Virus record (IMG/VR): IMGVR_UViG_3300043570_002098
Strand: one strand, 5' to 3'
DNA from: a virus
Length of the DNA stretch: 64,000 nucleotides
Under the pieces are notes generated by a model, which made no database searches, was not told the DNA's origin, and saw only the letters and a list, made by a program, of their open reading frames with translations. A program made the translations under genes and the position numbers. How positions within the stretch are numbered: position 1 is the first letter of the stretch; each line of letters starts with the position of its first letter. Of the stretch, positions 1 through 64,000 are shown piece by piece.

Positions 1-667
1 CTACTTCACTCTCTTTCTTTTCTTTTCTCTTATTATAACCATTAAAATCTGGACTTGGTGGTTTTCCTGGATTAAATGGATTTTTTCCCTTTTTTTCTTT
101 AGACTCGTTATCCTTTTTCCAACTATCAACAAATTTACCAAGTTCTTTTTCAACTTCATGATCTTCAGGATCTCTACCTAAATCTTTTTTTAATTTTTCT
201 TTAGTTGCACCTATCATAATACCATGTAAAGATTCGTCCACTTCTCCCTCTTCAGTTTCGTCAACTTCTTTTTTCTTAGGGGTAGATTTCTTTTTAGGAG
301 TTCCACCAAATACCGTTGAACTACTTGATTTTGAACCTTTAATAGTTAAACCCATATCCGCTTCGCTCACATCTTCCTTTGTTTCACCCTTCTTTTCTTT
401 ATTCAAGATTGCAAAGTCGTCAGCATCTATTTTACCGTTCTTGTTTTTATCAATTTTATTTTGTTTTCCTTTTAAAATTTCTTTAACCTCAACAGTTTTA
501 TTTGGATCATTTGCCAATTTCTGAATTTCAGGATTGGATGCCATAGCTTGTGTAGTTGTTACAATTCTTTCTGATAAATCGTTAAGTTGTTTATCGGTAA
601 AATTAACTAATGTCTTTTCAGAAAAACCTTCTTTTAAAAGTCTTCCTATTAATTCTGTTCTTTTCAT
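1..667 (-). CDS. Partial charged protein, putative virion/head-associated protein (runs off the left edge)
   Basis: Not in ORF track. ATG at 667 reads MKRTELIGRLLKEGFSEKTL..., open to the window edge. Contains the EF-hand-like segment KIDKNKNGKIDADDF. Confidence 0.7.
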   Translation of the reverse strand, partial: MKRTELIGRLLKEGFSEKTLVNFTDKQLNDLSERIVTTTQAMASNPEIQKLANDPNKTVEVKEILKGKQNKIDKNKNGKIDADDFAILNKEKKGETKEDVSEADMGLTIKGSKSSSSTVFGGTPKKKSTPKKKEVDETEEGEVDESLHGIMIGATKEKLKKDLGRDPEDHEVEKELGKFVDSWKKDNESKEKKGKNPFNPGKPPSPDFNGYNKRKEKKESEV

Positions 668-1065
668 GATTCCTTGAATTTTATTTCTTCTTTTAAGAGG
701 ATAAACCCTCTTGATTTTAATTTTTTTGTTACGTTTTCAATTGGTTCCGCAAACTTAAATGTTAGTCTTTCTTCTGTATTTTCAAAATCAAACTTTTCCC
801 AAGCCATTGAAATTACACCATCTACAGCATCAATAACTCCGAAATGATCGGAGTCTTGAACTAATTCTAATTGTAAATCTGTATCTTTTAATAAACCAAC
901 TACGTCAACATATTCGATGTCAGGTGATTTAGACCGTTGGCAAGCCGAAGCAGGTATAACGAACCAATCGCCCATATCAATTTCAGTGGTCTCACTGAAT
1001 ACGAATTCGTATTGTTTTTGACCTTTGTAATCTGACCCAATTTCATTGACATATATTAGATGCAT
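664..1065 (-). CDS. Hypothetical protein
   Basis: 133-aa ORF tightly coupled to both neighbours. Confidence 0.75.
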   Translation of the reverse strand: MHLIYVNEIGSDYKGQKQYEFVFSETTEIDMGDWFVIPASACQRSKSPDIEYVDVVGLLKDTDLQLELVQDSDHFGVIDAVDGVISMAWEKFDFENTEERLTFKFAEPIENVTKKLKSRGFILLKEEIKFKES

Positions 1066-1067
1066 TT

Positions 1068-2039
1068 TTATTTAAAATATTTGCTTAATGTATCACCAAT
1101 TGCAGCCTTTATTTCGTCCAAATCTAATTCTTTAGTTTCATCTTCCGCGTCCATTTCACCTTCTTCTTTAATTGAATACTTACTCAAATTTACTTCATCG
1201 GTATCCATTGGGGTATTAACGAATTCATCTAAAGCTGACATTGAATCGTATTCGTTCATATCTAATTCAGGTTCAGCAGATGGAGCAGGTTCTTCACCTG
1301 TTGGTTCTTCAGAACCCATTCCACCTTCTTCTTCCTCTCTTTCAAATTTCTTAGCAACATCTTCAATATCTTCATCTGATAATTTATCTAAATCAACTGC
1401 AGAAATAATCATGTTTAAAATGTATTTGATATCATCACTTTCCATTCTATCATGTAAATCTCTTAATTCTTGACCTAATTTACCAGCGTATTTTTGAGCT
1501 TCAGCCATGTAAGATGATCTCTTACCAGCATCTTCATCTTCACCACCTTCAGCAGGAGGAGCATCTGTAGGTGCATCCATTGGAACTTCACCTTCAGGAG
1601 ATGGGGGAGGAACGTCACCTGATGCATCAGCCGCAGGTGCTGGAGGTAAATCCATCGGTGCTTCAGGCATTGGAGCCTCTTGTTGAGGTTTGTTTTGCTT
1701 TAACACATATTTTGTTGCTTCCTGTAGTTCTTCCTGTCCTTTCAACAATTCAAGTCGTTTGAACGCTTCGGCATACGAAGAGAACTTATTCTTGTTCTTC
1801 ATGAACATACCACCGATATAATCGAGTGATGATTCATTTAATCCTCTCTTTACATAGTAACCGTCTTTTTCTTTAACGACACCATATACACCCCCGTTTT
1901 TAGATTCTTTCACTAATTCGGGTTTACTCGAAGAACGACTGTTATTTTTATTACTGTTGAAGTATGTTAATTCAAGGATTCTTTTTAACTTGTCGTCCCC
2001 GTTTAATTTTTCACTTCCTAGTGGTTTTAATTCTGCCAT
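1068..2039 (-). CDS. Acidic Pro/Glu-rich protein, putative prohead scaffold/internal protein
   Basis: 323 aa, low-complexity acidic linkers, several L/I-x-E sites, TATTTAT box upstream at 2076-2082. Confidence 0.5.
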   Translation of the reverse strand: MAELKPLGSEKLNGDDKLKRILELTYFNSNKNNSRSSSKPELVKESKNGGVYGVVKEKDGYYVKRGLNESSLDYIGGMFMKNKNKFSSYAEAFKRLELLKGQEELQEATKYVLKQNKPQQEAPMPEAPMDLPPAPAADASGDVPPPSPEGEVPMDAPTDAPPAEGGEDEDAGKRSSYMAEAQKYAGKLGQELRDLHDRMESDDIKYILNMIISAVDLDKLSDEDIEDVAKKFEREEEEGGMGSEEPTGEEPAPSAEPELDMNEYDSMSALDEFVNTPMDTDEVNLSKYSIKEEGEMDAEDETKELDLDEIKAAIGDTLSKYFK

Positions 2040-2110
2040 TTTATAAAATTGTTAAGATATACTTATTCTTATCCTATAAATACATAGATATATAGAAAAA
2101 TTAGGTATAA

Positions 2111-2863
2111 TTATTGTGTTATAGACAATTTCCTGTCCTTAAGTTGCGTTTTTAGTCTTAAAAGTTTTTGGATGTATCCGTTTCTTCTTAATAATTTGAA
2201 TGTTAGATTTTCATAAGAATATTCCCCACCCGACTCTAAACCACTCTGTCTAAACTCTTTTATCTTTTTTCTAAGATCTTCAAGTTGATCAATGGTGATT
2301 TCTTTTGGGTTTTGTACTAACCGATCTATCTTTTTTCCAAACTCTTCACCCTTCTCTAAAATCTTTCTGTCATCAATATTCGGTTTATCTTTTTCAGGTT
2401 CTACAATCCATTTATTATGTAATACGGAGTAAACACCTGATGACACATGTTCCTCATTTACATCTTGGACGTAAACCTCAACATCATAACCTTTTATTTT
2501 AATATCATATTTTTCATTCCACACGTTTTTCTTCGCATCGAAAAACTCTTTTAAGATATCCATTTCATATTTGGATTCTTCAAAGTCAATAAGAATATGT
2601 AAATCAACGTCGGAGTATTGTGACCAATTATAGTTCGCTAAAGATCCAGTGAGAACTACATCATGTATAAAAAACTCAACCCCCAAACTTTCAATAAAGT
2701 CATTAGATACCTCAAGAAGTCTTTTTTTAATTTCATCACGCATAACAAAATGACCCTTTTTCTCCTCAAAAATTTGATCGGATAAAGTTTCTTTTGTTTC
2801 GAAAGATTTTACAATTTGTTTGTCTTTCTTTTTTCCCTCAATAAGTTCTTCAAATAAACTCAT
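2111..2863 (-). CDS. Nucleotidyltransferase (Pol beta superfamily)
   Basis: hGS...DxD signature LTGSLANYNWSQYSDVDLHIL and a later acidic strand DVEVYVQD. Confidence 0.8.
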   Translation of the reverse strand: MSLFEELIEGKKKDKQIVKSFETKETLSDQIFEEKKGHFVMRDEIKKRLLEVSNDFIESLGVEFFIHDVVLTGSLANYNWSQYSDVDLHILIDFEESKYEMDILKEFFDAKKNVWNEKYDIKIKGYDVEVYVQDVNEEHVSSGVYSVLHNKWIVEPEKDKPNIDDRKILEKGEEFGKKIDRLVQNPKEITIDQLEDLRKKIKEFRQSGLESGGEYSYENLTFKLLRRNGYIQKLLRLKTQLKDRKLSITQ

Positions 2864-3105
2864 CCTTTTTTAGTATAGTTATGTGCTTTAGCGATATTTT
2901 CGTTAAAGTATTTTCCTTGGGATTCAGATAACCTAAATTTGGTGAACTTAGACCAAGGAACTTTATTATACTCATAAATACTTCCGTTATTGAATATAAC
3001 GGTCAAGTCTTCTGTTTCTGTATGGTAAGAGACTTCTTTAAGATTGGATGATTGGACAACGACAGTAATAAGTTTACCATCAATTTTTTCTGATATTATT
3101 CCCAT
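2860..3105 (-). CDS. KTSC domain protein
   Basis: SSNL..V.Y...L.V.F.NG..YEY..VP......F..SESQGKYFNENI pattern. Confidence 0.9.
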   Translation of the reverse strand: MGIISEKIDGKLITVVVQSSNLKEVSYHTETEDLTVIFNNGSIYEYNKVPWSKFTKFRLSESQGKYFNENIAKAHNYTKKG

Positions 3106-3147
3106 ATTATATTGTTTATATATTATAGATAATAAATATCAAAAAAT

Positions 3148-3171
3148 AAACCCCTCATTTAGAGGGGTTTA
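3148..3171. terminator. Intrinsic terminator-like hairpin
   Basis: AAACCCCTC-ATTTA-GAGGGGTTT between the two KTSC genes. Confidence 0.7.
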
Positions 3172-3177
3172 AGTTAG

Positions 3178-3429
3178 TTAGATACTTTTAACTTTTCTCG
3201 TCTTAAACTGACTCACAATGTTCTCGTTTAAGAACTTACCTTGTGATTTAGCCAATCTAAACTTTGTAAAAGTTGTAGACGGAACGTTTTGGTACTCATA
3301 AGATTTACCTGTTGTAAAGGTAACTCTTAAATTTTCTTTTAAAGTGTCGTAAGACGCAGCCTTTAAACTAGTGGAAGCGATTGATACGGTGATCATCTTT
3401 CCGTTGATTTTTTCTTTTTTTACTGACAT
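3178..3429 (-). CDS. KTSC domain protein (tandem paralog)
   Basis: Same KTSC pattern; shares FTKFRL...QGK with 2860-3105. Confidence 0.9.
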   Translation of the reverse strand: MSVKKEKINGKMITVSIASTSLKAASYDTLKENLRVTFTTGKSYEYQNVPSTTFTKFRLAKSQGKFLNENIVSQFKTRKVKSI

Positions 3430-3458
3430 GGTGTTAAATTTTATATTATAAATCTACA

Positions 3459-3466
3459 CAAATATA
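3459..3466 (-). promoter_or_regulatory. Bacteroidota-type -7 promoter element TATATTTG
   Basis: Matches TAnnTTTG, 30 nt upstream of the KTSC start. Confidence 0.55.
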
Positions 3467-3496
3467 TCCATAAAAAAAAATTTTAGAGAAAATATT

Positions 3497-3853
3497 TTAA
3501 TTCAATGAAATCAATCTTTCTAAACTTTTCTTCTTATCAATTGGTAATGAAAGAGTTAGAACTCCGTTTTCTACTTTTCCTTCGATTTCTTTTTCTTTAA
3601 CATCTTCTGGAATATTGTAGGATTTCACAAAACTTCCAATAAAATGATGTGTATTATCACTCTCTTCTTTTTGGTAAGTGATCTTTAACACACCTTCTTT
3701 GGTAGAAATTTTAAGGTCTTCCTTTGTTAAACCAGGAACACTGATGGATACCGTGTATCCTAATTCATCTTTTTCGATGTTAGTTTCAGGAGTAGATAGA
3801 AATCCCTTCGTGTCCAATCCTCTAAAAAATGGGTCTTTAAATAATGTAATCAT
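3497..3853 (-). CDS. Hsp20/alpha-crystallin small heat-shock protein
   Basis: VPGL.KEDL.I, GSF.KSY.IPEDV, ENGVLTLSLP and a C-terminal I-x-L motif. Confidence 0.92.
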   Translation of the reverse strand: MITLFKDPFFRGLDTKGFLSTPETNIEKDELGYTVSISVPGLTKEDLKISTKEGVLKITYQKEESDNTHHFIGSFVKSYNIPEDVKEKEIEGKVENGVLTLSLPIDKKKSLERLISLN

Positions 3854-4032
3854 AATATATTGTTTTTATACTCTCTTACTAACAAAATTTTTGCCAACAC
3901 ATTAATTTAGACAACTTGTCATAGTTTTTTAATTTTATTTGACAACTTGTCATTAAAATAAATTTATACACAACCGTTTTGTTTTTAGTTCGATTTATGT
4001 TATGTTTGTACTGTAAACTAAACTTATTATTT

Positions 4033-6066
4033 ATGTCAGTAGATTTTTTTGAGGATGGACCAACCACGAACCCCAAGAAGGTTAGAAAAGGGTCAAACAC
4101 ACCAATCTTGGACAATTTCTCTCGTGATCTTATTAAGATGGCTGAAGAGGGTAAAATTGATCCTGTAGTTGGTAGGGATAAAGAGGTAAAAAGAATTGCT
4201 CAAATTCTATCTCGTAAAAAGAAAAACAACGCGGTAATTGTTGGAGAGGCTGGTGTCGGTAAATCAGCGTTAGTTGAAAAATTAGCATTAATGATATACA
4301 AAGGAGATTGTCCTTCAAATCTCTTAGACAAACGTATCATGTCTTTGGATTTAACTTCATTAGTTGCCGGTACAAAATACCGTGGACAATTTGAAGAGAG
4401 AATTAAAGCAATTATCAACGAATTACAAGAGGCTCCAAACGTAATCATCTTTATTGATGAATTACATACTATGGTTGGTGCCGGTAATGCGAGTGGTGCG
4501 ATGGATGCTGCAAATATTTTAAAACCCGCATTAGCACGTGGTGAATTACAATGTATTGGTGCAACAACATTTGATGAATTTAAAAAACATATTGAAAAAG
4601 ACGCAGCATTAGTTCGTCGTTTTCAAAAAATAGTTTTACAAGAACCAACCGAAGAAGAAACATTAGAAATTCTTAAAAACTTAACAACATCATATCAAGA
4701 CTTTCACAAAGTAAGTTATGAAGAAGGTGTTTTAGAAACTATTGTTAAACTTTCAGGTCGTTATATTACTGATAGACAATTTCCTGATAAGGCAATTGAC
4801 GTATTAGATGAATTAGGTTCTGAAAAAAGAGTATCGTCTAAAATTCCTGAAGTAATTGAAAAATTAAAAAAGGAAATTGACATTATTAAAGAAAAGAAAG
4901 TTCAAGTTGTAAAAAGTCAAAATTACGAACAAGCTGCGAAGCTTCGTGATGAAGAAAGGAAGGTCACAACAAAATTAGATGAAGAAAAATTAAAGTGGTC
5001 CGACAAACAAAAAGATAATAAAATACCGGTTTCATTAGATGATGTTTACGACATCGTTAGTGATATGACGGGAGTTCCAATTACTAAACTTGACACTAAA
5101 GAAACTAAGAAGTTATTAGAACTTGAAAATATTTTATCTTCAAAAGTAATTGGTCAAGACGAAGCGGTTAAAACAATCTCTAAGGCAATTAGAAGAAATC
5201 GTGTAGGTATCAAAGAAGCAAATAAACCAATCGGTTCATTTATTTTTATCGGATCAACAGGTGTTGGTAAAACATATCTTGCAAAGTCAATTGCTGAAAC
5301 CTTATTTGGTGATCCTGATAAAATTATCCGTGTTGATATGAGTGAGTATATGGAGAAACATAATGTATCTAAATTAATCGGTTCTCCACCGGGTTATGTC
5401 GGTTATGATGAAGGGGGTCAGTTGACTGAGAAGATTAAAAATAACCCATTCTCTGTCGTTTTATTTGATGAAATTGAGAAGGCTCATAAAGACGTGTTTA
5501 ATATCTTACTCCAAATTTTAGATGAAGGACATTTAACAGATTCATTTGGTAGAAAAATTAATTTCACAAATACAATTGTTATCATGACATCTAACGTAGG
5601 AGCTAAACGTGTATCTGATTTAGGTGCAGGTGTTGGATTTAAAACTTCATCAAGTGAAGAACAACAATATGAAGTTAGAAAGACAATGATTCAAAAGGCA
5701 TTGAAACAACAATTCAATCCTGAGTTTTTAAATCGTATTGACGATATCATTCTATTCAATTCATTAAATGATGAAACGTTAAGAAAAATTATTGGAATTG
5801 AAGTTAATAATTTAAACAAACGTTTAATTAATAAGAACTACAAAATTAATTTCGATAAAACGGTTATCAATAGAATTTATGAATTGAACTCACAAGAAGA
5901 GTACGGTGCACGTCCGTTAAAACGTATTATACAAAATCTTTGTGAAGACTTTTTGAGTGAGGAAATTTTAAAAGGTACAATTTTAGAAAATGTACAATAT
6001 ATTTTGAAATATAAGGACGAAAATTTAACTATCACTAAAAAAACCACCAATATTGAATCAAAATAA
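4033..6066 (+). CDS. clpC: ClpC-like AAA+ protease subunit lacking the N-terminal Clp-repeat domain
   Basis: Two Walker A motifs (GEAGVGKS, GSTGVGKT), pore loops KYRG and GYVG, short UVR-type M domain (QNYEQAAKLRD), ClpP-docking VGF loop. ATG 4033 preferred over the track's upstream start. Confidence 0.88.
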   Translation: MSVDFFEDGPTTNPKKVRKGSNTPILDNFSRDLIKMAEEGKIDPVVGRDKEVKRIAQILSRKKKNNAVIVGEAGVGKSALVEKLALMIYKGDCPSNLLDKRIMSLDLTSLVAGTKYRGQFEERIKAIINELQEAPNVIIFIDELHTMVGAGNASGAMDAANILKPALARGELQCIGATTFDEFKKHIEKDAALVRRFQKIVLQEPTEEETLEILKNLTTSYQDFHKVSYEEGVLETIVKLSGRYITDRQFPDKAIDVLDELGSEKRVSSKIPEVIEKLKKEIDIIKEKKVQVVKSQNYEQAAKLRDEERKVTTKLDEEKLKWSDKQKDNKIPVSLDDVYDIVSDMTGVPITKLDTKETKKLLELENILSSKVIGQDEAVKTISKAIRRNRVGIKEANKPIGSFIFIGSTGVGKTYLAKSIAETLFGDPDKIIRVDMSEYMEKHNVSKLIGSPPGYVGYDEGGQLTEKIKNNPFSVVLFDEIEKAHKDVFNILLQILDEGHLTDSFGRKINFTNTIVIMTSNVGAKRVSDLGAGVGFKTSSSEEQQYEVRKTMIQKALKQQFNPEFLNRIDDIILFNSLNDETLRKIIGIEVNNLNKRLINKNYKINFDKTVINRIYELNSQEEYGARPLKRIIQNLCEDFLSEEILKGTILENVQYILKYKDENLTITKKTTNIESK

Positions 6067-6712
6067 TCTTTGGGTATTTGGAGATTCCTTTTCTGTTCCA
6101 TTTAAAAAAATAGAAAAGGAATGTCCTTATGTCCATTATAAAGGGTACTGTCCAAAAATATATTCAGAACTTTTATCTGAAAAATTAGAATATAATTTAA
6201 TTGATATGTCAATTGGTGGATGTTCTAATTATAGTTTATTCCATAAATTTATTGACTGTGTAGAAAAAATTAAACCTAATGACATTTTAATATTTGGTTG
6301 GACACAACCAATTAGATTTAGGGTTGCATCTAAACATAATGATTTTTATGACGTTATGATTGCGGTTGTAAAACATATGACTGACATGTTTACACTTAAA
6401 GTTGATACGTTACAGGACATAACAATTAATCGAAATGAAAATTCCGTTTATTACACCGAATTATCGGATTACATAAAACTTATAAATTTTACATTAAAAA
6501 ATAATAAAATAATTCATTGGACTTGGGTAGAACCATCTAATAAATTTTTTACTGATGAAAAACAATATGAAAAAGCATATTATGATTTATTAGAACCATA
6601 TAAAAAATATCTTTTAATAAAAGAAGAAACAAATAAAGAAATTGACGATTTTCATTATGGTGAAATTGCTCATTTAGAATTATCAGAAGATTTATATAAA
6701 AAAATAATGTAA
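6053..6712 (+). CDS. SGNH/GDSL-like hydrolase family protein
   Basis: FGDSF, GGCSN and a C-terminal DDFH motif. Confidence 0.6.
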   Translation: MNQNNLWVFGDSFSVPFKKIEKECPYVHYKGYCPKIYSELLSEKLEYNLIDMSIGGCSNYSLFHKFIDCVEKIKPNDILIFGWTQPIRFRVASKHNDFYDVMIAVVKHMTDMFTLKVDTLQDITINRNENSVYYTELSDYIKLINFTLKNNKIIHWTWVEPSNKFFTDEKQYEKAYYDLLEPYKKYLLIKEETNKEIDDFHYGEIAHLELSEDLYKKIM

Positions 6713-6754
6713 ATAGTTGACTTTTTATTAAAGTTATATATATTTATATCACTA

Positions 6755-6823
6755 TAGGTTCTCTTTGTCGATTACCTTTTCGTTTTTCAAAAGTAAGTGG
6801 GGTTGAACCCACCCAAAGACCTT
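6755..6823 (+). ncRNA. Candidate small structured RNA (three-way junction)
   Basis: Intergenic, own TATTTAT box (6741) and terminator. Closing stem TCTTTG/CAAAGA plus two inner hairpins. Confidence 0.4.
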
Positions 6824-6852
6824 AAACCCCGACATCTCGTTGGGGTTTTTTT
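6824..6852 (+). terminator. Intrinsic terminator
   Basis: AAACCCCGAC-ATCTC-GTTGGGGTTT followed by a T-run. Confidence 0.8.
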
Positions 6853-6896
6853 ATGTAATTTGGTTTTATCGTTAAACTTTCGTATATTTACTATAT

Positions 6897-7115
6897 ATGA
6901 AAAAAGTAACATTTATTTTAGCTCTTGGTGTAGCACTTACACTAACAGCATGTGGTTCAGGGTCAGCCGCAACAGAAACAACAGACTCTACAGTAGCTCC
7001 TGTTGCAGATACAACTGCAGTAGTCGCTGATTCAACAGTATCACCTGTAGAAGGTGGTGGTGTTTTATTAAAAGAAGGTGCTGAAAAACCAGTATCTAAT
7101 GAAGAAGTAAAATAA
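6897..7115 (+). CDS. Small lipoprotein
   Basis: MKK + hydrophobic stretch + LTACG lipobox, Thr/Ala/Asp-rich tail. Confidence 0.8.
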   Translation: MKKVTFILALGVALTLTACGSGSAATETTDSTVAPVADTTAVVADSTVSPVEGGGVLLKEGAEKPVSNEEVK

Positions 7116-7168
7116 GAAATAGGGGTTGGTTTATTCTGACCCCCATTTTTTAATCCTAAATCTCTCCT

Positions 7169-7597
7169 ATGGATATTACAAACGAGACACAAGGCGAATT
7201 AATATTATTACGAGGTTTACCTGGTTCAGGTAAAACAACTCTAGCAAAAATCATACTACAACTTAGAAGTACGGACGAACCTGAAATTTTATCTGCCGAT
7301 GATTTTTTCGAAGATAAAGAAGGTGATTACAATTTTGATCCTACTAAATTAAAAGAAGCTCATAACTATTGTCAATTTAGATGCTCAGAAAGAATGAGAC
7401 AACAAAAGGCAAAGATAGTTGTTGCAAATACTTTTACCCAAGAATGGGAAATGGACGAATATTTTAAAATGGCTGAAAGATACAATTATCGTGTTCATAC
7501 AGTGGTTGTTGAAAACAGACATGGTAATGAAAATATTCATGGGGTTCCCGAAGATAAACTTCAACAAATGAAGAATAGATTTCAAGTTAAACTTTAA
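7169..7597 (+). CDS. P-loop kinase (AAA_33, polynucleotide-kinase-like)
   Basis: LRGLPGSGKTT, SADDFF, VVANTF and HGVP motifs. Confidence 0.85.
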   Translation: MDITNETQGELILLRGLPGSGKTTLAKIILQLRSTDEPEILSADDFFEDKEGDYNFDPTKLKEAHNYCQFRCSERMRQQKAKIVVANTFTQEWEMDEYFKMAERYNYRVHTVVVENRHGNENIHGVPEDKLQQMKNRFQVKL

Positions 7598-7839
7598 TGA
7601 GTCAATTTATTTCTTCTTTTATTGAATCCATAAATCCAAAACCAAAGATGAAATTTCACGCTAACTTACATAGAAACCAATGGTCAATATATCCATTACC
7701 TTTTGTTTATTTTTATTTTGAAACATGTCAACCAGATTCTCATGTATCAATTTGGAAAAACAAAATATGTGGAGTATATTTGTCCTTTAATTGGTTGAAA
7801 CATACTTACAACATCGGAATCCACAAAACAATAAACTAA
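7597..7839 (+). CDS. Hypothetical protein
   Basis: 80 aa, coupled by TAATG overlaps on both sides. Confidence 0.65.
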   Translation: MSQFISSFIESINPKPKMKFHANLHRNQWSIYPLPFVYFYFETCQPDSHVSIWKNKICGVYLSFNWLKHTYNIGIHKTIN

Positions 7840-8909
7840 TGTTAGAGATTTTAGAGAAATATTATACTGATGGTTTGTTACATAAACAAACACATCCTAC
7901 TAAAGATTTGACTATATGGAATTATTCTCCTAAAGTTCAATACGAAAGATTGTGGGATGATATTACTTTGCAATGCCGTGGATTGGTGACCAATTCAAAA
8001 GGTGATATTGTTGCAAGACCATTTAAGAAATTCTTTAACTACGAAGAACATAAACCAGAAGATATTCCAAATGAAACTTATGTTGTTTATGAAAAGATGG
8101 ATGGATCATTAGGTATTCTTTTTAATTATGAAGGAGAATGGATATTATCCACTCGTGGTTCTTTTACATCACCGCAAGCAATTAAAGGAAAAGAAATTCT
8201 TGATAGACACGACATCAGTGCGTGGAGAAAAGACAACACATATTTGTTTGAAATTATTTATCCTGAAAATAGAATTGTTGTTGATTACAAAGGTGAAGAA
8301 AAATTAGTTGTTCTTGGTGCTTTTCATACTGAAAGTGGAATGGAAATACCTGATAGTAGTTTATTTTGGACACAAGATTCAGGATTTGAAGTTGCTATGA
8401 CATACAAAACTTGGGGAGAAGGATATGATTTACTTAAAGAAGAAATATCTAAAGATAGAGAAGGATATGTAATTAAATTTAAGAATGGTTTTCGTATGAA
8501 AATCAAAGGAGAAGAATATAAAAGATTACATAAAATATTAACCAACTTTTCATCCAAAGATATTTGGGAATTATTGAGGGATGGAAAACCTATGGATGAA
8601 TTTTTAGATAGGGTACCTGATGAATTTTACAAGTGGGTTAAACAACAAGTGAGTTCTTTTGAATATGCCAAATACAGAATTGGTGAACATTGTGGTAAGA
8701 TACACGATTATTTTAGATATGGAAAATATGGTGATGTGGACCCAATGCCAACAAAAAAAGATTTTGCGTTACATTTAGAAAAATGTAATGTTGAGACATT
8801 TTATAGACCAATATTATTTGCAATGTGGGACGGAAAACCATATGAACATATTATTTGGAGAATAATGAAACCTAAATACGAAAAACCATTTAAGAAAGAT
8901 GAAAATTAA
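7839..8909 (+). CDS. T4 Rnl1-like RNA ligase
   Basis: CRGLV, RPF.KFFN, adenylation motif YEKMDGS, FEII, EGYVI, MKIK. ATG 7839 overlaps the upstream stop. Confidence 0.9.
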   Translation: MLEILEKYYTDGLLHKQTHPTKDLTIWNYSPKVQYERLWDDITLQCRGLVTNSKGDIVARPFKKFFNYEEHKPEDIPNETYVVYEKMDGSLGILFNYEGEWILSTRGSFTSPQAIKGKEILDRHDISAWRKDNTYLFEIIYPENRIVVDYKGEEKLVVLGAFHTESGMEIPDSSLFWTQDSGFEVAMTYKTWGEGYDLLKEEISKDREGYVIKFKNGFRMKIKGEEYKRLHKILTNFSSKDIWELLRDGKPMDEFLDRVPDEFYKWVKQQVSSFEYAKYRIGEHCGKIHDYFRYGKYGDVDPMPTKKDFALHLEKCNVETFYRPILFAMWDGKPYEHIIWRIMKPKYEKPFKKDEN

Positions 8910-9387
8910 TAATAGATTGAGATTATACCTTGACGATATAAGAACTCCTGTGGATGATGATTGGATTGTTGTGAGAAATTATGATGAATTTGTTGCACAA
9001 ATAAAATTACATGGATTAGGTAATTTTGAAGTTATATCCTTAGATCATGATTTAGGTGAAGGTGCTATGGTGGAATACTATACAAATGTAAAAAATAATT
9101 ATATGTTGGATTACAACAACATAGAAGAAAGAACGGGAATGGATTGTTGTAGATATTTGGTTAGTGAGAGTATGAACGAAAAAATACCCTTACCTCAAGT
9201 ATATATACATTCCGCAAACCCTATTGGTTCCGCAAATATGATGGGATATATCAACAATTATTTAATGAATTGTAGACTACCTCAAACCTGTGTAAGAGTT
9301 CAAATTAATCACACCATTAATGAAATCCACATGTTATCCCCTGAAGCACGTAAAGCAAAGTGGGATCGTAGTATGGAGAATGAATAA
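8899..9387 (+). CDS. Cyclic-phosphate-processing receiver-domain protein
   Basis: LYLDDIR.P, ISLDHDLG, TG.D and IHSANP.G motifs; adjacent to the RNA ligase. Confidence 0.8.
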   Translation: MKINNRLRLYLDDIRTPVDDDWIVVRNYDEFVAQIKLHGLGNFEVISLDHDLGEGAMVEYYTNVKNNYMLDYNNIEERTGMDCCRYLVSESMNEKIPLPQVYIHSANPIGSANMMGYINNYLMNCRLPQTCVRVQINHTINEIHMLSPEARKAKWDRSMENE

Positions 9388-9454
9388 TTCTTGGATATTC
9401 AAAAAAAATCATTATTTTTACGTTCATAACTAAACAAACTAAACACTTACCCAC

Positions 9455-9793
9455 ATGGAAAATTTGGATCAACCAAAAAGAAGAAAGAAACCTTATAAAG
9501 AATTGATTATCAATGGAATTTATAAGGATTGGAAAAGTTTTTACGAACCAAACAAAGAAGACATTTATAAATCTATAATTGAAATTTTTGAGGAGTTTAA
9601 AAACACAAGAAAAAAATCTTTAGTATTAAAACTTTCAGCTAAGTTTAAAAACACTGATTGGAATACAGAATTTGAATTTCATCGTAATGAAACCATTGTT
9701 TTAAAAAGAGATATTTTACCTTTTTTTGAAGAAAATGAAGATTATGAAATGTGTGGTCAAGTATTAAATTTACATAAAGAATTGACTTCTTAA
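9455..9793 (+). CDS. Hypothetical protein with C-terminal UVR-like motif
   Basis: FEENEDYEMCGQVLNL near the C-terminus. Confidence 0.6.
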   Translation: MENLDQPKRRKKPYKELIINGIYKDWKSFYEPNKEDIYKSIIEIFEEFKNTRKKSLVLKLSAKFKNTDWNTEFEFHRNETIVLKRDILPFFEENEDYEMCGQVLNLHKELTS

Positions 9794-9823
9794 AATATAA
9801 TTAATATATTAGTAAAGTATCAG

Positions 9824-9848
9824 GAGAGAGGTACATTTATTTTTTGTC
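9824..9848. repeat. 25-bp imperfect direct repeat, copy 1
   Basis: GAGAGAGGTACATTTATTTTTTGTC; 23/25 identical to 24290-24314. Confidence 0.8.
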
Positions 9849-9851
9849 AAG

Positions 9852-9882
9852 TCCTCGAGGTTTATACTTCGGGGATTTTTTT
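9852..9882. terminator. Terminator hairpin between convergent genes
   Basis: TCCTCGAGGT-TTAT-ACTTCGGGGA followed by a T-run. Confidence 0.7.
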
Positions 9883-11489
9883 TATAATACCATTCTACTA
9901 CCTATTTGGAAATTACTTAAAAAATCAGAAAATGGTTTGGTGTTTCCACTCATTTTGTAGTTTGCGGAGAACCCAAATCTCTTACTAATTTTATAATCAA
10001 ATGCTGCACCTAATAAAAATCCCATATGTCTATTGACTGTTGTTACACCCGTTGCACTATTATAACTTATAGGTGCAAACATTGTAAATACCTGTGGTGA
10101 TATTGTTAATTTTTTATTATACTGATAAGGTTTAGTCCAAAACACAATTGCAGATGTAGCCATATTGTATTCAAACCCACCCGTCTCATCGTTTTTAAGT
10201 AATAGATTAATTACACCCACATTATAACCATATGTTCCTTTTTTTGCAGTTGGTTTGATGTATGTATATCCTAATAAATTCATATAGTTTCCACCTAAGT
10301 ACGCAATTCCAGTTCCGTATGAATGTATTGCGTCTAATTGTCCATCTTCGGTCATTCCCATTTTTGTTATACCACCCGTCATTACGATTGAACTTAAATT
10401 ACTATTCACCATCAATCCAGCACTATAACTCACATCACCTGCTAACGATGATTTACTAAGTCCTAATGATATAGACGCTAAGAAACTACCCGGAGTTGCT
10501 TCCATAACACTTATATCCGATGCCAATAGTGTTGGATTTGTTACCTCTTGTTTTTTCTTTTTTTCTTCTTCTTTTTTCTTTTCTTCCTCTTTCTTTTTCT
10601 CTTCCTCTTTTTTAGCTTCTTCTTTCTTCTCTTCTTCTTTTTTGGCTTCTTCCTTTTTCTCCTCAGTCTTTTTTTCTTCTGATTTCTTTTCTTCGGTTTT
10701 TGCTTCTTCTTTCTTTTCTTCTGTTTTAGCTTCAGTTTTCTTTTCTTCGGTTTTTTGTTCTGCAGGTTTGTCCGATTTAGTTTCAGCAGGTTTTGCCTCC
10801 GCGGGTTTTGCTTCAGCAGGTTTTGCTTCTGTTGATGATGAACTACCACCACTTGCAGGAGGTGGAGATGAACTACCACTTGCGGGTGGTGGTGCAGCTG
10901 CCGGTGGAGGTGCTGCCGTTGGTGGGGGTGCAGTGACTACGGGTGGTGGGGGTGGTGGTGCAATGTTTATTGGTGGTGGTGTTGCTGCATTTGCCGCTGC
11001 AGAACTTGCTGCCGCACTTGCCGATGAACTTGCTGCCGATGATGCCGATGAACTTGCAGCCTTTGCCGCAGCCTCTGCAGCCGCCTTTGCTGCAGCATCT
11101 GCGGCAGCTTTTGCGGCGGCGTCCGATGCCGCTTTTGCTGCGGCATCTGCAGCTGCCTTTGCGGCTGCGTCAGCGGCAGCTCTTGCTGCAGCATCTGCGG
11201 CAGCTCTCGCGGCAGCTTCTTGTGCCAATCTTATATTATCATTTATAGGACAAGGAGTTGAAAATATTGAATTTACCCATACTTGAAACGCACCACTACT
11301 CATGTCAGCTAATGTAACTATTTTAGATTTACCTCTAATAACTGCAACCGTTTGATTTTGACCAAAGGGAATTGTTACCACATAGACTTTATTGTCACAT
11401 GGATCAATATATGTTTGTGTTATAGTACTTTGACTAAACGACTTAACATAAAAAAATAATATTAGGAGAGAGATAATATATTTTTTCAT
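9882..11489 (-). CDS. Secreted protein with Ala-, Pro- and Lys/Glu-rich stalk and C-terminal outer-membrane beta-barrel
   Basis: Signal peptide (KSFS|Q), AAAKAAAD repeats, polyproline, KKEEE repeats, amphipathic beta strands at the C-terminus. Confidence 0.65.
   Translation of the reverse strand: MKKYIISLLILFFYVKSFSQSTITQTYIDPCDNKVYVVTIPFGQNQTVAVIRGKSKIVTLADMSSGAFQVWVNSIFSTPCPINDNIRLAQEAAARAAADAAARAAADAAAKAAADAAAKAASDAAAKAAADAAAKAAAEAAAKAASSSASSAASSSASAAASSAAANAATPPPINIAPPPPPPVVTAPPPTAAPPPAAAPPPASGSSSPPPASGGSSSSTEAKPAEAKPAEAKPAETKSDKPAEQKTEEKKTEAKTEEKKEEAKTEEKKSEEKKTEEKKEEAKKEEEKKEEAKKEEEKKKEEEKKKEEEKKKKQEVTNPTLLASDISVMEATPGSFLASISLGLSKSSLAGDVSYSAGLMVNSNLSSIVMTGGITKMGMTEDGQLDAIHSYGTGIAYLGGNYMNLLGYTYIKPTAKKGTYGYNVGVINLLLKNDETGGFEYNMATSAIVFWTKPYQYNKKLTISPQVFTMFAPISYNSATGVTTVNRHMGFLLGAAFDYKISKRFGFSANYKMSGNTKPFSDFLSNFQIGSRMVL
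10546..11221 (-). repeat. Coding low-complexity repeats (Ala-rich, polyPro, AEAKP, KKEEE)
   Basis: Visible in DNA and translation; locally GC-rich. Confidence 0.85.
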
Positions 11490-11495
11490 TATTCG

Positions 11496-12224
11496 TTATT
11501 CAAATTTTTCATTATAATCTTTTATTGTAAATGGACAATATACTGAATATCTAATGTCTTTTGATAAGTTTTTAGTTACCTCATGTACGTAATTGTATTT
11601 TTGATGTTCAATCAACACACATTTATTAAAATTTGGTAAAACTTCTATTTCACCATTTTTAGTATAAAGTTTTAATAATGACCCATCATCAAATTTTCTA
11701 TCGTTGTTTATAAAAAATACAGCAGTAAATAATCTTTCACCATTTGGGTCACTATCAAAATGTTTCTTAATAAATGATCCTTCTGGATATACATTTATAT
11801 GACCAACTAATGAATCTTTAAAATTTGGTTTAATTTTTTTATTAAATAATTCAAATAATATGTTTTCGTAACATTTAGATATTAGATCATAAATTCCATT
11901 AGTTTTTAACAAACTACTATTATGTGTTAATAAAAAATTAAAATAATCATTTTCATTAAATCCATATTGATCATTTAATTTATTTAAAAAACAATAATCT
12001 GTATAATTCAATGAATATGAATCTACTATTTTATTGTATCTTATTGGATCTATTTCTTTAACTTTATTTTCCACATCATTTGACCATTGTAAAAACCCTA
12101 ACGAGCTATTAATCTCATCAACATTTACGTCAAAATTAATTAATGATGTATTAAGTTTAACAAACTCATCTTTAGTAAGATAATTTTCTAAATCAAATAT
12201 TTTATAGTCAAAATCTAAATTCAT
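11496..12224 (-). CDS. 2OG-Fe(II) oxygenase, prolyl-4-hydroxylase-like
   Basis: Y..GSFI..HFD, R.FT.VFFIN, P.FN..V, HEV and RYS motifs. Confidence 0.8.
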   Translation of the reverse strand: MNLDFDYKIFDLENYLTKDEFVKLNTSLINFDVNVDEINSSLGFLQWSNDVENKVKEIDPIRYNKIVDSYSLNYTDYCFLNKLNDQYGFNENDYFNFLLTHNSSLLKTNGIYDLISKCYENILFELFNKKIKPNFKDSLVGHINVYPEGSFIKKHFDSDPNGERLFTAVFFINNDRKFDDGSLLKLYTKNGEIEVLPNFNKCVLIEHQKYNYVHEVTKNLSKDIRYSVYCPFTIKDYNEKFE

Positions 12225-13069
12225 TATTTGTTATTTAAACCTATTGATATTTGTGTGTATCCTCTTATTGGGTCGGTATCTAATTTTAATGTAACGAATT
12301 TAAAATCTTTTATAATACCAACTTTAAATGTGGTAAATGATGAATTTGATTTTGGAAATGAAATACCACCTAAGTCATCTTTACCTTGCCATCTAATAAC
12401 TTCATTACCAAATCCTACCATACCATGTATTCCTATTTTACCAATTCTTTTACCACCACCAACATAGAAAGTTGATTCTTTTTTCCAATCTTCTTTACTA
12501 AGTGGAAAGTCGACATTGTTAATTTGACCATATGGATAATAGCTATTTTGGTCTATTGCGTAAGTCATTACATAATCCATAATAAAATATCCTCTCTTGT
12601 CACCAATCGTTCCCCAATAAGAAATTTGTTTATTATTTGTATGTCCAAATCCAAAGGAGGTATAAACACGTTCTTTTCTAATAGTATCTCTTTTTCCACC
12701 TTCATATATATGAATTACACTTCTTTGTCTCCATCCGTAATCATCATACCAAATATAAGGCATTGGTTGATACCATCCCCAGTTTCCCCAATAGTAACCA
12801 AATTGATTATTTCTATTCCAATTTTGAACACGTACTCTACCACGTTGGTCTGGTTGTGATTGTTGAGGTTGATTATTTCTCCAACTACTTACATTATTTT
12901 GTTGTGGTACAGATGGTTGAACTCTTGTTTGAGTTGATTGTGATGTTTGTGATGATGCTGGAACACTTCCACCAGTTTGTCTCCAAGAACTAACTTGGGA
13001 ATATAACATTATTGTGCAGAATAATATTAATATTAATATTAAACCTGTAACTAATAAAACCTTTTTCAT
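12224..13069 (-). CDS. Secreted protein, probable small outer-membrane beta-barrel with Gln/Trp-rich N-terminal region
   Basis: Signal peptide, repeated VSSWR, aromatic-rich segment, beta strands ending TQISIGLN. Confidence 0.55.
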   Translation of the reverse strand: MKKVLLVTGLILILILFCTIMLYSQVSSWRQTGGSVPASSQTSQSTQTRVQPSVPQQNNVSSWRNNQPQQSQPDQRGRVRVQNWNRNNQFGYYWGNWGWYQPMPYIWYDDYGWRQRSVIHIYEGGKRDTIRKERVYTSFGFGHTNNKQISYWGTIGDKRGYFIMDYVMTYAIDQNSYYPYGQINNVDFPLSKEDWKKESTFYVGGGKRIGKIGIHGMVGFGNEVIRWQGKDDLGGISFPKSNSSFTTFKVGIIKDFKFVTLKLDTDPIRGYTQISIGLNNK

Positions 13070-13245
13070 ACTGTTTCAGTTAAAATTGTGGTTAGTAAAT
13101 AACCGGTTATTATTGGGAATGGTGAAAATATTAAAAAAAAGAACAATAACCTCCAAACCAATGGATCAACATTTGTACGGTGACTTAAACCACTACATAC
13201 ACCAAAAAAAACTTTGTCGTCGTGAACTCTTTTAAACTTTTTCAT
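13066..13245 (-). CDS. PspC domain membrane protein
   Basis: Not in ORF track (59 aa): MKKFKRVHDDKVFFGVCSGLSHRTNVDPLVWRLLFFFLIFSPFPIITGYLL... matches the PspC pattern R...DK...GVC.GL....DP...RL.F. Confidence 0.85.
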   Translation of the reverse strand: MKKFKRVHDDKVFFGVCSGLSHRTNVDPLVWRLLFFFLIFSPFPIITGYLLTTILTETV

Positions 13246-13269
13246 ATAATATAAATATTAAAAAAGGGG

Positions 13270-13503
13270 TTATAAAACCCCTTTTAAACATATTCTATCT
13301 AATTCTTCTTGCCTTAAACCTATGGTTGAATCTATTTGTCCTCCGTCGGATAAAATGTTTACTAAATAAAGACCAAATTTTTTATCACTTATCTCAATTT
13401 CTTGCCCATGTATAAACCCCATATCCATCAATTTTAATCTCATACATGGTGTACAATTTTCACAAGGATTATTTTGTGGAACGTCCACTACTTCATATTT
13501 CAT
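13270..13503 (-). CDS. FeoA-like SH3 domain protein
   Basis: RLKLMDMGFIHGQEIEI and IGLRQEE motifs; extra CxxCxxC. Confidence 0.75.
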   Translation of the reverse strand: MKYEVVDVPQNNPCENCTPCMRLKLMDMGFIHGQEIEISDKKFGLYLVNILSDGGQIDSTIGLRQEELDRICLKGVL

Positions 13504-14231
13504 TATTTCGTGAATATACCTTTTTTAATCATTCTATCAAGGATGTTAGCACATGCAATGTCTAAAGCTTTCTTTGTTGCAATACTAATTGTTGATTGAT
13601 TGAACTTAATTGGGTCAATGGTCGCATCCGATAAAAGGGTTAACTCTCTTTTTGTTGTTGCCTCACCTAAACCTGACCCACCAAATACTACACCTGTTTC
13701 AGCATCAGTAAATCTAACCTGAAGACCTATACGAGTTACCATATTGTCTTTAATACCGTCTTTTAGGTTAATAGTTTCGTCTTCTGACACCGAGTAGTCA
13801 TAACACTCAATCGTAACAAAATACTTCGCCAAATTGATTTTACCACGACCGTCTAATTTATTCTCAGAAATACCCGCAGCAGACGCTTGGAATTGTTTTA
13901 CCATCCTATTCTTAATTTCTGTCTTATCCTCGGTAAATTTGAATCTATTTAAGTTTTCAAGGTATTCCATTGAAATGTTAGCAACACCCAAACCAACACG
14001 TTTTTCTTTTAACTCAGGATACATTTCATACATCTCATCAGAAATGCCTGCCTTTAATATTTGAATTGGAATTTGAGGACCGTCGTAATCCATGTAAGCA
14101 CTTATGTCTCGTTTTTTTTCAAAATCTGCTTTATACTGTTCGGTTTTTGTTGATCCTATTGTTTGTCCCATTGCATTATCTGCAATTAAACAGGTTAAAA
14201 TAAAAATTAAAAATATTATTAAATGTCTCAT
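13503..14231 (-). CDS. CsgG/HfaB-like secreted protein
   Basis: Signal peptide; G....E.L.NLNRF..E, G...AKY.V, IGLQVRFTDAETG.V..GSG.G, C-terminal helix ATKKALD.A. Confidence 0.65.
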   Translation of the reverse strand: MRHLIIFLIFILTCLIADNAMGQTIGSTKTEQYKADFEKKRDISAYMDYDGPQIPIQILKAGISDEMYEMYPELKEKRVGLGVANISMEYLENLNRFKFTEDKTEIKNRMVKQFQASAAGISENKLDGRGKINLAKYFVTIECYDYSVSEDETINLKDGIKDNMVTRIGLQVRFTDAETGVVFGGSGLGEATTKRELTLLSDATIDPIKFNQSTISIATKKALDIACANILDRMIKKGIFTK

Positions 14232-14240
14232 AGTTTTATA

Positions 14241-14984
14241 TTAAGGGTTCCATTTATTTAATGCACTTATGTAGTTACTCGTCATATGATCTTTGGCAGT
14301 ATTACCTGTGAATACAGCTTTAAGATATTCACCAACTCTTTGCCAATCAATCATCCATTTTTTAACTTTACCCTCACTATCAATACGTAATTCAGTATTA
14401 ACGTGGTGATATCCAATATTTGGGGCACGAGTAACAACATCTAAATTATTAACAATCCTTAATGATTCAATTGATGATTTATCAAAGTTCTGTTTGAATA
14501 CTTTATTACCAACTCTTGGACTACCGATAGTACAACATATAATTTTATTTGATTTATAAATTGAATAAATCTCATATGCACATAAGGTAGAAACTGCAGC
14601 TCCCAAACTGTGACCGCAAACAATAATATTATCAACTTCACCCTCCCCACCTAATGTGGATAATGCTTTTTCAAATGATTTATAAGTTTCGTCTTTAACA
14701 GCGTCCCAAGATGATTTAAATCCAATGTGAACTTTTTCACCATCTTGAACAAATGGAACTTTATCAATTGATGCGTCGTTTTGGAAATCCTTTTTAGAAG
14801 AACTTCCTCTCCAAACGATATAGATAGATTTATCCTTTGTGGCAACAAATCCTTGTGTATCTGTTTTTTTATCGTCAATCCATTTAATTAATTTTAATCT
14901 TTGTGCTTTAAAATCAATGTCTTTTTGTTCTGAATATACTTTCTCGGTTAAACCGACATTGTATAGTATTTCGTTTTTTGTCAT
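14241..14984 (-). CDS. Lipase class 3
   Basis: WRGS, VHIGF, GHSLG nucleophile elbow, GSPRVGN, DVVTR.P and DH motifs. Confidence 0.92.
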   Translation of the reverse strand: MTKNEILYNVGLTEKVYSEQKDIDFKAQRLKLIKWIDDKKTDTQGFVATKDKSIYIVWRGSSSKKDFQNDASIDKVPFVQDGEKVHIGFKSSWDAVKDETYKSFEKALSTLGGEGEVDNIIVCGHSLGAAVSTLCAYEIYSIYKSNKIICCTIGSPRVGNKVFKQNFDKSSIESLRIVNNLDVVTRAPNIGYHHVNTELRIDSEGKVKKWMIDWQRVGEYLKAVFTGNTAKDHMTSNYISALNKWNP

Positions 14985-15008
14985 TGTGTATTTGTTTTTG
15001 TTATAATA

Positions 15009-15245
15009 TTACTGTCTTGCTGGCCATATACCACGAGTGGCTATTATGTATTTCATACCATCCATAGGTGGTTCCATTTTAGGTACCGCAAATAAATTTG
15101 GTGTTGCTCCGTATCTATCTTGCAGTAATACATATAACGCCTCATTTTCCCTTATGTTTAATAATTGTCCGTTGCATTCTACATATCCTTGAGGAGCGTA
15201 GCCTCCTGCAAATAATTTAATTGCCCCAATTAATTCTTCTTCCAT
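15009..15245 (-). CDS. Stand-alone phage tail-collar domain protein
   Basis: IGAIKLFAG..AP.G...CNGQLL.I..N.ALY.LL...YG and YIIA..GIWP.R. Confidence 0.85.
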   Translation of the reverse strand: MEEELIGAIKLFAGGYAPQGYVECNGQLLNIRENEALYVLLQDRYGATPNLFAVPKMEPPMDGMKYIIATRGIWPARQ

Positions 15246-15248
15246 AGT

Positions 15249-16322
15249 TTATTGTGTTTTTGTTTTAGATTGATCACCCTTCTTTAAAAATATATCAAAT
15301 ATTGTTTTAGGACTGTATTCTACAAGTAATATTAAACCCTTCCTCAACGTAGAGTTTTTTACAACGTGATTTAAAATATCTTTAATAACCTCTTTAATGG
15401 CGAAATTTTTAGTGTCAAAATATGTTCCATCAAAATATCTTGGACTTGTTCCCTCACCACCTGGTGAACCGTGATGAGCACCTATAGAGGTACGCCAATA
15501 ATCAGCATGATTTTGCCATTCAGGAACTGAAACCAATTCAGGTGAATCAAAAAATAAATTCCACGATAATACATTACCCTTTTGTAACATATTACCAGTA
15601 CCTAAGTTAAAAAGATTTAAAAAGTATTGATTAAACTTATCTAATTTGTGATCACTTGTTGTTACCATTCCTCCTATTTCTACATTGATATGTCCTGTAC
15701 TATATGCTTCTTCCTTTATTGCAAATTCAGGATTTTTAAATCTTGGTGATAAACCCTTTCCGAGTTGAAATATAGGTTCTTTAGGATTTCCTGGTAGATG
15801 TGTTAAAACACGAATAGCATTTTCTTTGTTGATAGGATACTTACGAGAACTGTATTTTAATAATGGCCAAATTGCTCTTAATAGACCACCTTGATTTTCA
15901 CCTGGTGTTAACCAAATTTTTCCCTCAACCATCATATCCGCAGCAATTTCCTTTGTGTCTTCATTAACCCATCCTCTTTGTCCCGTAACTGTTACTTCCA
16001 CATTGATACAAATCTCATCTCCAATCCACATCCCTTGTTGAGGACAGATTATGGAATAAATTCTACCTTCATTGGTATATCCTATTCTTGAAATATAAGG
16101 AGCAAATTGTACATAACAACGTTTTGGGTCTTTTTCCCCATTTAGGGTATTCCAACTAAACATTGGCCATTTAACACCCCATTGTCTTTGTAGTAAATTA
16201 ATGTTATCCATATTACCCAACATAGGTAATGAGGTTAAATCTGTGGTAGGATATAGCATTTTCTTTTGTTTTTCAGATGGAAAACCACCTTGCCATCCCG
16301 TAGGAATTTGTTCGTTTGTCAT
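15249..16322 (-). CDS. Hypothetical protein
   Basis: 357-aa ORF, no recognised motif; TATTTAT box upstream. Confidence 0.75.
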   Translation of the reverse strand: MTNEQIPTGWQGGFPSEKQKKMLYPTTDLTSLPMLGNMDNINLLQRQWGVKWPMFSWNTLNGEKDPKRCYVQFAPYISRIGYTNEGRIYSIICPQQGMWIGDEICINVEVTVTGQRGWVNEDTKEIAADMMVEGKIWLTPGENQGGLLRAIWPLLKYSSRKYPINKENAIRVLTHLPGNPKEPIFQLGKGLSPRFKNPEFAIKEEAYSTGHINVEIGGMVTTSDHKLDKFNQYFLNLFNLGTGNMLQKGNVLSWNLFFDSPELVSVPEWQNHADYWRTSIGAHHGSPGGEGTSPRYFDGTYFDTKNFAIKEVIKDILNHVVKNSTLRKGLILLVEYSPKTIFDIFLKKGDQSKTKTQ

Positions 16323-16344
16323 ATTCTTTTAATATAAATACACA

Positions 16345-16370
16345 AAAAAGGGAGTTTTTAACTCCCTTTT
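16345..16370. terminator. Bidirectional terminator-like hairpin
   Basis: AAAAGGGAGTT-TTT-AACTCCCTTTT. Confidence 0.75.
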
Positions 16371-16373
16371 ATA

Positions 16374-16622
16374 CTAACCTTCTGTTTCTTCTTTCTTTTT
16401 GTGAGAGAATTTATCCAAAGTATCTGCACCCATTCCAATTCCCGTGATTAACATCACCGCATTCACCAATTCAGGTGATGGAGCGAAATCCGCGTGAGAG
16501 AACGAATTTAAAATCATCGTAATACATAGGAATAAAGCACCTATCATTGCTATTACCGGCTTTACCGATATTGATCCTCTTTCATCTTTGAAAATTTCAA
16601 TAACCCATTGTTTAAAATTCAT
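16374..16622 (-). CDS. Small two-TM membrane protein (holin-like)
   Basis: Two hydrophobic helices, DERG.IS.K motif, charged C-terminus. Confidence 0.55.
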   Translation of the reverse strand: MNFKQWVIEIFKDERGSISVKPVIAMIGALFLCITMILNSFSHADFAPSPELVNAVMLITGIGMGADTLDKFSHKKKEETEG

Positions 16623-16651
16623 AGTTTTTTATTTTTTGTCTTTTGTTTATT

Positions 16652-17320
16652 TTATCCTTCCGTATGCATTTCTGCATTTTCATCTTTAATTTTACCACAT
16701 TTTAAACACTCCTCAATGCCATCACCATCCAAGTCACCCCAAACGTGTTCACATTGTCTATGTGCGAAATACATATCTATTTTACCGTCACCATCAAAAT
16801 CAATACCATCTATTGTACCATCACCATCTTCATCAACCTCAACACCTGTTCTTGGTTGTGATTTGAAAGGACTTTCAACAACTTGAGGATTATTTGGTTC
16901 TGATTTTACCTCTACTTTGTTTGCCTCAATTAAGTTGATTTCATGTGCGTTCTTTGCGGCTTGCACAAATGCATCTGGAATCAATGGAGTGTTATTTGGT
17001 GGAGTTACAGGCATATCAGCAGTATTACTCATTGACGTACCATCTTCTTCGTCCATTTTCTGAACTAACATCTTATCCTTATCAGTATCACTAAACCAAT
17101 AGTCAATGATTTTACCATAACTACCGATAAACGCTCCTAATAATAATAAAAGAAGTTCTTTCCATTCTCCTTCAATCGTAGATTTATTTAATATACCAAA
17201 GAACATTCCTCCAATAATAATCATAAATCCACCTAACACTATCGCAGTGATATACCACCTGCGTTTCATCATATTTGCTAATAAATCCTTAAATCCGCTT
17301 GGCGGTTGTTCATTACTCAT
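16652..17320 (-). CDS. Two-TM protein with DxDxDG Ca-binding loops and Cys/His cluster
   Basis: LLGAFIG....IIDYWF; DEDGDG, DFDGDG, DLDGDG; CEH...CLKC. Confidence 0.65.
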   Translation of the reverse strand: MSNEQPPSGFKDLLANMMKRRWYITAIVLGGFMIIIGGMFFGILNKSTIEGEWKELLLLLLGAFIGSYGKIIDYWFSDTDKDKMLVQKMDEEDGTSMSNTADMPVTPPNNTPLIPDAFVQAAKNAHEINLIEANKVEVKSEPNNPQVVESPFKSQPRTGVEVDEDGDGTIDGIDFDGDGKIDMYFAHRQCEHVWGDLDGDGIEECLKCGKIKDENAEMHTEG

Positions 17321-17337
17321 CTTTTTTTAATTTAAAA

Positions 17338-17652
17338 TTACCATTTAGGTGCTTCTTCTTTAAACTCATCACCTTCTTTTTTCTTAGGTTTTGGTGCTGG
17401 CGCCGGTTTAGCACTACCGTCTCCACCTTTATTGATGATTACAGTTTTACCACCACCCGATTGTTGAGTTTGTGAATTGGTAATGTTGATTACAGGTGCC
17501 GCTTGTTGAACGGGAGCCTCTTTTTCGTCACCACCTGTTAATTTTGTTGTAAACCAACCACCCACACCTAATGTGATGGTGCTTACTAAACCGATAATGA
17601 TGTTCTTAATTGAACCACCTGTACTTTCTGATTTTTCTTGTTCTTCTGCCAT
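17338..17652 (-). CDS. Single-TM hypothetical protein
   Basis: N-terminal TM helix and polar tail. Confidence 0.65.
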   Translation of the reverse strand: MAEEQEKSESTGGSIKNIIIGLVSTITLGVGGWFTTKLTGGDEKEAPVQQAAPVINITNSQTQQSGGGKTVIINKGGDGSAKPAPAPKPKKKEGDEFKEEAPKW

Positions 17653-17684
17653 AATTTTGTGTTTTTTGTCTTTATATAATTATC

Positions 17685-18053
17685 TTAAATTTTATTAAAA
17701 TCTGTAATTCCTAACATATTACCCGCAACATCGTATAATGCAATCCTATACGCTGAAGATGGTAAAGCGGATGTATACACCCTTAAAATGTTATCACCAA
17801 CCTTAACCTCACTTGTTGATTTTGATACCACTCTATTGGAAATATCAAAAATCTTAACGGTTACAGTTTGAGCAACATCACTTTTTATGTTCATTGCAAC
17901 TTCATTTGTTATAAATGAAGTTTCTAATTTTAATCCCACTGAACTTGAGATTTTAAGGTTGTCACTAATCACTTGTGGTTGCATTGGTATGTCTACTTTT
18001 CTACATCCAACAAGTAAGATTAATCCAAAGAGTACGAGAGATACTTTTTTCAT
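17685..18053 (-). CDS. Lipoprotein with Ig-like fold resembling a T9SS C-terminal domain
   Basis: LVGC lipobox; VKIFDISNRVV, GDN...V....LPS..Y.I.L pattern. Confidence 0.55.
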   Translation of the reverse strand: MKKVSLVLFGLILLVGCRKVDIPMQPQVISDNLKISSSVGLKLETSFITNEVAMNIKSDVAQTVTVKIFDISNRVVSKSTSEVKVGDNILRVYTSALPSSAYRIALYDVAGNMLGITDFNKI

Positions 18054-18065
18054 TTTTTGTCTTGT

Positions 18066-18419
18066 TTAATTTATAATTATTCTTGTTTTACCTATTTGAT
18101 TATTATTTTGATCCTTTAACACGACACTTAGGTTTTTTGTCGGTAAAGTATTAGTAAATATTTTAAGAGAGTTTAATCCTACTTTACCAGTAAACCTTTC
18201 CCTTGATACTACTTGGTTTTGAACCGTATCAATCATTGTTAAAGTATATACTCCTCCTGTAGTTAAATTAATATTAATAACATCCCCGTTTTTTACCTTA
18301 TTTTCAGATAAGGAGAAAAATTCCACATTTGTCGGTGACACAGGTGTAAACGGAACCATTTTTTTGCACGATATTATAAAAACCATACAACACAATAATA
18401 TAATTTTGATACGTTTCAT
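18066..18419 (-). CDS. Lipoprotein, paralog of 17685-18053
   Basis: IISC lipobox; VGLNSLKIFTNTLP aligns with VGDNILRVYTSALP. Confidence 0.6.
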   Translation of the reverse strand: MKRIKIILLCCMVFIISCKKMVPFTPVSPTNVEFFSLSENKVKNGDVININLTTGGVYTLTMIDTVQNQVVSRERFTGKVGLNSLKIFTNTLPTKNLSVVLKDQNNNQIGKTRIIIN

Positions 18420-18422
18420 ATT

Positions 18423-19316
18423 TTAAAATTGAAAGTTTGTTCCTATCATAAATAGAATTGGATTACTCTTTTTATACCCAACCGATTCACTTAATTTATT
18501 CCAAGTTGTGTTATATCTAACATTAGTATTCAATACAAATTTTTTAGTTATTTTCCAATCAATAGATGTACCATAATATAAGTCCAAATTGAAATCATCT
18601 ACATATGCTAAATCCGATTCAGTCCCATCTTTGAATACTTTGTAGATATCACTCATTGCAAATATTTGTGGTGAGATGTTTACTCTCTTTGTTTTGAATG
18701 TATACGTATACATTGCCATACCTCTATAACTAATTTGACTTGATGATGGCATTTGTGGATATATTAAATCTTTAAAATCACCATTTTCATCTACTATATA
18801 TTTTCCTTCCCATTGACCTTGATAACTTCCCCAAAACGATTTTGACGCAATCACACTATAACCAAATGTTCCAAACTTTTTAGTTCTGAATACATCAATG
18901 AATGATAGAGAAATATCTTTTTGAAAATCAAAATCGGTTGAATAGAATGATTGTAATGTAGTAGTTCTTGTATTCGTATTTCTACTGAAACCATAACCCA
19001 CACCATAGTAGTTCCATATTGGATTTATTGATGATGCGAATGAGTGACCCCATTTACCATTTTTAGATGATTTACTATATCCTAAATTTAAGGTAGTAGA
19101 TACTTGTTTTCCAATTACACCTACTGATAAATTTGAGGATGAAAGAACATCTTTTGAAAAATCAATATATGACTCTAATATACCTAAATTATTCCAATCA
19201 CCACTTTCTCCAAATAATTCTTTTGGTGATAGTTGTAAGGTATCTGGTTTTACAATTTGTGCGTTTGTAACAAATGTTGTCAAAATTAGTGACAGAATTA
19301 ATAATAGTTTTTTCAT
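18423..19316 (-). CDS. Outer-membrane beta-barrel protein
   Basis: Signal peptide (TNA|Q), alternating beta strands, BAM-type terminal Phe (GTNFQF); paralogous to the barrel of 9882-11489. Confidence 0.7.
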   Translation of the reverse strand: MKKLLLILSLILTTFVTNAQIVKPDTLQLSPKELFGESGDWNNLGILESYIDFSKDVLSSSNLSVGVIGKQVSTTLNLGYSKSSKNGKWGHSFASSINPIWNYYGVGYGFSRNTNTRTTTLQSFYSTDFDFQKDISLSFIDVFRTKKFGTFGYSVIASKSFWGSYQGQWEGKYIVDENGDFKDLIYPQMPSSSQISYRGMAMYTYTFKTKRVNISPQIFAMSDIYKVFKDGTESDLAYVDDFNLDLYYGTSIDWKITKKFVLNTNVRYNTTWNKLSESVGYKKSNPILFMIGTNFQF

Positions 19317-21925
19317 TAATTTATTTTTATTTTTAATGATTTTCCATCTTTATTAACTGCGTCCGTTGAACCTATTGAAATTAAACCCAATATGTTATCC
19401 AATTTTGTGTTTGACGAAAATGAAATCTTATATGTTGTTGTCTTATCTAAACTTGTACTACCATCACTTACCAAAGAACCTAAATTAATGTAATTACCCT
19501 TGTTGGTTGCATAGTTGGTAGGTGAACCTTTTGTGGTAAATTGTATTCCTTTAAAATTTAAGACCGAATTATCGTAGTTTAATTGAAATTGAGTTCCTAC
19601 CACGTTTTGTTGTAATGGGTCAAATGTGATGTAAGCATAAACACTATCACCAATTACTTCGGTCATAATAGATGCGTTGATGTCAGTTGATATTGGTGTA
19701 CTCATTGATGTTCTAACTGTCATCGTTGTGATATTATTTGATGGAGGAGTTGCCGAATGTGATAAGTTTACATCACCTTTCCAACTAACAGCCAAATCGT
19801 AGTTATAACTTATTACATTATCTAATAAACTAAAATTATAAGTTTTTCCTGCAAAATTTTGAAAAGAACTCCAAGTTGACTTACCAATTTTATTATAAAT
19901 TGAATCAGGTATCAAACGTATTGTATTATCCAAAGTATAATTACTAACTAAGTTTTGTACACCCGTTAAATTTTGTAATAATTTGAAACAATCCGCTTCA
20001 TTAAATAAACCATCATCATTTACATCTGCGTTTTTATATTGAATTCCGTAAGTAAACTCATTACCACTTTGATTTCCAAATATACCACCATTTGCCAATT
20101 CCTTAAATGCCAAATACACATCTGATACTGTTACGATACTATTATACAAAGTTTTTAATTGTGTACTATCATATTCTTGTAATTCCATTTTGTGTTGTTT
20201 GAACGCACCTTGTTGGGTAAGTCCAATACCACATGCAAATGCATAGTCGGTATTTGAACCATTCATATTTCTAATATATTGATTATATGCAGAAGTTCCA
20301 TCGGTTACTTTTGTTAATGGAGATGGAACAGTATATTGTGCCCAACCATTATTGTCATGTGATGTATATGTAACAGGCCCATCATACGCATCTAATATTT
20401 TTACATTTGATATTTTCGTTGGGTCTATACTTCCAACTTGTCTCATATCAATTAACAATCTACTATTACCATTTAACCAACTTGCATTTGGATTTGTATA
20501 AGACCACTCTACCCCACCCGGAGATATAGTTGCTTTGTATGATGCAGGTGCCGATACGAATTGGTAACTTAATCCCCATCCACCATAACCCGATGTTGAT
20601 ACTCCATTACGAGTTGAACCAACATATTCACTTAACCCCTGTACTACTTTAATATAAACTTCTTTTGTTTGTCCGTCTGATATTACACCAGCATGTACCG
20701 CTGCGGCTGGAATATATGAATCACTTGTATAGATATCGGTTCCCCATATTGCTCCACCTGTTGTACCTGTTATTGTTATTCTATATATCTTACCAATATC
20801 CGATTCATTAAATTGTTGCATATCGGATGTTCCTGCTGTTAATGGAATACCAGTTGTATAAATCTTTGAAGTATCTATTTGATTTGAAAGAAATACTTTA
20901 CCCAAACCACTCAATGATTTATAACCATCCGCCGCTGCCCAATTTGAATATGTGTCGTTTCTTTTGAATATCTGTGCTAAGAATTTTGTTTTATCTATTG
21001 AAGTATTAAACTTAAATCCAAATAATGCTTTTATAGTTTCTCCGTTTGAATGTGTTACTGAATTGGTATAGAACTCCGTAAATGTTGCATCATCGGGATT
21101 AGACCAAGTTCCATATTCAATTACATATGGGTTACTCCAATTGTTTGATAAGTCATTCCATTGATTACCATTCCATTTTGTTACTGCATAATCCTCACTA
21201 TGATTATATCCGTTTGGTTCACCATTTGCCCAATTATTATACACACCTGGTCGGTTTCCGGCAGTTGGTCCGTTGGATGTTTTCATCACAGTCCCCTTTT
21301 CAGGACCCGCATCAATTACCCAAGTTCCATCTATAACTTCATCTGTTGCTGCAAACCATATATTTGATTGTGGTACATTAGCTTGAATAAATAAATCTTC
21401 CGATGATGATGTTAGTGTTAATAGATAACCCGTCTGTCCTTTGAATGTTGTTGTTAACGCAATTGCTCTTGCGTTTGTATAAGTTGTACCGGTTGTTACG
21501 GGTTTGTAAAAGTGACCATTTACTCCATTGAAATAATATCCTGGTTGATTAACAGTTGCGGCCACTGAAATATTAATATCACCAATTACTGTTCCTGTGT
21601 TTATTTTTAGAGACGCTAACGCAGTATTAATACTTGCCATTGTTCCAGTTACCACTAAACGAGTTTTATTACCACTTAAAGTAAATCCACTTGCTGCCGT
21701 TAAACCCGTTGTTGTGTTTAATACGAATGTTGTACCTGATGGTGGATTGACTAAACTTATAGAAGCAAGTAAAGTAGATGTTGCACCAAATCCACTTAAT
21801 GAAAATCCACTAGCGTCTTGTCCTGTGGTATTCACAGTAAATGATTTAGGGTCTGGAGCCGTTACTGACTGACCAAACCCTAAAAATGATATAAATAAAA
21901 ATAATACTATTAATAGTTTCTTCAT
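19316..21925 (-). CDS. Secreted multidomain adhesin-like protein: C-type lectin-like + LCCL + dockerin-like + cohesin-like
   Basis: NGHFY...GYLLT...WANGEPN...WNDL (CTLD); IWGTDIYTSDS....AAVHAG (LCCL); ADVNDDGLFNEAD (dockerin-like); GTQFQLNYDNSVLNF (cohesin-like). Confidence 0.75.
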   Translation of the reverse strand: MKKLLIVLFLFISFLGFGQSVTAPDPKSFTVNTTGQDASGFSLSGFGATSTLLASISLVNPPSGTTFVLNTTTGLTAASGFTLSGNKTRLVVTGTMASINTALASLKINTGTVIGDINISVAATVNQPGYYFNGVNGHFYKPVTTGTTYTNARAIALTTTFKGQTGYLLTLTSSSEDLFIQANVPQSNIWFAATDEVIDGTWVIDAGPEKGTVMKTSNGPTAGNRPGVYNNWANGEPNGYNHSEDYAVTKWNGNQWNDLSNNWSNPYVIEYGTWSNPDDATFTEFYTNSVTHSNGETIKALFGFKFNTSIDKTKFLAQIFKRNDTYSNWAAADGYKSLSGLGKVFLSNQIDTSKIYTTGIPLTAGTSDMQQFNESDIGKIYRITITGTTGGAIWGTDIYTSDSYIPAAAVHAGVISDGQTKEVYIKVVQGLSEYVGSTRNGVSTSGYGGWGLSYQFVSAPASYKATISPGGVEWSYTNPNASWLNGNSRLLIDMRQVGSIDPTKISNVKILDAYDGPVTYTSHDNNGWAQYTVPSPLTKVTDGTSAYNQYIRNMNGSNTDYAFACGIGLTQQGAFKQHKMELQEYDSTQLKTLYNSIVTVSDVYLAFKELANGGIFGNQSGNEFTYGIQYKNADVNDDGLFNEADCFKLLQNLTGVQNLVSNYTLDNTIRLIPDSIYNKIGKSTWSSFQNFAGKTYNFSLLDNVISYNYDLAVSWKGDVNLSHSATPPSNNITTMTVRTSMSTPISTDINASIMTEVIGDSVYAYITFDPLQQNVVGTQFQLNYDNSVLNFKGIQFTTKGSPTNYATNKGNYINLGSLVSDGSTSLDKTTTYKISFSSNTKLDNILGLISIGSTDAVNKDGKSLKIKIN

Positions 21926-21928
21926 AAA

Positions 21929-23581
21929 TTATTCAACAATCAAATTAATCTTGTTTCCGTTTCCATCAACCGCGTCAGCTAAAACTGTATAAAATAAACC
22001 CGCCGTATTTGTTATGGTTTCTTTCGGTATAAAAGTTAATTTGTAAGGTGTCCCTATTTTAATTCTACCAGTTTTCATTTGATCCATTGAACCGAATGTT
22101 AATCTACCATCTCCATTTGTTGAGAAGTTAGTTACGTTTGGACCGGCGTCAAATGATATATTATCAAATGTTAATTTTGAATTGTCATATTGTAAGATTA
22201 CCTCTAATCCCGCTAATCCGTCTTTTGTTAATGTTCCCGTTAATACAACTTTACCATTAACAATTGTAGAGTTTAATCCTAATGTTGCCTTTTCAATTGT
22301 TGGTGTATATGACATTGATTGAACTGAAAATGATTTGATTGATGAGGTACTTTTTTCATTAATTGAGTTTAAATAAGTTCCTGCCGCAATTCTACTTGCG
22401 ATTACATCAGGGTCAGATGAATGAGACCAATCCAAATCACCACCCCATGCGTATACCATATCTACCGATTGATTTGATGATGTTACTTTTGTTTTGTAAG
22501 TAGGTACACCATCTAACCAACTTTGATTTAATAAACCACTATACCATTTGAATAAACCACTATTTGTACTCAATGGAATCCATGCACTATCTTTTACATT
22601 AGCGATACCCATTACATATGCAAACATATAATATGAATCACTTTCACTAAACACACTTTTACTCTTTGTAATTTGACCTATATTCTTTTGTAATTGTGGT
22701 CTTGTAAAATAAGTTTTTACACCCGCGATATCCGTTTGTGAAATACCTAAAAATGCTTTATATGCGTCTGATACTGTTATAATGTTATTCATAAAAGTTT
22801 TTCCTGTTGCACCATACATCCACACCGCCAAACTATCTCCCACTTTCACTTCTGTTGTAAATGTCGCCTCACCACTTGCATCTAATACTTTTGTTGCAAT
22901 TGGTGTTACTGTAAAATCAATTGTACCATCTGTTTTTATTGGAAATAATGCAACACTGTGTGCGGTAATATCATATCCTGTTGGGAATAAAACTCTTAGT
23001 TTGAACTGAGACGTATTACCAACAACATTTGTTAAAGACATTGTACCTGGATCAGTTGTAATTGGTGTAATGTATGCACTTGTTGCATCAATTGAATATG
23101 ATAAGTCTAATTTATGAATGTCGGTATACGCACCCAAATCTTTGATTACATATTTTTGAGTTGCAACATCTCCGTTGATAGATGCATCGGTTCTTTGAAC
23201 AGTTAATTGACCAACATTCCAATCTGCGTTGGCTGCGTAACCCCATGGAGATATTAGATATTGTGCATATAAATCTTTAGCTGTAATACTATTTGCTGCA
23301 CTTGAAGTAAATTTATAAGACGACCAACCTGTGTAGAATGTTTGAACTGATGTTCCTTGTGAGAACGTCGTTGAAACATATGAAAGTGCCTTATTGTTAA
23401 ATTGATATCTCAACCAAAAATAACGAGGCGTGGTTGTACCTCTCGCAACCGTGTATTTAACTGAAACCGTATCACCAACCTTTAACCCTGTTGTAGGTGT
23501 CACAGATTGGTTGACAGTTAATTGTGCATTTGTTGCTATGGATATTACTAGTATTCCAAGTAGCGTTAATAGTTTTTTCAT
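21929..23581 (-). CDS. Secreted protein with cohesin-like modules and degenerate dockerin-like segment
   Basis: Signal peptide; LKVGDTVSV...QFNNKALSY; ITVSDAY.AF; GDLDWSHS; GLEVILQYDNSKLTF; paralogous to the C-terminal half of 19316-21925. Confidence 0.65.
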   Translation of the reverse strand: MKKLLTLLGILVISIATNAQLTVNQSVTPTTGLKVGDTVSVKYTVARGTTTPRYFWLRYQFNNKALSYVSTTFSQGTSVQTFYTGWSSYKFTSSAANSITAKDLYAQYLISPWGYAANADWNVGQLTVQRTDASINGDVATQKYVIKDLGAYTDIHKLDLSYSIDATSAYITPITTDPGTMSLTNVVGNTSQFKLRVLFPTGYDITAHSVALFPIKTDGTIDFTVTPIATKVLDASGEATFTTEVKVGDSLAVWMYGATGKTFMNNIITVSDAYKAFLGISQTDIAGVKTYFTRPQLQKNIGQITKSKSVFSESDSYYMFAYVMGIANVKDSAWIPLSTNSGLFKWYSGLLNQSWLDGVPTYKTKVTSSNQSVDMVYAWGGDLDWSHSSDPDVIASRIAAGTYLNSINEKSTSSIKSFSVQSMSYTPTIEKATLGLNSTIVNGKVVLTGTLTKDGLAGLEVILQYDNSKLTFDNISFDAGPNVTNFSTNGDGRLTFGSMDQMKTGRIKIGTPYKLTFIPKETITNTAGLFYTVLADAVDGNGNKINLIVE

Positions 23582-23583
23582 AG

Positions 23584-24231
23584 TTATTTAACAAATAATT
23601 TAGTTATTAATTTATCCGCCGATTTTTTTAAGGCGTTACTAAGTGACGTTTGATTAAATTGACCTCCCTCATCAACAATTAATGTTGACATTGATATTTC
23701 TGAAGATGATTCTTCGACCATTATTTCCTTTTCTTTTTTACCATCCTTATATAAAGTTCCTTTCATACGAATGACAACTTCTTCTTCATTTTTGTGAAAA
23801 ACAGAAATGTTCTTTTTTGTTGTAAGAACATCTAAATAAATGATTTGAACTTTTAATTTGTATGGGGCTGAAGGTGTTAAATCATAACCCTTTTCTTGTA
23901 AGAATTCTTCCAATGTATTTTTTACACCGAAAGCTAAATTTCTATTACCTGCCAATTTACCCATCTTAACTTCATTGGTAACACTCTCCACCCAAATATG
24001 GTCTTCAGCCACATAGAATATATTTTCAGGTGAGTTCTTGAATGTACCATCAATCCTCCACGAAATCCAATTTGAGATGTCTCTTGTTATTTCTCTTTGG
24101 CCTGAAAATTCCAAAACCGCCATGGATATACCGAATATCATTCCAAATATTACCCATGATATCGCAAAGTATAAAAAACCTAAAAAGATTTTTTCTTTAA
24201 TATTAATTGATAGTGTTCTTAATTTTTCCAT
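23584..24231 (-). CDS. Membrane-anchored CsgG-like protein
   Basis: N-terminal TM; FNQTSLSNALKKS matches FNQSTISIATKKA of 13503-14231. Confidence 0.5.
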   Translation of the reverse strand: MEKLRTLSINIKEKIFLGFLYFAISWVIFGMIFGISMAVLEFSGQREITRDISNWISWRIDGTFKNSPENIFYVAEDHIWVESVTNEVKMGKLAGNRNLAFGVKNTLEEFLQEKGYDLTPSAPYKLKVQIIYLDVLTTKKNISVFHKNEEEVVIRMKGTLYKDGKKEKEIMVEESSSEISMSTLIVDEGGQFNQTSLSNALKKSADKLITKLFVK

Positions 24232-24289
24232 ACTGTTCTGAGTTTACAATTCCCTCAGAACCACATATTAATATAATACATAATATCTT

Positions 24290-24314
24290 GAGAGAGATAC
24301 GTTTATTTTTTGTC
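24290..24314. repeat. 25-bp imperfect direct repeat, copy 2
   Basis: GAGAGAGATACGTTTATTTTTTGTC, immediately downstream (minus strand) of the TATTTAT box at 24320-24326. Confidence 0.8.
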
Positions 24315-24377
24315 TGTCTATAAATACTATTGAATTAGTCTACTGATGAAACTCATGAGTTATTTTATTGAAAATAT

Positions 24378-24408
24378 TTTGTTTTCATAAAAAAATATCT
24401 TATATTAT
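24378..24408 (+). promoter_or_regulatory. Putative promoter TTTG-N19-TATATTAT
   Basis: Identical spacing recurs at 26550, 27301 and 46967. Confidence 0.6.
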
Positions 24409-24426
24409 AATATTAAATAAATTATT

Positions 24427-25209
24427 ATGGGAAATTTTAAACATCTCACAGAATTGGAAATTCAACAAATGACATTTGATTGGAGATACCGAGGATTTAC
24501 AACATTAGAACTCTTAACAGAAGAAGAATGTGACGAAATCAATGACGAACTTGAACGTTTACGTCAGGAGAGAAAAGGAACATTAACAGACGATGGTAAG
24601 GAGTGGGGTGAATGGGATCCATTCGCATATCCACATAAATTATCGGATAAACTTGCAAAACTATATGTTCACCCTAAATTAATTGAAGCTTGTCAGTTTC
24701 TAATGGAAGGTGAAATTGTTGGGATGCAAAGTTGGGCATACTTTAAACCACCAGGACAATTAGGTAGAGATATGCACCAAAACGCCTTTTACACGGGTTG
24801 TAAACACAATGAAATTATCAATACGGCATTAGCATTGGATAACCACGACAACAGTAATGGTTCCGTGTGGAACTACGAAGGTTCACATAGATTACAAACC
24901 TTACCAATTGAGGTTGATGAGGAAAGAACAAAAACTAATCCATCGTTTTGGAGAAATGAAAGAGGTAAACCTTGTATTATGCCTGAGGGACACGATTTCC
25001 GTAAGGTAGAAGGAATTCTAAAAAAAGGACAAGTGGTTTTATTACACTCACATTGTGTACACGGGTCGGAAGCTAACAACTCAAATAGAATGAGAAGAAA
25101 CTTTTTAGGTGGATTCTTAAAAAAAGGTGCATTTTACAATCAGGGAAGTCATATGAAACGTGAACCAATTGATGTATATGAACTTAGAGATAAACATTGG
25201 AGTGAATAG
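24427..25209 (+). CDS. Phytanoyl-CoA dioxygenase (PhyH) family protein
   Basis: FKPPG, HQN at the HxD position, ALD.....NG......GSH, HGS..N.S...RR. Confidence 0.85.
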   Translation: MGNFKHLTELEIQQMTFDWRYRGFTTLELLTEEECDEINDELERLRQERKGTLTDDGKEWGEWDPFAYPHKLSDKLAKLYVHPKLIEACQFLMEGEIVGMQSWAYFKPPGQLGRDMHQNAFYTGCKHNEIINTALALDNHDNSNGSVWNYEGSHRLQTLPIEVDEERTKTNPSFWRNERGKPCIMPEGHDFRKVEGILKKGQVVLLHSHCVHGSEANNSNRMRRNFLGGFLKKGAFYNQGSHMKREPIDVYELRDKHWSE

Positions 25210-25231
25210 TAGTATATTGTTATATTGATAA

Positions 25232-25259
25232 CCCTCACCTTAAAAAGTGGGGGTTTTTT
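25232..25259 (+). terminator. Intrinsic terminator
   Basis: CCCTCAC-CTTAAAAA-GTGGGGG followed by a T-run. Confidence 0.7.
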
Positions 25260-25278
25260 GTAAAAGATTAAAAATAAT

Positions 25279-25332
25279 TTTGTATATTCGTATATATTTA
25301 TTATCTTTGTAAAATAAGTGGTTCTTTGACAT
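25279..25332 (+). promoter_or_regulatory. Bacteroidota-type promoter plus boxA-like antiterminator for the tRNA operon
   Basis: TTTG(25279)-N19-TATCTTTG(25302), then GTTCTTTGACAT (25321). Confidence 0.75.
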
Positions 25333-25347
25333 ATTGAAATAAAATAA

Positions 25348-25420
25348 GCCTCGTTAGCTCAGTTGGTAGAGCAAGTCATTTGTAATGATTAGGTCTGCGG
25401 TTCAAGTCCGTAACGAGGCT
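25348..25420 (+). tRNA. tRNA-Thr(UGU)
   Basis: Cloverleaf: GCCTCGT/ACGAGGC acceptor, loop TT-TGT-AA, TTCAAGT T-loop. Confidence 0.95.
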
Positions 25421-25422
25421 CA

Positions 25423-25605
25423 ACAGGTGACGACGGTGGTGTGACCCCACTGTCTATGAATCTCAACTATCCGTTTGAATCTAGATGTAGAACGGTGAGA
25501 GTAGAGTTACTATAAGTTGGAGTAATTAACCATTAAGCGAAAAGTAACCTCCGATTCATGAATCAGTCTCGGACATGATGTACATAGATGGTACGAAAAA
25601 CCTGT
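25423..25605 (+). ncRNA. Candidate structured RNA A
   Basis: ACAGGT/ACCTGT closing stem and several nested stems. Confidence 0.5.
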
Positions 25606-25610
25606 AACTT

Positions 25611-25687
25611 TTTGAAACTAACTCAACGAGGACTTTGTTAACCAGTGCATGACACGGAGGTGCAACTTAAGTTGGGTTGGAATCAAA
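25611..25687 (+). ncRNA. Candidate structured RNA B
   Basis: 10-bp stem CTAACTCAAC/GTTGGGTTGG. Confidence 0.4.
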
Positions 25688-25690
25688 CAC

Positions 25691-25763
25691 GCTTCCTTAG
25701 CTCAGTTGGTAGAGCGCAAAACTGTTAATTTTGAAGTCGGGGGATCGTGACCCTCAGGGAGCG
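25691..25763 (+). tRNA. tRNA-Asn(GUU)
   Basis: GCTTCCT/AGGGAGC acceptor, CAAAA-CT-GTT-AA-TTTTG arm; atypical T-loop ATCGTGA. Confidence 0.9.
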
Positions 25764-25769
25764 CAACGT

Positions 25770-25832
25770 GATAATCACTCCACGCAAGTGGTAAGCACCC
25801 GGCAGTAACACCGGGATGGCAATGTGGTTATT
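25770..25832 (+). ncRNA. Candidate structured RNA C (three-way junction)
   Basis: GATAATCAC/GTGGTTATT enclosing CCAC-GCAA-GTGG and CCCGG/CCGGG hairpins. Confidence 0.5.
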
Positions 25833-25856
25833 AAGAGGTAAGGAAAAGACTAAAAT

Positions 25857-25931
25857 GGGAATGTAGCTCAGTTGGTTAGTAGCAGTGCTCTCATAAAGCA
25901 AAGGTCTTTGGTTCAAATCCAAACTTTCCCA
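25857..25931 (+). tRNA. tRNA-CAU (Met or lysidine-modified Ile2)
   Basis: GGGAATG/CTTTCCC acceptor, loop CT-CAT-AA, TTCAAAT T-loop; lacks initiator features. Confidence 0.85.
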
Positions 25932-25935
25932 CACG

Positions 25936-26122
25936 ATTCGGTTAGTCACCGAATAGTATGTCCAATATGATGAGAAATGGTTTGACAACCATATGGAAAC
26001 GTACATTGACGTATAGGAAGAACGTCAGGGGACATCACCCCGACCTCGTGAGGACGAAATGATTATTCCTAACCCGAAAGGGGACAGCTAAGACACCTGT
26101 GAGTTGGATAAATAAAGGTGTC
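25936..26122 (+). ncRNA. Candidate pseudoknotted RNA D
   Basis: Six or more hairpins; loop TAGGAA complementary to TTCCTA and loop GTTGGATA complementary to TGTCCAAT. Confidence 0.55.
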
Positions 26123-26125
26123 AAC

Positions 26126-26211
26126 GGAGAGATGGCAGAGTTGGTCTATCGCGACAGTCTTGAAAACTGTAGACTGTAACAGGTCCGTGGGTTCGAATCC
26201 TACTCTCTCCG
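26126..26211 (+). tRNA. tRNA-Ser(UGA)
   Basis: GGAGAGA/TCTCTCC acceptor, ACAGT-CT-TGA-AA-ACTGT arm, long variable arm, G discriminator. Confidence 0.95.
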
Positions 26212-26223
26212 CTGTAGAGTTTG

Positions 26224-26325
26224 CCCGTGGTAACGGTCTAATGGGGAAACCTTGTAGACTTCTCGCGTCAAAACCCAAAACACTGATCTACTGGTGCTTG
26301 GGCTAAATGTAGAAAAAAAACGGGA
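26224..26325 (+). ncRNA. Candidate structured RNA E
   Basis: CCCGT/ACGGG closing stem, GGTCTA/TAGACT arm with GAAA loop, CCCAA/TTGGG arm. Confidence 0.4.
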
Positions 26326-26333
26326 TCTTTTTT

Positions 26334-26470
26334 AATCACAAATAAAAATGTGAGCTATAATAAAGTAGCCAATTATAAGCCAACATAAAGCTGTTGGATA
26401 CAGACGGAGTAATTAACCAGAGTATAGTGCAACAATTGTGATATTATAACAAATACCCATTTGAGTGATT
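26334..26470 (+). ncRNA. Candidate structured RNA F
   Basis: AATCAC/GTGATT closing stem, CCAACA/TGTTGG hairpin; shares GGAGTAATTAACCA with RNA A. Confidence 0.4.
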
Positions 26471-26474
26471 ATTT

Positions 26475-26546
26475 GTTCTTGTCGACTAAGGGTTAGGTCA
26501 CCTCCCTTTCACGGAGGTAATACGGGTTCGAATCCCGTCGAGAATA
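26475..26546 (+). tRNA. tRNA-Glu(UUC)
   Basis: GTTCTTG/CGAGAAT acceptor, CCTCC-CT-TTC-AC-GGAGG arm, TTCGAAT T-loop. Confidence 0.93.
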
Positions 26547-26584
26547 CATTTTGTTTATTGGAATATTTTTTGTATATTATCATC

Positions 26585-26935
26585 ATGAAACCGCAGATTT
26601 TTAATTTACTTACATCAATTTCACTTTTCCTATTAGGATCGGTTGGTCATTGGTATATAATGTATTGGCAATTTAAAATGGAAAATTGGATTAAGACTCC
26701 GTGGCCTTATTTAATTGCAGTCGGTTGTACGTTCTTGTGGATTAAAGCATCTCATTATGGTGTAAAAGCGTTTAATGGTGAAATGTGGAGTAATAGATTT
26801 ATATTTTTTGTGACAGGTATTATGATTGCATCGGTTCTTTATCCGTACCATTTTGGTCAACCGTTCACAATGAAAACCGCAGTTCAATTACTGTTGGCTT
26901 TCACAATTATTATTATATCATTATTTTGGAAATAA
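26585..26935 (+). CDS. Small four-TM membrane protein (SMR/DMT-like topology)
   Basis: True start ATG 26585; the track's extension overlaps tRNA-Glu. Four hydrophobic helices. Confidence 0.65.
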   Translation: MKPQIFNLLTSISLFLLGSVGHWYIMYWQFKMENWIKTPWPYLIAVGCTFLWIKASHYGVKAFNGEMWSNRFIFFVTGIMIASVLYPYHFGQPFTMKTAVQLLLAFTIIIISLFWK

Positions 26936-26948
26936 AAAATTAAAAGTT

Positions 26949-27179
26949 ATGTTTATAGGTTATTATGTTATTTGTGTTATTTATTGTTTGTATCAGTTGT
27001 TTAAAAATTTAGACAAAAGATATTCTAACGACCCAACAGGTGGTTCACCAGAATTAGATACTATCATGGTTTTAGTAATGGCTTGGATACTTGCCCCCGT
27101 TGATGTTTCATTGACTTGGATTCGTTGGTATAGGGAAGCTGAAGAAGCAAGAAGAAGACAAGGTAGTAGATTTTTATAA
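26949..27179 (+). CDS. Small membrane protein
   Basis: Two hydrophobic segments, basic tail. Confidence 0.65.
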   Translation: MFIGYYVICVIYCLYQLFKNLDKRYSNDPTGGSPELDTIMVLVMAWILAPVDVSLTWIRWYREAEEARRRQGSRFL

Positions 27180-27345
27180 GATATGGGACTCCGATGGAAG
27201 TCCGCAAGAAGAATAGATGTTTTTCATCCATCAAATATCAATAGTGCTGACTGCTACGGAGATACAAGACAGAAGTGAAGGAACTGTTCCTATTGATTAT
27301 TTTGTTTTTTAACAAAAAATTCCTATATTATTAAAAATAGAAAAT

Positions 27346-27561
27346 ATGAAGTGTTTAAAAAACGTAAAAACGGGAAACATTATTAGAGTTGATGAAAAAC
27401 AAGCCTATCAAATGGCTGGTTCAACATGGAAATACACAACTAAAACAGAATGGAAAGGTATTGTAACTGAATCACCAAAAGAGAATGTTGAAGTTGGACA
27501 TGATATGGGTGGATCATATGAAATTAAAAAAGAAAAAAAATCTAAAAAAGTTTCAAAATAA
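27346..27561 (+). CDS. Hypothetical basic protein
   Basis: 71 aa, preceded by TTTG-N19-TATATTAT. Confidence 0.65.
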   Translation: MKCLKNVKTGNIIRVDEKQAYQMAGSTWKYTTKTEWKGIVTESPKENVEVGHDMGGSYEIKKEKKSKKVSK

Positions 27562-27692
27562 TTTGGAATATTAGAAAACATTTCTTATCTTTGTAAAAGA
27601 AAGGAACAATCAGTAAAAATGTACCTGAAGTGAGAGCGACAAGTTTGCTACACCAAATGGTTTGAAAGTTCTAAAATAGATAGTTCTTTGAA
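27562..27692 (+). promoter_or_regulatory. Bacteroidota-type promoter, leader and boxA-like element for the large RNA
   Basis: TTTG(27562)-N20-TATCTTTG(27586); GTTCTTTGAA at 27683. Confidence 0.7.
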
Positions 27693-27699
27693 TAAAAAT

Positions 27700-28515
27700 A
27701 TTGGCCGTCTATAGTCAATAAAATAAACCATGAAAGTGGGATAAAGTGAGGAGTCCTTGGTTGGGACAAATTGCGGATTCAGTAATGGATCTCGAGTAGA
27801 CAAGTGGAATATCGTTTGACCTGAAGTAGTGAGGGTAACTCCGTAGCGAAATGGTTAGATGACCAAGCAATCCGAGTTGTTTGGTTGAGGTGGGAACACC
27901 AATAAGAATAATCCATAGAGTTCATGTAAGAAGTATAGTTATCCAATTATACAATTGCGTAATTCAATACAATGGTGGTCTTAAAACCGTAGCGTCGTAA
28001 GACGGAAGGTATGACAAAAAACAGGTGGTGCTGTTAGTGTCCTTGACTAAATCCTACCAAGGGTTTAATCTCGAAGGAAACCAAAAATATGGAGGTGGGG
28101 ACACTTCAGAGAGTAGTTTAGTATCGAGTCGTCCAAAAGATGACTTGGCTGGGTGACGAACCACTACTTTCCCAATTCGGAAAACTAAATTTTTATTTTG
28201 GTATAAAAATCATACATAAAAAGAAAAAGTGTTCGTCAGTCATTGGAGACAGGTGACTACTTAGTCGTGAGAGGTTCACGGCCATAAAGGGACTCAATCC
28301 CAATATGATTTTTAAGAAAGTTCTCTAAACCCGCAAGGTTGAAACAGGTCGGCAGATTTGTTGAGTAATAAGTAATAAAAGAGTATCTGATGACTTTAGG
28401 ATTGGTTAATCTAATTGACCGTCATTGATCGGTACGAATCAAAAGTTCGTGGAAAAGGAAAGAAACAAATAATGTTCCTAAGTCGATTGTTAAAACTTGT
28501 ATTCTCAGAGTTTTA
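27700..28515 (+). ncRNA. Large ornate ncRNA, GOLLD-like (~800 nt; ends approximate)
   Basis: ORF-free, raised GC, dense hairpins with GNRA and CAAAA loops, own promoter, boxA and terminator, beside a phage tRNA cluster. Family assignment rests on size and context. Confidence 0.65.
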
Positions 28516-28581
28516 TTTTCTTTGTTTAGAAAAACAAAGTGGTGGTGAATGTATGTAAAACCATACGGCCTATACAAAATT

Positions 28582-28608
28582 AAGTCAGAAGAAATTCTGA
28601 CTTTTTTT
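28582..28608 (+). terminator. Intrinsic terminator
   Basis: AAGTCAGAA-GAAA-TTCTGACTT followed by a T-run. Confidence 0.85.
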
Positions 28609-28624
28609 ATACCTATTTATTGAT

Positions 28625-29218
28625 ATGAACATAATTAAAAAAGAGTTAATAATCGACCACCCAAGTTTTGAAAAAATATCAGACTTTTTTAATTCATATG
28701 AATTAAATGAAAAAAAATTTCCTGTTTCAACAAATGAAACGTTATTTGTTGATCCGTCGGTTAATTCGGGTAATAACCATATCGTAACTATTGAAAAATC
28801 GACATTATTTAATTTTAAAAATGATGAATTAAATAGTTATTTTCATGACTCATTAAATTACATTAAATCAATTTATAATATTAAGATATTATGGTTAATG
28901 ATATATCCACCTAAAAGTCGTTTATTTTTTCATATTGATTATGAACAAAATAGACATTTATTATCATTTAATGAAAACCCAAGATTTTTTAGTTACGAAT
29001 GTGATAAAATAGGAATTATTGACGAGATAAATGAAAAATTAAAAAATTGTAATGATGATATTGATTCGTTCAATCAATATTATTTAAATTTAGATCCAAA
29101 TTGTAAAATAGAATCTTTGGATAAAAATACGGTTTATACCTTTGGAGACTCGGTCCACAATTTTGTAAATGATTCCGATAAATTAAGAGTTAATTTTGTT
29201 TTTGAATTAATGGATTAA
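28625..29218 (+). CDS. 2OG-Fe(II) oxygenase-like (Asp/Asn beta-hydroxylase-like) protein
   Basis: PP......HID and VHNFVN.S...RVNFVF motifs. Confidence 0.6.
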   Translation: MNIIKKELIIDHPSFEKISDFFNSYELNEKKFPVSTNETLFVDPSVNSGNNHIVTIEKSTLFNFKNDELNSYFHDSLNYIKSIYNIKILWLMIYPPKSRLFFHIDYEQNRHLLSFNENPRFFSYECDKIGIIDEINEKLKNCNDDIDSFNQYYLNLDPNCKIESLDKNTVYTFGDSVHNFVNDSDKLRVNFVFELMD

Positions 29219-29222
29219 TTTT

Positions 29223-29253
29223 TTTGTATATTCCAAAAAGTTTGTTATATTTG
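29223..29253 (+). promoter_or_regulatory. Bacteroidota-type promoter, near-leaderless transcript
   Basis: TTTG-N19-TATATTTG ending 4 nt before ATG 29258. Confidence 0.65.
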
Positions 29254-29257
29254 TGGT

Positions 29258-30007
29258 ATGAGATTAGTTTGTATATCAGATACCCACAGCCTTCATCATC
29301 AGATGGAACATCCTTTACCAAAAGGTGATGTGTTAATCCATGCTGGTGATATTTCTAATAAAGGTGGTGAAAAAGATGTTAAAGATTTCATTGATTGGTT
29401 TAAAAACTTAGGTGGTTGGGATCAAAAAATATTCATATCTGGTAATCACGATTATTGTTTTGAGAGGATCAATAAACCATCTTATAAAGGTAATTACGAA
29501 TGGTTAAGTCATTTAATGTCATCTGAAAATTTATCACAATCCGATGTAACATATTTGGAAGATAGTTCATTTAGTATAGAAACCCCCGAATTTGACAGAC
29601 CCATCAAATTTTATGGTAGTCCTTGGCAACCTTGGTTTTATGATTGGGCATTTAACTTACCGAGATTAGGAATTGAATTACAAGAAAAATGGAATATGAT
29701 TCCTGAGGATACGGATGTGTTAATCACGCATAGTCCACCAAATGGATATGGTGATTTAGTTAATAACTGGAGACAACCAAATACAAACGTAGGATGTGAA
29801 TGTCTAATAAATAGAATTGGTGAAATCAATCCATTGGTAAATGTGTTTGGACATATTCATGAAGGTTACGGTGTTCAATACGGAGATAAAACTTTATTTG
29901 TAAATGCATCAATTTGTACCACGGAATATGAACCAACAAATAAACCAATCGTTATTGACTTAGTTGAAATTAACGGAAAAATAAACGCTATGTATGTCGA
30001 AGAATAA
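29258..30007 (+). CDS. Calcineurin-like metallophosphoesterase (MPPED-like)
   Basis: SDTH, HAGD, GNHD, THSPP and GHIHE motifs. Confidence 0.92.
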   Translation: MRLVCISDTHSLHHQMEHPLPKGDVLIHAGDISNKGGEKDVKDFIDWFKNLGGWDQKIFISGNHDYCFERINKPSYKGNYEWLSHLMSSENLSQSDVTYLEDSSFSIETPEFDRPIKFYGSPWQPWFYDWAFNLPRLGIELQEKWNMIPEDTDVLITHSPPNGYGDLVNNWRQPNTNVGCECLINRIGEINPLVNVFGHIHEGYGVQYGDKTLFVNASICTTEYEPTNKPIVIDLVEINGKINAMYVEE

Positions 30008-30674
30008 TGAAGTTGTAAGTGTGGTTATATCCACAAGGAAGATCGATCCTACATATTATGATCATGTAAAAAGAATGTTTTCTCACCCCAATACAGAAAT
30101 ATTGATGTATGAAAATGACGGTGAAATGTCTTTAACACAAGTCTATAACAAAGGGTTAAAAGAAAGTGTTAATGACATCGTCGTTTTCATGCACGATGAC
30201 CTTATTTTAGAGACCTCAAATATGACACCTAAGATTGTTAAGTTATTTGAAAAACATCCCGAATACGGAATTATTGGTATTGCTGGAACCGATAAATTAA
30301 CGAGTGGAAGATGGTGGGATAATCGTGAAAATATGTTTGGTGTGGTCGGTCATATCCATGAGGGTAAAAGACACGTAAATCACTATTCTAAGGGGGTATT
30401 TAACGATGTTCTTAAAGATGTTGTAATTGTGGATGGTCTATTCTTTATGGTCCGTAAAAGTCTCCTAAAGAAGGAATTTAACGAACAGTTTGAAGGGTTT
30501 CATTTCTACGATATTTCGTTCTGTGTTGAAAACCAATTGGAAGGAGTTAAGATCGGTTTAACAACCAAATTTGGGGTCACTCACAAATCAGTAGGTATGA
30601 CCAATAAACAATGGGAAAAGAATAAACTACTATTTGAGGCGTTATTTGAGAAACGGTTACCCTTGACAATTTAG
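29994..30674 (+). CDS. Glycosyltransferase family 2-like
   Basis: YN.G, VFMHDD, GIIGIAG, DGLF and FHFYD motifs. Confidence 0.8.
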   Translation: MSKNNEVVSVVISTRKIDPTYYDHVKRMFSHPNTEILMYENDGEMSLTQVYNKGLKESVNDIVVFMHDDLILETSNMTPKIVKLFEKHPEYGIIGIAGTDKLTSGRWWDNRENMFGVVGHIHEGKRHVNHYSKGVFNDVLKDVVIVDGLFFMVRKSLLKKEFNEQFEGFHFYDISFCVENQLEGVKIGLTTKFGVTHKSVGMTNKQWEKNKLLFEALFEKRLPLTI

Positions 30675-30708
30675 TCATTTTTGATATATTTATATAAAAA
30701 GAAAAATT

Positions 30709-30906
30709 ATGAAAAAAATTATTGATTTAATTAAGAAACTTTTAGGTGCTGGAACAATGGCTGAAAAGGCAGTAGAATTACAACAATTAGAAACTGAGGT
30801 TATTGCTGAAGTTAAAGTTGTAAAAGAGAAAGTTGCGGAAGTTAAAGCTAAAGTTAAAAAAGTAACTGACAAAGCTCCAAAAGCTAAGAAAACTACTACT
30901 AAGTAA
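30709..30906 (+). CDS. Small Lys-rich protein
   Basis: 65 aa with TATTTAT box upstream and hairpin downstream. Confidence 0.65.
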   Translation: MKKIIDLIKKLLGAGTMAEKAVELQQLETEVIAEVKVVKEKVAEVKAKVKKVTDKAPKAKKTTTK

Positions 30907-30982
30907 TTTTTTTCTAACATATAGGTTATTCAGGGTTAAAATTAGTTTTTTAACCCTTTTTTATCTATATTTGTATTACTAT

Positions 30983-31379
30983 GGGGACGCCTGGATTTGA
31001 CGGACGTTGGTATGGTAAATGGGCACGTAGTCAGACATCATCTATGACTTTAATACACGGTGGTAAAAAACAAAAGACAACGTTTATAACGTTATGGAAG
31101 CTTGTGGTTTAATCACAACTTCTACTGTAGCTGTAGCCTAATAGCACACTTACAAATCGGGTCGACGGACATATAACCTAGGAACAGAAGTCCTTATGGT
31201 GTAACACCACCCAGAGTGTTGGAGCAAACTTGACGGCTCTTGAAAATCCGGTTAGGAACGGTATTGTAAGTTTCCCGATATTAACTTACTATTTGTCTGT
31301 TATGAATAATAGAATAAACGTGTAGTCCATCTATGGTACGGCGGATCGGACAAGGGTTCGACTCCCTTCGTCTCCACCA
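30983..31379 (+). ncRNA. ssrA: tmRNA
   Basis: GGGGACG/CGTCTCC acceptor with G3.U pair, GGATTTGAC D-like loop, GGTTCGACTCC T-arm, encoded ACCA, tag frame 31076-31141; TATATTTG promoter element at 30966. Confidence 0.95.
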
Positions 31380-31395
31380 AAACAAAACCCATCAT

Positions 31396-33141
31396 TTAGA
31401 TGGGTTTTTCTATTTCTTTTATTAAGTCATTTGCCAATTCTTTATGACCATTTCTACTAGTGTGTTTGTCAGGTATAGCTCCGTTTGTTTCATCGACAAT
31501 AAGTTCATATTTTTTATATGGTATAAAATTCTTGTAACATTCTTTTTTATAATTTTTTGAATTATAATGTTTTATATTAAAATTTTTATTAATAAAATTA
31601 ATAGTCTCCTGTGTACCATGTTCTAAATTTATAAAGAATATCTTTTTACCGTTTTGATTTAGTTTAATTAATTCATTAAAATCGTTATTAGTTTCTTTTA
31701 AATTAACAACATAATCAGAACAATTATTAATCATTTCTTTTACCTTATCGTCAGTATCCTCCCAATTATGAGTTATCATTACATGTTTTAAATTGATACT
31801 CTCTTGTGACCATATTCTATTTCCAACCATAATATCTGGATCAACCCATGTCCAATGTAATATTTTATTTTTAGGTAACAATCCTTTTGCAATTTTTATA
31901 AATTGTTCAACCTCCGTCCACCAAATTGTGTGTGTTTCTTTATTTACCGCAAATTCTTGAGTTGAACTTAACTCAACATCATCATTTTGTTTTGGATGTG
32001 GAGTAAAAGGTAATACATCAATAAATCCGTTAACATTATTAGCTAATTTAAATCTATTAATTGACGTCCAACCAAATATTACAATATCATTTGGTTTAAT
32101 ATTTTTATATTCATCTATAAATCTATCAAATATTGTATAATTTGAGTATCCACCTTTACCCAAATTTATTAGTTCAATATCATATTTTTTTGCAATAATT
32201 TCACTAAAATTATCCGGCATTGATCCGATAAAATCAAAATACGGAATGGCCCAATTTGATTTTGCATTTAAATGTGATTTAAACGTTTCAGTATGAGAAT
32301 CACCAAAAACCCATAATTTAGGTTTAAGTCTATTTTCTATCATTTTTATTGTTTTCTCGGCAAATGATTTACTACCAAAATAACCAGGATGTCTATCATC
32401 GGTAAAATCTTTTAATTCATCCTTAATTGACATTCCATTAAAATTACAGTATTGATTTACACAATTATAATTTTCAAATTTTAAACTTCTTATTGGATCT
32501 AAATTGGAATAAAAATCGTCAAACGGATTTTTTATTGATTCATCATCAAACCAATAGAAAAATTCTATTCCACTTTTTTCTAAAAAACTAAACAATCCTA
32601 CTAATTCCCCAACATGTTTATTTGTATATACAACTGGGTTATGATACTTCGATAGATAATCTTTTACATCATTCGTTATCCTACCCTCAAAATATTCATA
32701 ATCATATTTAACCCCATACTTATTTGTTGTTTCATGCATTTGGATAGATGATAACTCACCTGTATTATTATCGTTATCATATCTAACGTTAGTGATCACA
32801 TATTCACCTACCTCCTCAACATAAAAATCTATCCTATGTACAGGACTTGTTATTTCAAAAAGAAATAACGTTTTTCTTGCCTTTTTTAATCCAACCTCTT
32901 TAATGTATTCATAAGTTCTCCTAATTAATCTTGGTGCTCCCGCACCTGAAAATGCGTCGTGAACCAATTTACATTCAAAATGATCTGCGATGTATTTTGG
33001 ATATGTAACATCTTTTTCATTATCCCATTCTAAATTATATAATTTCTTATATTCATTTTTAATGGCTTTATCCCCCAATCCACCACCTGCGGTTAATGAT
33101 GAACCATTAACATATATTGTATCGAATTTCTTTAATTTCAT
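31396..33141 (-). CDS. Tandem two-domain SGNH-like protein
   Basis: NGSSLT...DRHPG and FGDSHT...DKHTS domains; start MKLKKFDTIY chosen from alignment with the paralog at 56500. Confidence 0.65.
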   Translation of the reverse strand: MKLKKFDTIYVNGSSLTAGGGLGDKAIKNEYKKLYNLEWDNEKDVTYPKYIADHFECKLVHDAFSGAGAPRLIRRTYEYIKEVGLKKARKTLFLFEITSPVHRIDFYVEEVGEYVITNVRYDNDNNTGELSSIQMHETTNKYGVKYDYEYFEGRITNDVKDYLSKYHNPVVYTNKHVGELVGLFSFLEKSGIEFFYWFDDESIKNPFDDFYSNLDPIRSLKFENYNCVNQYCNFNGMSIKDELKDFTDDRHPGYFGSKSFAEKTIKMIENRLKPKLWVFGDSHTETFKSHLNAKSNWAIPYFDFIGSMPDNFSEIIAKKYDIELINLGKGGYSNYTIFDRFIDEYKNIKPNDIVIFGWTSINRFKLANNVNGFIDVLPFTPHPKQNDDVELSSTQEFAVNKETHTIWWTEVEQFIKIAKGLLPKNKILHWTWVDPDIMVGNRIWSQESINLKHVMITHNWEDTDDKVKEMINNCSDYVVNLKETNNDFNELIKLNQNGKKIFFINLEHGTQETINFINKNFNIKHYNSKNYKKECYKNFIPYKKYELIVDETNGAIPDKHTSRNGHKELANDLIKEIEKPI

Positions 33142-33183
33142 ATTAAAATATAGTAAATTATTATTAAAAAGTATATAAAACAA

Positions 33184-33275
33184 CAAAAGGTCCGAAGACC
33201 CTTTGCCGAGATTTAAAATACCTCCTTTTCGTTTAGAGTTTATCATTTAACGGCGACCAAACCGCCAAACTCTGA
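33184..33275 (-). ncRNA. Candidate small RNA containing AAGGAGGU
   Basis: TATTTAT box at 33278-33284, AGAGTTT/AAACTCT stem, UUCG terminator-like hairpin. Confidence 0.4.
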
Positions 33276-33286
33276 ATATAAATATG

Positions 33287-34492
33287 TTATTTTTTCTTAT
33301 TAATGTGTTCTTTTAAAACTTTTTTTACTGTTTCTTTTACAATTTTAGATTTTTCCGAAGACCTCATTATTTGATCCCAAATTTCTTTTGTTATCAATTT
33401 TTCTTCATTATCAATACTAAAATAAGCCCTGTTGTCTAAACGATTTTGTAAAAGTTTTGTATACGTGTCTTGTCTACGATTACCAAAAAATTTTTGATTA
33501 AGGTCTCCAATCAAAGAATTTACACATCCCAATTCAAATGGAAAACTATTACAATTTTTCACAGTTAAATTAGGTTCATCTATTTTATTATAATCTGTTG
33601 TTGTTGAATATATTGTAGTTTGATTTGGTTTATACGGTTTCTCGTCATCAGATTTATTCGTCGTATCTGTTTTGATTGTTGTGTCCGTTTTACTTGTTGA
33701 ATCGGATTTATTAAACGAATCCTCTTCGGTTTTTGTTGCAGTACCTTTAATTTTATCTAAAAAATTATAACTAAAACTTTTTCTATCTTTACCAAATGTA
33801 ATTTTAGATTTAAACTTACTCAAATCTAAATTTGGAACTAACGATTTTATTCTACTTGTTATATCTTCTCTTGAAGTATCTATTGATATGTCAAATGTTA
33901 AATTTTGACCTTCATATCTTGGATTATCTAACGTACCTGAGACGTAAGAAAAACTATACGAGGATATTCCTAATTGTATTGGTTCATCAATATTAGTATA
34001 TGATGTAGATTCAAATATTTTAAATTCTCCGTCTGTCTTTTTATCGGAAACGTAATTCCCCATTAATGATTTTAATGTATTGTCATCTATATTTGTGGTA
34101 TTTGTATTAGTATTACTAGGAATCGCACCCGAACAGTATTTTGTGACACTTTTAGTCGTCCAATCAAAATCAAAACATGCATAAGTTCTTACAAATGTTG
34201 TTTTATCTCTTAATGAAATGAATTGATCGCTTTTAGGGTCATTAAAAAATTCAGTTTTAATTACTTTACCCTTTCTATTTGGTTTAGTAAGAATATCAAA
34301 TAAATTATTTTGTTTAATATACCCATTTTTATCAGCAGCATTTGGTTTTGCCGATACACAACCCTCTTCTGTTGAAAAAAATAATTGTTCAAATTCTTCA
34401 AATTTTAATACAATATTATTACTTTTAGTAAATTGTGATTTTACCGCATTAAACAATGATAATCTATTATTTTTTCTATCTATTGTCGCCAT
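33287..34492 (-). CDS. Hypothetical protein, putative virion protein
   Basis: 401 aa; C-terminal IVKETVKKVLKE motif; co-oriented with the next two genes. Confidence 0.6.
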   Translation of the reverse strand: MATIDRKNNRLSLFNAVKSQFTKSNNIVLKFEEFEQLFFSTEEGCVSAKPNAADKNGYIKQNNLFDILTKPNRKGKVIKTEFFNDPKSDQFISLRDKTTFVRTYACFDFDWTTKSVTKYCSGAIPSNTNTNTTNIDDNTLKSLMGNYVSDKKTDGEFKIFESTSYTNIDEPIQLGISSYSFSYVSGTLDNPRYEGQNLTFDISIDTSREDITSRIKSLVPNLDLSKFKSKITFGKDRKSFSYNFLDKIKGTATKTEEDSFNKSDSTSKTDTTIKTDTTNKSDDEKPYKPNQTTIYSTTTDYNKIDEPNLTVKNCNSFPFELGCVNSLIGDLNQKFFGNRRQDTYTKLLQNRLDNRAYFSIDNEEKLITKEIWDQIMRSSEKSKIVKETVKKVLKEHINKKK

Positions 34493-34493
34493 A

Positions 34494-36416
34494 TTAATAA
34501 TTTACATCTTGAGTACTCAATTTAGGCATTTGTTGTATAGAAGAATCAATTTTTTGATTTAAAGTATCATAAGTTGGTATATTCATACTATCAATAACTT
34601 TTTGTATTTCAGGGTCTTGTTTACCTAAATTATTTAACGTATCTAATTCTATTTTACTATTTTGATTTACAGAATCTAATTGTTGTCTAAACGTAGAAGG
34701 TTTAAAGTCTAAGTCAGGTCTACTCAGATAATACCATGCTGCTAATGACCACGCAGCTGGTTTTGTCGCTAATTCTCTTGTATTAAAAACACCAAAATCT
34801 CCAATATTATTAACTATTAAACTTACTAATTTATTAATATCATTTTCACCATCGTTGGTACCCATAATACGAGAATATTCATCATCATCAAGTAAATACC
34901 ATTTCATAAGTTTTAATTTTTCTCCTGGTTTTACTTCAGATTCTCTTTTAGAATTGACCATATCTTGAATGGCGGATCCTAGAGTTTTGTATGCTCCTAA
35001 TAAAGTGGGAACCCATACTACTGAAGTTACAATTTTTTGTCCAACACCTAACCCTATCCATCTTTTTGTTCCTAATATTTTTTTATTGTGTAACAACTCT
35101 TTTATTGTAAGTGGTGAATAAACTAAAACGGTTCCCACTAATCTTTGTAATAAATCAAATAAATTAGTAATCCATTTAACAAACCCCTGACCATAACCAA
35201 GTCTTAAAACTCCACCTAAATTACTAAGTATTTTTAACGAACCTTTATATTTACTAAATGTTTGTTTTATTTCGTCTATATTGGTCCCTTTAGCCTTCTC
35301 AAACATTTCCATAATTTCTAAGAATTTTGGATCACTAAATGTTTCTTTAAAATAAAAAGGTTCAGGTTCTTCTCTAAATATTGGTCTATTATTTGGATCT
35401 ACTTGACCAGTATCGACCGATCTTTTTTCATTAAATAATCGTTTTATTCTAGGGTCTTGTTTCCATTCATTCATCCATAGGTTATAAATGGTTTTATGAG
35501 ATTCATTTCTTTTTGATAAAAATTGAGTAAATTTTGCTGTTAATTCATCTTGTTCTCCTGATATTTCAGTATCAGAACCCCTTTCAAATTTATCAACAAT
35601 TCTGTTAAAAATCCTATCTAATTCTATCTTAATTTCTGCGGGTTTTACCATTACTTTATCATAATTGAGATGCATTAATTTTGCAATACGTGAGGTTGGT
35701 TGCATAGTAAATACACCTTCTAAAACTGAATTTTTCTTTGTTAATTCCGCTAAGTATGTTCCGAAATTTTTTATTTTATCCCAAGATTTAACAGTTGATA
35801 CCCAAACTTCACCGAATTTTTTAAGAATTTCATCCCAAATTTCATCAGCAATGTTTGATTTAAATTTAACATTTCTTATGTATTCAATAATATCATTATC
35901 AAAATAATTTCCTACTCTACTAATATATTCTTCCAATTCTTTACGTTCACCTGATATAGCTAAATTTATCATGGCGTCATACGCTTGTTTATTAACAGGT
36001 AATCCCTTTAGAGACTCCTCAATTATTTTATCAGCTAATCTTTCATAAAACGGATCTTTACCAGAAAAAATAACTTTATTTAATGATTTTGATAAGTCCT
36101 CTAACAGATTTTCTAAAATTACACTATTTTGTGTAAAATTAATAGTTCTTCTTATTGGACTATTTTTTAAACTTGAAAATGAAATATCATTTAGATTGAA
36201 GTTTGTTTCAATGTCCTGTATTAAATTTGGGTTGGATACTTTAACCTCACCCATTGCATCGTCAAAAATTTTAATGAATGATGGTTCAGCATCAGATATA
36301 TTAAAAAGATCTTTAATTAAATCCAAACCTTTACCTTCGGAAAGTATTTGTTTAATTCCCATAAGTTTCTTTTGTCTGAATATTTCAGTTATTAAATTTT
36401 TATTAATTTTACTCAT
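34494..36416 (-). CDS. Large hypothetical protein with hydrophobic segments, putative virion/ejection protein
   Basis: N-terminal LITEI.RQKKLMG..QILSE; TATTTAT box upstream. Confidence 0.6.
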   Translation of the reverse strand: MSKINKNLITEIFRQKKLMGIKQILSEGKGLDLIKDLFNISDAEPSFIKIFDDAMGEVKVSNPNLIQDIETNFNLNDISFSSLKNSPIRRTINFTQNSVILENLLEDLSKSLNKVIFSGKDPFYERLADKIIEESLKGLPVNKQAYDAMINLAISGERKELEEYISRVGNYFDNDIIEYIRNVKFKSNIADEIWDEILKKFGEVWVSTVKSWDKIKNFGTYLAELTKKNSVLEGVFTMQPTSRIAKLMHLNYDKVMVKPAEIKIELDRIFNRIVDKFERGSDTEISGEQDELTAKFTQFLSKRNESHKTIYNLWMNEWKQDPRIKRLFNEKRSVDTGQVDPNNRPIFREEPEPFYFKETFSDPKFLEIMEMFEKAKGTNIDEIKQTFSKYKGSLKILSNLGGVLRLGYGQGFVKWITNLFDLLQRLVGTVLVYSPLTIKELLHNKKILGTKRWIGLGVGQKIVTSVVWVPTLLGAYKTLGSAIQDMVNSKRESEVKPGEKLKLMKWYLLDDDEYSRIMGTNDGENDINKLVSLIVNNIGDFGVFNTRELATKPAAWSLAAWYYLSRPDLDFKPSTFRQQLDSVNQNSKIELDTLNNLGKQDPEIQKVIDSMNIPTYDTLNQKIDSSIQQMPKLSTQDVNY

Positions 36417-36440
36417 TCTATATAAATATTAAAAATACCC

Positions 36441-38381
36441 TTATTTTTCGTTTTTTATTCGTTCTATGTTAGTTTTCAACACTTCTTTATTAACTTTATC
36501 CAATACATCCTGTGGAATTTCTTTATTTTTTAATCTACTTGATAGTATTTTAATAAGGTCTGGTTTGTTTACTTTAGATATATTTTGATTTTTTAAATCC
36601 GATAAAACTTGTCCTGATTTAGTCAACAACTCAATATTATTAAGTGTCTTTAATGATTTCAAGAATTTTTTAACTTCTAATAATTCATCAGAAGTGTATA
36701 TATGACCATAATCATTCGTTATGATTTTAAATAAACTGTTTACTATAATACCAGATAAAGGAACTCCACCTTCTATCCCTATTTGTTTTAATATTTTAGG
36801 TCCCCATACTGATATTCCAGCTTTAGGTATTTTAAGACCTTCATTACCAACTACCTTACTGACTGTTTTAATTGCTAAATCAAAATTTCTTTTAATCATT
36901 TCTTTAGGTAATGACATAGTCTCTCTAAAAATGTATCTTTCTTCTGGAGTTAGAGATTTAATGAATATATCCATTCCTTCTCTTGTGTCAAACTTACCTA
37001 ATATAATCTTTCTTGATAATCCTTCTGCAGTTTCAATCGATACTTTACCTATATTTTTACTATAGGACACATATGGAACCATGGCACATAGGAAAGAAAT
37101 TAACGCCTCTTCATTTTTACCTCTCGATGATTCATATGCACCGATTAATGCGTTAAAAGTAGAATCCGCAACATAAGGTGCTGCGGCTCTAAGTGCTCCC
37201 GAGGATAATGTAAATCCAATTGCACCTGCAGCACCCTCAACCATACCCGCAATACCACCTGAAACGGCTATTATGGCAATGTTACCTATAATTTGTATTG
37301 TAGTACCCCATTTATCCCAAATTCGATCAAATTCTTGACCTAAAATACTAACATCTTTGGTCCAATTATCTTTACCAAATAATAAATCTAATTTCTTTAA
37401 TTCATCCGACCATTCTTTTTTAATTTTATCGGTTTCACTTACAGTATTAACTTTTTTAGGGATATATGTGTTGTCTTGTCTAATTCGATCTAATTTAGAT
37501 GACAATTTATTTTCACCACTTAAATTTTTTAACATATTACCATAATAATCATTAATTTCTTTTTTCTTTTGATTATATTGGTTTAGTTCGTCTTTATTTA
37601 TACCATAACTAAATTCAGAATTACTGTATTCTTTTTTTAAATTATCTAATTGTTTAACTAAATTGTCATATTGTTGTTTATCCTTAGGGTCACCGGTCTG
37701 TTTAGATTTTGTTAACATTTCGGTGGCTTTTTTTCTTATACTTTGTTCTTTAGAAAGATATTCATCGTATAAATCCGGATTAAATCCTTTAGGTACAATT
37801 TTACCACTTTTACTTTTTCTACCGTGATATCTTTCCCAATCTTCTAATGTCATATTCATATTAGATATCATCCAACTATTTAAATCTTGTCTATATTTTA
37901 CATTAAGTTGTTCTTTAGACCCAACATTTGACTTTGTATTTATTGGGCTTTTATAGTACCAATTAATATAATCACCAAACTTATTTTTTTTATCATATGG
38001 ATATATTGTTTTACCATTTTTATCCATTTGTTGATTATTTGGGTATTTTTCAATTGCGGGAATCGGAGGTGTTGGTTTTTCCTTTCCTTTAAATAACTTT
38101 GTATTATTAGATATTAAATTTGGGGTGGATTGTTCCTTTAATTGATTACCATGTCCTCTTGTTAATTTTGAACCTACGACATCGGCCCATTTAGTAACAC
38201 CTACTTGATTACCCGGTCCTCTTGTAACACCACTTTCCCATTTACCCACCTCAGGATATCCCTGACCACCAGACTGTTTATCCGATGTACCTTTTTCAGG
38301 TTCAGCTGCGGGGGTTTCCCCTTGTTCTTGTAATACGGTCAGTAATGAATTATATTGTATATCGGTTAAGCCCAACTTCAT
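36441..38381 (-). CDS. Large hypothetical protein with Gly/Ala hydrophobic hairpin, putative virion/ejection protein
   Basis: N-terminal LTDIQY..LL..LQEQ, duplicated KW...TRG.GNQ motif, hydrophobic helices. Confidence 0.6.
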   Translation of the reverse strand: MKLGLTDIQYNSLLTVLQEQGETPAAEPEKGTSDKQSGGQGYPEVGKWESGVTRGPGNQVGVTKWADVVGSKLTRGHGNQLKEQSTPNLISNNTKLFKGKEKPTPPIPAIEKYPNNQQMDKNGKTIYPYDKKNKFGDYINWYYKSPINTKSNVGSKEQLNVKYRQDLNSWMISNMNMTLEDWERYHGRKSKSGKIVPKGFNPDLYDEYLSKEQSIRKKATEMLTKSKQTGDPKDKQQYDNLVKQLDNLKKEYSNSEFSYGINKDELNQYNQKKKEINDYYGNMLKNLSGENKLSSKLDRIRQDNTYIPKKVNTVSETDKIKKEWSDELKKLDLLFGKDNWTKDVSILGQEFDRIWDKWGTTIQIIGNIAIIAVSGGIAGMVEGAAGAIGFTLSSGALRAAAPYVADSTFNALIGAYESSRGKNEEALISFLCAMVPYVSYSKNIGKVSIETAEGLSRKIILGKFDTREGMDIFIKSLTPEERYIFRETMSLPKEMIKRNFDLAIKTVSKVVGNEGLKIPKAGISVWGPKILKQIGIEGGVPLSGIIVNSLFKIITNDYGHIYTSDELLEVKKFLKSLKTLNNIELLTKSGQVLSDLKNQNISKVNKPDLIKILSSRLKNKEIPQDVLDKVNKEVLKTNIERIKNEK

Positions 38382-38463
38382 AGTTTATAAATATCCAATA
38401 AAACTTTTGAATACGATATTGGTATAGGGAAAAATACCCCTTTTTAGTGTAAAAATAAAGATT

Positions 38464-38835
38464 TTAATCCTCGTCGTAGATATTAGGATCTTTCTTGGAG
38501 TACATTTTGATGTATTGACCTGCCTTAGCATTCGCCTCATCTTCAATTTCACCACCAATATCGGGTGGTTGAACCTTAAGACGTCCCTGTTCATATTGTT
38601 TGTGATGAACCATCTCATGAGCAACACTTCTACATACATCCACAAGTGCTCGGTTCTTAGCACATACCTTGATGATCTTGTTTTCTTTGGTGTAATCGTA
38701 GTTTGCAGTCGTTTTTAGACCATCTCTATGGTTTTGGATCTTGATGGTTGGAACGGTTTTAAGTTCCAATTGTTCCTTTACAAATAGGACAAACTTGTCT
38801 AAAATCTCCTTTTTCTCGTCAGTTAAAAAACTCAT
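38464..38835 (-). CDS. Zincin-like HExxH protein
   Basis: RSVAHEMVHHKQ...IEDEANA.AG. Confidence 0.7.
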   Translation of the reverse strand: MSFLTDEKKEILDKFVLFVKEQLELKTVPTIKIQNHRDGLKTTANYDYTKENKIIKVCAKNRALVDVCRSVAHEMVHHKQYEQGRLKVQPPDIGGEIEDEANAKAGQYIKMYSKKDPNIYDED

Positions 38836-38847
38836 ACTTTATAAATA

Positions 38848-39087
38848 TTACAAAATTGATTCTTCGGGTAAATCATTTTCGGTTGCATATTGATTGATCA
38901 TGTCGACCACGTCGTTTTCTTCTATATCATACATATCATTTTCGTGAATGATACCAGGTGAATAATACATTACATCCTCGATAGTTAATTCTAACACACG
39001 ATAGGTCTCGTCACCGTCATTATCAGTTGAAAACTCAACGTACAATATTCTATTGTCGTCGTTATAATAAAATTCTCTTATATACAT
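38848..39087 (-). CDS. Hypothetical acidic protein
   Basis: 79-aa ORF. Confidence 0.7.
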   Translation of the reverse strand: MYIREFYYNDDNRILYVEFSTDNDGDETYRVLELTIEDVMYYSPGIIHENDMYDIEENDVVDMINQYATENDLPEESIL

Positions 39088-39182
39088 GGTTAAACAATCA
39101 TAATTATATTGATTTCAATCAAAATCAAAAAATATACCTTTTATAGATACAAAATAGAGATATTTTTCTTATTATTAATAAT

Positions 39183-39506
39183 ATGGATTGGTATGTTATA
39201 GAATATTTGTATCCTATTGCCTTTCAAAGGTTTAAGGATACTATGTTCCCAAATGTTGGGGTGATTAGTCTATCGACTTTAGGGTTATATGATTCAAAAA
39301 AACTTTATCAGTTTTTTGATAAGGAAGGTGTGTACCTAACAATTGAGATGTATAACCCACATCAATGGGTTTTTAGTGTGTCACTCAAAAATGGTATTGT
39401 ATTTGGACCTACACAGGATTCAAGGACCACCAGAGATGAAACTGAGACAGACGGATTTATTGAGTGTTTCAGAATATTAGATAAAAAATTAAAAGACGTT
39501 ATATGA
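39183..39506 (+). CDS. Hypothetical protein
   Basis: 107 aa, ATGA-coupled to the next gene. Confidence 0.7.
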   Translation: MDWYVIEYLYPIAFQRFKDTMFPNVGVISLSTLGLYDSKKLYQFFDKEGVYLTIEMYNPHQWVFSVSLKNGIVFGPTQDSRTTRDETETDGFIECFRILDKKLKDVI

Positions 39507-39823
39507 GTGATATTTATGATAATAGTATGAGCATGTCATCTAACTTTCTTTTACAATCAACAAGAGTCTTACATAACGACAATTATGATGAGGATGAATT
39601 GGAGATGATATCCAATTTTATGGTTGCCGTTGACAATGAGATATTAAATGAGTATAATAATACGTGTACCATCTTATCTTATGATAACGATCTACAACTT
39701 TACATTGAGATATTAGATGCGTTGATTGTTATTTTTGAAGAAAGAGAAGAATATGAAAAATGTGAGATGTTAAAACATAAGAGGGATGACTCAATAGAAA
39801 TAATGGAAAATAAAACAATATAG
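39503..39823 (+). CDS. Hypothetical protein with C-terminal UVR-like motif
   Basis: FEEREEYEKCEMLK. Confidence 0.65.
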   Translation: MSDIYDNSMSMSSNFLLQSTRVLHNDNYDEDELEMISNFMVAVDNEILNEYNNTCTILSYDNDLQLYIEILDALIVIFEEREEYEKCEMLKHKRDDSIEIMENKTI

Positions 39824-39825
39824 TT

Positions 39826-39966
39826 ATGGCAATTTTATCAATGTCCGATGAGGAAAGAAAGAAAATTTCAGAGCAACATAAACAACTTGAAAAGATTGCT
39901 CGTGAAAAAAGAGAAGAATTAAAGATAGGTTTGAAGAAACCCGAAGAAAAAAAGAAAACCTCCTAA
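39826..39966 (+). CDS. Small charged protein (46 aa)
   Basis: Not in track: MAILSMSDEERKKISEQHKQLEKIAREKREELKIGLKKPEEKKKTS; fills the gap exactly. Confidence 0.6.
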   Translation: MAILSMSDEERKKISEQHKQLEKIAREKREELKIGLKKPEEKKKTS

Positions 39967-41051
39967 TTGGAGGTTTTTTTAATGAAGTTAAGTGCTGATG
40001 ATATCACTTGGTGCATATCATAATATTTGTATTCAGCTAACCTACCTCCGAAGTGTATGTTTTCTAATTTGTTGGCGTCATCCCTGTATTTTAAGTACAT
40101 CTCTGTATTATCTTTATCGTTTACGGGGTAATACGGTTCGGTCTCTTCTGCTTTGTATTGTGTTGGATACTCCCATGTCACCCATGTTGAGTCTGTTTTA
40201 ACGTCAGATTCAAAATGTTTGTGTTCTATTGTTCTTGTATGTATCGTATCACTATCGGTATAATTCATGACCGCACAACCTTGATGATTATCTGTATCAA
40301 ATTTAAAATGTTCAAACCTTGTTGTTTTATATTCTAACTCACCATATTTGTAATTAAAATATTTGTCTATTGGTCCCGTATAAATTACTTTAGTATGTTC
40401 AGGTAATTCATCTTTAAAATAATCAACACCTAATCTAACTTCAATACCGTCTAACAACTTTTCAAATATTTGTGTATATCCACCAATTGGTATACCTTGA
40501 TATTTGTCATTAAAATAATTGTTATCGTATGTTAAACGAACAGGTAGACGAGTTATGATCTCTTTAGGTAATTCTTTAGGGTCTTTTCTCCATTGTTTAG
40601 CCGTGTAATGTTTAATTAATTTTTCGTAGATATCTGAACCGACTAATTTGATTGCTTGTTCTTCTAAATTAGAAGGAGTATCGATTCCAACTGATTGTGA
40701 ATCAATAATATCTTGTACTTCTTTTGGTGTAACGACATTCCATAACTTATTGAATGTCCACATGTTAAATGGTAAAGAATAGATTTCACCTTTATAATTT
40801 GCAACAGGTCTTAATGTGAAATTATTAAATTTAACAAATTGATTTATCCATTCCCACACTTCTTCATTAGATGTGTGAAATACGTGAGGTCCATAAGTAT
40901 GTATATTAACACCGTCTTTGTTCTCAGTGTGGCAGTTGCCTCCGATATGATTTCTATTATCAATAACACAAATCTTATAACCTTTTTTTGTTAATTCATG
41001 TGCGCAGATGGATCCGTAGAAACCAGCCCCAACTATTAAGTAATCGTACAT
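39963..41051 (-). CDS. glf: UDP-galactopyranose mutase
   Basis: IVGAG..G, HIGGN, H.YGPHVFHT, YFNDKYQGIP.GGYT, EPYYPVN, GRLAEYKYYDM. Confidence 0.96.
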   Translation of the reverse strand: MYDYLIVGAGFYGSICAHELTKKGYKICVIDNRNHIGGNCHTENKDGVNIHTYGPHVFHTSNEEVWEWINQFVKFNNFTLRPVANYKGEIYSLPFNMWTFNKLWNVVTPKEVQDIIDSQSVGIDTPSNLEEQAIKLVGSDIYEKLIKHYTAKQWRKDPKELPKEIITRLPVRLTYDNNYFNDKYQGIPIGGYTQIFEKLLDGIEVRLGVDYFKDELPEHTKVIYTGPIDKYFNYKYGELEYKTTRFEHFKFDTDNHQGCAVMNYTDSDTIHTRTIEHKHFESDVKTDSTWVTWEYPTQYKAEETEPYYPVNDKDNTEMYLKYRDDANKLENIHFGGRLAEYKYYDMHQVISSALNFIKKTSN

Positions 41052-41052
41052 A

Positions 41053-41829
41053 TTATAATTTTATAAAATTATCACAATAAATGTCATTAGTATTTATATG
41101 TGAATTACCTTCACCAAACCATACTTTAGGACATATAATTTTTTTATTTGGGTTTTTTCCTAACCAAGATCCCCACCAACTAAAGGTGCTATTTGTAATA
41201 ATATGATCATCACACAAAGATGTTAAACACATATCAAATATTAAATCACCATTACTATATACAATATTTTTATGTTTAAAATTTTCTTTACACCAATTAA
41301 TATCATCAGATGTAAATACAAATACTGTATTTACATCATTTAACATTTCAATTGAATTGTTATAATATTCTAAGGAAGGTTGTGGATGAATATGTGGATT
41401 TACTAAATAATCACCCCTCCTAACATGAACTGAAACTAACTTATTATCTTTATAATTTTCAATAAATTCATTAACTTCTCGTATAGTGTCTTCTTTAAAT
41501 TTAAACTCACTTCTAACCACATTTTTACAATGTTGGAAATATTTTTCGGTTTGAAAGTAACCAATAAAATTTGTATTATTAACCACATTGAAAATATCTG
41601 AATTAAAATGAAAATATGGTTCTCTATATTCATGTTTCGTAACAAACGGTTCAATTAAACACTCGTTAAAATTAAAAAATTTAAATAAATAACTATTTTT
41701 TTTTGTTTCGGGATCGATGATAATATCATAACCATTTTTATGTTTAATCCCCAATAGTAAAGAATATTGAAACATTTGATTACCTAATTGACCGTGTCCA
41801 CCTAAAAGATTGTATGTTATTCCGTCCAT
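41053..41829 (-). CDS. Alpha-1,2-fucosyltransferase (GT11)
   Basis: GQLGNQMFQY, GYFQ.EKYF, VHVRRGDY, NSTFSWW. Confidence 0.92.
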   Translation of the reverse strand: MDGITYNLLGGHGQLGNQMFQYSLLLGIKHKNGYDIIIDPETKKNSYLFKFFNFNECLIEPFVTKHEYREPYFHFNSDIFNVVNNTNFIGYFQTEKYFQHCKNVVRSEFKFKEDTIREVNEFIENYKDNKLVSVHVRRGDYLVNPHIHPQPSLEYYNNSIEMLNDVNTVFVFTSDDINWCKENFKHKNIVYSNGDLIFDMCLTSLCDDHIITNSTFSWWGSWLGKNPNKKIICPKVWFGEGNSHINTNDIYCDNFIKL

Positions 41830-42542
41830 ATTTTATATCTTGATTTTATATGATTTTCTAAACCTCCAACAGGTAACATTTGAATATCTGAAAAATCTTC
41901 TCTTTGAAATGTTAATGGGTATTTTGAAGTAAAACTTTTAATTTTATTTTGTGCTGCGAATTTACTAAATTGAGTGTCTATATTCATTTCCTCATAAAAT
42001 GGAAAATTAAGTAAAATGTCATAACAACTACTATTAATTACATATGAATGGCTTGTCGATAAATGTGTAAGTTGATATAAATATTCACCTCTTTTTATCA
42101 TTGGGGATAGTGGCATACATCCTAAAAAAAACAGATCCCATTCTACATTCTTTAATTCTTCTATGGTTTTACCTAAAACATCCGTAACATCAATATCGTC
42201 ATTAAAGATCATATCATCTTCAAAAATTAAAACATTATCAATATTATTATCTTTAGCGTATTGATAAATTTTTAAATGGGACATTAAACATGATCTTTGA
42301 CCTAACGTGACTTTTTTAATTCTATCTCTGTGATATATATCAAGATCTGAAACTGGTTCACATAATGGATAACCTTTCTGTGTTAAAATTTCACTTTCTT
42401 CTTCACCTAATCTAATCGCACTAATTCTCTCACTATTAATATTATATTTATTTAATTCTGTTTTAATTTGATCATTTCTATCTAATCTATCATCTAAATT
42501 TATATAACAAACTTTTTTAAAAAAATTGAATGGATTTGACAT
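41817..42542 (-). CDS. Glycosyltransferase family 25
   Basis: YINLD.R.DR, C..SH, LIFEDD. Confidence 0.85.
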   Translation of the reverse strand: MSNPFNFFKKVCYINLDDRLDRNDQIKTELNKYNINSERISAIRLGEEESEILTQKGYPLCEPVSDLDIYHRDRIKKVTLGQRSCLMSHLKIYQYAKDNNIDNVLIFEDDMIFNDDIDVTDVLGKTIEELKNVEWDLFFLGCMPLSPMIKRGEYLYQLTHLSTSHSYVINSSCYDILLNFPFYEEMNIDTQFSKFAAQNKIKSFTSKYPLTFQREDFSDIQMLPVGGLENHIKSRYKIWTE

Positions 42543-42543
42543 A

Positions 42544-43227
42544 TTAATTATTTTTAAATGGTTTCTTATATTGAGATTCCCAAAATTCTCTGTTCATTGA
42601 TTGATGACCTCCAATATCACTAACATCATCTGATTTTTGTATTAATGATAATGGATATGTTATATATTTTTCTTTAAACGTATTATTTAAAGTTATATCC
42701 ATATATCTAATTTCAGGATCATTTAAAATAATATCGTAAGTATTTTTATTTAAAATATATGCTTGAGTACTAACACAACAATCACATTTAATTAAATTTG
42801 GAGATGATAGATTTAATTCGGTATCATGTAAATTAGAACCTAAAAAAAATATTTCCCAATTGTCTATCTTTGATAATTGATCTAAAGCGGTTTCAATAAT
42901 GTCAATACCTCTATAATTTTCTGTGTTATAAAATTCAGCATCATCTTCTAAAATTAAAACATTTTCATAATTATTTTCTTTTGCAATTTTAATGATTTGT
43001 TTATGTGATTCTGCGGCAGCTAAAGTTGCCGATAACATTTTATGTTTATCATTTCTTATAAATTCAGTTTTATCAAATGCCTTTACTGCTGAAAATCTTT
43101 TAACACAATCAAGTAAATCATATTTTTGTAATTCACTTATCATATGTTCATTTCTATCTGTCCTGTAATCTAAATTTATATAAAATCCCGCCGATATAAA
43201 ATCATTAATTTTCATAAAAAAATTCAT
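42544..43227 (-). CDS. Glycosyltransferase family 25
   Basis: YINLD.R.DR, RFSAV, SH, LILEDD. Confidence 0.85.
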   Translation of the reverse strand: MNFFMKINDFISAGFYINLDYRTDRNEHMISELQKYDLLDCVKRFSAVKAFDKTEFIRNDKHKMLSATLAAAESHKQIIKIAKENNYENVLILEDDAEFYNTENYRGIDIIETALDQLSKIDNWEIFFLGSNLHDTELNLSSPNLIKCDCCVSTQAYILNKNTYDIILNDPEIRYMDITLNNTFKEKYITYPLSLIQKSDDVSDIGGHQSMNREFWESQYKKPFKNN

Positions 43228-44299
43228 TTAATAGTTCTTCCCACATTTTACCAACTACGGAAATTGAGAATCTGTCTTTTATTGTATTCTTAGCTCTATT
43301 TCTTATTTCTTCTTTTAAACCTGGTGTATGTTCTACTTCTAAAAGTTTATCTTTAACATTACCAGTATAGTCCATATATTGTGCGTCACACGTGACCTTT
43401 TCTGTCATCATTTTTTCCATATCTGTTCCATGTGGAAAGTTTAAGAAAACACATCCCTCTGAAAAATATTCTGGAACGGCACCTAACGCGTATGTTATTA
43501 CTATAACTCCTGCGGCAACGGCCTCAGCAACTGAACATGAAAATGTATCTTTATAAACACATCCATTTGGATGATATAATGGAAATATAAAATAATCAGT
43601 TTCTAATAGTTTACTAAATAATGTTTCCTTATCGGTACCATTTGCATGATTGATGTAATCAAACTTATACATCGGTTCCCATTCTAATTCATTAACCGTT
43701 CTTTCTGCAACATCTCCACCTCTACCATATTGGGCATGAAATATTGAACTTCTCATTTTCCTTTCAATTCCACGATTAGAAATTTCATCCATTAAATCTG
43801 TCATAATAGGATTTGGAATTATTTTGACTATAGTATTTTTAAGTTTCTCCACTCCTATTTTAACACTCCATTCATTTTGATCTTCGGCCCATTTTGAAAT
43901 ATTTAAAAATCCCATTCTAATATTTCGTTCGGTACAAAATTCAATCATTTCATTAATTGAATACACCCAAGCCATATGATACCAATAAATTAATCCTTTG
44001 TTAACTTTAAATGGTATTTCGTTGTATTTGTCAAACCACAATGCTGAAACTAAAATATCTACTTCACTATTAATTAAATCTCCATATCCAAAATCAACGT
44101 ATTTTACTCCTCTACATGTTATACCGTCGGTTTTTTCTAAAACTATTGTCACATCATGACCCTTTTCCGCAAGATATTCGGAAACTAAAATCATACTCTG
44201 ATCAGTTCCCGAACATGCGGCACCTCCATTTCTTATAGTGTCACCATTTAATATTTTAGGTCTACCAGCTGTACCTATTAATAAAAAAACTATTTTCAT
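43205..44299 (-). CDS. GT-B fold glycosyltransferase (GT4-like)
   Basis: LAEKGHDVTI, DTFSCSVAEAVAAG..VITY..GAVPE. Confidence 0.75.
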   Translation of the reverse strand: MKIVFLLIGTAGRPKILNGDTIRNGGAACSGTDQSMILVSEYLAEKGHDVTIVLEKTDGITCRGVKYVDFGYGDLINSEVDILVSALWFDKYNEIPFKVNKGLIYWYHMAWVYSINEMIEFCTERNIRMGFLNISKWAEDQNEWSVKIGVEKLKNTIVKIIPNPIMTDLMDEISNRGIERKMRSSIFHAQYGRGGDVAERTVNELEWEPMYKFDYINHANGTDKETLFSKLLETDYFIFPLYHPNGCVYKDTFSCSVAEAVAAGVIVITYALGAVPEYFSEGCVFLNFPHGTDMEKMMTEKVTCDAQYMDYTGNVKDKLLEVEHTPGLKEEIRNRAKNTIKDRFSISVVGKMWEELLNEFFYEN

Positions 44300-45552
44300 T
44301 AGATTGTTTTTTCGTAACGATCACTCCATTGTTTATCTTCATCAAATAAATACATCACAATCTTTCCAGGTTTCTCAATACACTCTAAATTTACAGTAGT
44401 TTTATTATTTTCTAAATTCACATATTGTGGAGTCTCCTCAATTGTGAAATCTTTTCGATATAATTCAATTCCAGCATTTGTATGAATTGCAAACGTTAAA
44501 AACTTAGGATTTTTAAATTCAAACTTTTTGAAGAATTCTAAATCCCACTCTAAAGTCAAATCATATTTGTTTCTAATAAATTGAGCTTCCCAATCTGGCG
44601 GGTTTGGTGGTGTTTTAACTTTTAAAGTATAATCTTGAAGTAAACATTTTTTAAAATCAAAACCTCCATATACTTCATAGTCATGTAAAGATCTAACTTT
44701 ACCTAACCCATAATTTCCCATATCAATACCATATTCTTCTGTTCCGAATAGTTGACGTGTTTTGTTACGTGCAAATACGTCTCTTTCTCCACTTGTTTTC
44801 TTTGTTTCACTATTAACACCATGATCGTCCCAATGTTTAACACGATAGTTTCTTGTATATTCGTGCCACATAATCATACGATATGGACTATAGAAGTCAT
44901 AACCATTAGTAAATGCACGAACACTTAATGTAGTTTCTTCAGTATAACCACCAAAGTAGATATCTGGATCGTACGGAACTTCTTTTATAAATTTACCATA
45001 TGTAAAGTAGAAATGACCACTCATTGTTCTAGCCTTAATAACCTCAGTTCTTGTTTTATAATCTTGAATATACCAAGGCATACTCATTAATAATCTATCT
45101 CCACTAAATTCATATTGAGACATTAAACACGGAGTTGGAATCCATTTATCTTCGGATTCTTTCGGATTAAATGGAGTACAATACGTAGTTATAATTGGTT
45201 TTTTATCAAGTTTTTTCGCTTGTTTAAAATCTTCTAAAACCATAACATCCCAATCTTGAACAAATCTATGATGGGAATCAATTTGTAAAGTATACTCTTC
45301 ATCATCATATAATGTATTAGTGATGTGTCTAGCCCAACCTAAACCCTCACTTTCACTGTAGTGATGTTTACTAATTCTAAATTTTTCAATACCGTCAAAC
45401 ATTGTGATAGGTTCACTACTATCATATTGCCAACAAATACCGAATGTTAAATTTTGTGGATTTTTTGCCTTGTTAATCATATCCTCAATTGTAGGGACTA
45501 ACTCAGGATCTCTGTAAGATGCGATCTGTACGAAAATTTTACCTTTCTTCAT
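44299..45552 (-). CDS. GT60-like GlcNAc transferase (Skp1-hydroxyproline GlcNAc-transferase family)
   Basis: IFVQIASYRDPEL..TI, G.GWAR, LQIDSH.RF..DWD, EVPYDP..YF, EE..LSVRAFT.GYD.YSP. Confidence 0.85.
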   Translation of the reverse strand: MKKGKIFVQIASYRDPELVPTIEDMINKAKNPQNLTFGICWQYDSSEPITMFDGIEKFRISKHHYSESEGLGWARHITNTLYDDEEYTLQIDSHHRFVQDWDVMVLEDFKQAKKLDKKPIITTYCTPFNPKESEDKWIPTPCLMSQYEFSGDRLLMSMPWYIQDYKTRTEVIKARTMSGHFYFTYGKFIKEVPYDPDIYFGGYTEETTLSVRAFTNGYDFYSPYRMIMWHEYTRNYRVKHWDDHGVNSETKKTSGERDVFARNKTRQLFGTEEYGIDMGNYGLGKVRSLHDYEVYGGFDFKKCLLQDYTLKVKTPPNPPDWEAQFIRNKYDLTLEWDLEFFKKFEFKNPKFLTFAIHTNAGIELYRKDFTIEETPQYVNLENNKTTVNLECIEKPGKIVMYLFDEDKQWSDRYEKTI

Positions 45553-45658
45553 GTATAATTGATTTTTTTATAATATAAGAAAATAATGTGGAAAATAAAA
45601 GTCAATCAAATTTCTTTTTTAAATGTTTTTTGACTATTATTTATAAAGACAAATTTTA

Positions 45659-46030
45659 ATGATAATGAGTAAGATATACCAACCTATTGTAATCGAAATG
45701 GCTAATGACATCATCACCGATTTAACAGAAAGTGAGTTTTTTGCCGATTACGAGATTCAATCTACCGTATTTGCCGAGAAATACCTGTTAGATAAATTAA
45801 CTGAGAAGTTTATATTAGGTGAATTAGAAAATGAAGACGATGAATTCCTTGGAGTGTTCAATGATGACGAATTTGAGGTGGTTTTACGTGAAATCGTTGC
45901 TGGTAGTGTATTATATGAATTAAAAGAGAAAGGATTAGTTGACTCATATGAAGATGATACAACTGAGGAGATGTTTTTTCTTACAAAAAAGGGAAAACGA
46001 GTAATGAAGAAGAAAGACGGTTTACTCTAA
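45659..46030 (+). CDS. Hypothetical acidic protein (possible winged-helix C-terminus)
   Basis: L.ELKEKGLV...FFLTKKG. Confidence 0.6.
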   Translation: MIMSKIYQPIVIEMANDIITDLTESEFFADYEIQSTVFAEKYLLDKLTEKFILGELENEDDEFLGVFNDDEFEVVLREIVAGSVLYELKEKGLVDSYEDDTTEEMFFLTKKGKRVMKKKDGLL

Positions 46031-46362
46031 GAGTGTTTTATGATCAATTCACCCAAAACTTCAATTAAACCTACTAATTTTTGAAACTCAACTTGTTGGA
46101 TATCAACGGTTTCGGTTAATTTACACAATTTATCGAGATTTTCTTTAAATTCTGTTTTTGCCTCATCTAATTTGAACTTACCTTCAGATGCTTTCTTATA
46201 ATATGGTAATTTTACCTTAAAATGGTGGTATGTTAACATGGCAGAACCACCTTTTTTCTTAGAATCTTCAGTGATCTTGGTTGCACCCTTTAATCTCTTC
46301 TCCGAAAACTCGTCAAACCCGATTTTTTCCGATTCTACCAATAAATCACTAAATTTTATCAT
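46027..46362 (-). CDS. Hypothetical protein
   Basis: 111 aa, starts MIKFSDLLVE. Confidence 0.7.
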   Translation of the reverse strand: MIKFSDLLVESEKIGFDEFSEKRLKGATKITEDSKKKGGSAMLTYHHFKVKLPYYKKASEGKFKLDEAKTEFKENLDKLCKLTETVDIQQVEFQKLVGLIEVLGELIIKHS

Positions 46363-46688
46363 TTTTTCTTTTCTTCTATGGGTTGAGAGTATAGACTTCT
46401 CTTATAATTTCTAATTTTTTCCTTAACAAGAGATAACAATTTTTGTGAATTTGTTAAATTTGATGAAATCATTGAAATTCTTGATTTTGTAAGGTTTTGT
46501 AACCCTCCAGGGATTGAATCTTCCAATTTTCTCAATTCTCTAACCGTTTCATTAAGTGAATTTTGTAATTCTTCAATTTTAAACTGAACACGACTAAATT
46601 CATTACGAGAAACCTTGGAGGTTTGCTCCATTAAAACTTCATCTAATATGTTTTTTACCTGATTTTCGGTAATAATTATTTTTTCCAT
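46359..46688 (-). CDS. Coiled-coil protein with shared N-terminal ITExQ motif
   Basis: MEKIIITENQVKNIL...LMEQ. Confidence 0.7.
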   Translation of the reverse strand: MEKIIITENQVKNILDEVLMEQTSKVSRNEFSRVQFKIEELQNSLNETVRELRKLEDSIPGGLQNLTKSRISMISSNLTNSQKLLSLVKEKIRNYKRSLYSQPIEEKKK

Positions 46689-46696
46689 AAATTTTA

Positions 46697-46942
46697 CTAT
46701 AAACCAAAGTCTTTTTCTTCCTTATCAGTTAATTCTCCATCTCTTTTCATACCTTCTTTGATATACGTCCTAATTAATTTGGAAACGGTTTTATCTTGAT
46801 GATTAGCCACCTTTTCAATTTCTTTATAGTATGCTGGCACAACCCTGAAAGTCAACATCTTAATAAGTTGTTTGTGTTTAGGTTGAGACGTTTTTGTAGT
46901 TTCTCCTGATGCCTGCATTTCTTGGTATTTCTTAGAAGCCAT
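46697..46942 (-). CDS. Ribbon-helix-helix-like DNA-binding protein
   Basis: MLTFRV......IEKVA....TVSKLIRTYIKEG. Confidence 0.6.
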   Translation of the reverse strand: MASKKYQEMQASGETTKTSQPKHKQLIKMLTFRVVPAYYKEIEKVANHQDKTVSKLIRTYIKEGMKRDGELTDKEEKDFGL

Positions 46943-47014
46943 GTGTATATGTTTTTATATAAATATTTTGTATTACAAAAGAAAATCATTATATTATAAT
47001 ATAAATGATATTTT

Positions 47015-47374
47015 ATGTCTGAAGAGAAACCACAAGTAAATCCGGTCATCAAAGAAATTGAGGATAAGTACCCCGAAATGACCAAAGAATTCAAAAAAAT
47101 AATGAGAGATCAATATGAGACCTTTTGTAAAAAACAGTCTAATTATGGTCCCGATAACATCGCCTTAGGTAAGGATTTAAGTAAGGAGGAAGACCGTAAA
47201 TTGTCTCAAATGGGACTTTGGTTCCGTATGAACGATAAGATCCAAAGAATCAAACAACTCGTCGTTTTAGGGGTTCAGGACAACGTAGGGGAGGCGGTGG
47301 ACGACACTTACCAAGACTTATCAGTTTATTCTATCATTGCTCAATTAGTGAAGAATGGTAAATGGGGGAAATAA
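47015..47374 (+). CDS. Nucleotide-modification-associated domain protein (DUF1599-like)
   Basis: KKQSNYG, R.NDKIQRI, E...DTY.DL..Y.II. Confidence 0.7.
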   Translation: MSEEKPQVNPVIKEIEDKYPEMTKEFKKIMRDQYETFCKKQSNYGPDNIALGKDLSKEEDRKLSQMGLWFRMNDKIQRIKQLVVLGVQDNVGEAVDDTYQDLSVYSIIAQLVKNGKWGK

Positions 47375-47480
47375 ATAATTTCTAATAAATTGGATATGAG
47401 GGGGTTAAGTTTATAAAAACTTATCCCCTTTTCCATTTTTATAACAAAAATAAAGGTATTTATTAAAAACGAAAAGACTT

Positions 47481-47840
47481 ATGAATGTAAACATTAACCA
47501 TCCGTCGTTCATTTCATTTTTGGAGAACGTATCGGCGTCGATTTTATCTAATGTGACGATCAGTAATTACTTCTCCTTAAATCAAGATAAGAAATTAGGT
47601 GTTCAATACATGGTCTTAAAACTGATGAAAAATGCAGTTAAAGTAAGAGCCAAACTGACAGATTTAGAATTAAGGAGTTTCGTTAGTGTTCTTTGGAAGA
47701 AGAACGAAGAATCGGAGAATTATGAGTTTGCGGCAATTCTAAACGACATTGCTGAGAACTTTGACGCTGTTAATGATGTAACCTCAAAACCAACTAAAAG
47801 AACAACCAGAACGATTAAAGTAGATAAAAACAATGGCTAG
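47481..47840 (+). CDS. Hypothetical protein with UVR-like motif
   Basis: EESENYEFAAILND. Confidence 0.65.
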   Translation: MNVNINHPSFISFLENVSASILSNVTISNYFSLNQDKKLGVQYMVLKLMKNAVKVRAKLTDLELRSFVSVLWKKNEESENYEFAAILNDIAENFDAVNDVTSKPTKRTTRTIKVDKNNG

Positions 47841-48225
47841 AACTATCGACATAGGATCCAAAACATACTACGCAAAGCAAACTTTGAAGTGGTGTGAAAA
47901 GTATTTTGGTCTATGTGATAGAAAGAAGAGAAAGTTAATCTTTAAAGTAAGTGAAAGAAAAAGAAAATCGGGTAATTCTGACATTTATGGAAATTACTGT
48001 TTTTGGAGGAACACCATTACCTTATATCTACCAAATAACACCACCATACATGATATTGTTGCAACTATGATTCATGAATATACGCACTATTTACAATCAC
48101 GTACAAAATATAGAAATTACGAAAAAACTCATTACTATTCTCAAAATCCATTGGAGAAAGAAGCTAAACGTAATGAAGAAAAATATACCAATATGTGTTT
48201 AAAACACATTAAGAAGAATATGTAA
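47833..48225 (+). CDS. Zincin-like HExxH protein
   Basis: TMIHEYTHYLQ...NPLEKEA. Confidence 0.7.
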   Translation: MARTIDIGSKTYYAKQTLKWCEKYFGLCDRKKRKLIFKVSERKRKSGNSDIYGNYCFWRNTITLYLPNNTTIHDIVATMIHEYTHYLQSRTKYRNYEKTHYYSQNPLEKEAKRNEEKYTNMCLKHIKKNM

Positions 48226-48435
48226 TTATATTGTATCTTGTACAATCTCAGCTTCAGGAATTTCAATTAAAAAAAGAAGAGTATCGTCATTGTTAATTCT
48301 ACTTTTAACAACAATATCACATCTCCAATTTTCCTTTAAGTCATTTACATGACCATCTTTAATACGATCTTGTTTTATCTTTTTAAAGATATAATAAAGT
48401 TTATTTTGATAATTTACTAATTCTTTATTTAACAT
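48226..48435 (-). CDS. Hypothetical protein
   Basis: 69 aa, overlaps the upstream stop. Confidence 0.6.
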   Translation of the reverse strand: MLNKELVNYQNKLYYIFKKIKQDRIKDGHVNDLKENWRCDIVVKSRINNDDTLLFLIEIPEAEIVQDTI

Positions 48436-49093
48436 ATTTGAATTTAAAACCGGTTAATTTTTCTATATCTATTTTATCTACTTGATTATTATGAATACCA
48501 TCTGGTTTCGATGTATTATTATCAAATAAAAATGCCATCCATTCCTTAGTTTTTACTATGTAAATAACCTTCCAACATTTGGTTGGAACCGCAACTCTAC
48601 CAATTCTTTTTGCCACACCAATATTACCACACCATACTTTAACACTATCTTGTTGTTTTGATAACTCTCTTTCCATTGTTTCAACAGACTTCCAATCACC
48701 AGCATTTAAACTATGATATTGAGCTGCCATATTTGAGAAATAGAAACATTCGTCTTGAATTGCCGGTGTTTGACACAAATTTTCAGCTGCCGGCATCATA
48801 TGTCCTCTATCGGTTCCCGAACCTTTATAATCATTTAATAAATCAGTTTCAGATGGTAATTTTGGATCAGGTTTAAAATTGTCTTTTCTATCTAATGGTG
48901 TAGGACAACTAACTTTTGCTTTCGTAATCCACCACTCTACCATTACCGGATATTTTTTTGATTTAGAATAATGTGATGTGTAATTTGTATGTTTCAAAAC
49001 AACCACATCTTGTGCAAAAGTGAATACTGTGATTGTTAATAACATTAAAGTCATCAATGTAATACCCACATAAGAACCTAAATTTTTCCTCAT
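48425..49093 (-). CDS. Secreted DNA/RNA non-specific endonuclease (NucA/EndA-like)
   Basis: Signal peptide, DRGHMMPA, F.FSNM..Q...LN.G.W...E, VAVP...WKV. Confidence 0.9.
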   Translation of the reverse strand: MRKNLGSYVGITLMTLMLLTITVFTFAQDVVVLKHTNYTSHYSKSKKYPVMVEWWITKAKVSCPTPLDRKDNFKPDPKLPSETDLLNDYKGSGTDRGHMMPAAENLCQTPAIQDECFYFSNMAAQYHSLNAGDWKSVETMERELSKQQDSVKVWCGNIGVAKRIGRVAVPTKCWKVIYIVKTKEWMAFLFDNNTSKPDGIHNNQVDKIDIEKLTGFKFKYVK

Positions 49094-49641
49094 AAATTGT
49101 TTTCTATTAAATACCTGTAAATCTCCAAAGGAGTGTCATTATGAACACTAAATTCACTATAAGGTATGTTATTAACATCCAATGTTTGTTTAATGTCTTC
49201 GTCAATCTCTTGAGCCTCTTGTAGGCCTTGTAATCTACCATTTGTATCATATGTCTCATCATTTCTTTTTAATAATATGTTTATGTTGTCATATCTTTTA
49301 AATAAACTCCAAAGGAAATTACTTAAACCCGACATTGAGTAATGTGATGCTGGGTAACCCTCACCATATCGTTGTTCGTAAAAACAACCCAATACTATAG
49401 GTGAATCAACAATGATGTAGTCTACTTTACCATAAAGACGACTAATATTTCTGTGTTGATTTGCGGTAATGAAGAACTGATCCTTCAATTGAGACACATT
49501 TCCTTCCCACGCCACTTCTTTTGGGAACTCATATGTATATTCAACACTCATGTGGTGTTTTTTCATCTCTGTAAATAAACCTGACGCTTGGGTGGATTTA
49601 CCTATTCCAGGACCGCCGAAAAAATTAATTATCTTACTCAT
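49090..49641 (-). CDS. NadR/AAA_28-like P-loop kinase
   Basis: INFFGGPGIGKST, EFPKE..W, IIVDSPI. Confidence 0.75.
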   Translation of the reverse strand: MSKIINFFGGPGIGKSTQASGLFTEMKKHHMSVEYTYEFPKEVAWEGNVSQLKDQFFITANQHRNISRLYGKVDYIIVDSPIVLGCFYEQRYGEGYPASHYSMSGLSNFLWSLFKRYDNINILLKRNDETYDTNGRLQGLQEAQEIDEDIKQTLDVNNIPYSEFSVHNDTPLEIYRYLIENNL

Positions 49642-50309
49642 ATCTTACCTAATATTTCATTTGCAATATATTCATTACCTTCTTTATTTGGATGACCTAA
49701 CTCATCACAACTAAACCCTTTTTCTTTAATCATTTCTAAAATACCTGTTGTTAAAACATCTTTACCAAATCCAAAATCAATAAAACTATTCATATCTATC
49801 TCATTATAAATCGATCTAAATTTTATTGAGTTGTCTAATGGCATATAATTTAAAAAATAATATTTTATGTTTTCTTTCTTTAAAAATTCTTGTAATAAAA
49901 AAATATAGTGTAATGTATGTTCACTACCCATTGGTTCAAACTTTACTTGATATTCAACATTATCTTGTGGATTAACAAATTTAACTTCCCCATTTGGTAA
50001 ACAATGCATTCTCCTATTTGGTCCAGACCATTGTATAAAAACATAGTTTGGTTTTTTATTATATGTTATTAATTTAGTGAGTGATTCAATTGACGTATGG
50101 AAAATATAATCATTTCCCGCACCACACCTCGATTCATTTATATAAATGTTATTTTCGTTAATTATTGTATTTTCTGTAAATGAAAATAAATTTGAATTAA
50201 AAGAAACATATTCCTTTGATAAATTTTTCATAATTAAATTTACCCATACCTCTTCCTTTTCAACGCAATGACCAAATGTATGTGAACAACCATTAGAGTA
50301 GATAATCAT
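49638..50309 (-). CDS. SGNH-like protein
   Basis: NGCSHT, GAGND.I, IQWS...R, GHPN..G. Confidence 0.6.
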   Translation of the reverse strand: MIIYSNGCSHTFGHCVEKEEVWVNLIMKNLSKEYVSFNSNLFSFTENTIINENNIYINESRCGAGNDYIFHTSIESLTKLITYNKKPNYVFIQWSGPNRRMHCLPNGEVKFVNPQDNVEYQVKFEPMGSEHTLHYIFLLQEFLKKENIKYYFLNYMPLDNSIKFRSIYNEIDMNSFIDFGFGKDVLTTGILEMIKEKGFSCDELGHPNKEGNEYIANEILGKI

Positions 50310-50537
50310 ATCTTATAATATACATAAAAAAAGGGAGTTTGTGAAATCTCCCGTATATTAATTTATATAAGTTTATTTTGTCCCCCGACAACAAAAATAA
50401 ATAAGTTATATATTGTAAAAACACTCAAAAATAGGATGTCTATTTGTCAGGTAAAAATTAATTTGGGTTTTAATATCGACGGCCTTAAATAAATTCAATT
50501 TTTTATTTTAAATTAAACTATTTATAGAATTATTACT

Positions 50538-51164
50538 ATGGAACAACACACAATAGAATTGATTGGTATGGTTTTGGTTGCCGTTATTACGGCATTAGTT
50601 GGTCCAGCAGGACTTGAGTATGTGAAGGCTAAACTATCTAAACCTGTCTCAAAAGACATCGTCAAAGATGACATTGAAAGAAATTTGGTTATTTTTGATG
50701 AAATATCAGAAATTAGAGATATGTTAGATGCTGATAGAATTTGGATATCCCAATTTCACAATGGTGGTCATTTTCTTCACACTAATAAATCAATTCAAAA
50801 GTTTTCAATAACATATGAAGACGTTAAAGTTGGTGTTAGTAGTATTATTCATTTATTTACCGACATTCCACTATCGTTATATTCAAGATCAATGAATCAC
50901 ATTATGGAAAATAAACATTTGTGGATTTCCGATTTTAAAGATGACACCGTCGCAACTTATGGATTAAAGTCAGCAGCAGAAGCAACAGGGACTAATGCAT
51001 CGTATGTAGTTGGATTATTTGACATTGTAACGGATAAATGTATTGGTACCATGGGAATCGATTATAGAACTAAAAAGAAATTAACACAAACACAAAAAGA
51101 TTTTTTAATTGAGAGAGGTAGTCGTTTAGCTGGATATTTATCAGTATACCTTAAATCAAAGTAA
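50538..51164 (+). CDS. Single-TM protein with GAF-like domain (putative holin)
   Basis: N-terminal TM; ADRIWISQFHNGG, KFSITYE, IGTMGIDY. Confidence 0.5.
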   Translation: MEQHTIELIGMVLVAVITALVGPAGLEYVKAKLSKPVSKDIVKDDIERNLVIFDEISEIRDMLDADRIWISQFHNGGHFLHTNKSIQKFSITYEDVKVGVSSIIHLFTDIPLSLYSRSMNHIMENKHLWISDFKDDTVATYGLKSAAEATGTNASYVVGLFDIVTDKCIGTMGIDYRTKKKLTQTQKDFLIERGSRLAGYLSVYLKSK

Positions 51165-51170
51165 CACATT

Positions 51171-51536
51171 ATGAAAAAATATATATTCACGGAAAGTCAA
51201 ATTAAGAAGATCATTGACAATCAAATCGTAGAAAGTAAAGATCTACAAGAACAAACAATGGTTGATGATCAAAAAATGGCAATTAATGCGGGTACAAAAG
51301 CTTTCTTAGATGCTAAAAAAATTCAAGGTAAAGATTTAACAGATAGAATTAAACAATACCAATTATCTATCCCTAATTGTGAACCAACAGGTCATATGAT
51401 GGATTGTAAGGACATGTTACCTGAAAATGACAAAAAACTATGGCAATCACTTATAAATAAGAATAAACCTTTATTTGATAAGGCGTTAGATTGGTTCAAT
51501 AGTATGTTAGGATTAGGAACTGGTAGTGGTTATTAA
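51171..51536 (+). CDS. Hypothetical protein with shared N-terminal TExQ motif
   Basis: MKKYIFTESQIKKII...LQEQ. Confidence 0.7.
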   Translation: MKKYIFTESQIKKIIDNQIVESKDLQEQTMVDDQKMAINAGTKAFLDAKKIQGKDLTDRIKQYQLSIPNCEPTGHMMDCKDMLPENDKKLWQSLINKNKPLFDKALDWFNSMLGLGTGSGY

Positions 51537-51579
51537 AATATAATATAATATGAGTTATACCCAAATATTTTTTATGATA

Positions 51580-51612
51580 TTTGGGTTTTTCTTTTAATAT
51601 ACATTACCTTTG
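51580..51612 (+). promoter_or_regulatory. Bacteroidota-type promoter
   Basis: TTTG-N21-TACCTTTG upstream of 51636. Confidence 0.55.
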
Positions 51613-51635
51613 TGTCTTAATCAAAAAATAGATTT

Positions 51636-51989
51636 ATGTCAGAAGAGAAAAATGAGAAGAGATGTTCGGGTTGTAAAACACCGAAAACACTTGACAATTT
51701 TTACAAGAACAAATTGGTTTTAGACGGTCACAGTAACTACTGTATTGGGTGTACGAGAGAAAATTCAAGGAAATATTTTCAAAGAAAGAAGGAGAAACAA
51801 TCTAAAAGTGAAACCGATAGTTTAATTAAATTGGCTCTTTTTGGTGGTCAAACTAATGATGTTAGTACAACTGACGCGGATAGTTTAATGAAAGTTCTTA
51901 TGATTGAGAGGTTATTAAAGTCAGTTACAGAAGAACTATCAACCCTTAAGAAAAACCTAACAAGCTCAGATATGTTCATATCTCAATAA
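51636..51989 (+). CDS. Zinc-finger protein (CxxC...CxxC)
   Basis: KRCSGCK..K....FYK.....DG...YCIGC, a phage zinc-binding module. Confidence 0.7.
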   Translation: MSEEKNEKRCSGCKTPKTLDNFYKNKLVLDGHSNYCIGCTRENSRKYFQRKKEKQSKSETDSLIKLALFGGQTNDVSTTDADSLMKVLMIERLLKSVTEELSTLKKNLTSSDMFISQ

Positions 51990-52040
51990 TATACCCGTTT
52001 TTAAGTTGGTAAAAAGGTATTTATTATATATTTATGTAGT

Positions 52041-53675
52041 ATGAACATACAAGATTTAGTTTATGACGTTATAGTAGAAGAAGTTAAAAATAAGAAATTA
52101 TTTAACTTTCTATTAAACAAGTGGTTTGGTGCAACTCCGACCCCTGAACAGATTCAACAGGCTGAAAACGACTTAACTTTATTTACTGAAAAGCAAAAAA
52201 GTTTAACCATTAATAATCCGGCGGTCTATACATTTTTAATGAGACACGACGGTAATCATGGTTTACCCGCATTTGATCCATCTAAAATAATGGACATTAG
52301 TCAATATTCTTTAGAAGAAATTGAATCTTTGTTACACGAATTTAGAGATGCAGTATTAACTGCAGGTGATGAAGATGATTTTAAAGGTAAATTAATATCT
52401 GATGATAAGAAAGTTGCTGCGTCTAAAAAATTATGGTCAAGTGATAGAGACGTTGTTGTTAATGAAGAGGGTTTTAAAGTTCACTATGTTGCCGATGCTA
52501 GAGAAGCTATTAAATATGGATTTTACCAACAAGCAATGGCTCAATCTTATCAAGGACTTCAATGGTGTGTGACAGGTAGAAATACATCAGATTCTCGTTC
52601 TAATTTATGGGGAACATACAGACCAAAAAGAACGTTTTGGTTTGTTATGGATGAATCTAAAAATCCTAAAGATAATCCAAATAAAGAAGTTTACAGATAT
52701 TACATATGTGCATTACAATATTGTGAACGTGATCAAGGTTATACTGGTTTTAAAATGACTAGTATGTTAAATGATGGTGACAATCCTAAAACATGGGAAG
52801 AGGTTACTAAAATATATCCACAATTAGTGGAACATAGAGATAAGTTTGAATACGTTAAATACGATGAGGCTGAATTATTTGATAGAAGTGTAGCCAATAG
52901 ACTTACTGAGGGTGGGGGTAGACATGAGTTTGCCGCAGCAAGAAGAGAATTAAAAAAGGCTTATTTAGAAGGTGGAGGTATAGTATCAACTGAAAACTCT
53001 TGGAGAAGTATGGATACTAATCTTAGAAATATGTATATTTTAGCCACAACAGCAAGAGATGCAATAGATAAGTTTTCTTCATATGAATTAATGTCTACAA
53101 TTAAGAAAGTCGGTAATGAATTTAGACTATTAGATAATACACTTAAATCTTTAGGTTCAAGATTAGATCAACAGGGAAGAGTAAGTAATCAAAGTTTAGG
53201 TGATTTAGGTGTTGCGTTCATTTACCAACATTTAATGGAAAATGAATTTATTACTGCAAGAACAAGTATTGATAATCCTAAGATTAGATTGTATAAGAGT
53301 AAAAAGAATAAAAAGAAATTTGGTCTTTATCATTTAGGTAAGATTGATTGGGTTATTCACGACGGAATTAAATTTGAACCTGATTATACCGAATCATCAA
53401 CTATATTATATATTGACGATCAAGAAAAATCGTACTTAGTTGAAACATACGTAGTAGGTGAAAATGGTCCTATTGATAATCGTTCTCTTTATTGTGTTTA
53501 TCCGATCGATGAGGACAATGAACTGGCTGGTGGACACTTTATAGGTGCAAGACAATGGTCTGAATTAGAGGGTACTAAAATGCATCCTAAGGACGAAGAA
53601 AATGACGATGACGACTCAAGAAGATTTACAGATTTAAATCCTGAAACGGACGTAGATATTAAAGAAATATATTAA
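52041..53675 (+). CDS. Large hypothetical protein, WC-motif family
   Basis: A.KYG...QWCVT...W..Y...F.FV.D; related motif in 59312-61159. Confidence 0.6.
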   Translation: MNIQDLVYDVIVEEVKNKKLFNFLLNKWFGATPTPEQIQQAENDLTLFTEKQKSLTINNPAVYTFLMRHDGNHGLPAFDPSKIMDISQYSLEEIESLLHEFRDAVLTAGDEDDFKGKLISDDKKVAASKKLWSSDRDVVVNEEGFKVHYVADAREAIKYGFYQQAMAQSYQGLQWCVTGRNTSDSRSNLWGTYRPKRTFWFVMDESKNPKDNPNKEVYRYYICALQYCERDQGYTGFKMTSMLNDGDNPKTWEEVTKIYPQLVEHRDKFEYVKYDEAELFDRSVANRLTEGGGRHEFAAARRELKKAYLEGGGIVSTENSWRSMDTNLRNMYILATTARDAIDKFSSYELMSTIKKVGNEFRLLDNTLKSLGSRLDQQGRVSNQSLGDLGVAFIYQHLMENEFITARTSIDNPKIRLYKSKKNKKKFGLYHLGKIDWVIHDGIKFEPDYTESSTILYIDDQEKSYLVETYVVGENGPIDNRSLYCVYPIDEDNELAGGHFIGARQWSELEGTKMHPKDEENDDDDSRRFTDLNPETDVDIKEIY

Positions 53676-53704
53676 ATGAAAAAGGGACTATAAAGTCCCT
53701 TTTT

Positions 53705-54547
53705 TTATGATAGTAATGAATAGTATTCTTTAAAGTGTTTAATACGATCCGCAAGACCTATTGTTCCACCATTTACTCTCTTAGTGATTGATGTTACAAC
53801 CGCATCACTTGCACCACCGTCCGCCATTTTATGTAAACCATTCTTTGAAAAAAACCAAGCCGCAGATAATAATGCATAATCCGATGCGACTTTATCCGGA
53901 TTTGAAACCATATCCTCATTTATTGATTTACCAAATGCAGTATAGTTGTCTTTTCCTGTCAATTGGATATACCCACGACCACAGAATTTAGACCCTTCAC
54001 CTGAAGATTCAGGACCATTACCCATTCTACCTCCGTAAACTTTATTTGCAATTTTTGCAGGTTGTCTTTCATAAGGTTTTGCTGCGGCCTCTGTAGGGAA
54101 GTATTTTTTAAATGTCCCGTTCAAACCTTTAGCGGAATAGTTCAAATTCTCTTTTGTGAGTCTAAAACCACCTGATTCATGACCACACTGAGCCAAGAAA
54201 TGTGCGAGTCTTAATGGTGTATTAATCTCGAATTTGGCCGCAGTATCAGGAATCTGAGCAATAACGGCGTCAGGTATATGTCCCTTTAACTTCTCTAATT
54301 TTAATCCACCGGCACTTCTAACGGGTGCAGGTTCAGTAATTACTGTCGGAGCACTTACAGTCCCTTCAGTAAATAATTTCCCCCAAGTACCATCACCTAC
54401 AACACCATCGGCCGTTAAACCATTTGACGATTGCCAAGTTTTAACTGCTGCTTCGGTTTTTGGTCCAAATTTACCTATTGGGTCTACTCCCAATTTAATT
54501 TGAAGTTTTTTTACATCTTCTCCTTCTGATCCTAATTTTAATAACAT
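53705..54547 (-). CDS. Endolysin: peptidoglycan-binding domain + GH19 catalytic domain
   Basis: G.FGPKTEAAVK.WQ..NGL.ADGVVG; AHFLAQCGHESG, ENLNYS, GRGYIQLTGK.NY, VNGG..GL.DR. Confidence 0.92.
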   Translation of the reverse strand: MLLKLGSEGEDVKKLQIKLGVDPIGKFGPKTEAAVKTWQSSNGLTADGVVGDGTWGKLFTEGTVSAPTVITEPAPVRSAGGLKLEKLKGHIPDAVIAQIPDTAAKFEINTPLRLAHFLAQCGHESGGFRLTKENLNYSAKGLNGTFKKYFPTEAAAKPYERQPAKIANKVYGGRMGNGPESSGEGSKFCGRGYIQLTGKDNYTAFGKSINEDMVSNPDKVASDYALLSAAWFFSKNGLHKMADGGASDAVVTSITKRVNGGTIGLADRIKHFKEYYSLLS

Positions 54548-54608
54548 AATTTTTTCTATTTATATACTAATAAATACAACTTATCTTTTTAAAGTATTTA
54601 TATGTTGT

Positions 54609-55811
54609 ATGAAAAAAGTAATTTTAACGGAAGAACAGATTAAGAGGATGGTAGATAAATTGGTTATAAATGAACAAAATGTTGTGGTAGGTCAAAAAAC
54701 TGATACGTCAACAACTGTAGAAAATAAAGTGTTCCCAATAACTCAATTAGGTGATAAATTTGAATTTGGTCAATACGATAGTCCTAATGTTCAAAACACA
54801 ATTGAGTCCTTAAAACCTCAAATAGAAAACTTCATTAAAGATAGTGATTCAAGAGAATTTACTGTTAATATCGCTGCGGGAGAATCTCAGGTAACAAATC
54901 CAAAGGGGTTTGAAAAAAAAGGTAGTTTGGCATTAGCGAGAGCCAACTCGGTAAAGAAATATTTTGAAGAAATCTTTCCTGATTTAATTAAAAACAGTGT
55001 ATTAAAAATTATTTCCCCGACGGATATAAATCAAGTTAAAATCGGAGAGACTCAATACGGAGGACCTAAAAGTGGAGATAATAAAAATCCTGAAAAAATT
55101 GAATTATATAAAAACGAACAATTTGTTAATTTTAATATTGTTGGTGTTGGGTCAAGAAACACAACAAAAACAACCAAAACTGATTTAATATGTAATTTTG
55201 TAAATAGCGCGAAAGGTGGTGTTGCAAAATTAGTAAATGATTTTTTATATAATACAAATCAAGACGGTACCGGTCCAAACACATTTGATGTTAGTGGTTT
55301 ACCTGATGGAAGTAAAATTAGAGTCATTTTTAACACGTTTACAATTCCAGATCTAATGACAATTCAAATGGGAAGTTATTCATATAATACTGGATTTTTA
55401 GGTAGTAGACAAAACGGAATGTCAAATGATTTAGCAACAACATTAGGTAATGCTTATTTAACACGTGGAAAAGAAATACCCCCACAATATCCACAAAATA
55501 TTGTTAGAGCAAATCCACAAACATCAAGAGAATATGTAAATAATTTATCAGACGAAGATTATGTAGAATATTTTGGACATATTTTTCCTAATGGAGTACC
55601 GAGAAAAAAAGATTTAATAGTTTACCTTTTTGATCAAGATCCTATAAAATCTTATGATAGTTCTTTTACCTCACAAAATAATAAAGGTAATTTAGACGGA
55701 TTCGGAGCAATAATTGATTTAGTTAAAAAGACCGGAGATACCACATTAAAAATTAATATTTATAGTCCACTTGGTGCAACAGCATGGAGATTGGAAACTA
55801 AGTGTATATAA
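54609..55811 (+). CDS. Putative virion protein with OmpA-like domain
   Basis: N-terminal ILTEEQ motif; I.AGESQV.N...LALARANSVKKY resembles OmpA_C. Confidence 0.5.
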   Translation: MKKVILTEEQIKRMVDKLVINEQNVVVGQKTDTSTTVENKVFPITQLGDKFEFGQYDSPNVQNTIESLKPQIENFIKDSDSREFTVNIAAGESQVTNPKGFEKKGSLALARANSVKKYFEEIFPDLIKNSVLKIISPTDINQVKIGETQYGGPKSGDNKNPEKIELYKNEQFVNFNIVGVGSRNTTKTTKTDLICNFVNSAKGGVAKLVNDFLYNTNQDGTGPNTFDVSGLPDGSKIRVIFNTFTIPDLMTIQMGSYSYNTGFLGSRQNGMSNDLATTLGNAYLTRGKEIPPQYPQNIVRANPQTSREYVNNLSDEDYVEYFGHIFPNGVPRKKDLIVYLFDQDPIKSYDSSFTSQNNKGNLDGFGAIIDLVKKTGDTTLKINIYSPLGATAWRLETKCI

Positions 55812-56038
55812 AAAGTAGTATCTTTTTGTTTTTTATTTTCATCGTAAAAAATGGTCATTGTTGATTTATTCTGAATCGAACTAAACCAATATCCCGTTAC
55901 TTCTTTTTTATAAATTTTTGATAAAGAATCCATTTCTTTTTTATAACTTACATAGTCACTTTTATTTGAAAATCCATTTTGTGAATATAAATTATTTGAC
56001 AAACAAATAATTAATAACAATAATAATACTTTTTTCAT
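55760..56038 (-). CDS. Small secreted protein
   Basis: Signal peptide MKKVLLLLLIICLSNNLYS|Q; promoter element TATATTTG at 56057-56064 supports ATG 56038. Confidence 0.6.
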   Translation of the reverse strand: MKKVLLLLLIICLSNNLYSQNGFSNKSDYVSYKKEMDSLSKIYKKEVTGYWFSSIQNKSTMTIFYDENKKQKDTTFYIHLVSNLHAVAPSGL

Positions 56039-56117
56039 GGTCTTTAATTTAGACCACAAATATAGTTATATTTTGGAATATACCAAAAAATATTTGTATA
56101 ATTTTATTTTAATTATA

Positions 56118-56456
56118 TCATTTGTTATGTGTCCCACAATAAGGACATATAGGTAACGATTTCTTGTTTTTGTGTGTTGTTTGAGTAAATTTCTTTCTAC
56201 AATTCTTACAAGTTAGGAATTTGGCGTCCTTATTAAGGTCCTCAATACTTTTAACTTGTTTATCTGTTAAAGGTTTTTCTTCCTCGATCCTATCTGCAAG
56301 TTTATATCTCAAAGGATTAGACATTCTTTCCGCTTTACTAAATAATCTTTTCTTTCTTGTAAAAGCAAAACTACGACTTCTTTCGTCGATATCTTCTCCT
56401 TTATTAACTGATTTCTTTAAATTCTCTAATTGACCTTCTGATATTAATATTCTCAC
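56118..56456 (-). CDS. Zinc-ribbon protein with shared N-terminal motif
   Basis: ILISEGQL; CKNC...CPYCG. Confidence 0.7.
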   Translation of the reverse strand: MRILISEGQLENLKKSVNKGEDIDERSRSFAFTRKKRLFSKAERMSNPLRYKLADRIEEEKPLTDKQVKSIEDLNKDAKFLTCKNCRKKFTQTTHKNKKSLPICPYCGTHNK

Positions 56457-56499
56457 AAAACTTGTTTCTTATAAATATTTGAGTTATATTTAAATTTAT

Positions 56500-57963
56500 A
56501 TGAATTTGAAAAGATTTGACACAATTTACGTTCATGGTTGTTCACACACCGCAGGAGGTGGGTTATATGAATTAGACGCCAAAACTAAATATAAGGAAAT
56601 CCATGGTTTAGAGTGGGAAACCGAAAGAGATGTTAATTTCCCGTCATATTTAAAAAAACATTTTAATTGTGAACTTGTGGATATGTCAATCTGTGGTTCA
56701 GGTGCACCTAGATTGGTAAGAGAAACGTTTGATTATATTCATAACATTGGTATTGAAAATGTTAAGAAAACTTTATTTATTTTTCAAATTAATACTCCAG
56801 TGCATAGATTAGATTATTATTGTAACGAAATAAACAATCATTTAATTGTTAACGTACAATATAATAATGACGGTAGTTTCAAATACATTAACGCAGTGGA
56901 TAGTCACTCACCCAATGAAACAAAATATGGTTATGATTATTTTAAAGAAAAAATAAATAAAGATTTGGAATATCAAATTAGTAACTATCATGAACCATTT
57001 CTTTATTTACAAAAAATTCATAATGAATTATCGGGTTTGTTTTCATATTTAGAACTTAACAACATCGAATATTTTTTTGGTTTTGATACGGGTAATAATA
57101 TAAGACCCGTTAATGAAGGTAGAAGAATAAATGTTGACGGTGTTGATACTATAAATAAATTTACCAATGATGTTATAAAAGGTCGATTATCCGACGAAAT
57201 ACCTAACTGTAATGACGACCATCCAGGGTATTTTGGTAGTAAATCATTTGCGGAAAAACTTATTATATTTTTAGAGGAAAAATTAAAACCAACATTATGG
57301 GTCTTTGGTGATTCATATTCATCTAAATCGACTCCCGATTATGGACCCGAACACTCATTATATAAAAATGATTTTAGAGTTAAATATGCTAATTTTAAAG
57401 GGTACTATCCTAAACATTTTCCAGAATTAGTTTCCGAAGAATTAGGACTAAAATTGGTAAACGTTGCACAACCATCAACATCAAACGATCAAATATTTCA
57501 TAGTTTTATCAATAATATAGATAAAATAAAACCCAACGATATTTTATTTTTTGGGTGGACATATCTTTCAAGGTATAATGTGGCAAATAGAAATAATGAA
57601 TTTGAAAATATTAGTATACCTAGAGAAGGTGAAATTACCTTTGAAGATGATATATCAAGTAATTCATTAAATGAAATTTTATTTAATAGAGGTAGTCACA
57701 CAATTTTCTACAAATGGTTATCAGATTATATAAAATTAATTAATAAATCTTTTAGTAAAAATTTAATTATACATAGTGATTTTTTTGAACACGGTACCTC
57801 AGGAAATTACGTTGAGGAGTATAAATCTTTTTTGATTAAACGAAGGCCGAAATATGAAACAATTTATGACGAAACAAATGGTGAAATTGACATTCATTAT
57901 TCGGAAAAAGGTCATAAAGATTTTTCAAATGATGTTATTAATGTCATTAAACAAAAATTTTAA
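56500..57963 (+). CDS. Tandem two-domain SGNH-like protein
   Basis: Paralog of 31396-33141 (identical HPGYFGSKSFAEK, near-identical LKP.LWVFGDS). Confidence 0.65.
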   Translation: MNLKRFDTIYVHGCSHTAGGGLYELDAKTKYKEIHGLEWETERDVNFPSYLKKHFNCELVDMSICGSGAPRLVRETFDYIHNIGIENVKKTLFIFQINTPVHRLDYYCNEINNHLIVNVQYNNDGSFKYINAVDSHSPNETKYGYDYFKEKINKDLEYQISNYHEPFLYLQKIHNELSGLFSYLELNNIEYFFGFDTGNNIRPVNEGRRINVDGVDTINKFTNDVIKGRLSDEIPNCNDDHPGYFGSKSFAEKLIIFLEEKLKPTLWVFGDSYSSKSTPDYGPEHSLYKNDFRVKYANFKGYYPKHFPELVSEELGLKLVNVAQPSTSNDQIFHSFINNIDKIKPNDILFFGWTYLSRYNVANRNNEFENISIPREGEITFEDDISSNSLNEILFNRGSHTIFYKWLSDYIKLINKSFSKNLIIHSDFFEHGTSGNYVEEYKSFLIKRRPKYETIYDETNGEIDIHYSEKGHKDFSNDVINVIKQKF

Positions 57964-59292
57964 AATTTTATTAGTGTCAACGTTTGGTTTAATTTCACCA
58001 AATGAATTATTACTAATTTTTAAAAATAATTCTTGATTAAAAAAACAAATATTTTTTACATTATTTAAAAATTCTTTTTTTTCTTCTTTTGTTTTTTGAC
58101 TAAATTTTATAATTTCATTTTTTATTAAATTTAATCTTAGATAATCATCATCCACCGTATCGTATGTCTCGTCTATAAATGGATGGAATGTTTTAAATCC
58201 GTATCTTTCTTTTATATAATTTAACGACCTTGATGGTCCGGCTAAAATAAACGGTTGACAATGTCCAATTGGTTTCCATATTTTTTCAGATAAAAATCCA
58301 GACGGAAAATTAATATCGTCTTGAAAAAAAATAGACTCAGTAACTATACTAAGATAAGTGTTTAAATACATATCCTTATTTTCAAACCCTATTCCCATTA
58401 TATTAGTTAAATCATCAACGTCGATTGTCTTAGAAGTATTTTTTATTAATTCTATGAATTCATCATTATTATCAAATTTTAATAATTGCTCCACTACACT
58501 ATGATTATAATATGTTTTCTCCCAAGACACTAAACTATTATCTATTCCCAATTTATGTAATTGACTTAACAACGCTATTCTATGTAGTTTAAAATGTCTC
58601 GTTAATAAAAGAAAATCTTTTTTATCTGAATCTATCTTTGAGATAAAATCATATTTTGAAGCAATTGTTGACTTATTATTGTCACTTTCTTTTATTATTT
58701 TATTAAATTCGTGCGACTTATATTTAAGATAAAAATTGTGGTCAAACACTTTGTAATTTACATTTAGTTTTTTAAAATTTTCTTTTAATTTAAAATCTGA
58801 AAAAATTAAATACACTTTCTCATCGGGTATATTGTTCGTTCTGGTGAAATTGATTATTTTATCGAAATTTTCTTTGGTTATACCTAACCCCCCATCAATT
58901 ACATAATTTATTAATAAATTACCATTATTATTTACGATTTCATTTATTACATTTTTAGAAATAAACTTCATTAAAAATTCATTATGTAAAGGATGATTAC
59001 CAAAAAATAAATCAAATCCTGAATGTGGTTCTATTATATAAAACCATTTATAATTAATACCCATTTTCCTATCCTCAATTATATTAAATACGGATTTCTT
59101 TACTGACATTGAATCTAAATCGTGTCCATTGAAAACGGGATAATCACATCCCCATTTTTTTATGAAATAATCTCTACAATTTCCATAATCATAATCGGAT
59201 GCCTCTCGTATTGTATCTAAAAATTTAGGATCTAAACAGTTTGGTATAAAACCATTATGTGTTAATATATCATAACCTAAAGTTATTTTCAT
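57925..59292 (-). CDS. Hypothetical protein, possible GT-B glycosyltransferase-like
   Basis: R...HR..L, Y..TYLSIVTES, FLSEKIWKPI...QPFI, GFKTF....DETYD. Confidence 0.5.
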   Translation of the reverse strand: MKITLGYDILTHNGFIPNCLDPKFLDTIREASDYDYGNCRDYFIKKWGCDYPVFNGHDLDSMSVKKSVFNIIEDRKMGINYKWFYIIEPHSGFDLFFGNHPLHNEFLMKFISKNVINEIVNNNGNLLINYVIDGGLGITKENFDKIINFTRTNNIPDEKVYLIFSDFKLKENFKKLNVNYKVFDHNFYLKYKSHEFNKIIKESDNNKSTIASKYDFISKIDSDKKDFLLLTRHFKLHRIALLSQLHKLGIDNSLVSWEKTYYNHSVVEQLLKFDNNDEFIELIKNTSKTIDVDDLTNIMGIGFENKDMYLNTYLSIVTESIFFQDDINFPSGFLSEKIWKPIGHCQPFILAGPSRSLNYIKERYGFKTFHPFIDETYDTVDDDYLRLNLIKNEIIKFSQKTKEEKKEFLNNVKNICFFNQELFLKISNNSFGEIKPNVDTNKILKFLFNDINNII

Positions 59293-59311
59293 TATTATAA
59301 TATATGGAAAA

Positions 59312-61159
59312 TTACTTAGAAACTAAAGTAATCAGTTTTAATTTAGATTCCTTCAAATCCAATTCATAATTGGTACAGTACTTTGGTAAATTTTCAACTT
59401 TAACATCCCTGTTATAAAAAACTTGATTATTATCTTTATTAACAAAATCAATTTTAACTGTACCTTTTTCACAATCAATATGTGTAGATCTAATAATAAC
59501 TTTAGCATGGTCGTTTTCAAATCTGTTGGATTCTTTAAATAAAGTTTTTATTATATAATTTAGTTGTTTTCTTAATTCAATACAACGTGTATTACTATCA
59601 GGGTTATCTATTAATTTATTAAAATACTCATCTGTACGTTTTGTGATATAATTATTATCCCCATATTTTGGTAATGTCATTTCATAATTATAAATTGGTT
59701 CTTCAATTTCCGTTGTTAGTCTATAATGACTAATATAACTGTCTGTCATATCTCGTAATGTCCAATCAAACTCTTCACCAATACCTCTTATATTTCTTTT
59801 AATTAAAAATTGTACCAAAAAAACAATTGAAAAATTAAGTTCATCACTACCACTACCAAATGATAAGTATTTTTCCATGGAGTCAGCCTCTTTATCGTTT
59901 TCAGATTCATAACTTGCGTGTGATAAATCTGTGACGTCATCAACAAAGTAATCTTTTAAATTTTCGTCTTCAGCGTAATTATCAAAAAAATCTGTTTTAA
60001 ACTGATCATATGTACTAACCCCTAACTCTTCACGTAATACATTTTTATTATCTTCGTAGTATTTTTTAAAAACCTCTTCTAAGTCACTAGCATAATCTTC
60101 TTGGTCATAGTATCTACCGTTTTCCAAGTCACTATGTACCCATTCCCATCCATTATTACCCTCCATTCTATATTGATCAATTGTGTTGTTCACACCATCA
60201 GCATCACCTTCTAATTCATCGACTTGTATAATAAGTCTACCTCTATTAATATAAACCGCACCATCCCTATTTTCACCGTCAATTAAATCCTCTAATTTAT
60301 CATCATCACCATTTAATATTGCTTCAACCAATCCATTATCAATAACACCAATTGATTTTCTTAATATTATCATTCCATCCTCATCAGGTAATATTGATAT
60401 TCTATTAACCTCACTTTTAATTTCTTCTTCATTTGTTTCTCTAACTAATGATGGGAAGAAATAGTTTTTAATCTCATCTTTACCTCCCCAAAACTCAACA
60501 AAATTTAACCTTTTATCTTTTGGGTCCATGAATTGATTTGTCTCAAAATGAAATTGGTACTTGTCTGTCGGGTTAGTTTTATTCATCATAATGAATAATG
60601 GACCTTGTTTGTGATGTCTTTCAAAATGATTATCCCTTTCTTGGTATTTTTTATTTAAACAATATTGACCCCAAGTAGTGCACCACTCGGTACTAAATCC
60701 TAAATAAGCCGCACCCTTTTCAGTTAACGGTTGATAGAAACTCCAATCCTTACCTTCATGTAATAATTTGTAATCTTCATTTATTACAAGTGCATTAACT
60801 ATTTCGTTAAAATTTAAAGTATCTGAAATGATATATTTTTGAACTACTTTATATAGATCACCTAAACTCCTTAGTTTGTTTATATCCAACGCGACATTGT
60901 GTAAATAAACATAACCTAAGTATTCCTCGGCCTTAACCAAATCCTCATCTCTTAATGTTCCTTTTAGATAAAAAGACAATAACATTTTTGCATATTTTCC
61001 TAATGATAACAATTCACCCGTACCATCGATATTGGTTTTAGGGTCGGCCATTACAATATCTAAAAAAGTCTCATATGGTATTTTTGAGTAATATTTCTGA
61101 TATATCTCTTTACCACTTAACTCAAGTAATAGCTCTTCAAAAATGTTGTTAAAATTCAT
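59312..61159 (-). CDS. Large hypothetical protein, WC-motif family
   Basis: AAYLG..TEWCTT...F.....GPLFI...KYQFHF...QFMD..D. Confidence 0.6.
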   Translation of the reverse strand: MNFNNIFEELLLELSGKEIYQKYYSKIPYETFLDIVMADPKTNIDGTGELLSLGKYAKMLLSFYLKGTLRDEDLVKAEEYLGYVYLHNVALDINKLRSLGDLYKVVQKYIISDTLNFNEIVNALVINEDYKLLHEGKDWSFYQPLTEKGAAYLGFSTEWCTTWGQYCLNKKYQERDNHFERHHKQGPLFIMMNKTNPTDKYQFHFETNQFMDPKDKRLNFVEFWGGKDEIKNYFFPSLVRETNEEEIKSEVNRISILPDEDGMIILRKSIGVIDNGLVEAILNGDDDKLEDLIDGENRDGAVYINRGRLIIQVDELEGDADGVNNTIDQYRMEGNNGWEWVHSDLENGRYYDQEDYASDLEEVFKKYYEDNKNVLREELGVSTYDQFKTDFFDNYAEDENLKDYFVDDVTDLSHASYESENDKEADSMEKYLSFGSGSDELNFSIVFLVQFLIKRNIRGIGEEFDWTLRDMTDSYISHYRLTTEIEEPIYNYEMTLPKYGDNNYITKRTDEYFNKLIDNPDSNTRCIELRKQLNYIIKTLFKESNRFENDHAKVIIRSTHIDCEKGTVKIDFVNKDNNQVFYNRDVKVENLPKYCTNYELDLKESKLKLITLVSK

Positions 61160-61231
61160 TGTATATAAATATCCCTATAGATATAATAAAAAACCCCTCA
61201 TTTCTGAAGGGTTATTTACTTTTATGTTTAA

Positions 61232-61426
61232 TTAAAGAAATCTCTTGAATTGTGCTTTTATTTTTTCAACATCCTCATTGATTTGAGTATCGTCTACTTC
61301 TTCTTCCTCTTCAGGTAGATCTACCATTTCTTCTTCGGTCGATTCAACTGGTTCTTCTTGAAACTTATCTTTATTTTCTACCAATCTTTTTAATTGGTCT
61401 TCTGTGATTTTAAATTTCTTTCCCAT
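61232..61426 (-). CDS. Small acidic protein with shared N-terminal ITExQ motif
   Basis: MGKKFKITEDQLKRLVE...INEDVEKIK. Confidence 0.7.
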   Translation of the reverse strand: MGKKFKITEDQLKRLVENKDKFQEEPVESTEEEMVDLPEEEEEVDDTQINEDVEKIKAQFKRFL

Positions 61427-61483
61427 TTGTTTGTTTTTATATAAATACTTGGATTTTAGAAATAGTTTGGTTATATTATAACC

Positions 61484-62239
61484 ATGTCGTTAATTAACCC
61501 AAATAAGAAATATGATAAACTAATAACTTTTGGGTGTTCATTCACCGAAGGGTGGTTATATAGAGATCAAGGAACTTGGGGTGATTTTTTATCTCAAAAT
61601 CTACAATGTGAACATGTGAATAAAGGAGGAGGGAGTTCTTCAAATTATTCAATATTAAATACTGTTATGAGATATTGTGAAACTGAGAACGTAGAAAACA
61701 TATGTGTCGGTGTTCAATGGAGTGAGTGGAGTAGAAGGGAATTATGGGTTGAATCACAAAAAAGATATTTTACATTTAATTTAGCTACCGTTACGGATAT
61801 TAATTTTAATCCAACTCAAAATCCAGAATTGGTGAAATTCAAAGATAACATTGATATTTTCTTACCGATGTGGTTTGATAATCAAGAAAATATATTAAGA
61901 ACAATACATTCTATTATTTTATTAAAAAATTACTTAAAATCTAAAAATATTGATTTTATAATGTTTGAAGGTTTAGGGTCTATATTAGACGAATATTATC
62001 CGAGTTCTAACCATAATATTAACGATGAATCAATATTATTGAAAGATGAATTTAAATTAAAACTTTTTGAAGATATTGAATTTTTTAAAAAGTACGGTGA
62101 TATGAGAACATATATGAGAAAAAGTGATTTAGTTACAGATTCAGAATTTGGGCACCCTCCACCAAAATACGCCAAATGGTGGGCAGATGAAATATATATT
62201 TATTTAAAAGAAAATTATGAAAATAACAGTAATAGGTGA
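61484..62239 (+). CDS. SGNH-like protein
   Basis: FGCSFT, SSN.SI, VQWS...R.E, GHPP. Confidence 0.6.
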   Translation: MSLINPNKKYDKLITFGCSFTEGWLYRDQGTWGDFLSQNLQCEHVNKGGGSSSNYSILNTVMRYCETENVENICVGVQWSEWSRRELWVESQKRYFTFNLATVTDINFNPTQNPELVKFKDNIDIFLPMWFDNQENILRTIHSIILLKNYLKSKNIDFIMFEGLGSILDEYYPSSNHNINDESILLKDEFKLKLFEDIEFFKKYGDMRTYMRKSDLVTDSEFGHPPPKYAKWWADEIYIYLKENYENNSNR

Positions 62240-62975
62240 ATTTTGTACCGACATATTTGTGTACGGTGAAACAAAAAGATTAAGTCCTGAGGCTCCTGTA
62301 CCAGTGTTTAATCCGTTATATGTGGAAAGAAATTTTGGAATGGCCGGAAATGTGGTTGAAAATTTGAAGTCATTAGATCAAGATGTGACGATTAAACATT
62401 TACATCAATTTCAACCAATTAAAAAAACAAGATATGTAGATGATAAATCTAATCATATGTTTATTAGGGTTGATGAGGGTGAGGAAACAATTACACCTTT
62501 GGAATTGACTGATAGTGTAATTGATGAAATAAAAGAATCTGATGCAATTATTGTAAGTGATTACAATAAGGGATATTTGAACGAAAAAATATTATTAGAA
62601 GTTGCATATCATTCTCGTTTTATTGTCATGGATACAAAGAAAAAAATAGGTAATAAAATTTTATCTAGTTTCAATTTTATTAAATTGAATGAATCTGAAT
62701 TTTTAAAACACGATTTTGATACATGTTGGTCAAACAAAATATTGGTTACGTTAGGATCAAAAGGAGCAAAATATATGGATACCATATATCCGTCACCTGA
62801 TCCTCGTGAAACTATTGACGTTAGTGGTGCTGGTGATACATTTACAGCATCGTTTACCGTAAAATATTTGGAAACTAAAAACGTCGAAGAGTCAATAATA
62901 TATGCAAACAAAATGGCCTCAATCGTTGTTCAGAAAAGAGGGGTGAGTGTACCAATAGTAAGACAAAAAAAATAG
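62217..62975 (+). CDS. RfaE/HldE-like heptose-7-phosphate kinase domain (PfkB family)
   Basis: RLSPEAPVPV, G.AGNV..NL, SDYNKG, DVSGAGDTF. Confidence 0.88.
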   Translation: MKITVIGEFCTDIFVYGETKRLSPEAPVPVFNPLYVERNFGMAGNVVENLKSLDQDVTIKHLHQFQPIKKTRYVDDKSNHMFIRVDEGEETITPLELTDSVIDEIKESDAIIVSDYNKGYLNEKILLEVAYHSRFIVMDTKKKIGNKILSSFNFIKLNESEFLKHDFDTCWSNKILVTLGSKGAKYMDTIYPSPDPRETIDVSGAGDTFTASFTVKYLETKNVEESIIYANKMASIVVQKRGVSVPIVRQKK

Positions 62976-62977
62976 TT

Positions 62978-63790
62978 ATGAAAATTTTAATAACAGGAAC
63001 AAATGGGTTTATTGGGAAAAACCTATTAAATGAGTTGAAGGACCAACACGAAATATTAGAAATTAATGAAGACATTTTTGATGTCACTGATTGGTATAAT
63101 GAAATATATTTTAAATTAAATAAGTTCGATCCTGAAGTGGTGTTTCACGTTGGTGCGTGTTCAGATACATTAGAAACTGATGTTAATTACATGATGACAC
63201 GGAACTTTGAATTTACCCGTAGAGTTGTAGAATGGTGTCAATTATTAGGTAAAAAGTTTATTTACTCATCATCTGCAGCAAATTACGGAACAAACGAAGA
63301 ATACCCATCAAATCTATATGGTTGGAGCAAATATACCGCCGAACAATATGTTATCAAATGTGGTGGGATAGCATTACGTTATTTTAACGTTTATGGTCCA
63401 TTAGAGGATCAAAAAGGGAAGATGGCGTCTGTGGCGTACCAAATGTTGGAAAAACAAAAAGAGGGTCAAGAAATCAAGTTATTCCCCAATAAACCACAAA
63501 GGGACTTCGTATATGTTAAAGATATTATAAATGCCAATTTATTTGCATTAGAAAACTATGACGATAATAGAGGTCAATGGTATGAAGTTGGTAGTGGTGA
63601 CGCAAGAACATTTGAAGATGTTTTGGATATATTGAAAATAGGGTATACCTACCATAACGAAAAGGATATCCCAAAAGGGTATCAATTCCACACTAAAAGT
63701 AATTCTGAAAATTGGATGGTTGGTTGGGAACCAAAATATAATTTGGAAAGGGGTTTAATGGATTATATTAAATTTCTTACTCCTCAATAG
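62978..63790 (+). CDS. ADP-L-glycero-D-manno-heptose 6-epimerase-like (RfaD/HldD)
   Basis: TG..GFIG, H.GACSDT, YSSSAA.YG, NLYGWSK, LRYFNVYGP.E..KG.MASV, RDFVYVKD. Confidence 0.88.
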   Translation: MKILITGTNGFIGKNLLNELKDQHEILEINEDIFDVTDWYNEIYFKLNKFDPEVVFHVGACSDTLETDVNYMMTRNFEFTRRVVEWCQLLGKKFIYSSSAANYGTNEEYPSNLYGWSKYTAEQYVIKCGGIALRYFNVYGPLEDQKGKMASVAYQMLEKQKEGQEIKLFPNKPQRDFVYVKDIINANLFALENYDDNRGQWYEVGSGDARTFEDVLDILKIGYTYHNEKDIPKGYQFHTKSNSENWMVGWEPKYNLERGLMDYIKFLTPQ

Positions 63791-64000
63791 GGGGTATATA
63801 TTTGTTTTTAACACCTATGAATCCAACATACTCATGTCCCGTTTCATTTCTCATTTTGAGAAATAAAGCTCCGTTTTCAATTTTGATCATTCCATCAAAA
63901 CCTAAACCATCACAAGAAACGTCTGATTTGTCACCAGGTCTCATATGATGAGATACTTCTTTAATTGAAAAACTATATTCAACATCTGAATTAGTCCATT
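63777..64000 (-). CDS. Partial CDS (3' end)
   Basis: Open frame from the window edge ...WTNSDVEYSF...KYIPPIEE* ending TAA at 63777-63779. Confidence 0.6.
   Translation of the reverse strand, partial: WTNSDVEYSFSIKEVSHHMRPGDKSDVSCDGLGFDGMIKIENGALFLKMRNETGHEYVGFIGVKNKYIPPIEE

Follow-up and report, generated by a model that had tools for sequence, protein, structure and literature searches.

Initial annotation of a 64,000-nt stretch of viral DNA, here referred to as the window, proposed that a phage builds a cell-surface assembly from 17 co-oriented, mostly coupled genes. This raises the question of whether the block constitutes a single system and what such a system would do for the phage. The window belongs to record IMGVR_UViG_3300043570_002098 (91.5 kb), which covers part of a huge-phage genome (CheckV completeness of 27%, full genome estimated at ~340 kb); a relative at 96% identity is a complete genome of 335.6 kb. 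The source is a very large lake phage whose hosts are Flavobacterium-type bacteria (Bacteroidota).

Layout and export signals of the block

The gene arrangement was as annotated: 17 tightly packed open reading frames run along the minus strand from position 24231 to 9882, with intergenic junctions mostly of -1 to 32 nt, and all features described below lie on this strand. Terminator-like hairpins sit in both larger gaps (51 and 200 nt), one closing the first transcription unit (16346..16370) and the other following the FeoA-domain gene (13262-13285), and the block holds at least three transcription units. The genes around it are non-structural (tRNAs, tmRNA, RNA ligase, and Lon-like protease).

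A signal peptide, lipobox, or transmembrane (TM) helix was found in 12 of the 17 genes, which supports the claim that most of them specify Sec-exported envelope proteins. By a crude scan for hydrophobic N termini, an N-terminal export signal or anchor is carried by 9/17 genes of the block versus 4/97 of the other genes on the 91.5-kb record (Fisher p = 2e-6). Gln directly follows all six SPase-I-type cleavage sites of the block, and this +1 Gln is invariant in all four family alignments covering the site; Gln after SPase-I cleavage is known as the Bacteroidota "Q-rule" (PMC5837995). Collectively, these predictions showed that the core proteins bear Bacteroidota-type signal peptides, lipoboxes, or membrane anchors.

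A conserved core and its inserts

Synteny was compared among 39 long related huge-phage loci, in which the identity of the secreted protein S550 ranges from 49 to 96%. The exported and membrane core was present in 36 to 39 of the 39 loci, and seven block genes occur in every one. The proposal of one 17-gene unit did not survive this comparison, as five cytoplasmic genes are rare inserts: those of an accessory 2OG-Fe(II) oxygenase (11496..12224; Pfam 2OG-FeII_Oxy_3, E = 5e-9; 2/39 loci), an accessory FeoA-domain protein (13262..13503; Pfam FeoA, E = 2e-5; 10/39), a class-3 lipase (14241-14984; Pfam Lipase_3, E = 3e-27; 5/39), a tail-collar-domain protein (15009-15245; Pfam Collar, E = 6e-14; 2/39), and p357 (15249-16322; 4/39). 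The genes without an export signal, the latter three among them, are exactly the non-conserved ones, and all five are unrelated to the module.

The slot between tm82 and Cs1 (here 14241..16322) is variable and in relatives holds TonB-dependent-receptor-like proteins, GT2, metallophosphatase, or DUF2589; we counted the addition of such TonB-dependent-receptor-like outer-membrane proteins in favor of an envelope role. BarA comes immediately after Cs1 in many loci, and the stop codon of one gene frequently overlaps the start codon of the next. Gene order in the core is conserved across a diverse huge-phage clade, and distant phages carry a rearranged, more compact version. Besides being co-conserved in the related loci, genes for Cs1, a cohesin protein, a barrel, and proteins resembling BarA and Cs2 co-localize in a different order in the L081 lineage and in immuto, a cultured Flavobacterium phage. 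Synteny shared among phages may stem from descent, not joint function. No host operon matching the block was found in 400 sampled Bacteroidota genomes, and weak cellular homologs of the cohesin/dockerin module were present in only 2 of the 400.

Cs1, Cs2, and the predicted barrels

Cs1 (13503..14231), conserved more strongly than any other gene of the module (39/39 loci, 61-98% identity), encodes a periplasmic protein cleaved between G and Q. Its AlphaFold2 model (pLDDT 65) matched the CsgG structures 4uv2/4uv3 (Foldseek E = 3e-7), with VIA Z scores of 11.5 to CsgG, 9.9 to PelC, 9.7 to Cj1090c, 9.1 to the FlgT ring, and 8.2 to LptE; TraT was among the weak fold matches (Z = 6.1), and the best BFVD match was a phage CsgG (E = 2e-5). 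The modeling showed that Cs1 is predicted to adopt the CsgG/PelC/LptE fold. Since the PelC and LptE scores lie near that of CsgG, a ring or plug role appears equally likely for the modeled protein. The annotation as a CsgG-like pore held for the fold but not for the sequence: a search with the Pfam CsgG model gave no match at E <= 1, Cs1 has no lipobox, and no CsgF was found in the block. A CsgG-like membrane pore is doubtful because Cs1 lacks lipidation and the tip of its long hairpin is charged.

The first gene of the module, Cs2 (23584..24231; 39/39 long related loci), encodes an N-terminal membrane anchor followed by a YajG/Lipoprotein_16-like periplasmic domain that scored just below the cutoff of 25 for Pfam PF03923 (24.7 bits, E = 2.2e-5); 52% of its Atlas cluster carry PF03923. 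The two proteins had been presented as a CsgG-like pair. Their link proved weak, comprising only a common C-terminal FNQ..S.A.KK helix (hhalign 17%), and immuto gp019 is an intermediate that matches both profiles.

BarB (18423..19316; 17/39 loci, hence absent from about half of the relatives) is a predicted outer-membrane beta-barrel of about 12 strands whose final residue is Phe. The AlphaFold2 model (pLDDT 70.5, pTM 0.64) matched NanC, FapF, and PcoB (Foldseek ~1e-5) as well as the BamA/EspP barrels (EspP ~5e-4), and the structure searches thereby recovered both the CsgG-type and the outer-membrane barrel folds named in the initial annotation. We counted the medium confidence of the Cs1 and BarB models (pLDDT 65 and 70) against an envelope role. 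BarA (9882..11489) was present in at least 29 of the 39 loci, a count limited by flank length. It consists of a signal peptide, a conserved two-Cys N-domain that is kept in immuto gp018 (E = 2e-6), an Ala-rich, poly-Pro, and Lys/Glu-rich linker of ~230 aa, and a C-terminal barrel domain (~310-535), which aligned with BarB over 203 columns (hhalign 96.7%, E = 3.6e-10). Collectively, the model and alignments showed that BarB is a predicted outer-membrane barrel of ~12 strands and that the C-terminal domain of BarA is its paralog, so that the annotated relatedness of the two barrels is real at the profile level; BarA and BarB constitute a new family. The annotated third barrel, Bar3 (12224..13069; 20/39 loci), is an exported protein (cleaved between YS and Q) that has a linker rich in Gln, Ser, and Pro and a C-terminal domain rich in Trp, Tyr, and Gly. 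Its assignment as a barrel gained no support, as we found no sequence relation to BarA, BarB, or DUF5777, no relative in the PDB, and no fold evidence.

Small lipoproteins and inner-membrane proteins

Ig117 (18066..18419) is a small lipoprotein with an invariant lipobox Cys and a beta-sandwich domain, and Ig122 (17685..18053) is its lipoprotein paralog (E = 4e-11), in line with the annotated Ig-like pair; both occur in 39/39 loci. Sub-threshold matches of this family were to DUF3244 (9/19), Por_Secre_tail (7/19), and FlgD_ig (4/19). The single-pass inner-membrane protein tm104 (17338..17652; 39/39 loci) has a low-complexity C-terminal tail, and its immuto homolog, gp016, lies directly before Cs1. 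The protein tm222 (16652..17320; 36/39 loci) contains two TM helices and, next to the membrane, an invariant segment; its C terminus bears a zinc-ribbon-like CxH...CxxC motif that is probably cytoplasmic. The N-terminal half of tm222 also directly precedes Cs1 in the distant L081 lineage. The small two-TM protein tm82 (16374..16622; 25/39 loci by tblastn) has a charged tail and no PHROG or Pfam match, and is holin-like in shape only.

Secreted lectin, cohesin-like, and dockerin-like proteins

S869 (19316..21925) is a secreted multi-lectin in which an N-domain is followed by a C-type lectin (164-268), an LCCL domain (391-450), a dockerin-like segment (~595-655), and a cohesin-like C terminus (~750-869). 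Pfam scores were 24.0 bits for Lectin_C (cutoff 22.6), 52.6 bits for LCCL, and 21.5 bits for Cohesin, under the cutoff of 24.1; the C-type lectin, LCCL, and cohesin-like domains named in the initial annotation were thus all recovered. Among 14 relatives, matches were to Lectin_C in 12, Cohesin in 9, LCCL in 4, PA14 in 1, and Dockerin_1 in 1, and the dockerin is thus present mainly as a motif, its Pfam assignment being confined to that one relative. The S869 profile matched animal CTLD structures (E = 1.4e-5), the Ca/sugar-site residues (in S869 EPN 236-238, E244, and WND 256-258) are conserved in the family, and the middle domain exchanges between LCCL and PA14. Collectively, these motifs showed that S869 is a predicted canonical Ca-dependent (EPN/WND) C-type lectin with an exchangeable second glycan-binding domain.

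S550 (21929..23581), cleaved between NA and Q, ends in ~290 aa of dockerin-like and cohesin-like sequence and was found in 78 viral loci at 49-99% identity and in 39/39 related loci. It is a paralog of the S869 C terminus (BLASTP E = 5e-15 over about 300 aa; S869-family HMM, E = 8e-27), which bears out the annotated secreted pair and shows a predicted dockerin-like plus cohesin-like tail to be common to both; every motif pair quoted in the initial annotation was located in the sequences. The T9SS sorting domain (Por_Secre_tail) was absent from S869 and from the 14 relatives, and because no outer-membrane targeting signal was recognized, S869 and S550 might stay periplasmic. A cell-surface destination is pointed to by the distant cohesin proteins, because these bear the T9SS sorting domain: the homologous L081 module combines Cohesin (36.8 bits) with Por_Secre_tail (44.5 bits), and immuto gp015 has the cohesin and the start of the L081 sorting domain in common with it (E = 2e-28).

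Probable function of the module

Judging from sequence, the products of the conserved module probably re-dress the infected cell. A conserved set of Sec-exported phage proteins would be placed in the envelope of the infected host, a Flavobacterium-type member of the Bacteroidota. On the model of PelB-PelC, LptD-LptE, and CsgG itself, each barrel would pair with a CsgG-fold partner to form a station in the outer membrane for insertion, export, or anchoring, which both lipoproteins and the small proteins of the inner membrane would tie to the envelope. The cargo would be the lectin proteins, which would be retained on or within the outer envelope and interlinked through Ca-dependent cohesin-dockerin contacts, and the likely pay-off would be an altered, glycan-coated cell surface. 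Such a surface could conceal the receptors that infected cells and debris display, providing superinfection exclusion and progeny protection, or could alternatively make infected cells adhere to neighbors. The initial annotation had named superinfection exclusion, aggregation, and vesicle loading as possible purposes. We give about an even chance to the reading in which the phage builds an envelope assembly and uses it to retain glycan-binding proteins that mask receptors or promote adhesion.

Alternatively, the block could be an island of accessory genes (morons) that are directed at the envelope but independent of one another. Each exported product would then act alone, for example as an exclusion lipoprotein, porin, or lectin, and co-location would be due to a hotspot that tolerates insertions and to shared ancestry. 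The tm82-Cs1 slot is such a hotspot, with differing genes per relative, the presence of BarB, Bar3, and tm82 varies, and the block is divided among at least three transcription units. Nevertheless, seven genes persist throughout the 39/39 loci, which span 49-96% identity; L081 and immuto contain the same families together in changed order; the Cs1-BarA adjacency is recurrent, the stop and start codons often overlapping; and the match between cohesin-like and dockerin-like modules implies that they have partners. We consider the island unlikely. The chance is smaller for a lysis or egress device, in which the two-TM proteins would serve as holin and antiholin and the CsgG-fold and barrel proteins would breach the outer membrane late. 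The topology of tm82 and tm222 is holin-like, lysis timing was proposed for the CsgGF of phage Melnitz (PMC9004378), and the immuto endolysin lies about 6 kb downstream; however, the endolysin homolog of the studied genome is about 42 kb off, no holin, spanin, or endolysin family match was found within the block, and a cargo of lectin, cohesin, and dockerin proteins would serve no obvious purpose in lysis.

It is very unlikely that the products are virion or host-recognition parts, with lectins as receptor-binding or decoration proteins and the swappable domain reflecting host-range evolution. Cleavable signal peptides with an invariant +1 Gln direct them to the periplasm, not to cytoplasmic virion assembly; the LCCL/PA14 swap does resemble receptor-binding proteins, but the tail-collar-domain gene within the block is restricted to 2/39 loci, and the neighboring genes are non-structural, with no PHROG structural match. 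We regard as least probable of all a role in nutrient uptake or auxiliary metabolism, whereby phage pores, receptors, and glycan binders would sustain import by the dying cell, as macromolecule uptake was suggested as a possibility for phage CsgG (PMC7029224). The FeoA and TonB-dependent-receptor-like genes found at the locus in some relatives are accessory, not core, and the block has no transporter, TonB/ExbBD, or SusD partner.

Relationship to known systems

The view that this is not a described system holds for the architecture, for which we found no published match, but not for its general type, since csgG/csgF "curli" (type VIII secretion) clusters have been published for pelagimyophages of the HTVC008M group (PMC7029224) and for Methylophilales phage Melnitz (PMC9004378), with "sibling capture" or lysis timing as hypotheses for their role (PMC7029224, PMC9004378). 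The pelagimyophage csgG/csgF is the nearest published case: it too is a host-absent, clade-conserved outer-membrane secretion-type component in a non-structural region, and the best viral structural match of Cs1 is a phage CsgG. Those phages, however, encode bona fide CsgG and CsgF by sequence, whereas Cs1 is neither Pfam-CsgG nor a lipoprotein and has no CsgF; it is accompanied by lipoproteins, lectin/cohesin/dockerin proteins, and barrels of a new family, and the host phylum is Bacteroidota.

In PelB-PelC and LptD-LptE, an outer-membrane barrel is combined with a CsgG-fold lipoprotein ring or plug. The module likewise genetically pairs a CsgG/PelC/LptE-fold protein with a barrel (Cs1 with BarA, and BarB with Cs2 or a Cs2-like protein), and Cs1 scored Z = 9.9 to PelC and 8.2 to LptE. 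There is no sequence relationship, though; Cs1 is soluble and Cs2 TM-anchored, neither being lipidated, the predicted barrels have ~12 strands versus 16 or 26, and any cargo would be protein versus polysaccharide or LPS. With cellulosomal and non-cellulosomal cohesin-dockerin assemblies, the module shares a cohesin-like domain and an EF-hand-type dockerin-like segment, and with Bacteroidota T9SS type A cargo it is connected by distant homologs (L081, immuto gp015) that are cohesin proteins ending in a sorting domain. Unlike these, it is phage-encoded, has lectins in place of enzymes, carries both modules on one polypeptide, and lacks the sorting domain in the studied clade. Envelope morons (lambda Lom/Bor, T5 Llp, and TraT-type exclusion lipoproteins, TraT being a weak fold match at Z = 6.1) are also phage outer-membrane proteins or lipoproteins that change the surface of the infected cell, but they are single proteins with defined targets, whereas the module has a core of about 10 genes spanning inner-membrane, periplasmic, outer-membrane, and secreted parts.

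Organization, export signals and conservation of the gene block

The 17 genes of the block are encoded on the minus strand from position 24231 to 9882. As the initial annotation had described, they are co-oriented and mostly coupled, with junctions mostly of -1 to 32 nt, and all of the motifs quoted there were found in the block. Two larger gaps contain terminator-like hairpins, one 3′ of tm82 (16370-16346) and the other 3′ of the FeoA gene (13285-13262), which suggests that the block comprises at least three transcription units. The window corresponds to bases 24683-88682 of a 91.5-kb record with a CheckV completeness of 27%, and the secreted protein S550 is 96% identical to its counterpart in the complete 335.6-kb genome of a relative; on these grounds, the record is an incomplete piece of a huge-phage genome. 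The block is flanked by genes for a Lon-like protease and an RnlA-like RNA ligase and by RNA genes, namely five tRNAs, a GOLLD RNA and a tmRNA. The GOLLD RNA (RF02032; 28109-28511, plus strand; 296.9 bits, gathering score 150) is encoded between the tRNAs, which form a cluster, and the tmRNA gene (RF00023; 30983-31379, plus strand; 88 bits), which was also called by ARAGORN, with a tag peptide. The csgG/csgF-bearing phage Melnitz encodes a tmRNA as well (PMC9004378).

The proposal that most of the block genes encode exported or membrane proteins was borne out by the presence of a signal peptide, lipobox or transmembrane (TM) helix in 12 of the 17 products. A crude N-terminal export scan of the whole 91.5-kb record found exported-type N termini in 9/17 block genes versus 4/97 genes in the rest of the record (Fisher p = 2e-6). 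Furthermore, Gln occupies position +1 of all six signal-peptidase-I sites and does not vary in any of the four family alignments covering this position. Gln following signal-peptidase-I cleavage constitutes the Q-rule of Bacteroidota (PMC5837995), and the fit to this rule independently supports both genuine export and a Bacteroidota host. A single base, at position 21910, differs between two copies of the window sequence and changes Ile to Val in the signal peptide of the secreted protein S869; the other 63,999 bases are identical.

A protein search with S550 recovered 78 viral loci (49-99% identity), the longest contig measuring 335 kb, and gene presence was counted in the 39 loci with sufficient flank. 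All 39 carry Cs2 (23584-24231) and Cs1 (13503-14231), which are the two presumed CsgG-like proteins, the secreted pair S550 (21929-23581) and S869 (19316-21925), the paralogous lipoproteins Ig117 (18066-18419) and Ig122 (17685-18053), and the small membrane protein tm104 (17338-17652). The small membrane proteins tm222 (16652-17320) and tm82 (16374-16622) are encoded in 36 and 25 loci, respectively, and the presumed barrels BarA (9882-11489), Bar3 (12224-13069) and BarB (18423-19316) in at least 29 (flank length limits this count), 20 and 17. The remaining genes are rarer: FeoA (13262-13503) was present in 10 loci, a lipase (14241-14984) in five, the protein p357 in four, and a tail-collar protein and a 2OG oxygenase (11496-12224) in two each. 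These five poorly conserved genes are the same five that lack export signals, and the block thus consists of roughly 10 core envelope genes plus unrelated inserts. Accordingly, the initial view of a single 17-gene module stands for the conserved core and not for the five inserts.

As judged from its gene content, the tm82-Cs1 interval is a hotspot, and relatives encode TonB-dependent-receptor-like outer-membrane proteins, a GT2, a metallophosphatase and DUF2589 pairs at this site. The TonB-dependent-receptor-like genes in two relatives, L075 (16409-18661) and L064 (16626-19649), encode Plug plus OMP_b-brl_3 and CarboxypepD_reg plus barrel domains and represent phage-encoded SusC/TBDT-like genes. 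In the window itself, a 78-aa stand-alone tail-collar domain protein (15009-15245) and the 357-aa p357 (15249-16322) form a coupled pair inside the envelope module that is restricted to the closest relatives.

Cs1 adopts a predicted CsgG-like fold

Cs1 and Cs2 had been proposed to form CsgG-like pores. A Cs1 model built from 17 homologs reached medium confidence (pLDDT 65), and its best Foldseek match was CsgG (4uv2/4uv3; E = 3e-7). The aligner VIA, which is independent of Foldseek, also matched CsgG (Z = 11.5; 159 residues aligned, rmsd 4.0), with further matches to PelC (9.9), Cj1090c (9.7), the FlgT ring (9.1) and LptE (8.2). The best viral structure match was a phage CsgG, and the Atlas feature similarity to CsgG, which serves as a lead only, was 0.94. 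The modeled fold of Cs1 is therefore of the CsgG-type alpha/beta kind, but a role as a CsgG pore is putative, as other hallmarks of CsgG are absent. At E <= 1, the CsgG model PF03783 had no match in this record, in the relative with the complete 335.6-kb genome or in a cultured Flavobacterium phage, vB_FspM_immuto (immuto), while controls matched, and neither Cs1 nor Cs2 had a Pfam match at E <= 0.1. Instead of a lipobox or conserved Cys, Cs1 carries a signal-peptidase-I site with an invariant Gln at +1, and none of the 17 block proteins matched the Pfam families of CsgF, CsgE or CsgA/B. CsgG itself forms a nonameric ring, each subunit of which contributes two transmembrane beta-hairpins; in the Cs1 model, the tip of the long hairpin (residues 137-176) is charged, which speaks against contact with lipid. 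Cs2, which is TM-anchored, scored at the borderline of the YajG/Lipoprotein_16 Pfam model (24.7 bits; cut-off 25). The link between Cs1 and Cs2 is weak; the immuto protein gp019 matches both profiles.

BarB and BarA represent a rare family of candidate outer-membrane barrels

The BarB model, derived from 46 sequences (pLDDT 70.5), forms a closed antiparallel beta-barrel of about 12 strands, predicted to reside in the outer membrane, and its Foldseek matches included NanC, FapF, PcoB and the BamA/EspP barrels. The C-terminal domain of BarA is homologous to BarB (hhalign 96.7%) and is predicted to be a barrel solely through this homology; the C-terminal residue is Phe in BarB and Leu in BarA. 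Bar3, which had also been listed as a barrel, shows no relation in sequence to the other two and is a putative barrel at most. PDB profile searches with Bar3, as with the Cs1, Cs2, barrel and lipoprotein profiles, returned nothing usable.

In a set of 1.84 billion clusters, the barrel family has only 162 representatives, and one barrel has 844 homologs at E <= 0.01. Family searches with BarA and BarB yielded no Pfam or NCBIfam match. With hhalign, the family aligned only locally to DUF5777 (94% over 49 columns) and, more weakly, to PorP_SprF (44% over 70 columns), and we set aside the idea that BarA and BarB are PorP/SprF proteins (PF11751) paired with type B cargo because there was no family match and the alignment was local and weak. 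Upstream of its barrel, BarA contains a conserved two-Cys N-terminal domain and then a linker (within 9882-12224) made up of an Ala-rich repeat, a poly-Pro tract and an extended stretch rich in Lys and Glu that resembles a single alpha-helix. With this layout, BarA might serve as a tether across the periplasm or, in the manner of an autotransporter, as a stalk. Hydroxylation of this poly-Pro stalk by the 2OG oxygenase is doubtful, as an adjacent oxygenase gene was found in only 2/39 loci.

The secreted proteins carry lectin, cohesin-like and dockerin-like modules

The claim of a C-type lectin was confirmed: S869 exceeds the Pfam cut-off for PF00059 (24.0 versus 22.6 bits), the domain was matched in 12/14 relatives, and the S869 profile retrieved animal CTLD structures from the PDB (E = 1.4e-5). 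The residues of the Ca/sugar site (E236-P237-N238, E244 and W256-N257-D258) are conserved, and from the EPN motif, ligands of the Man/GlcNAc/Glc type are predicted. The LCCL domain of S869 is exchanged for PA14 in one relative. S869 and S550 share approximately 290 C-terminal residues, in which a cohesin-like domain accompanies a dockerin-like motif, and in the window's clade both secreted proteins carry the two modules fused. For cohesin (PF00963), S869 scored below the cut-off (21.5 versus 24.1 bits), 9/14 relatives matched (best E = 4e-6) and a homologous protein of the distant locus L081 scored above it (36.8 bits). Of the dockerin hallmark, paired EF-hand-like repeats that bind Ca (PF00404), a DVNDDG..NE.D-type motif is visible and conserved, with a Pfam match in only 1/14 relatives (E = 0.0011). 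A sorting domain of the T9SS (PF18962/TIGR04183) is absent from S869, S550 and the 14 relatives.

Ig117 and Ig122 are paralogs with an invariant Cys and sub-threshold beta-sandwich matches, found in their family for Por_Secre_tail (7/19 members), DUF3244 (9/19) and FlgD_ig (4/19). Their profile aligned to a real T9SS sorting domain at only 0.4% in hhalign, and the idea that they are split-off sorting domains was set aside on these grounds. The DGDG repeats of tm222 were rejected as a membrane-anchored dockerin, since they lack conservation and precede a CxH...CxxC zinc-ribbon-like motif, from which the tail is predicted to be cytoplasmic.

A proposed phage-built envelope assembly and its alternatives

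The most economical reading is that the module encodes a phage-built envelope assembly, a proposal that we consider about as likely as not. By analogy with PelBC, LptDE and CsgG, the barrels would be paired with partners of the CsgG/PelC/LptE fold, and the small inner-membrane proteins and lipoproteins would accompany these pairs. The lectin proteins would be the cargo, linked through putative cohesin-dockerin contacts, and the purpose may be receptor masking, exclusion or adhesion. A more detailed version is possible yet doubtful: a T9SS-independent outer-membrane translocation and anchoring machine of the phage's own, combining a CsgG-fold ring protein with a new 12-strand barrel that bears a long stalk or tether, would export lectins. 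Through the cohesin and dockerin modules that they carry, these lectins would polymerize into a glycan-binding, Ca-dependent coat, which would either capture neighboring hosts for progeny or hide the receptor on infected cells and debris.

A hotspot of independent morons is an unlikely alternative. The closest published case, the csgG/csgF cluster of pelagimyophages and Melnitz, also lacks a known function (PMC7029224, PMC9004378), and the CsgGF proteins of Melnitz were proposed to act in lysis or egress (PMC9004378). A similar device is quite unlikely here, since the block contains no match to a lysis family and the endolysin homolog lies about 42 kb away; tm82, tm104 and tm222 had no PHROG or Pfam match, including holin and spanin families. 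That the block proteins are virion parts appears very improbable; judging by its genes, the neighborhood of the block is non-structural. An uptake or auxiliary metabolism module is the most improbable of these alternatives. Finally, origin from a host operon was rejected: barrel and dockerin-cohesin profiles found no matching operon in 400 sampled Bacteroidota genomes, where only weak partial matches (DUF5777, PorP/SprF and two giant surface proteins) occurred, and the sole strong match was a 254-kb phage-like contig in a MAG.

As the initial annotation had supposed, we found no publication describing the module, and it is not mentioned in the 'moraphage' paper (PMC12619734). Single phage proteins added to the host surface are known, and unexplained curli-pore genes occur in a few marine phages. 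In the present clade of huge freshwater phages, which is widespread, an entire envelope set, from the inner membrane to secreted lectins, is conserved. If the set forms one assembly, large phages would actively remodel the infected-cell surface, which would influence superinfection and the survival of progeny as well as the aggregation of cells and their attachment to particles in lakes and seas. The module would then also provide a new outer-membrane barrel family, a new use of the CsgG/PelC/LptE fold and the first cohesin-dockerin system in a virus.

Compact versions of the module in distant phages

Among GenBank phages, neither a near-identity DNA search nor the S550 protein search gave a match, and the cultured immuto phages were recovered by Cs1 alone. 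Cs1 matches in genome collections were L081, the 254-kb contig binned into a Bacteroidetes MAG, and L080, a 2.7-kb contig in a 'Thiobacillus' MAG; both have the appearance of phage sequence that was assigned to a MAG. L081 and the 160-kb immuto (gp012-gp019) contain the same families in a compact and reordered form: Cs1 at 55-59% identity, BarA-like and Cs2-like proteins, a small tm104- or tm222-related protein of the inner membrane, and both a cohesin protein and a lectin or dockerin protein. The immuto annotation lists them as lectin, cohesin or hypothetical proteins. At the C terminus of the cohesin protein lies a T9SS type A sorting domain in L081 (44.5 bits) and apparently also in immuto (gp015), which represents the best evidence that the cell surface is the destination. 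Since immuto and its host, Flavobacterium sp. LMO8, are in culture, the question is directly testable. Near its module, L081 also encodes a PRPP synthetase and two tail-collar-domain proteins. The first module gene of immuto, gp012, has a homolog in the window (48425-49093, minus strand; 29% identity, E = 2e-10), an exported NUC1-type nuclease (..FA|Q) encoded about 24 kb from the block.

Follow-up and report, generated by a model that had tools for sequence, protein, structure and literature searches.

A GOLLD RNA gene with predicted transcription signals and an rRNA-like leader box in a Bacteroidota jumbo phage

A full-length gene for a GOLLD RNA lies between a tRNA array and a tmRNA gene in a 64,000-nucleotide stretch of viral DNA (hereafter the window) taken from the IMG/VR record IMGVR_UViG_3300043570_002098. 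The Rfam GOLLD family (RF02032), whose model spans only the 3' half of GOLLD, matches 28109-28511 on the plus strand over its entire length (model positions 1-416 of 416), scoring 296.9 bits (E = 6e-84) against a gathering score of 150 bits. The conserved RNA is about twice as long. Conservation among relatives starts at GGCCG (27703) and stops with the hairpin AAAACU...AGUUUU (28514), giving a plus-strand core of 812 nt (27703-28514) composed of a 5' domain and a 3' domain of 406 nt each (Table 1). A preliminary description of this DNA, made from its letters alone, had proposed a GOLLD-like RNA at 27700-28515; those limits fall within 3 nt of the conserved core, and the full-length Rfam match upholds the assignment. 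All of the hairpins that it listed are present in the sequence, as is its AT-rich linker (about 28183-28230), and its division of the RNA into two domains with such a linker is the layout of GOLLD known from cryo-EM (PMC12286853). The size and plan expected of the family, namely some 800 nt with a conserved 3' domain, a less conserved 5' domain and a variable linker, are all found here. A tRNA was sought inside the linker, as occurs in phage phiCbK, and none is present there in the window.

Coding sequence is sparse in this stretch. The plus strand lacks any open reading frame of 60 or more amino acids from 27562 to 28624, in agreement with the ORF-free gap described previously, and short frames of 43-55 amino acids overlap the region on both strands. 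A permissive Rfam scan of 27100-28700 (E <= 1) returned GOLLD and a single further match at chance level, and across the window ROOL, OLE, group I and II introns and RNase P gave no match at their gathering scores. With no other family above chance in the stretch, these alternative labels, each of which the earlier account had named for checking, can be set aside.

Table 1. Predicted features of the GOLLD locus and the intermolecular (bridge) motifs of the RNA. Coordinates refer to the window.
Feature	Coordinates	Strand	Basis or remarks
Start of tRNA array	25279-25340	+	Promoter TTTG...TTATCTTTG (25279-25309) and box GTTCTTTGACATATTGAAAT (25321-25340); sequence read
Bacteroidota-type promoter (predicted)	27562-27593	+	-33 TTTG (27562-27565), 20-nt spacer, -7 TAtcTTTG (27586-27593)
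Leader element with small hairpin AGCGAC...GUUUGCU	27613-27662	+	Between promoter and box
boxA-like leader box GTTCTTTGAATAAAAATATT (GTTCTTTGAA...)	27683-27702	+	Abuts GOLLD core
GOLLD 5' domain	27703-28108	+	nhmmer, BLAST, covariation, motif likeness to env-38
Hairpin GACCAAGCAA/TTGTTTGGTT	27862-27887
Hairpin GGTG-GGAA-CACC	27889-27900
Hairpin CGTC-GTAA-GACG	27994-28005
Hairpin GAGGTG-GGGA-CACTTC	28092-28107
GOLLD 3' domain	28109-28514	+	RF02032 match; contains unpaired AT-rich linker (about 28174-28238)
Two CAAAA-loop hairpins	near 28126 and near 28433
3' trailer	28521-28567	+	Hairpins 28521-28538 and 28550-28567; kept in close relatives only
Intrinsic terminator (predicted)	28582-28610	+	9-bp stem (28582-28603), then seven T; terminator scan, fold
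Bridge B1, GAAA tetraloop			Loop invariant, stem covarying
Bridge B2, GAGGGUAAC			Kept; the motif used for the homolog search
Bridge B3, GGAA loop			Kept
Bridge B4, kissing loops GGGAU:AUCCC			GAGAU:AUCUC in 5 sequences (covarying)
Bridge B5, UGGU:ACCA	28026-28029 and 28056-28059		Kept
Bridges B6 and B10, two CAAAA loops			Kept
Bridge B8, L21a GC	28333-28334		CG in the huge-phage group, as PMC12286853 reports
Bridge B9, L21b GC	28352-28353		Kept; 19 nt past L21a, as in env-38 (656, 675)

The 5' domain is recognized through its relatives. When the whole gap was used as a BLAST query, two huge phages, both uncultured, were recovered: LR745206 (635 kb) and LR756502 (642 kb). Each matches 27710-27920 and carries a full GOLLD 3' domain some 420 nt downstream of the match, a spacing identical to that in the window. 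A 16-mer common to all three (GAGGGTAACTCCGTAG, 27831-27846) occurs in 53 IMG/VR loci. An nhmmer profile made from these three sequences matches end to end, over 793-842 nt, in 38 loci, of which 32 are distinct (the window and 31 others); many GOLLD homolog loci sit on contigs of 200-480 kb. Since they were gathered by way of an exact 5'-domain 16-mer, the homologs represent a single subfamily, in which that motif is necessarily invariant.

Alignment of the 32 distinct homologs reveals a conserved two-domain secondary structure with strong covariation in both halves. Compensatory change is seen at 138 of 189 predicted pairs, and 98% of pairs are canonical, versus 37-44% in controls in which the 3' partner was moved by one to three columns. 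In the 5' domain, 98% of 105 pairs are canonical and 73 are compensatory, the slid-partner controls giving 37-41% and 19-33, respectively; the 85 pairs of the 3' domain are 97.7% canonical, with 68 compensatory. The 812-nt RNA also folds better than all of 20 shuffled sequences (z = -4.3). Two further pairings were considered. One, in which the flanks AAUAAAA (5') and UUUUAUU (3') would form a closing helix, was rejected since the Rfam model assigns AGUUUU to its final hairpin; the other, between GGCCGU at the 5' end and ACGGCC of the trailer, finds no support from relatives which have GGCGGU. The idea that this is not one RNA gene at all, but plain intergenic DNA, small protein genes or some other known RNA, could appeal to the frames of 43-55 amino acids on the two strands, and is discounted almost completely by the Rfam scan of 27100-28700 and by end-to-end nucleotide conservation with compensatory pairs, the pattern of a structured RNA rather than of coding sequence.

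The signals flanking the core support the view, also put forward in the preliminary description, that GOLLD is here a separate transcription unit with its own predicted promoter, leader and terminator. The arrangement TTTG-N20-TAtcTTTG, which we take to be the promoter form read by the sigma factor of the Bacteroidota, predicts a transcription start near 27600. This pattern occurs at 12 sites in the window versus 5.1 +/- 2.1 in shuffled sequences, none of 100 shuffles reaching 12, and further sites precede the tRNA array (25279-25309) and the ORF at 29258. The promoter block is kept in 13 close relatives, several of which differ in sequence farther upstream. At the other end the terminator is conserved in close relatives and similarity stops right after the T run; the region comprising trailer and terminator (28505-28615) folds with z = -3.0. 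It is this conservation of promoter block and terminator between differing flanks which argues for an independent unit.

Between promoter and box lies a leader element with a small hairpin. It is absent from the closest GOLLD relatives and present in distant GOLLD and tRNA-Met leaders (L019 and L020), standing upstream of the box in every leader that has it. The alignment of the whole 112-nt leader from the window, L019 and L020 has a mean column identity of 83%, and one stem pair changes from C-G to U-A. The order of hairpin and then box resembles the boxB-boxA order of rRNA leaders. Host RNA polymerase would start at the TTTG/TAnnTTTG promoter near 27600, and leader and trailer would subsequently be trimmed off.

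The best structural reference for this RNA is GOLLD env-38 (833 nt), solved by cryo-EM as a 14-mer cage of D7 symmetry (PDB 9MEE; Kretsch et al., PMC12286853). Residues 1-420 of env-38, the counterpart of the window's 5' domain, form the caps and 421-833 the rings, with a disordered linker (497-538) inside the cage (PMC12286853). The env-38 sequence, extracted from the PDF of Supplementary Table 4 of that paper and compared by eye, starts with the motifs of the window's 5' domain; common to both are GGCCGC..., a CGAAAG hairpin, GGAUAAAGUG, GAGGGUAAC, the GGAA loop, GGUGGUGC, ACCA and UAGGGAUA. The comparison is made at the level of motifs, because an env-38-specific 22-mer sought in IMG/VR was not found there. 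Bridge motifs were taken from the intermolecular contacts in Supplementary Table 2 of PMC12286853 and located in the 32-sequence alignment. The window has the motifs of bridges B1-B6 and B8-B10, and across the 32 homologs each is either conserved or covaries (Table 1), so that the sequence basis for cage assembly is retained. Judged by its sequence, then, this copy retains the loop and junction motifs through which the chains of the 14-mer contact one another.

Likeness to env-38 extends to the two-domain plan with an internal, disordered AT-rich linker, to a 5' end of the form GGCCG...GAAA-hairpin...GGAUAAAGUG, and to a phage location beside tRNAs, with tRNA-Met just upstream in many homologs as reported for env-38. 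The two differ in source, a freshwater-type Bacteroidota jumbo phage as opposed to a marine metagenome scaffold, and in length (812 versus 833 nt). The window's RNA also has a shorter B4 contact, the additional hairpin at 27994-28005 and a linker without a tRNA. The differences in B4 and in the additional hairpin give some purchase to the proposal that this is a diverged GOLLD relative which folds alike without forming the 14-mer cage and works as a single chain or in association with proteins. Kissing complementarity at B4 is down to about three possible pairs (GGA:UCC) instead of five in the subclade to which the window belongs, and the extra hairpin CGTC-GTAA-GACG is missing from the majority of homologs. 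Against this, the nine bridge motifs compared out of ten (B1-B6 and B8-B10) are all retained, the symmetric contacts L21a and L21b keep their palindromic dinucleotide and the exact 19-nt spacing, and the domain sizes match those of env-38 (406 + 406 nt versus 420 + 413). An RNA of this kind that does not build a cage is thus most improbable. As a cage-forming GOLLD, the mature RNA would assemble with 13 further copies into a hollow particle.

Other large phage RNAs offer more distant comparisons. LR745206 and LR756502 are homologous to the window over both domains, at approximately 70-74% identity in a single BLAST-aligned segment of the 5' domain (13-20% of the query), and have same-strand tRNAs adjacent. 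LR745206 additionally has a hairpin and, 71 nt ahead of its core, a leader box like that of the window; LR756502 is without the exact box. In both, L21a is CG rather than GC, and the interval from the upstream tRNA to GOLLD shows no promoter of its own. In the Caulobacter phage phiCbK (L198:1743-2229) the GOLLD 3' domain scores only 165 bits and a tRNA-Gly lies within the linker. A permuted tmRNA on the opposite strand of phiCbK precedes GOLLD by about 500 nt, and a promoter of Caulobacter type, TTGACG...GCTAGAAC, was noted some 390 nt upstream. ROOL, which forms an 8-mer cage, is likewise a large phage RNA found near tRNA islands and assembling as RNA only; by contrast with this general likeness, its sequence and fold are unrelated, and the window has no Rfam ROOL match.

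The window belongs to a 91.5-kb IMG/VR virus record which carries one copy of GOLLD and is 27% complete according to CheckV, implying a genome of about 340 kb. The record is a fragment of a jumbo phage with Bacteroidota-type promoters, and its host is a Bacteroidota bacterium, probably Flavobacteriia-like. When ten large neighbouring ORFs were compared with PHROGs only an ATP-dependent protease and a glycosyltransferase received names; phage hallmark genes are thus not confirmed inside the window.

The setting among tRNAs in a phage, remarked on in the earlier account, is confirmed. Five tRNAs (25348-26547) stand 1.2-2.4 kb upstream of GOLLD and a tmRNA (30983-31379, plus strand) 2.5 kb downstream, all on the GOLLD strand. 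A homolog of ribosomal protein bS21 (Pfam PF01165, 43.9 bits) is encoded in the same record at G000:C1:18131-18277, about 6.5 kb before the start of the window. The arrangement recurs: among 45 related loci, all tRNAs and tmRNAs located 3 kb or less from GOLLD share its strand, at least 16 of these loci have a tmRNA within that distance, and in several distant relatives a tRNA begins 11-15 nt past the GOLLD core, in place of the trailer. With five tRNAs and a tmRNA grouped around GOLLD on one strand, and a bS21 encoded by the same phage, we think that the RNA has a role in the takeover of host translation. The tmRNA of the window encodes an unusual tag peptide, GGKKQKTTFITLWKLVV, and a TAtaTTTG promoter element ends approximately 9 nt before its 5' end.

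The box which abuts the GOLLD core is a recurrent element of these phages. In 32 of the 34 distinct homologs with enough flanking sequence, a box of the form G[CT]TCTTT[AG]A, usually about 20 nt long (GTTCTTTGAAnnTATTGAAA), lies 20-112 nt upstream of the core, the background in the same loci being one per 11.5 kb. It occurs before GOLLD in at least seven different leader arrangements. Counting all 101 boxes in the phage loci, 74 are just upstream of a same-strand GOLLD, tRNA or tmRNA: 42 in GOLLD leaders, and a further 32 no more than 300 nt, and mostly 12-98 nt, before a tRNA or tmRNA. About one in three distinct boxes has a TAnnTTTG promoter in the preceding 100 nt, versus 8% expected. The window's own tRNA array starts in this manner, with a box (GTTCTTTGACATATTGAAAT) that ends 8 nt before tRNA-Thr. 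The region upstream of GOLLD in phiCbK was searched and has no such box; the element thus characterizes the present clade of phages and hosts rather than GOLLD as a whole.

The same element is found in the rRNA operons of the presumed host clade. A scan of bacterial genomes for the exact 20-mer gave 121 matches, mostly in Bacteroidota, of which 13 are provably rRNA leaders, lying 83-158 nt before the 16S 27F site. Taken as proof of an rRNA link these matches were rejected, as many are the ends of Bacteroidales insertion sequences or an Ignavibacteria coding stretch. Because this set was so mixed, the claim was tested instead on Flavobacteriales genomes that have a 16S gene, sampled without selection. 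In 12 of 12 operons of this sample, GTTCTTTGA... follows a TAnnTTTG promoter and precedes 16S by 75-135 nt, and a second copy (GTTCTTTGACATATTG...) lies in the 16S-23S spacer, 225-417 nt after 16S, in all seven operons with full flanks. The 20-mer of the window's tRNA array is identical to the spacer box of one Flavobacteriales genome (L185).

In E. coli, rRNA operons have a boxA in both leader and spacer. BoxA is the loading site for NusB-S10 in the rRNA antitermination complex, and it is also found before suhB and CRISPR arrays. Its published forms include GYTCTTTAANA (gamma-proteobacteria), UGCUCUUUAACA (E. coli) and AUGAUCUUUGAAA (B. subtilis), the last of which has been shown to bind B. 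subtilis NusB. The core of the leader box, GTTCTTTGAA, agrees with these consensus forms, which derive from gamma-proteobacteria, E. coli and B. subtilis; a literature search on the box sequence itself yielded nothing useful. Since it occupies the same leader and spacer positions as in E. coli, and its core equals published boxA forms, the box is very probably the boxA equivalent of Bacteroidota rRNA operons.

On the GOLLD transcript, we consider it rather likely that the box serves to load Nus factors in the manner of rRNA antitermination. Like boxA in rRNA operons, the nascent box would recruit NusB-S10 together with the remaining Nus factors, and these would render transcription of the long, untranslated GOLLD resistant to Rho and help the RNA to fold during its synthesis. 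The GOLLD leader is like that of rRNA operons in its core G-Y-U-C-U-U-U-R-A, in the placement of the box early in an untranslated transcript after promoter and hairpin, and in the recurrence of the same box in leader and spacer of the host clade's operons. It differs in that the candidate box stands on a phage non-coding RNA and on tRNA arrays, often repeated and often adjoining the mature RNA. Several boxes lie only 12-15 nt before a tRNA within an array, a departure from the usual picture of one boxA per operon; such within-array boxes resemble a spacer boxA.

These latter features are the strength of the main rival to Nus loading, in which the RNA is GOLLD and the GTTCTTTGA box is a common RNA-processing signal, for instance an endonuclease site which frees stable RNAs, serving host rRNA, phage tRNAs and GOLLD alike. 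Many boxes adjoin the mature 5' end of the downstream RNA: the distance from the start of the box is 12-30 nt for tRNAs and, in the subclade of the window, 20 nt for the GOLLD core. Several also stand between two tRNAs inside arrays. This possibility appears unlikely, if a serious one. In its core the box is identical to the boxA consensus established by experiment in E. coli and B. subtilis, it holds both classic boxA positions of the host rRNA operons, and a distance from box to core that varies from 20 to 112 nt suits co-transcriptional loading better than a cleavage which defines an end.

Nus loading is accordingly the function that we favour for the box, and the locus is best explained as a whole by a GOLLD gene of a Bacteroidota jumbo phage, preceded by an rRNA-type leader and expressed through the steps proposed above, a reading to which we assign a probability of roughly 0.85. 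A wider proposal, that jumbo phages of Bacteroidota copy the leader of the host rRNA operon, taking its promoter type, small hairpin and 20-nt boxA-like box, onto GOLLD, tRNA arrays and some tmRNAs, stands in our judgement at even odds.

GOLLD is among the largest bacterial and phage RNAs without a known function, and the structure of its cage dates only from 2025. As a correct identification of a known family, this single copy adds little to GOLLD; its value lies in delimiting the whole gene with its predicted transcription signals, in the kept cage-contact motifs, and in the rRNA-style leader as a testable lead. The leader seems to be the new part: in the library of papers searched, none joins GOLLD with boxA, NusB, antitermination or Rho-dependent termination. 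Handles on the production and purpose of GOLLD are offered by the commonness of full-length GOLLDs in jumbo and huge phages, by their one-strand islands with tRNAs and tmRNA, and by the host rRNA-operon box in the leaders of this clade. If the wider proposal of a copied host leader is true, GOLLD would be made and folded by the host rRNA antitermination and chaperone complex, and its biogenesis, perhaps its function, would be tied to the machinery which makes ribosomes. It could then compete for Nus factors or join in a remodelling of translation along with the tRNAs, tmRNA and bS21. The box makes a clear and cheap prediction, that of Nus-factor binding and Rho resistance.

Two minor observations concern the surroundings of the gene and the wider occurrence of the box. 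A GC-rich hairpin, GGACTCCGATGGAAGTCC, without an Rfam match, lies at 27186-27203 in the 165-nt gap between the ORFs at 26949-27179 and 27346-27561. The same 20-nt box is furthermore carried by a multi-copy Bacteroidales insertion sequence with a DDE_Tnp_1 + DUF4372 transposase (L059:6546-7805, L123, L102, L119 and many contig ends among L057-L176), where it stands about 88 nt before the transposase start, just inside the terminal repeat.
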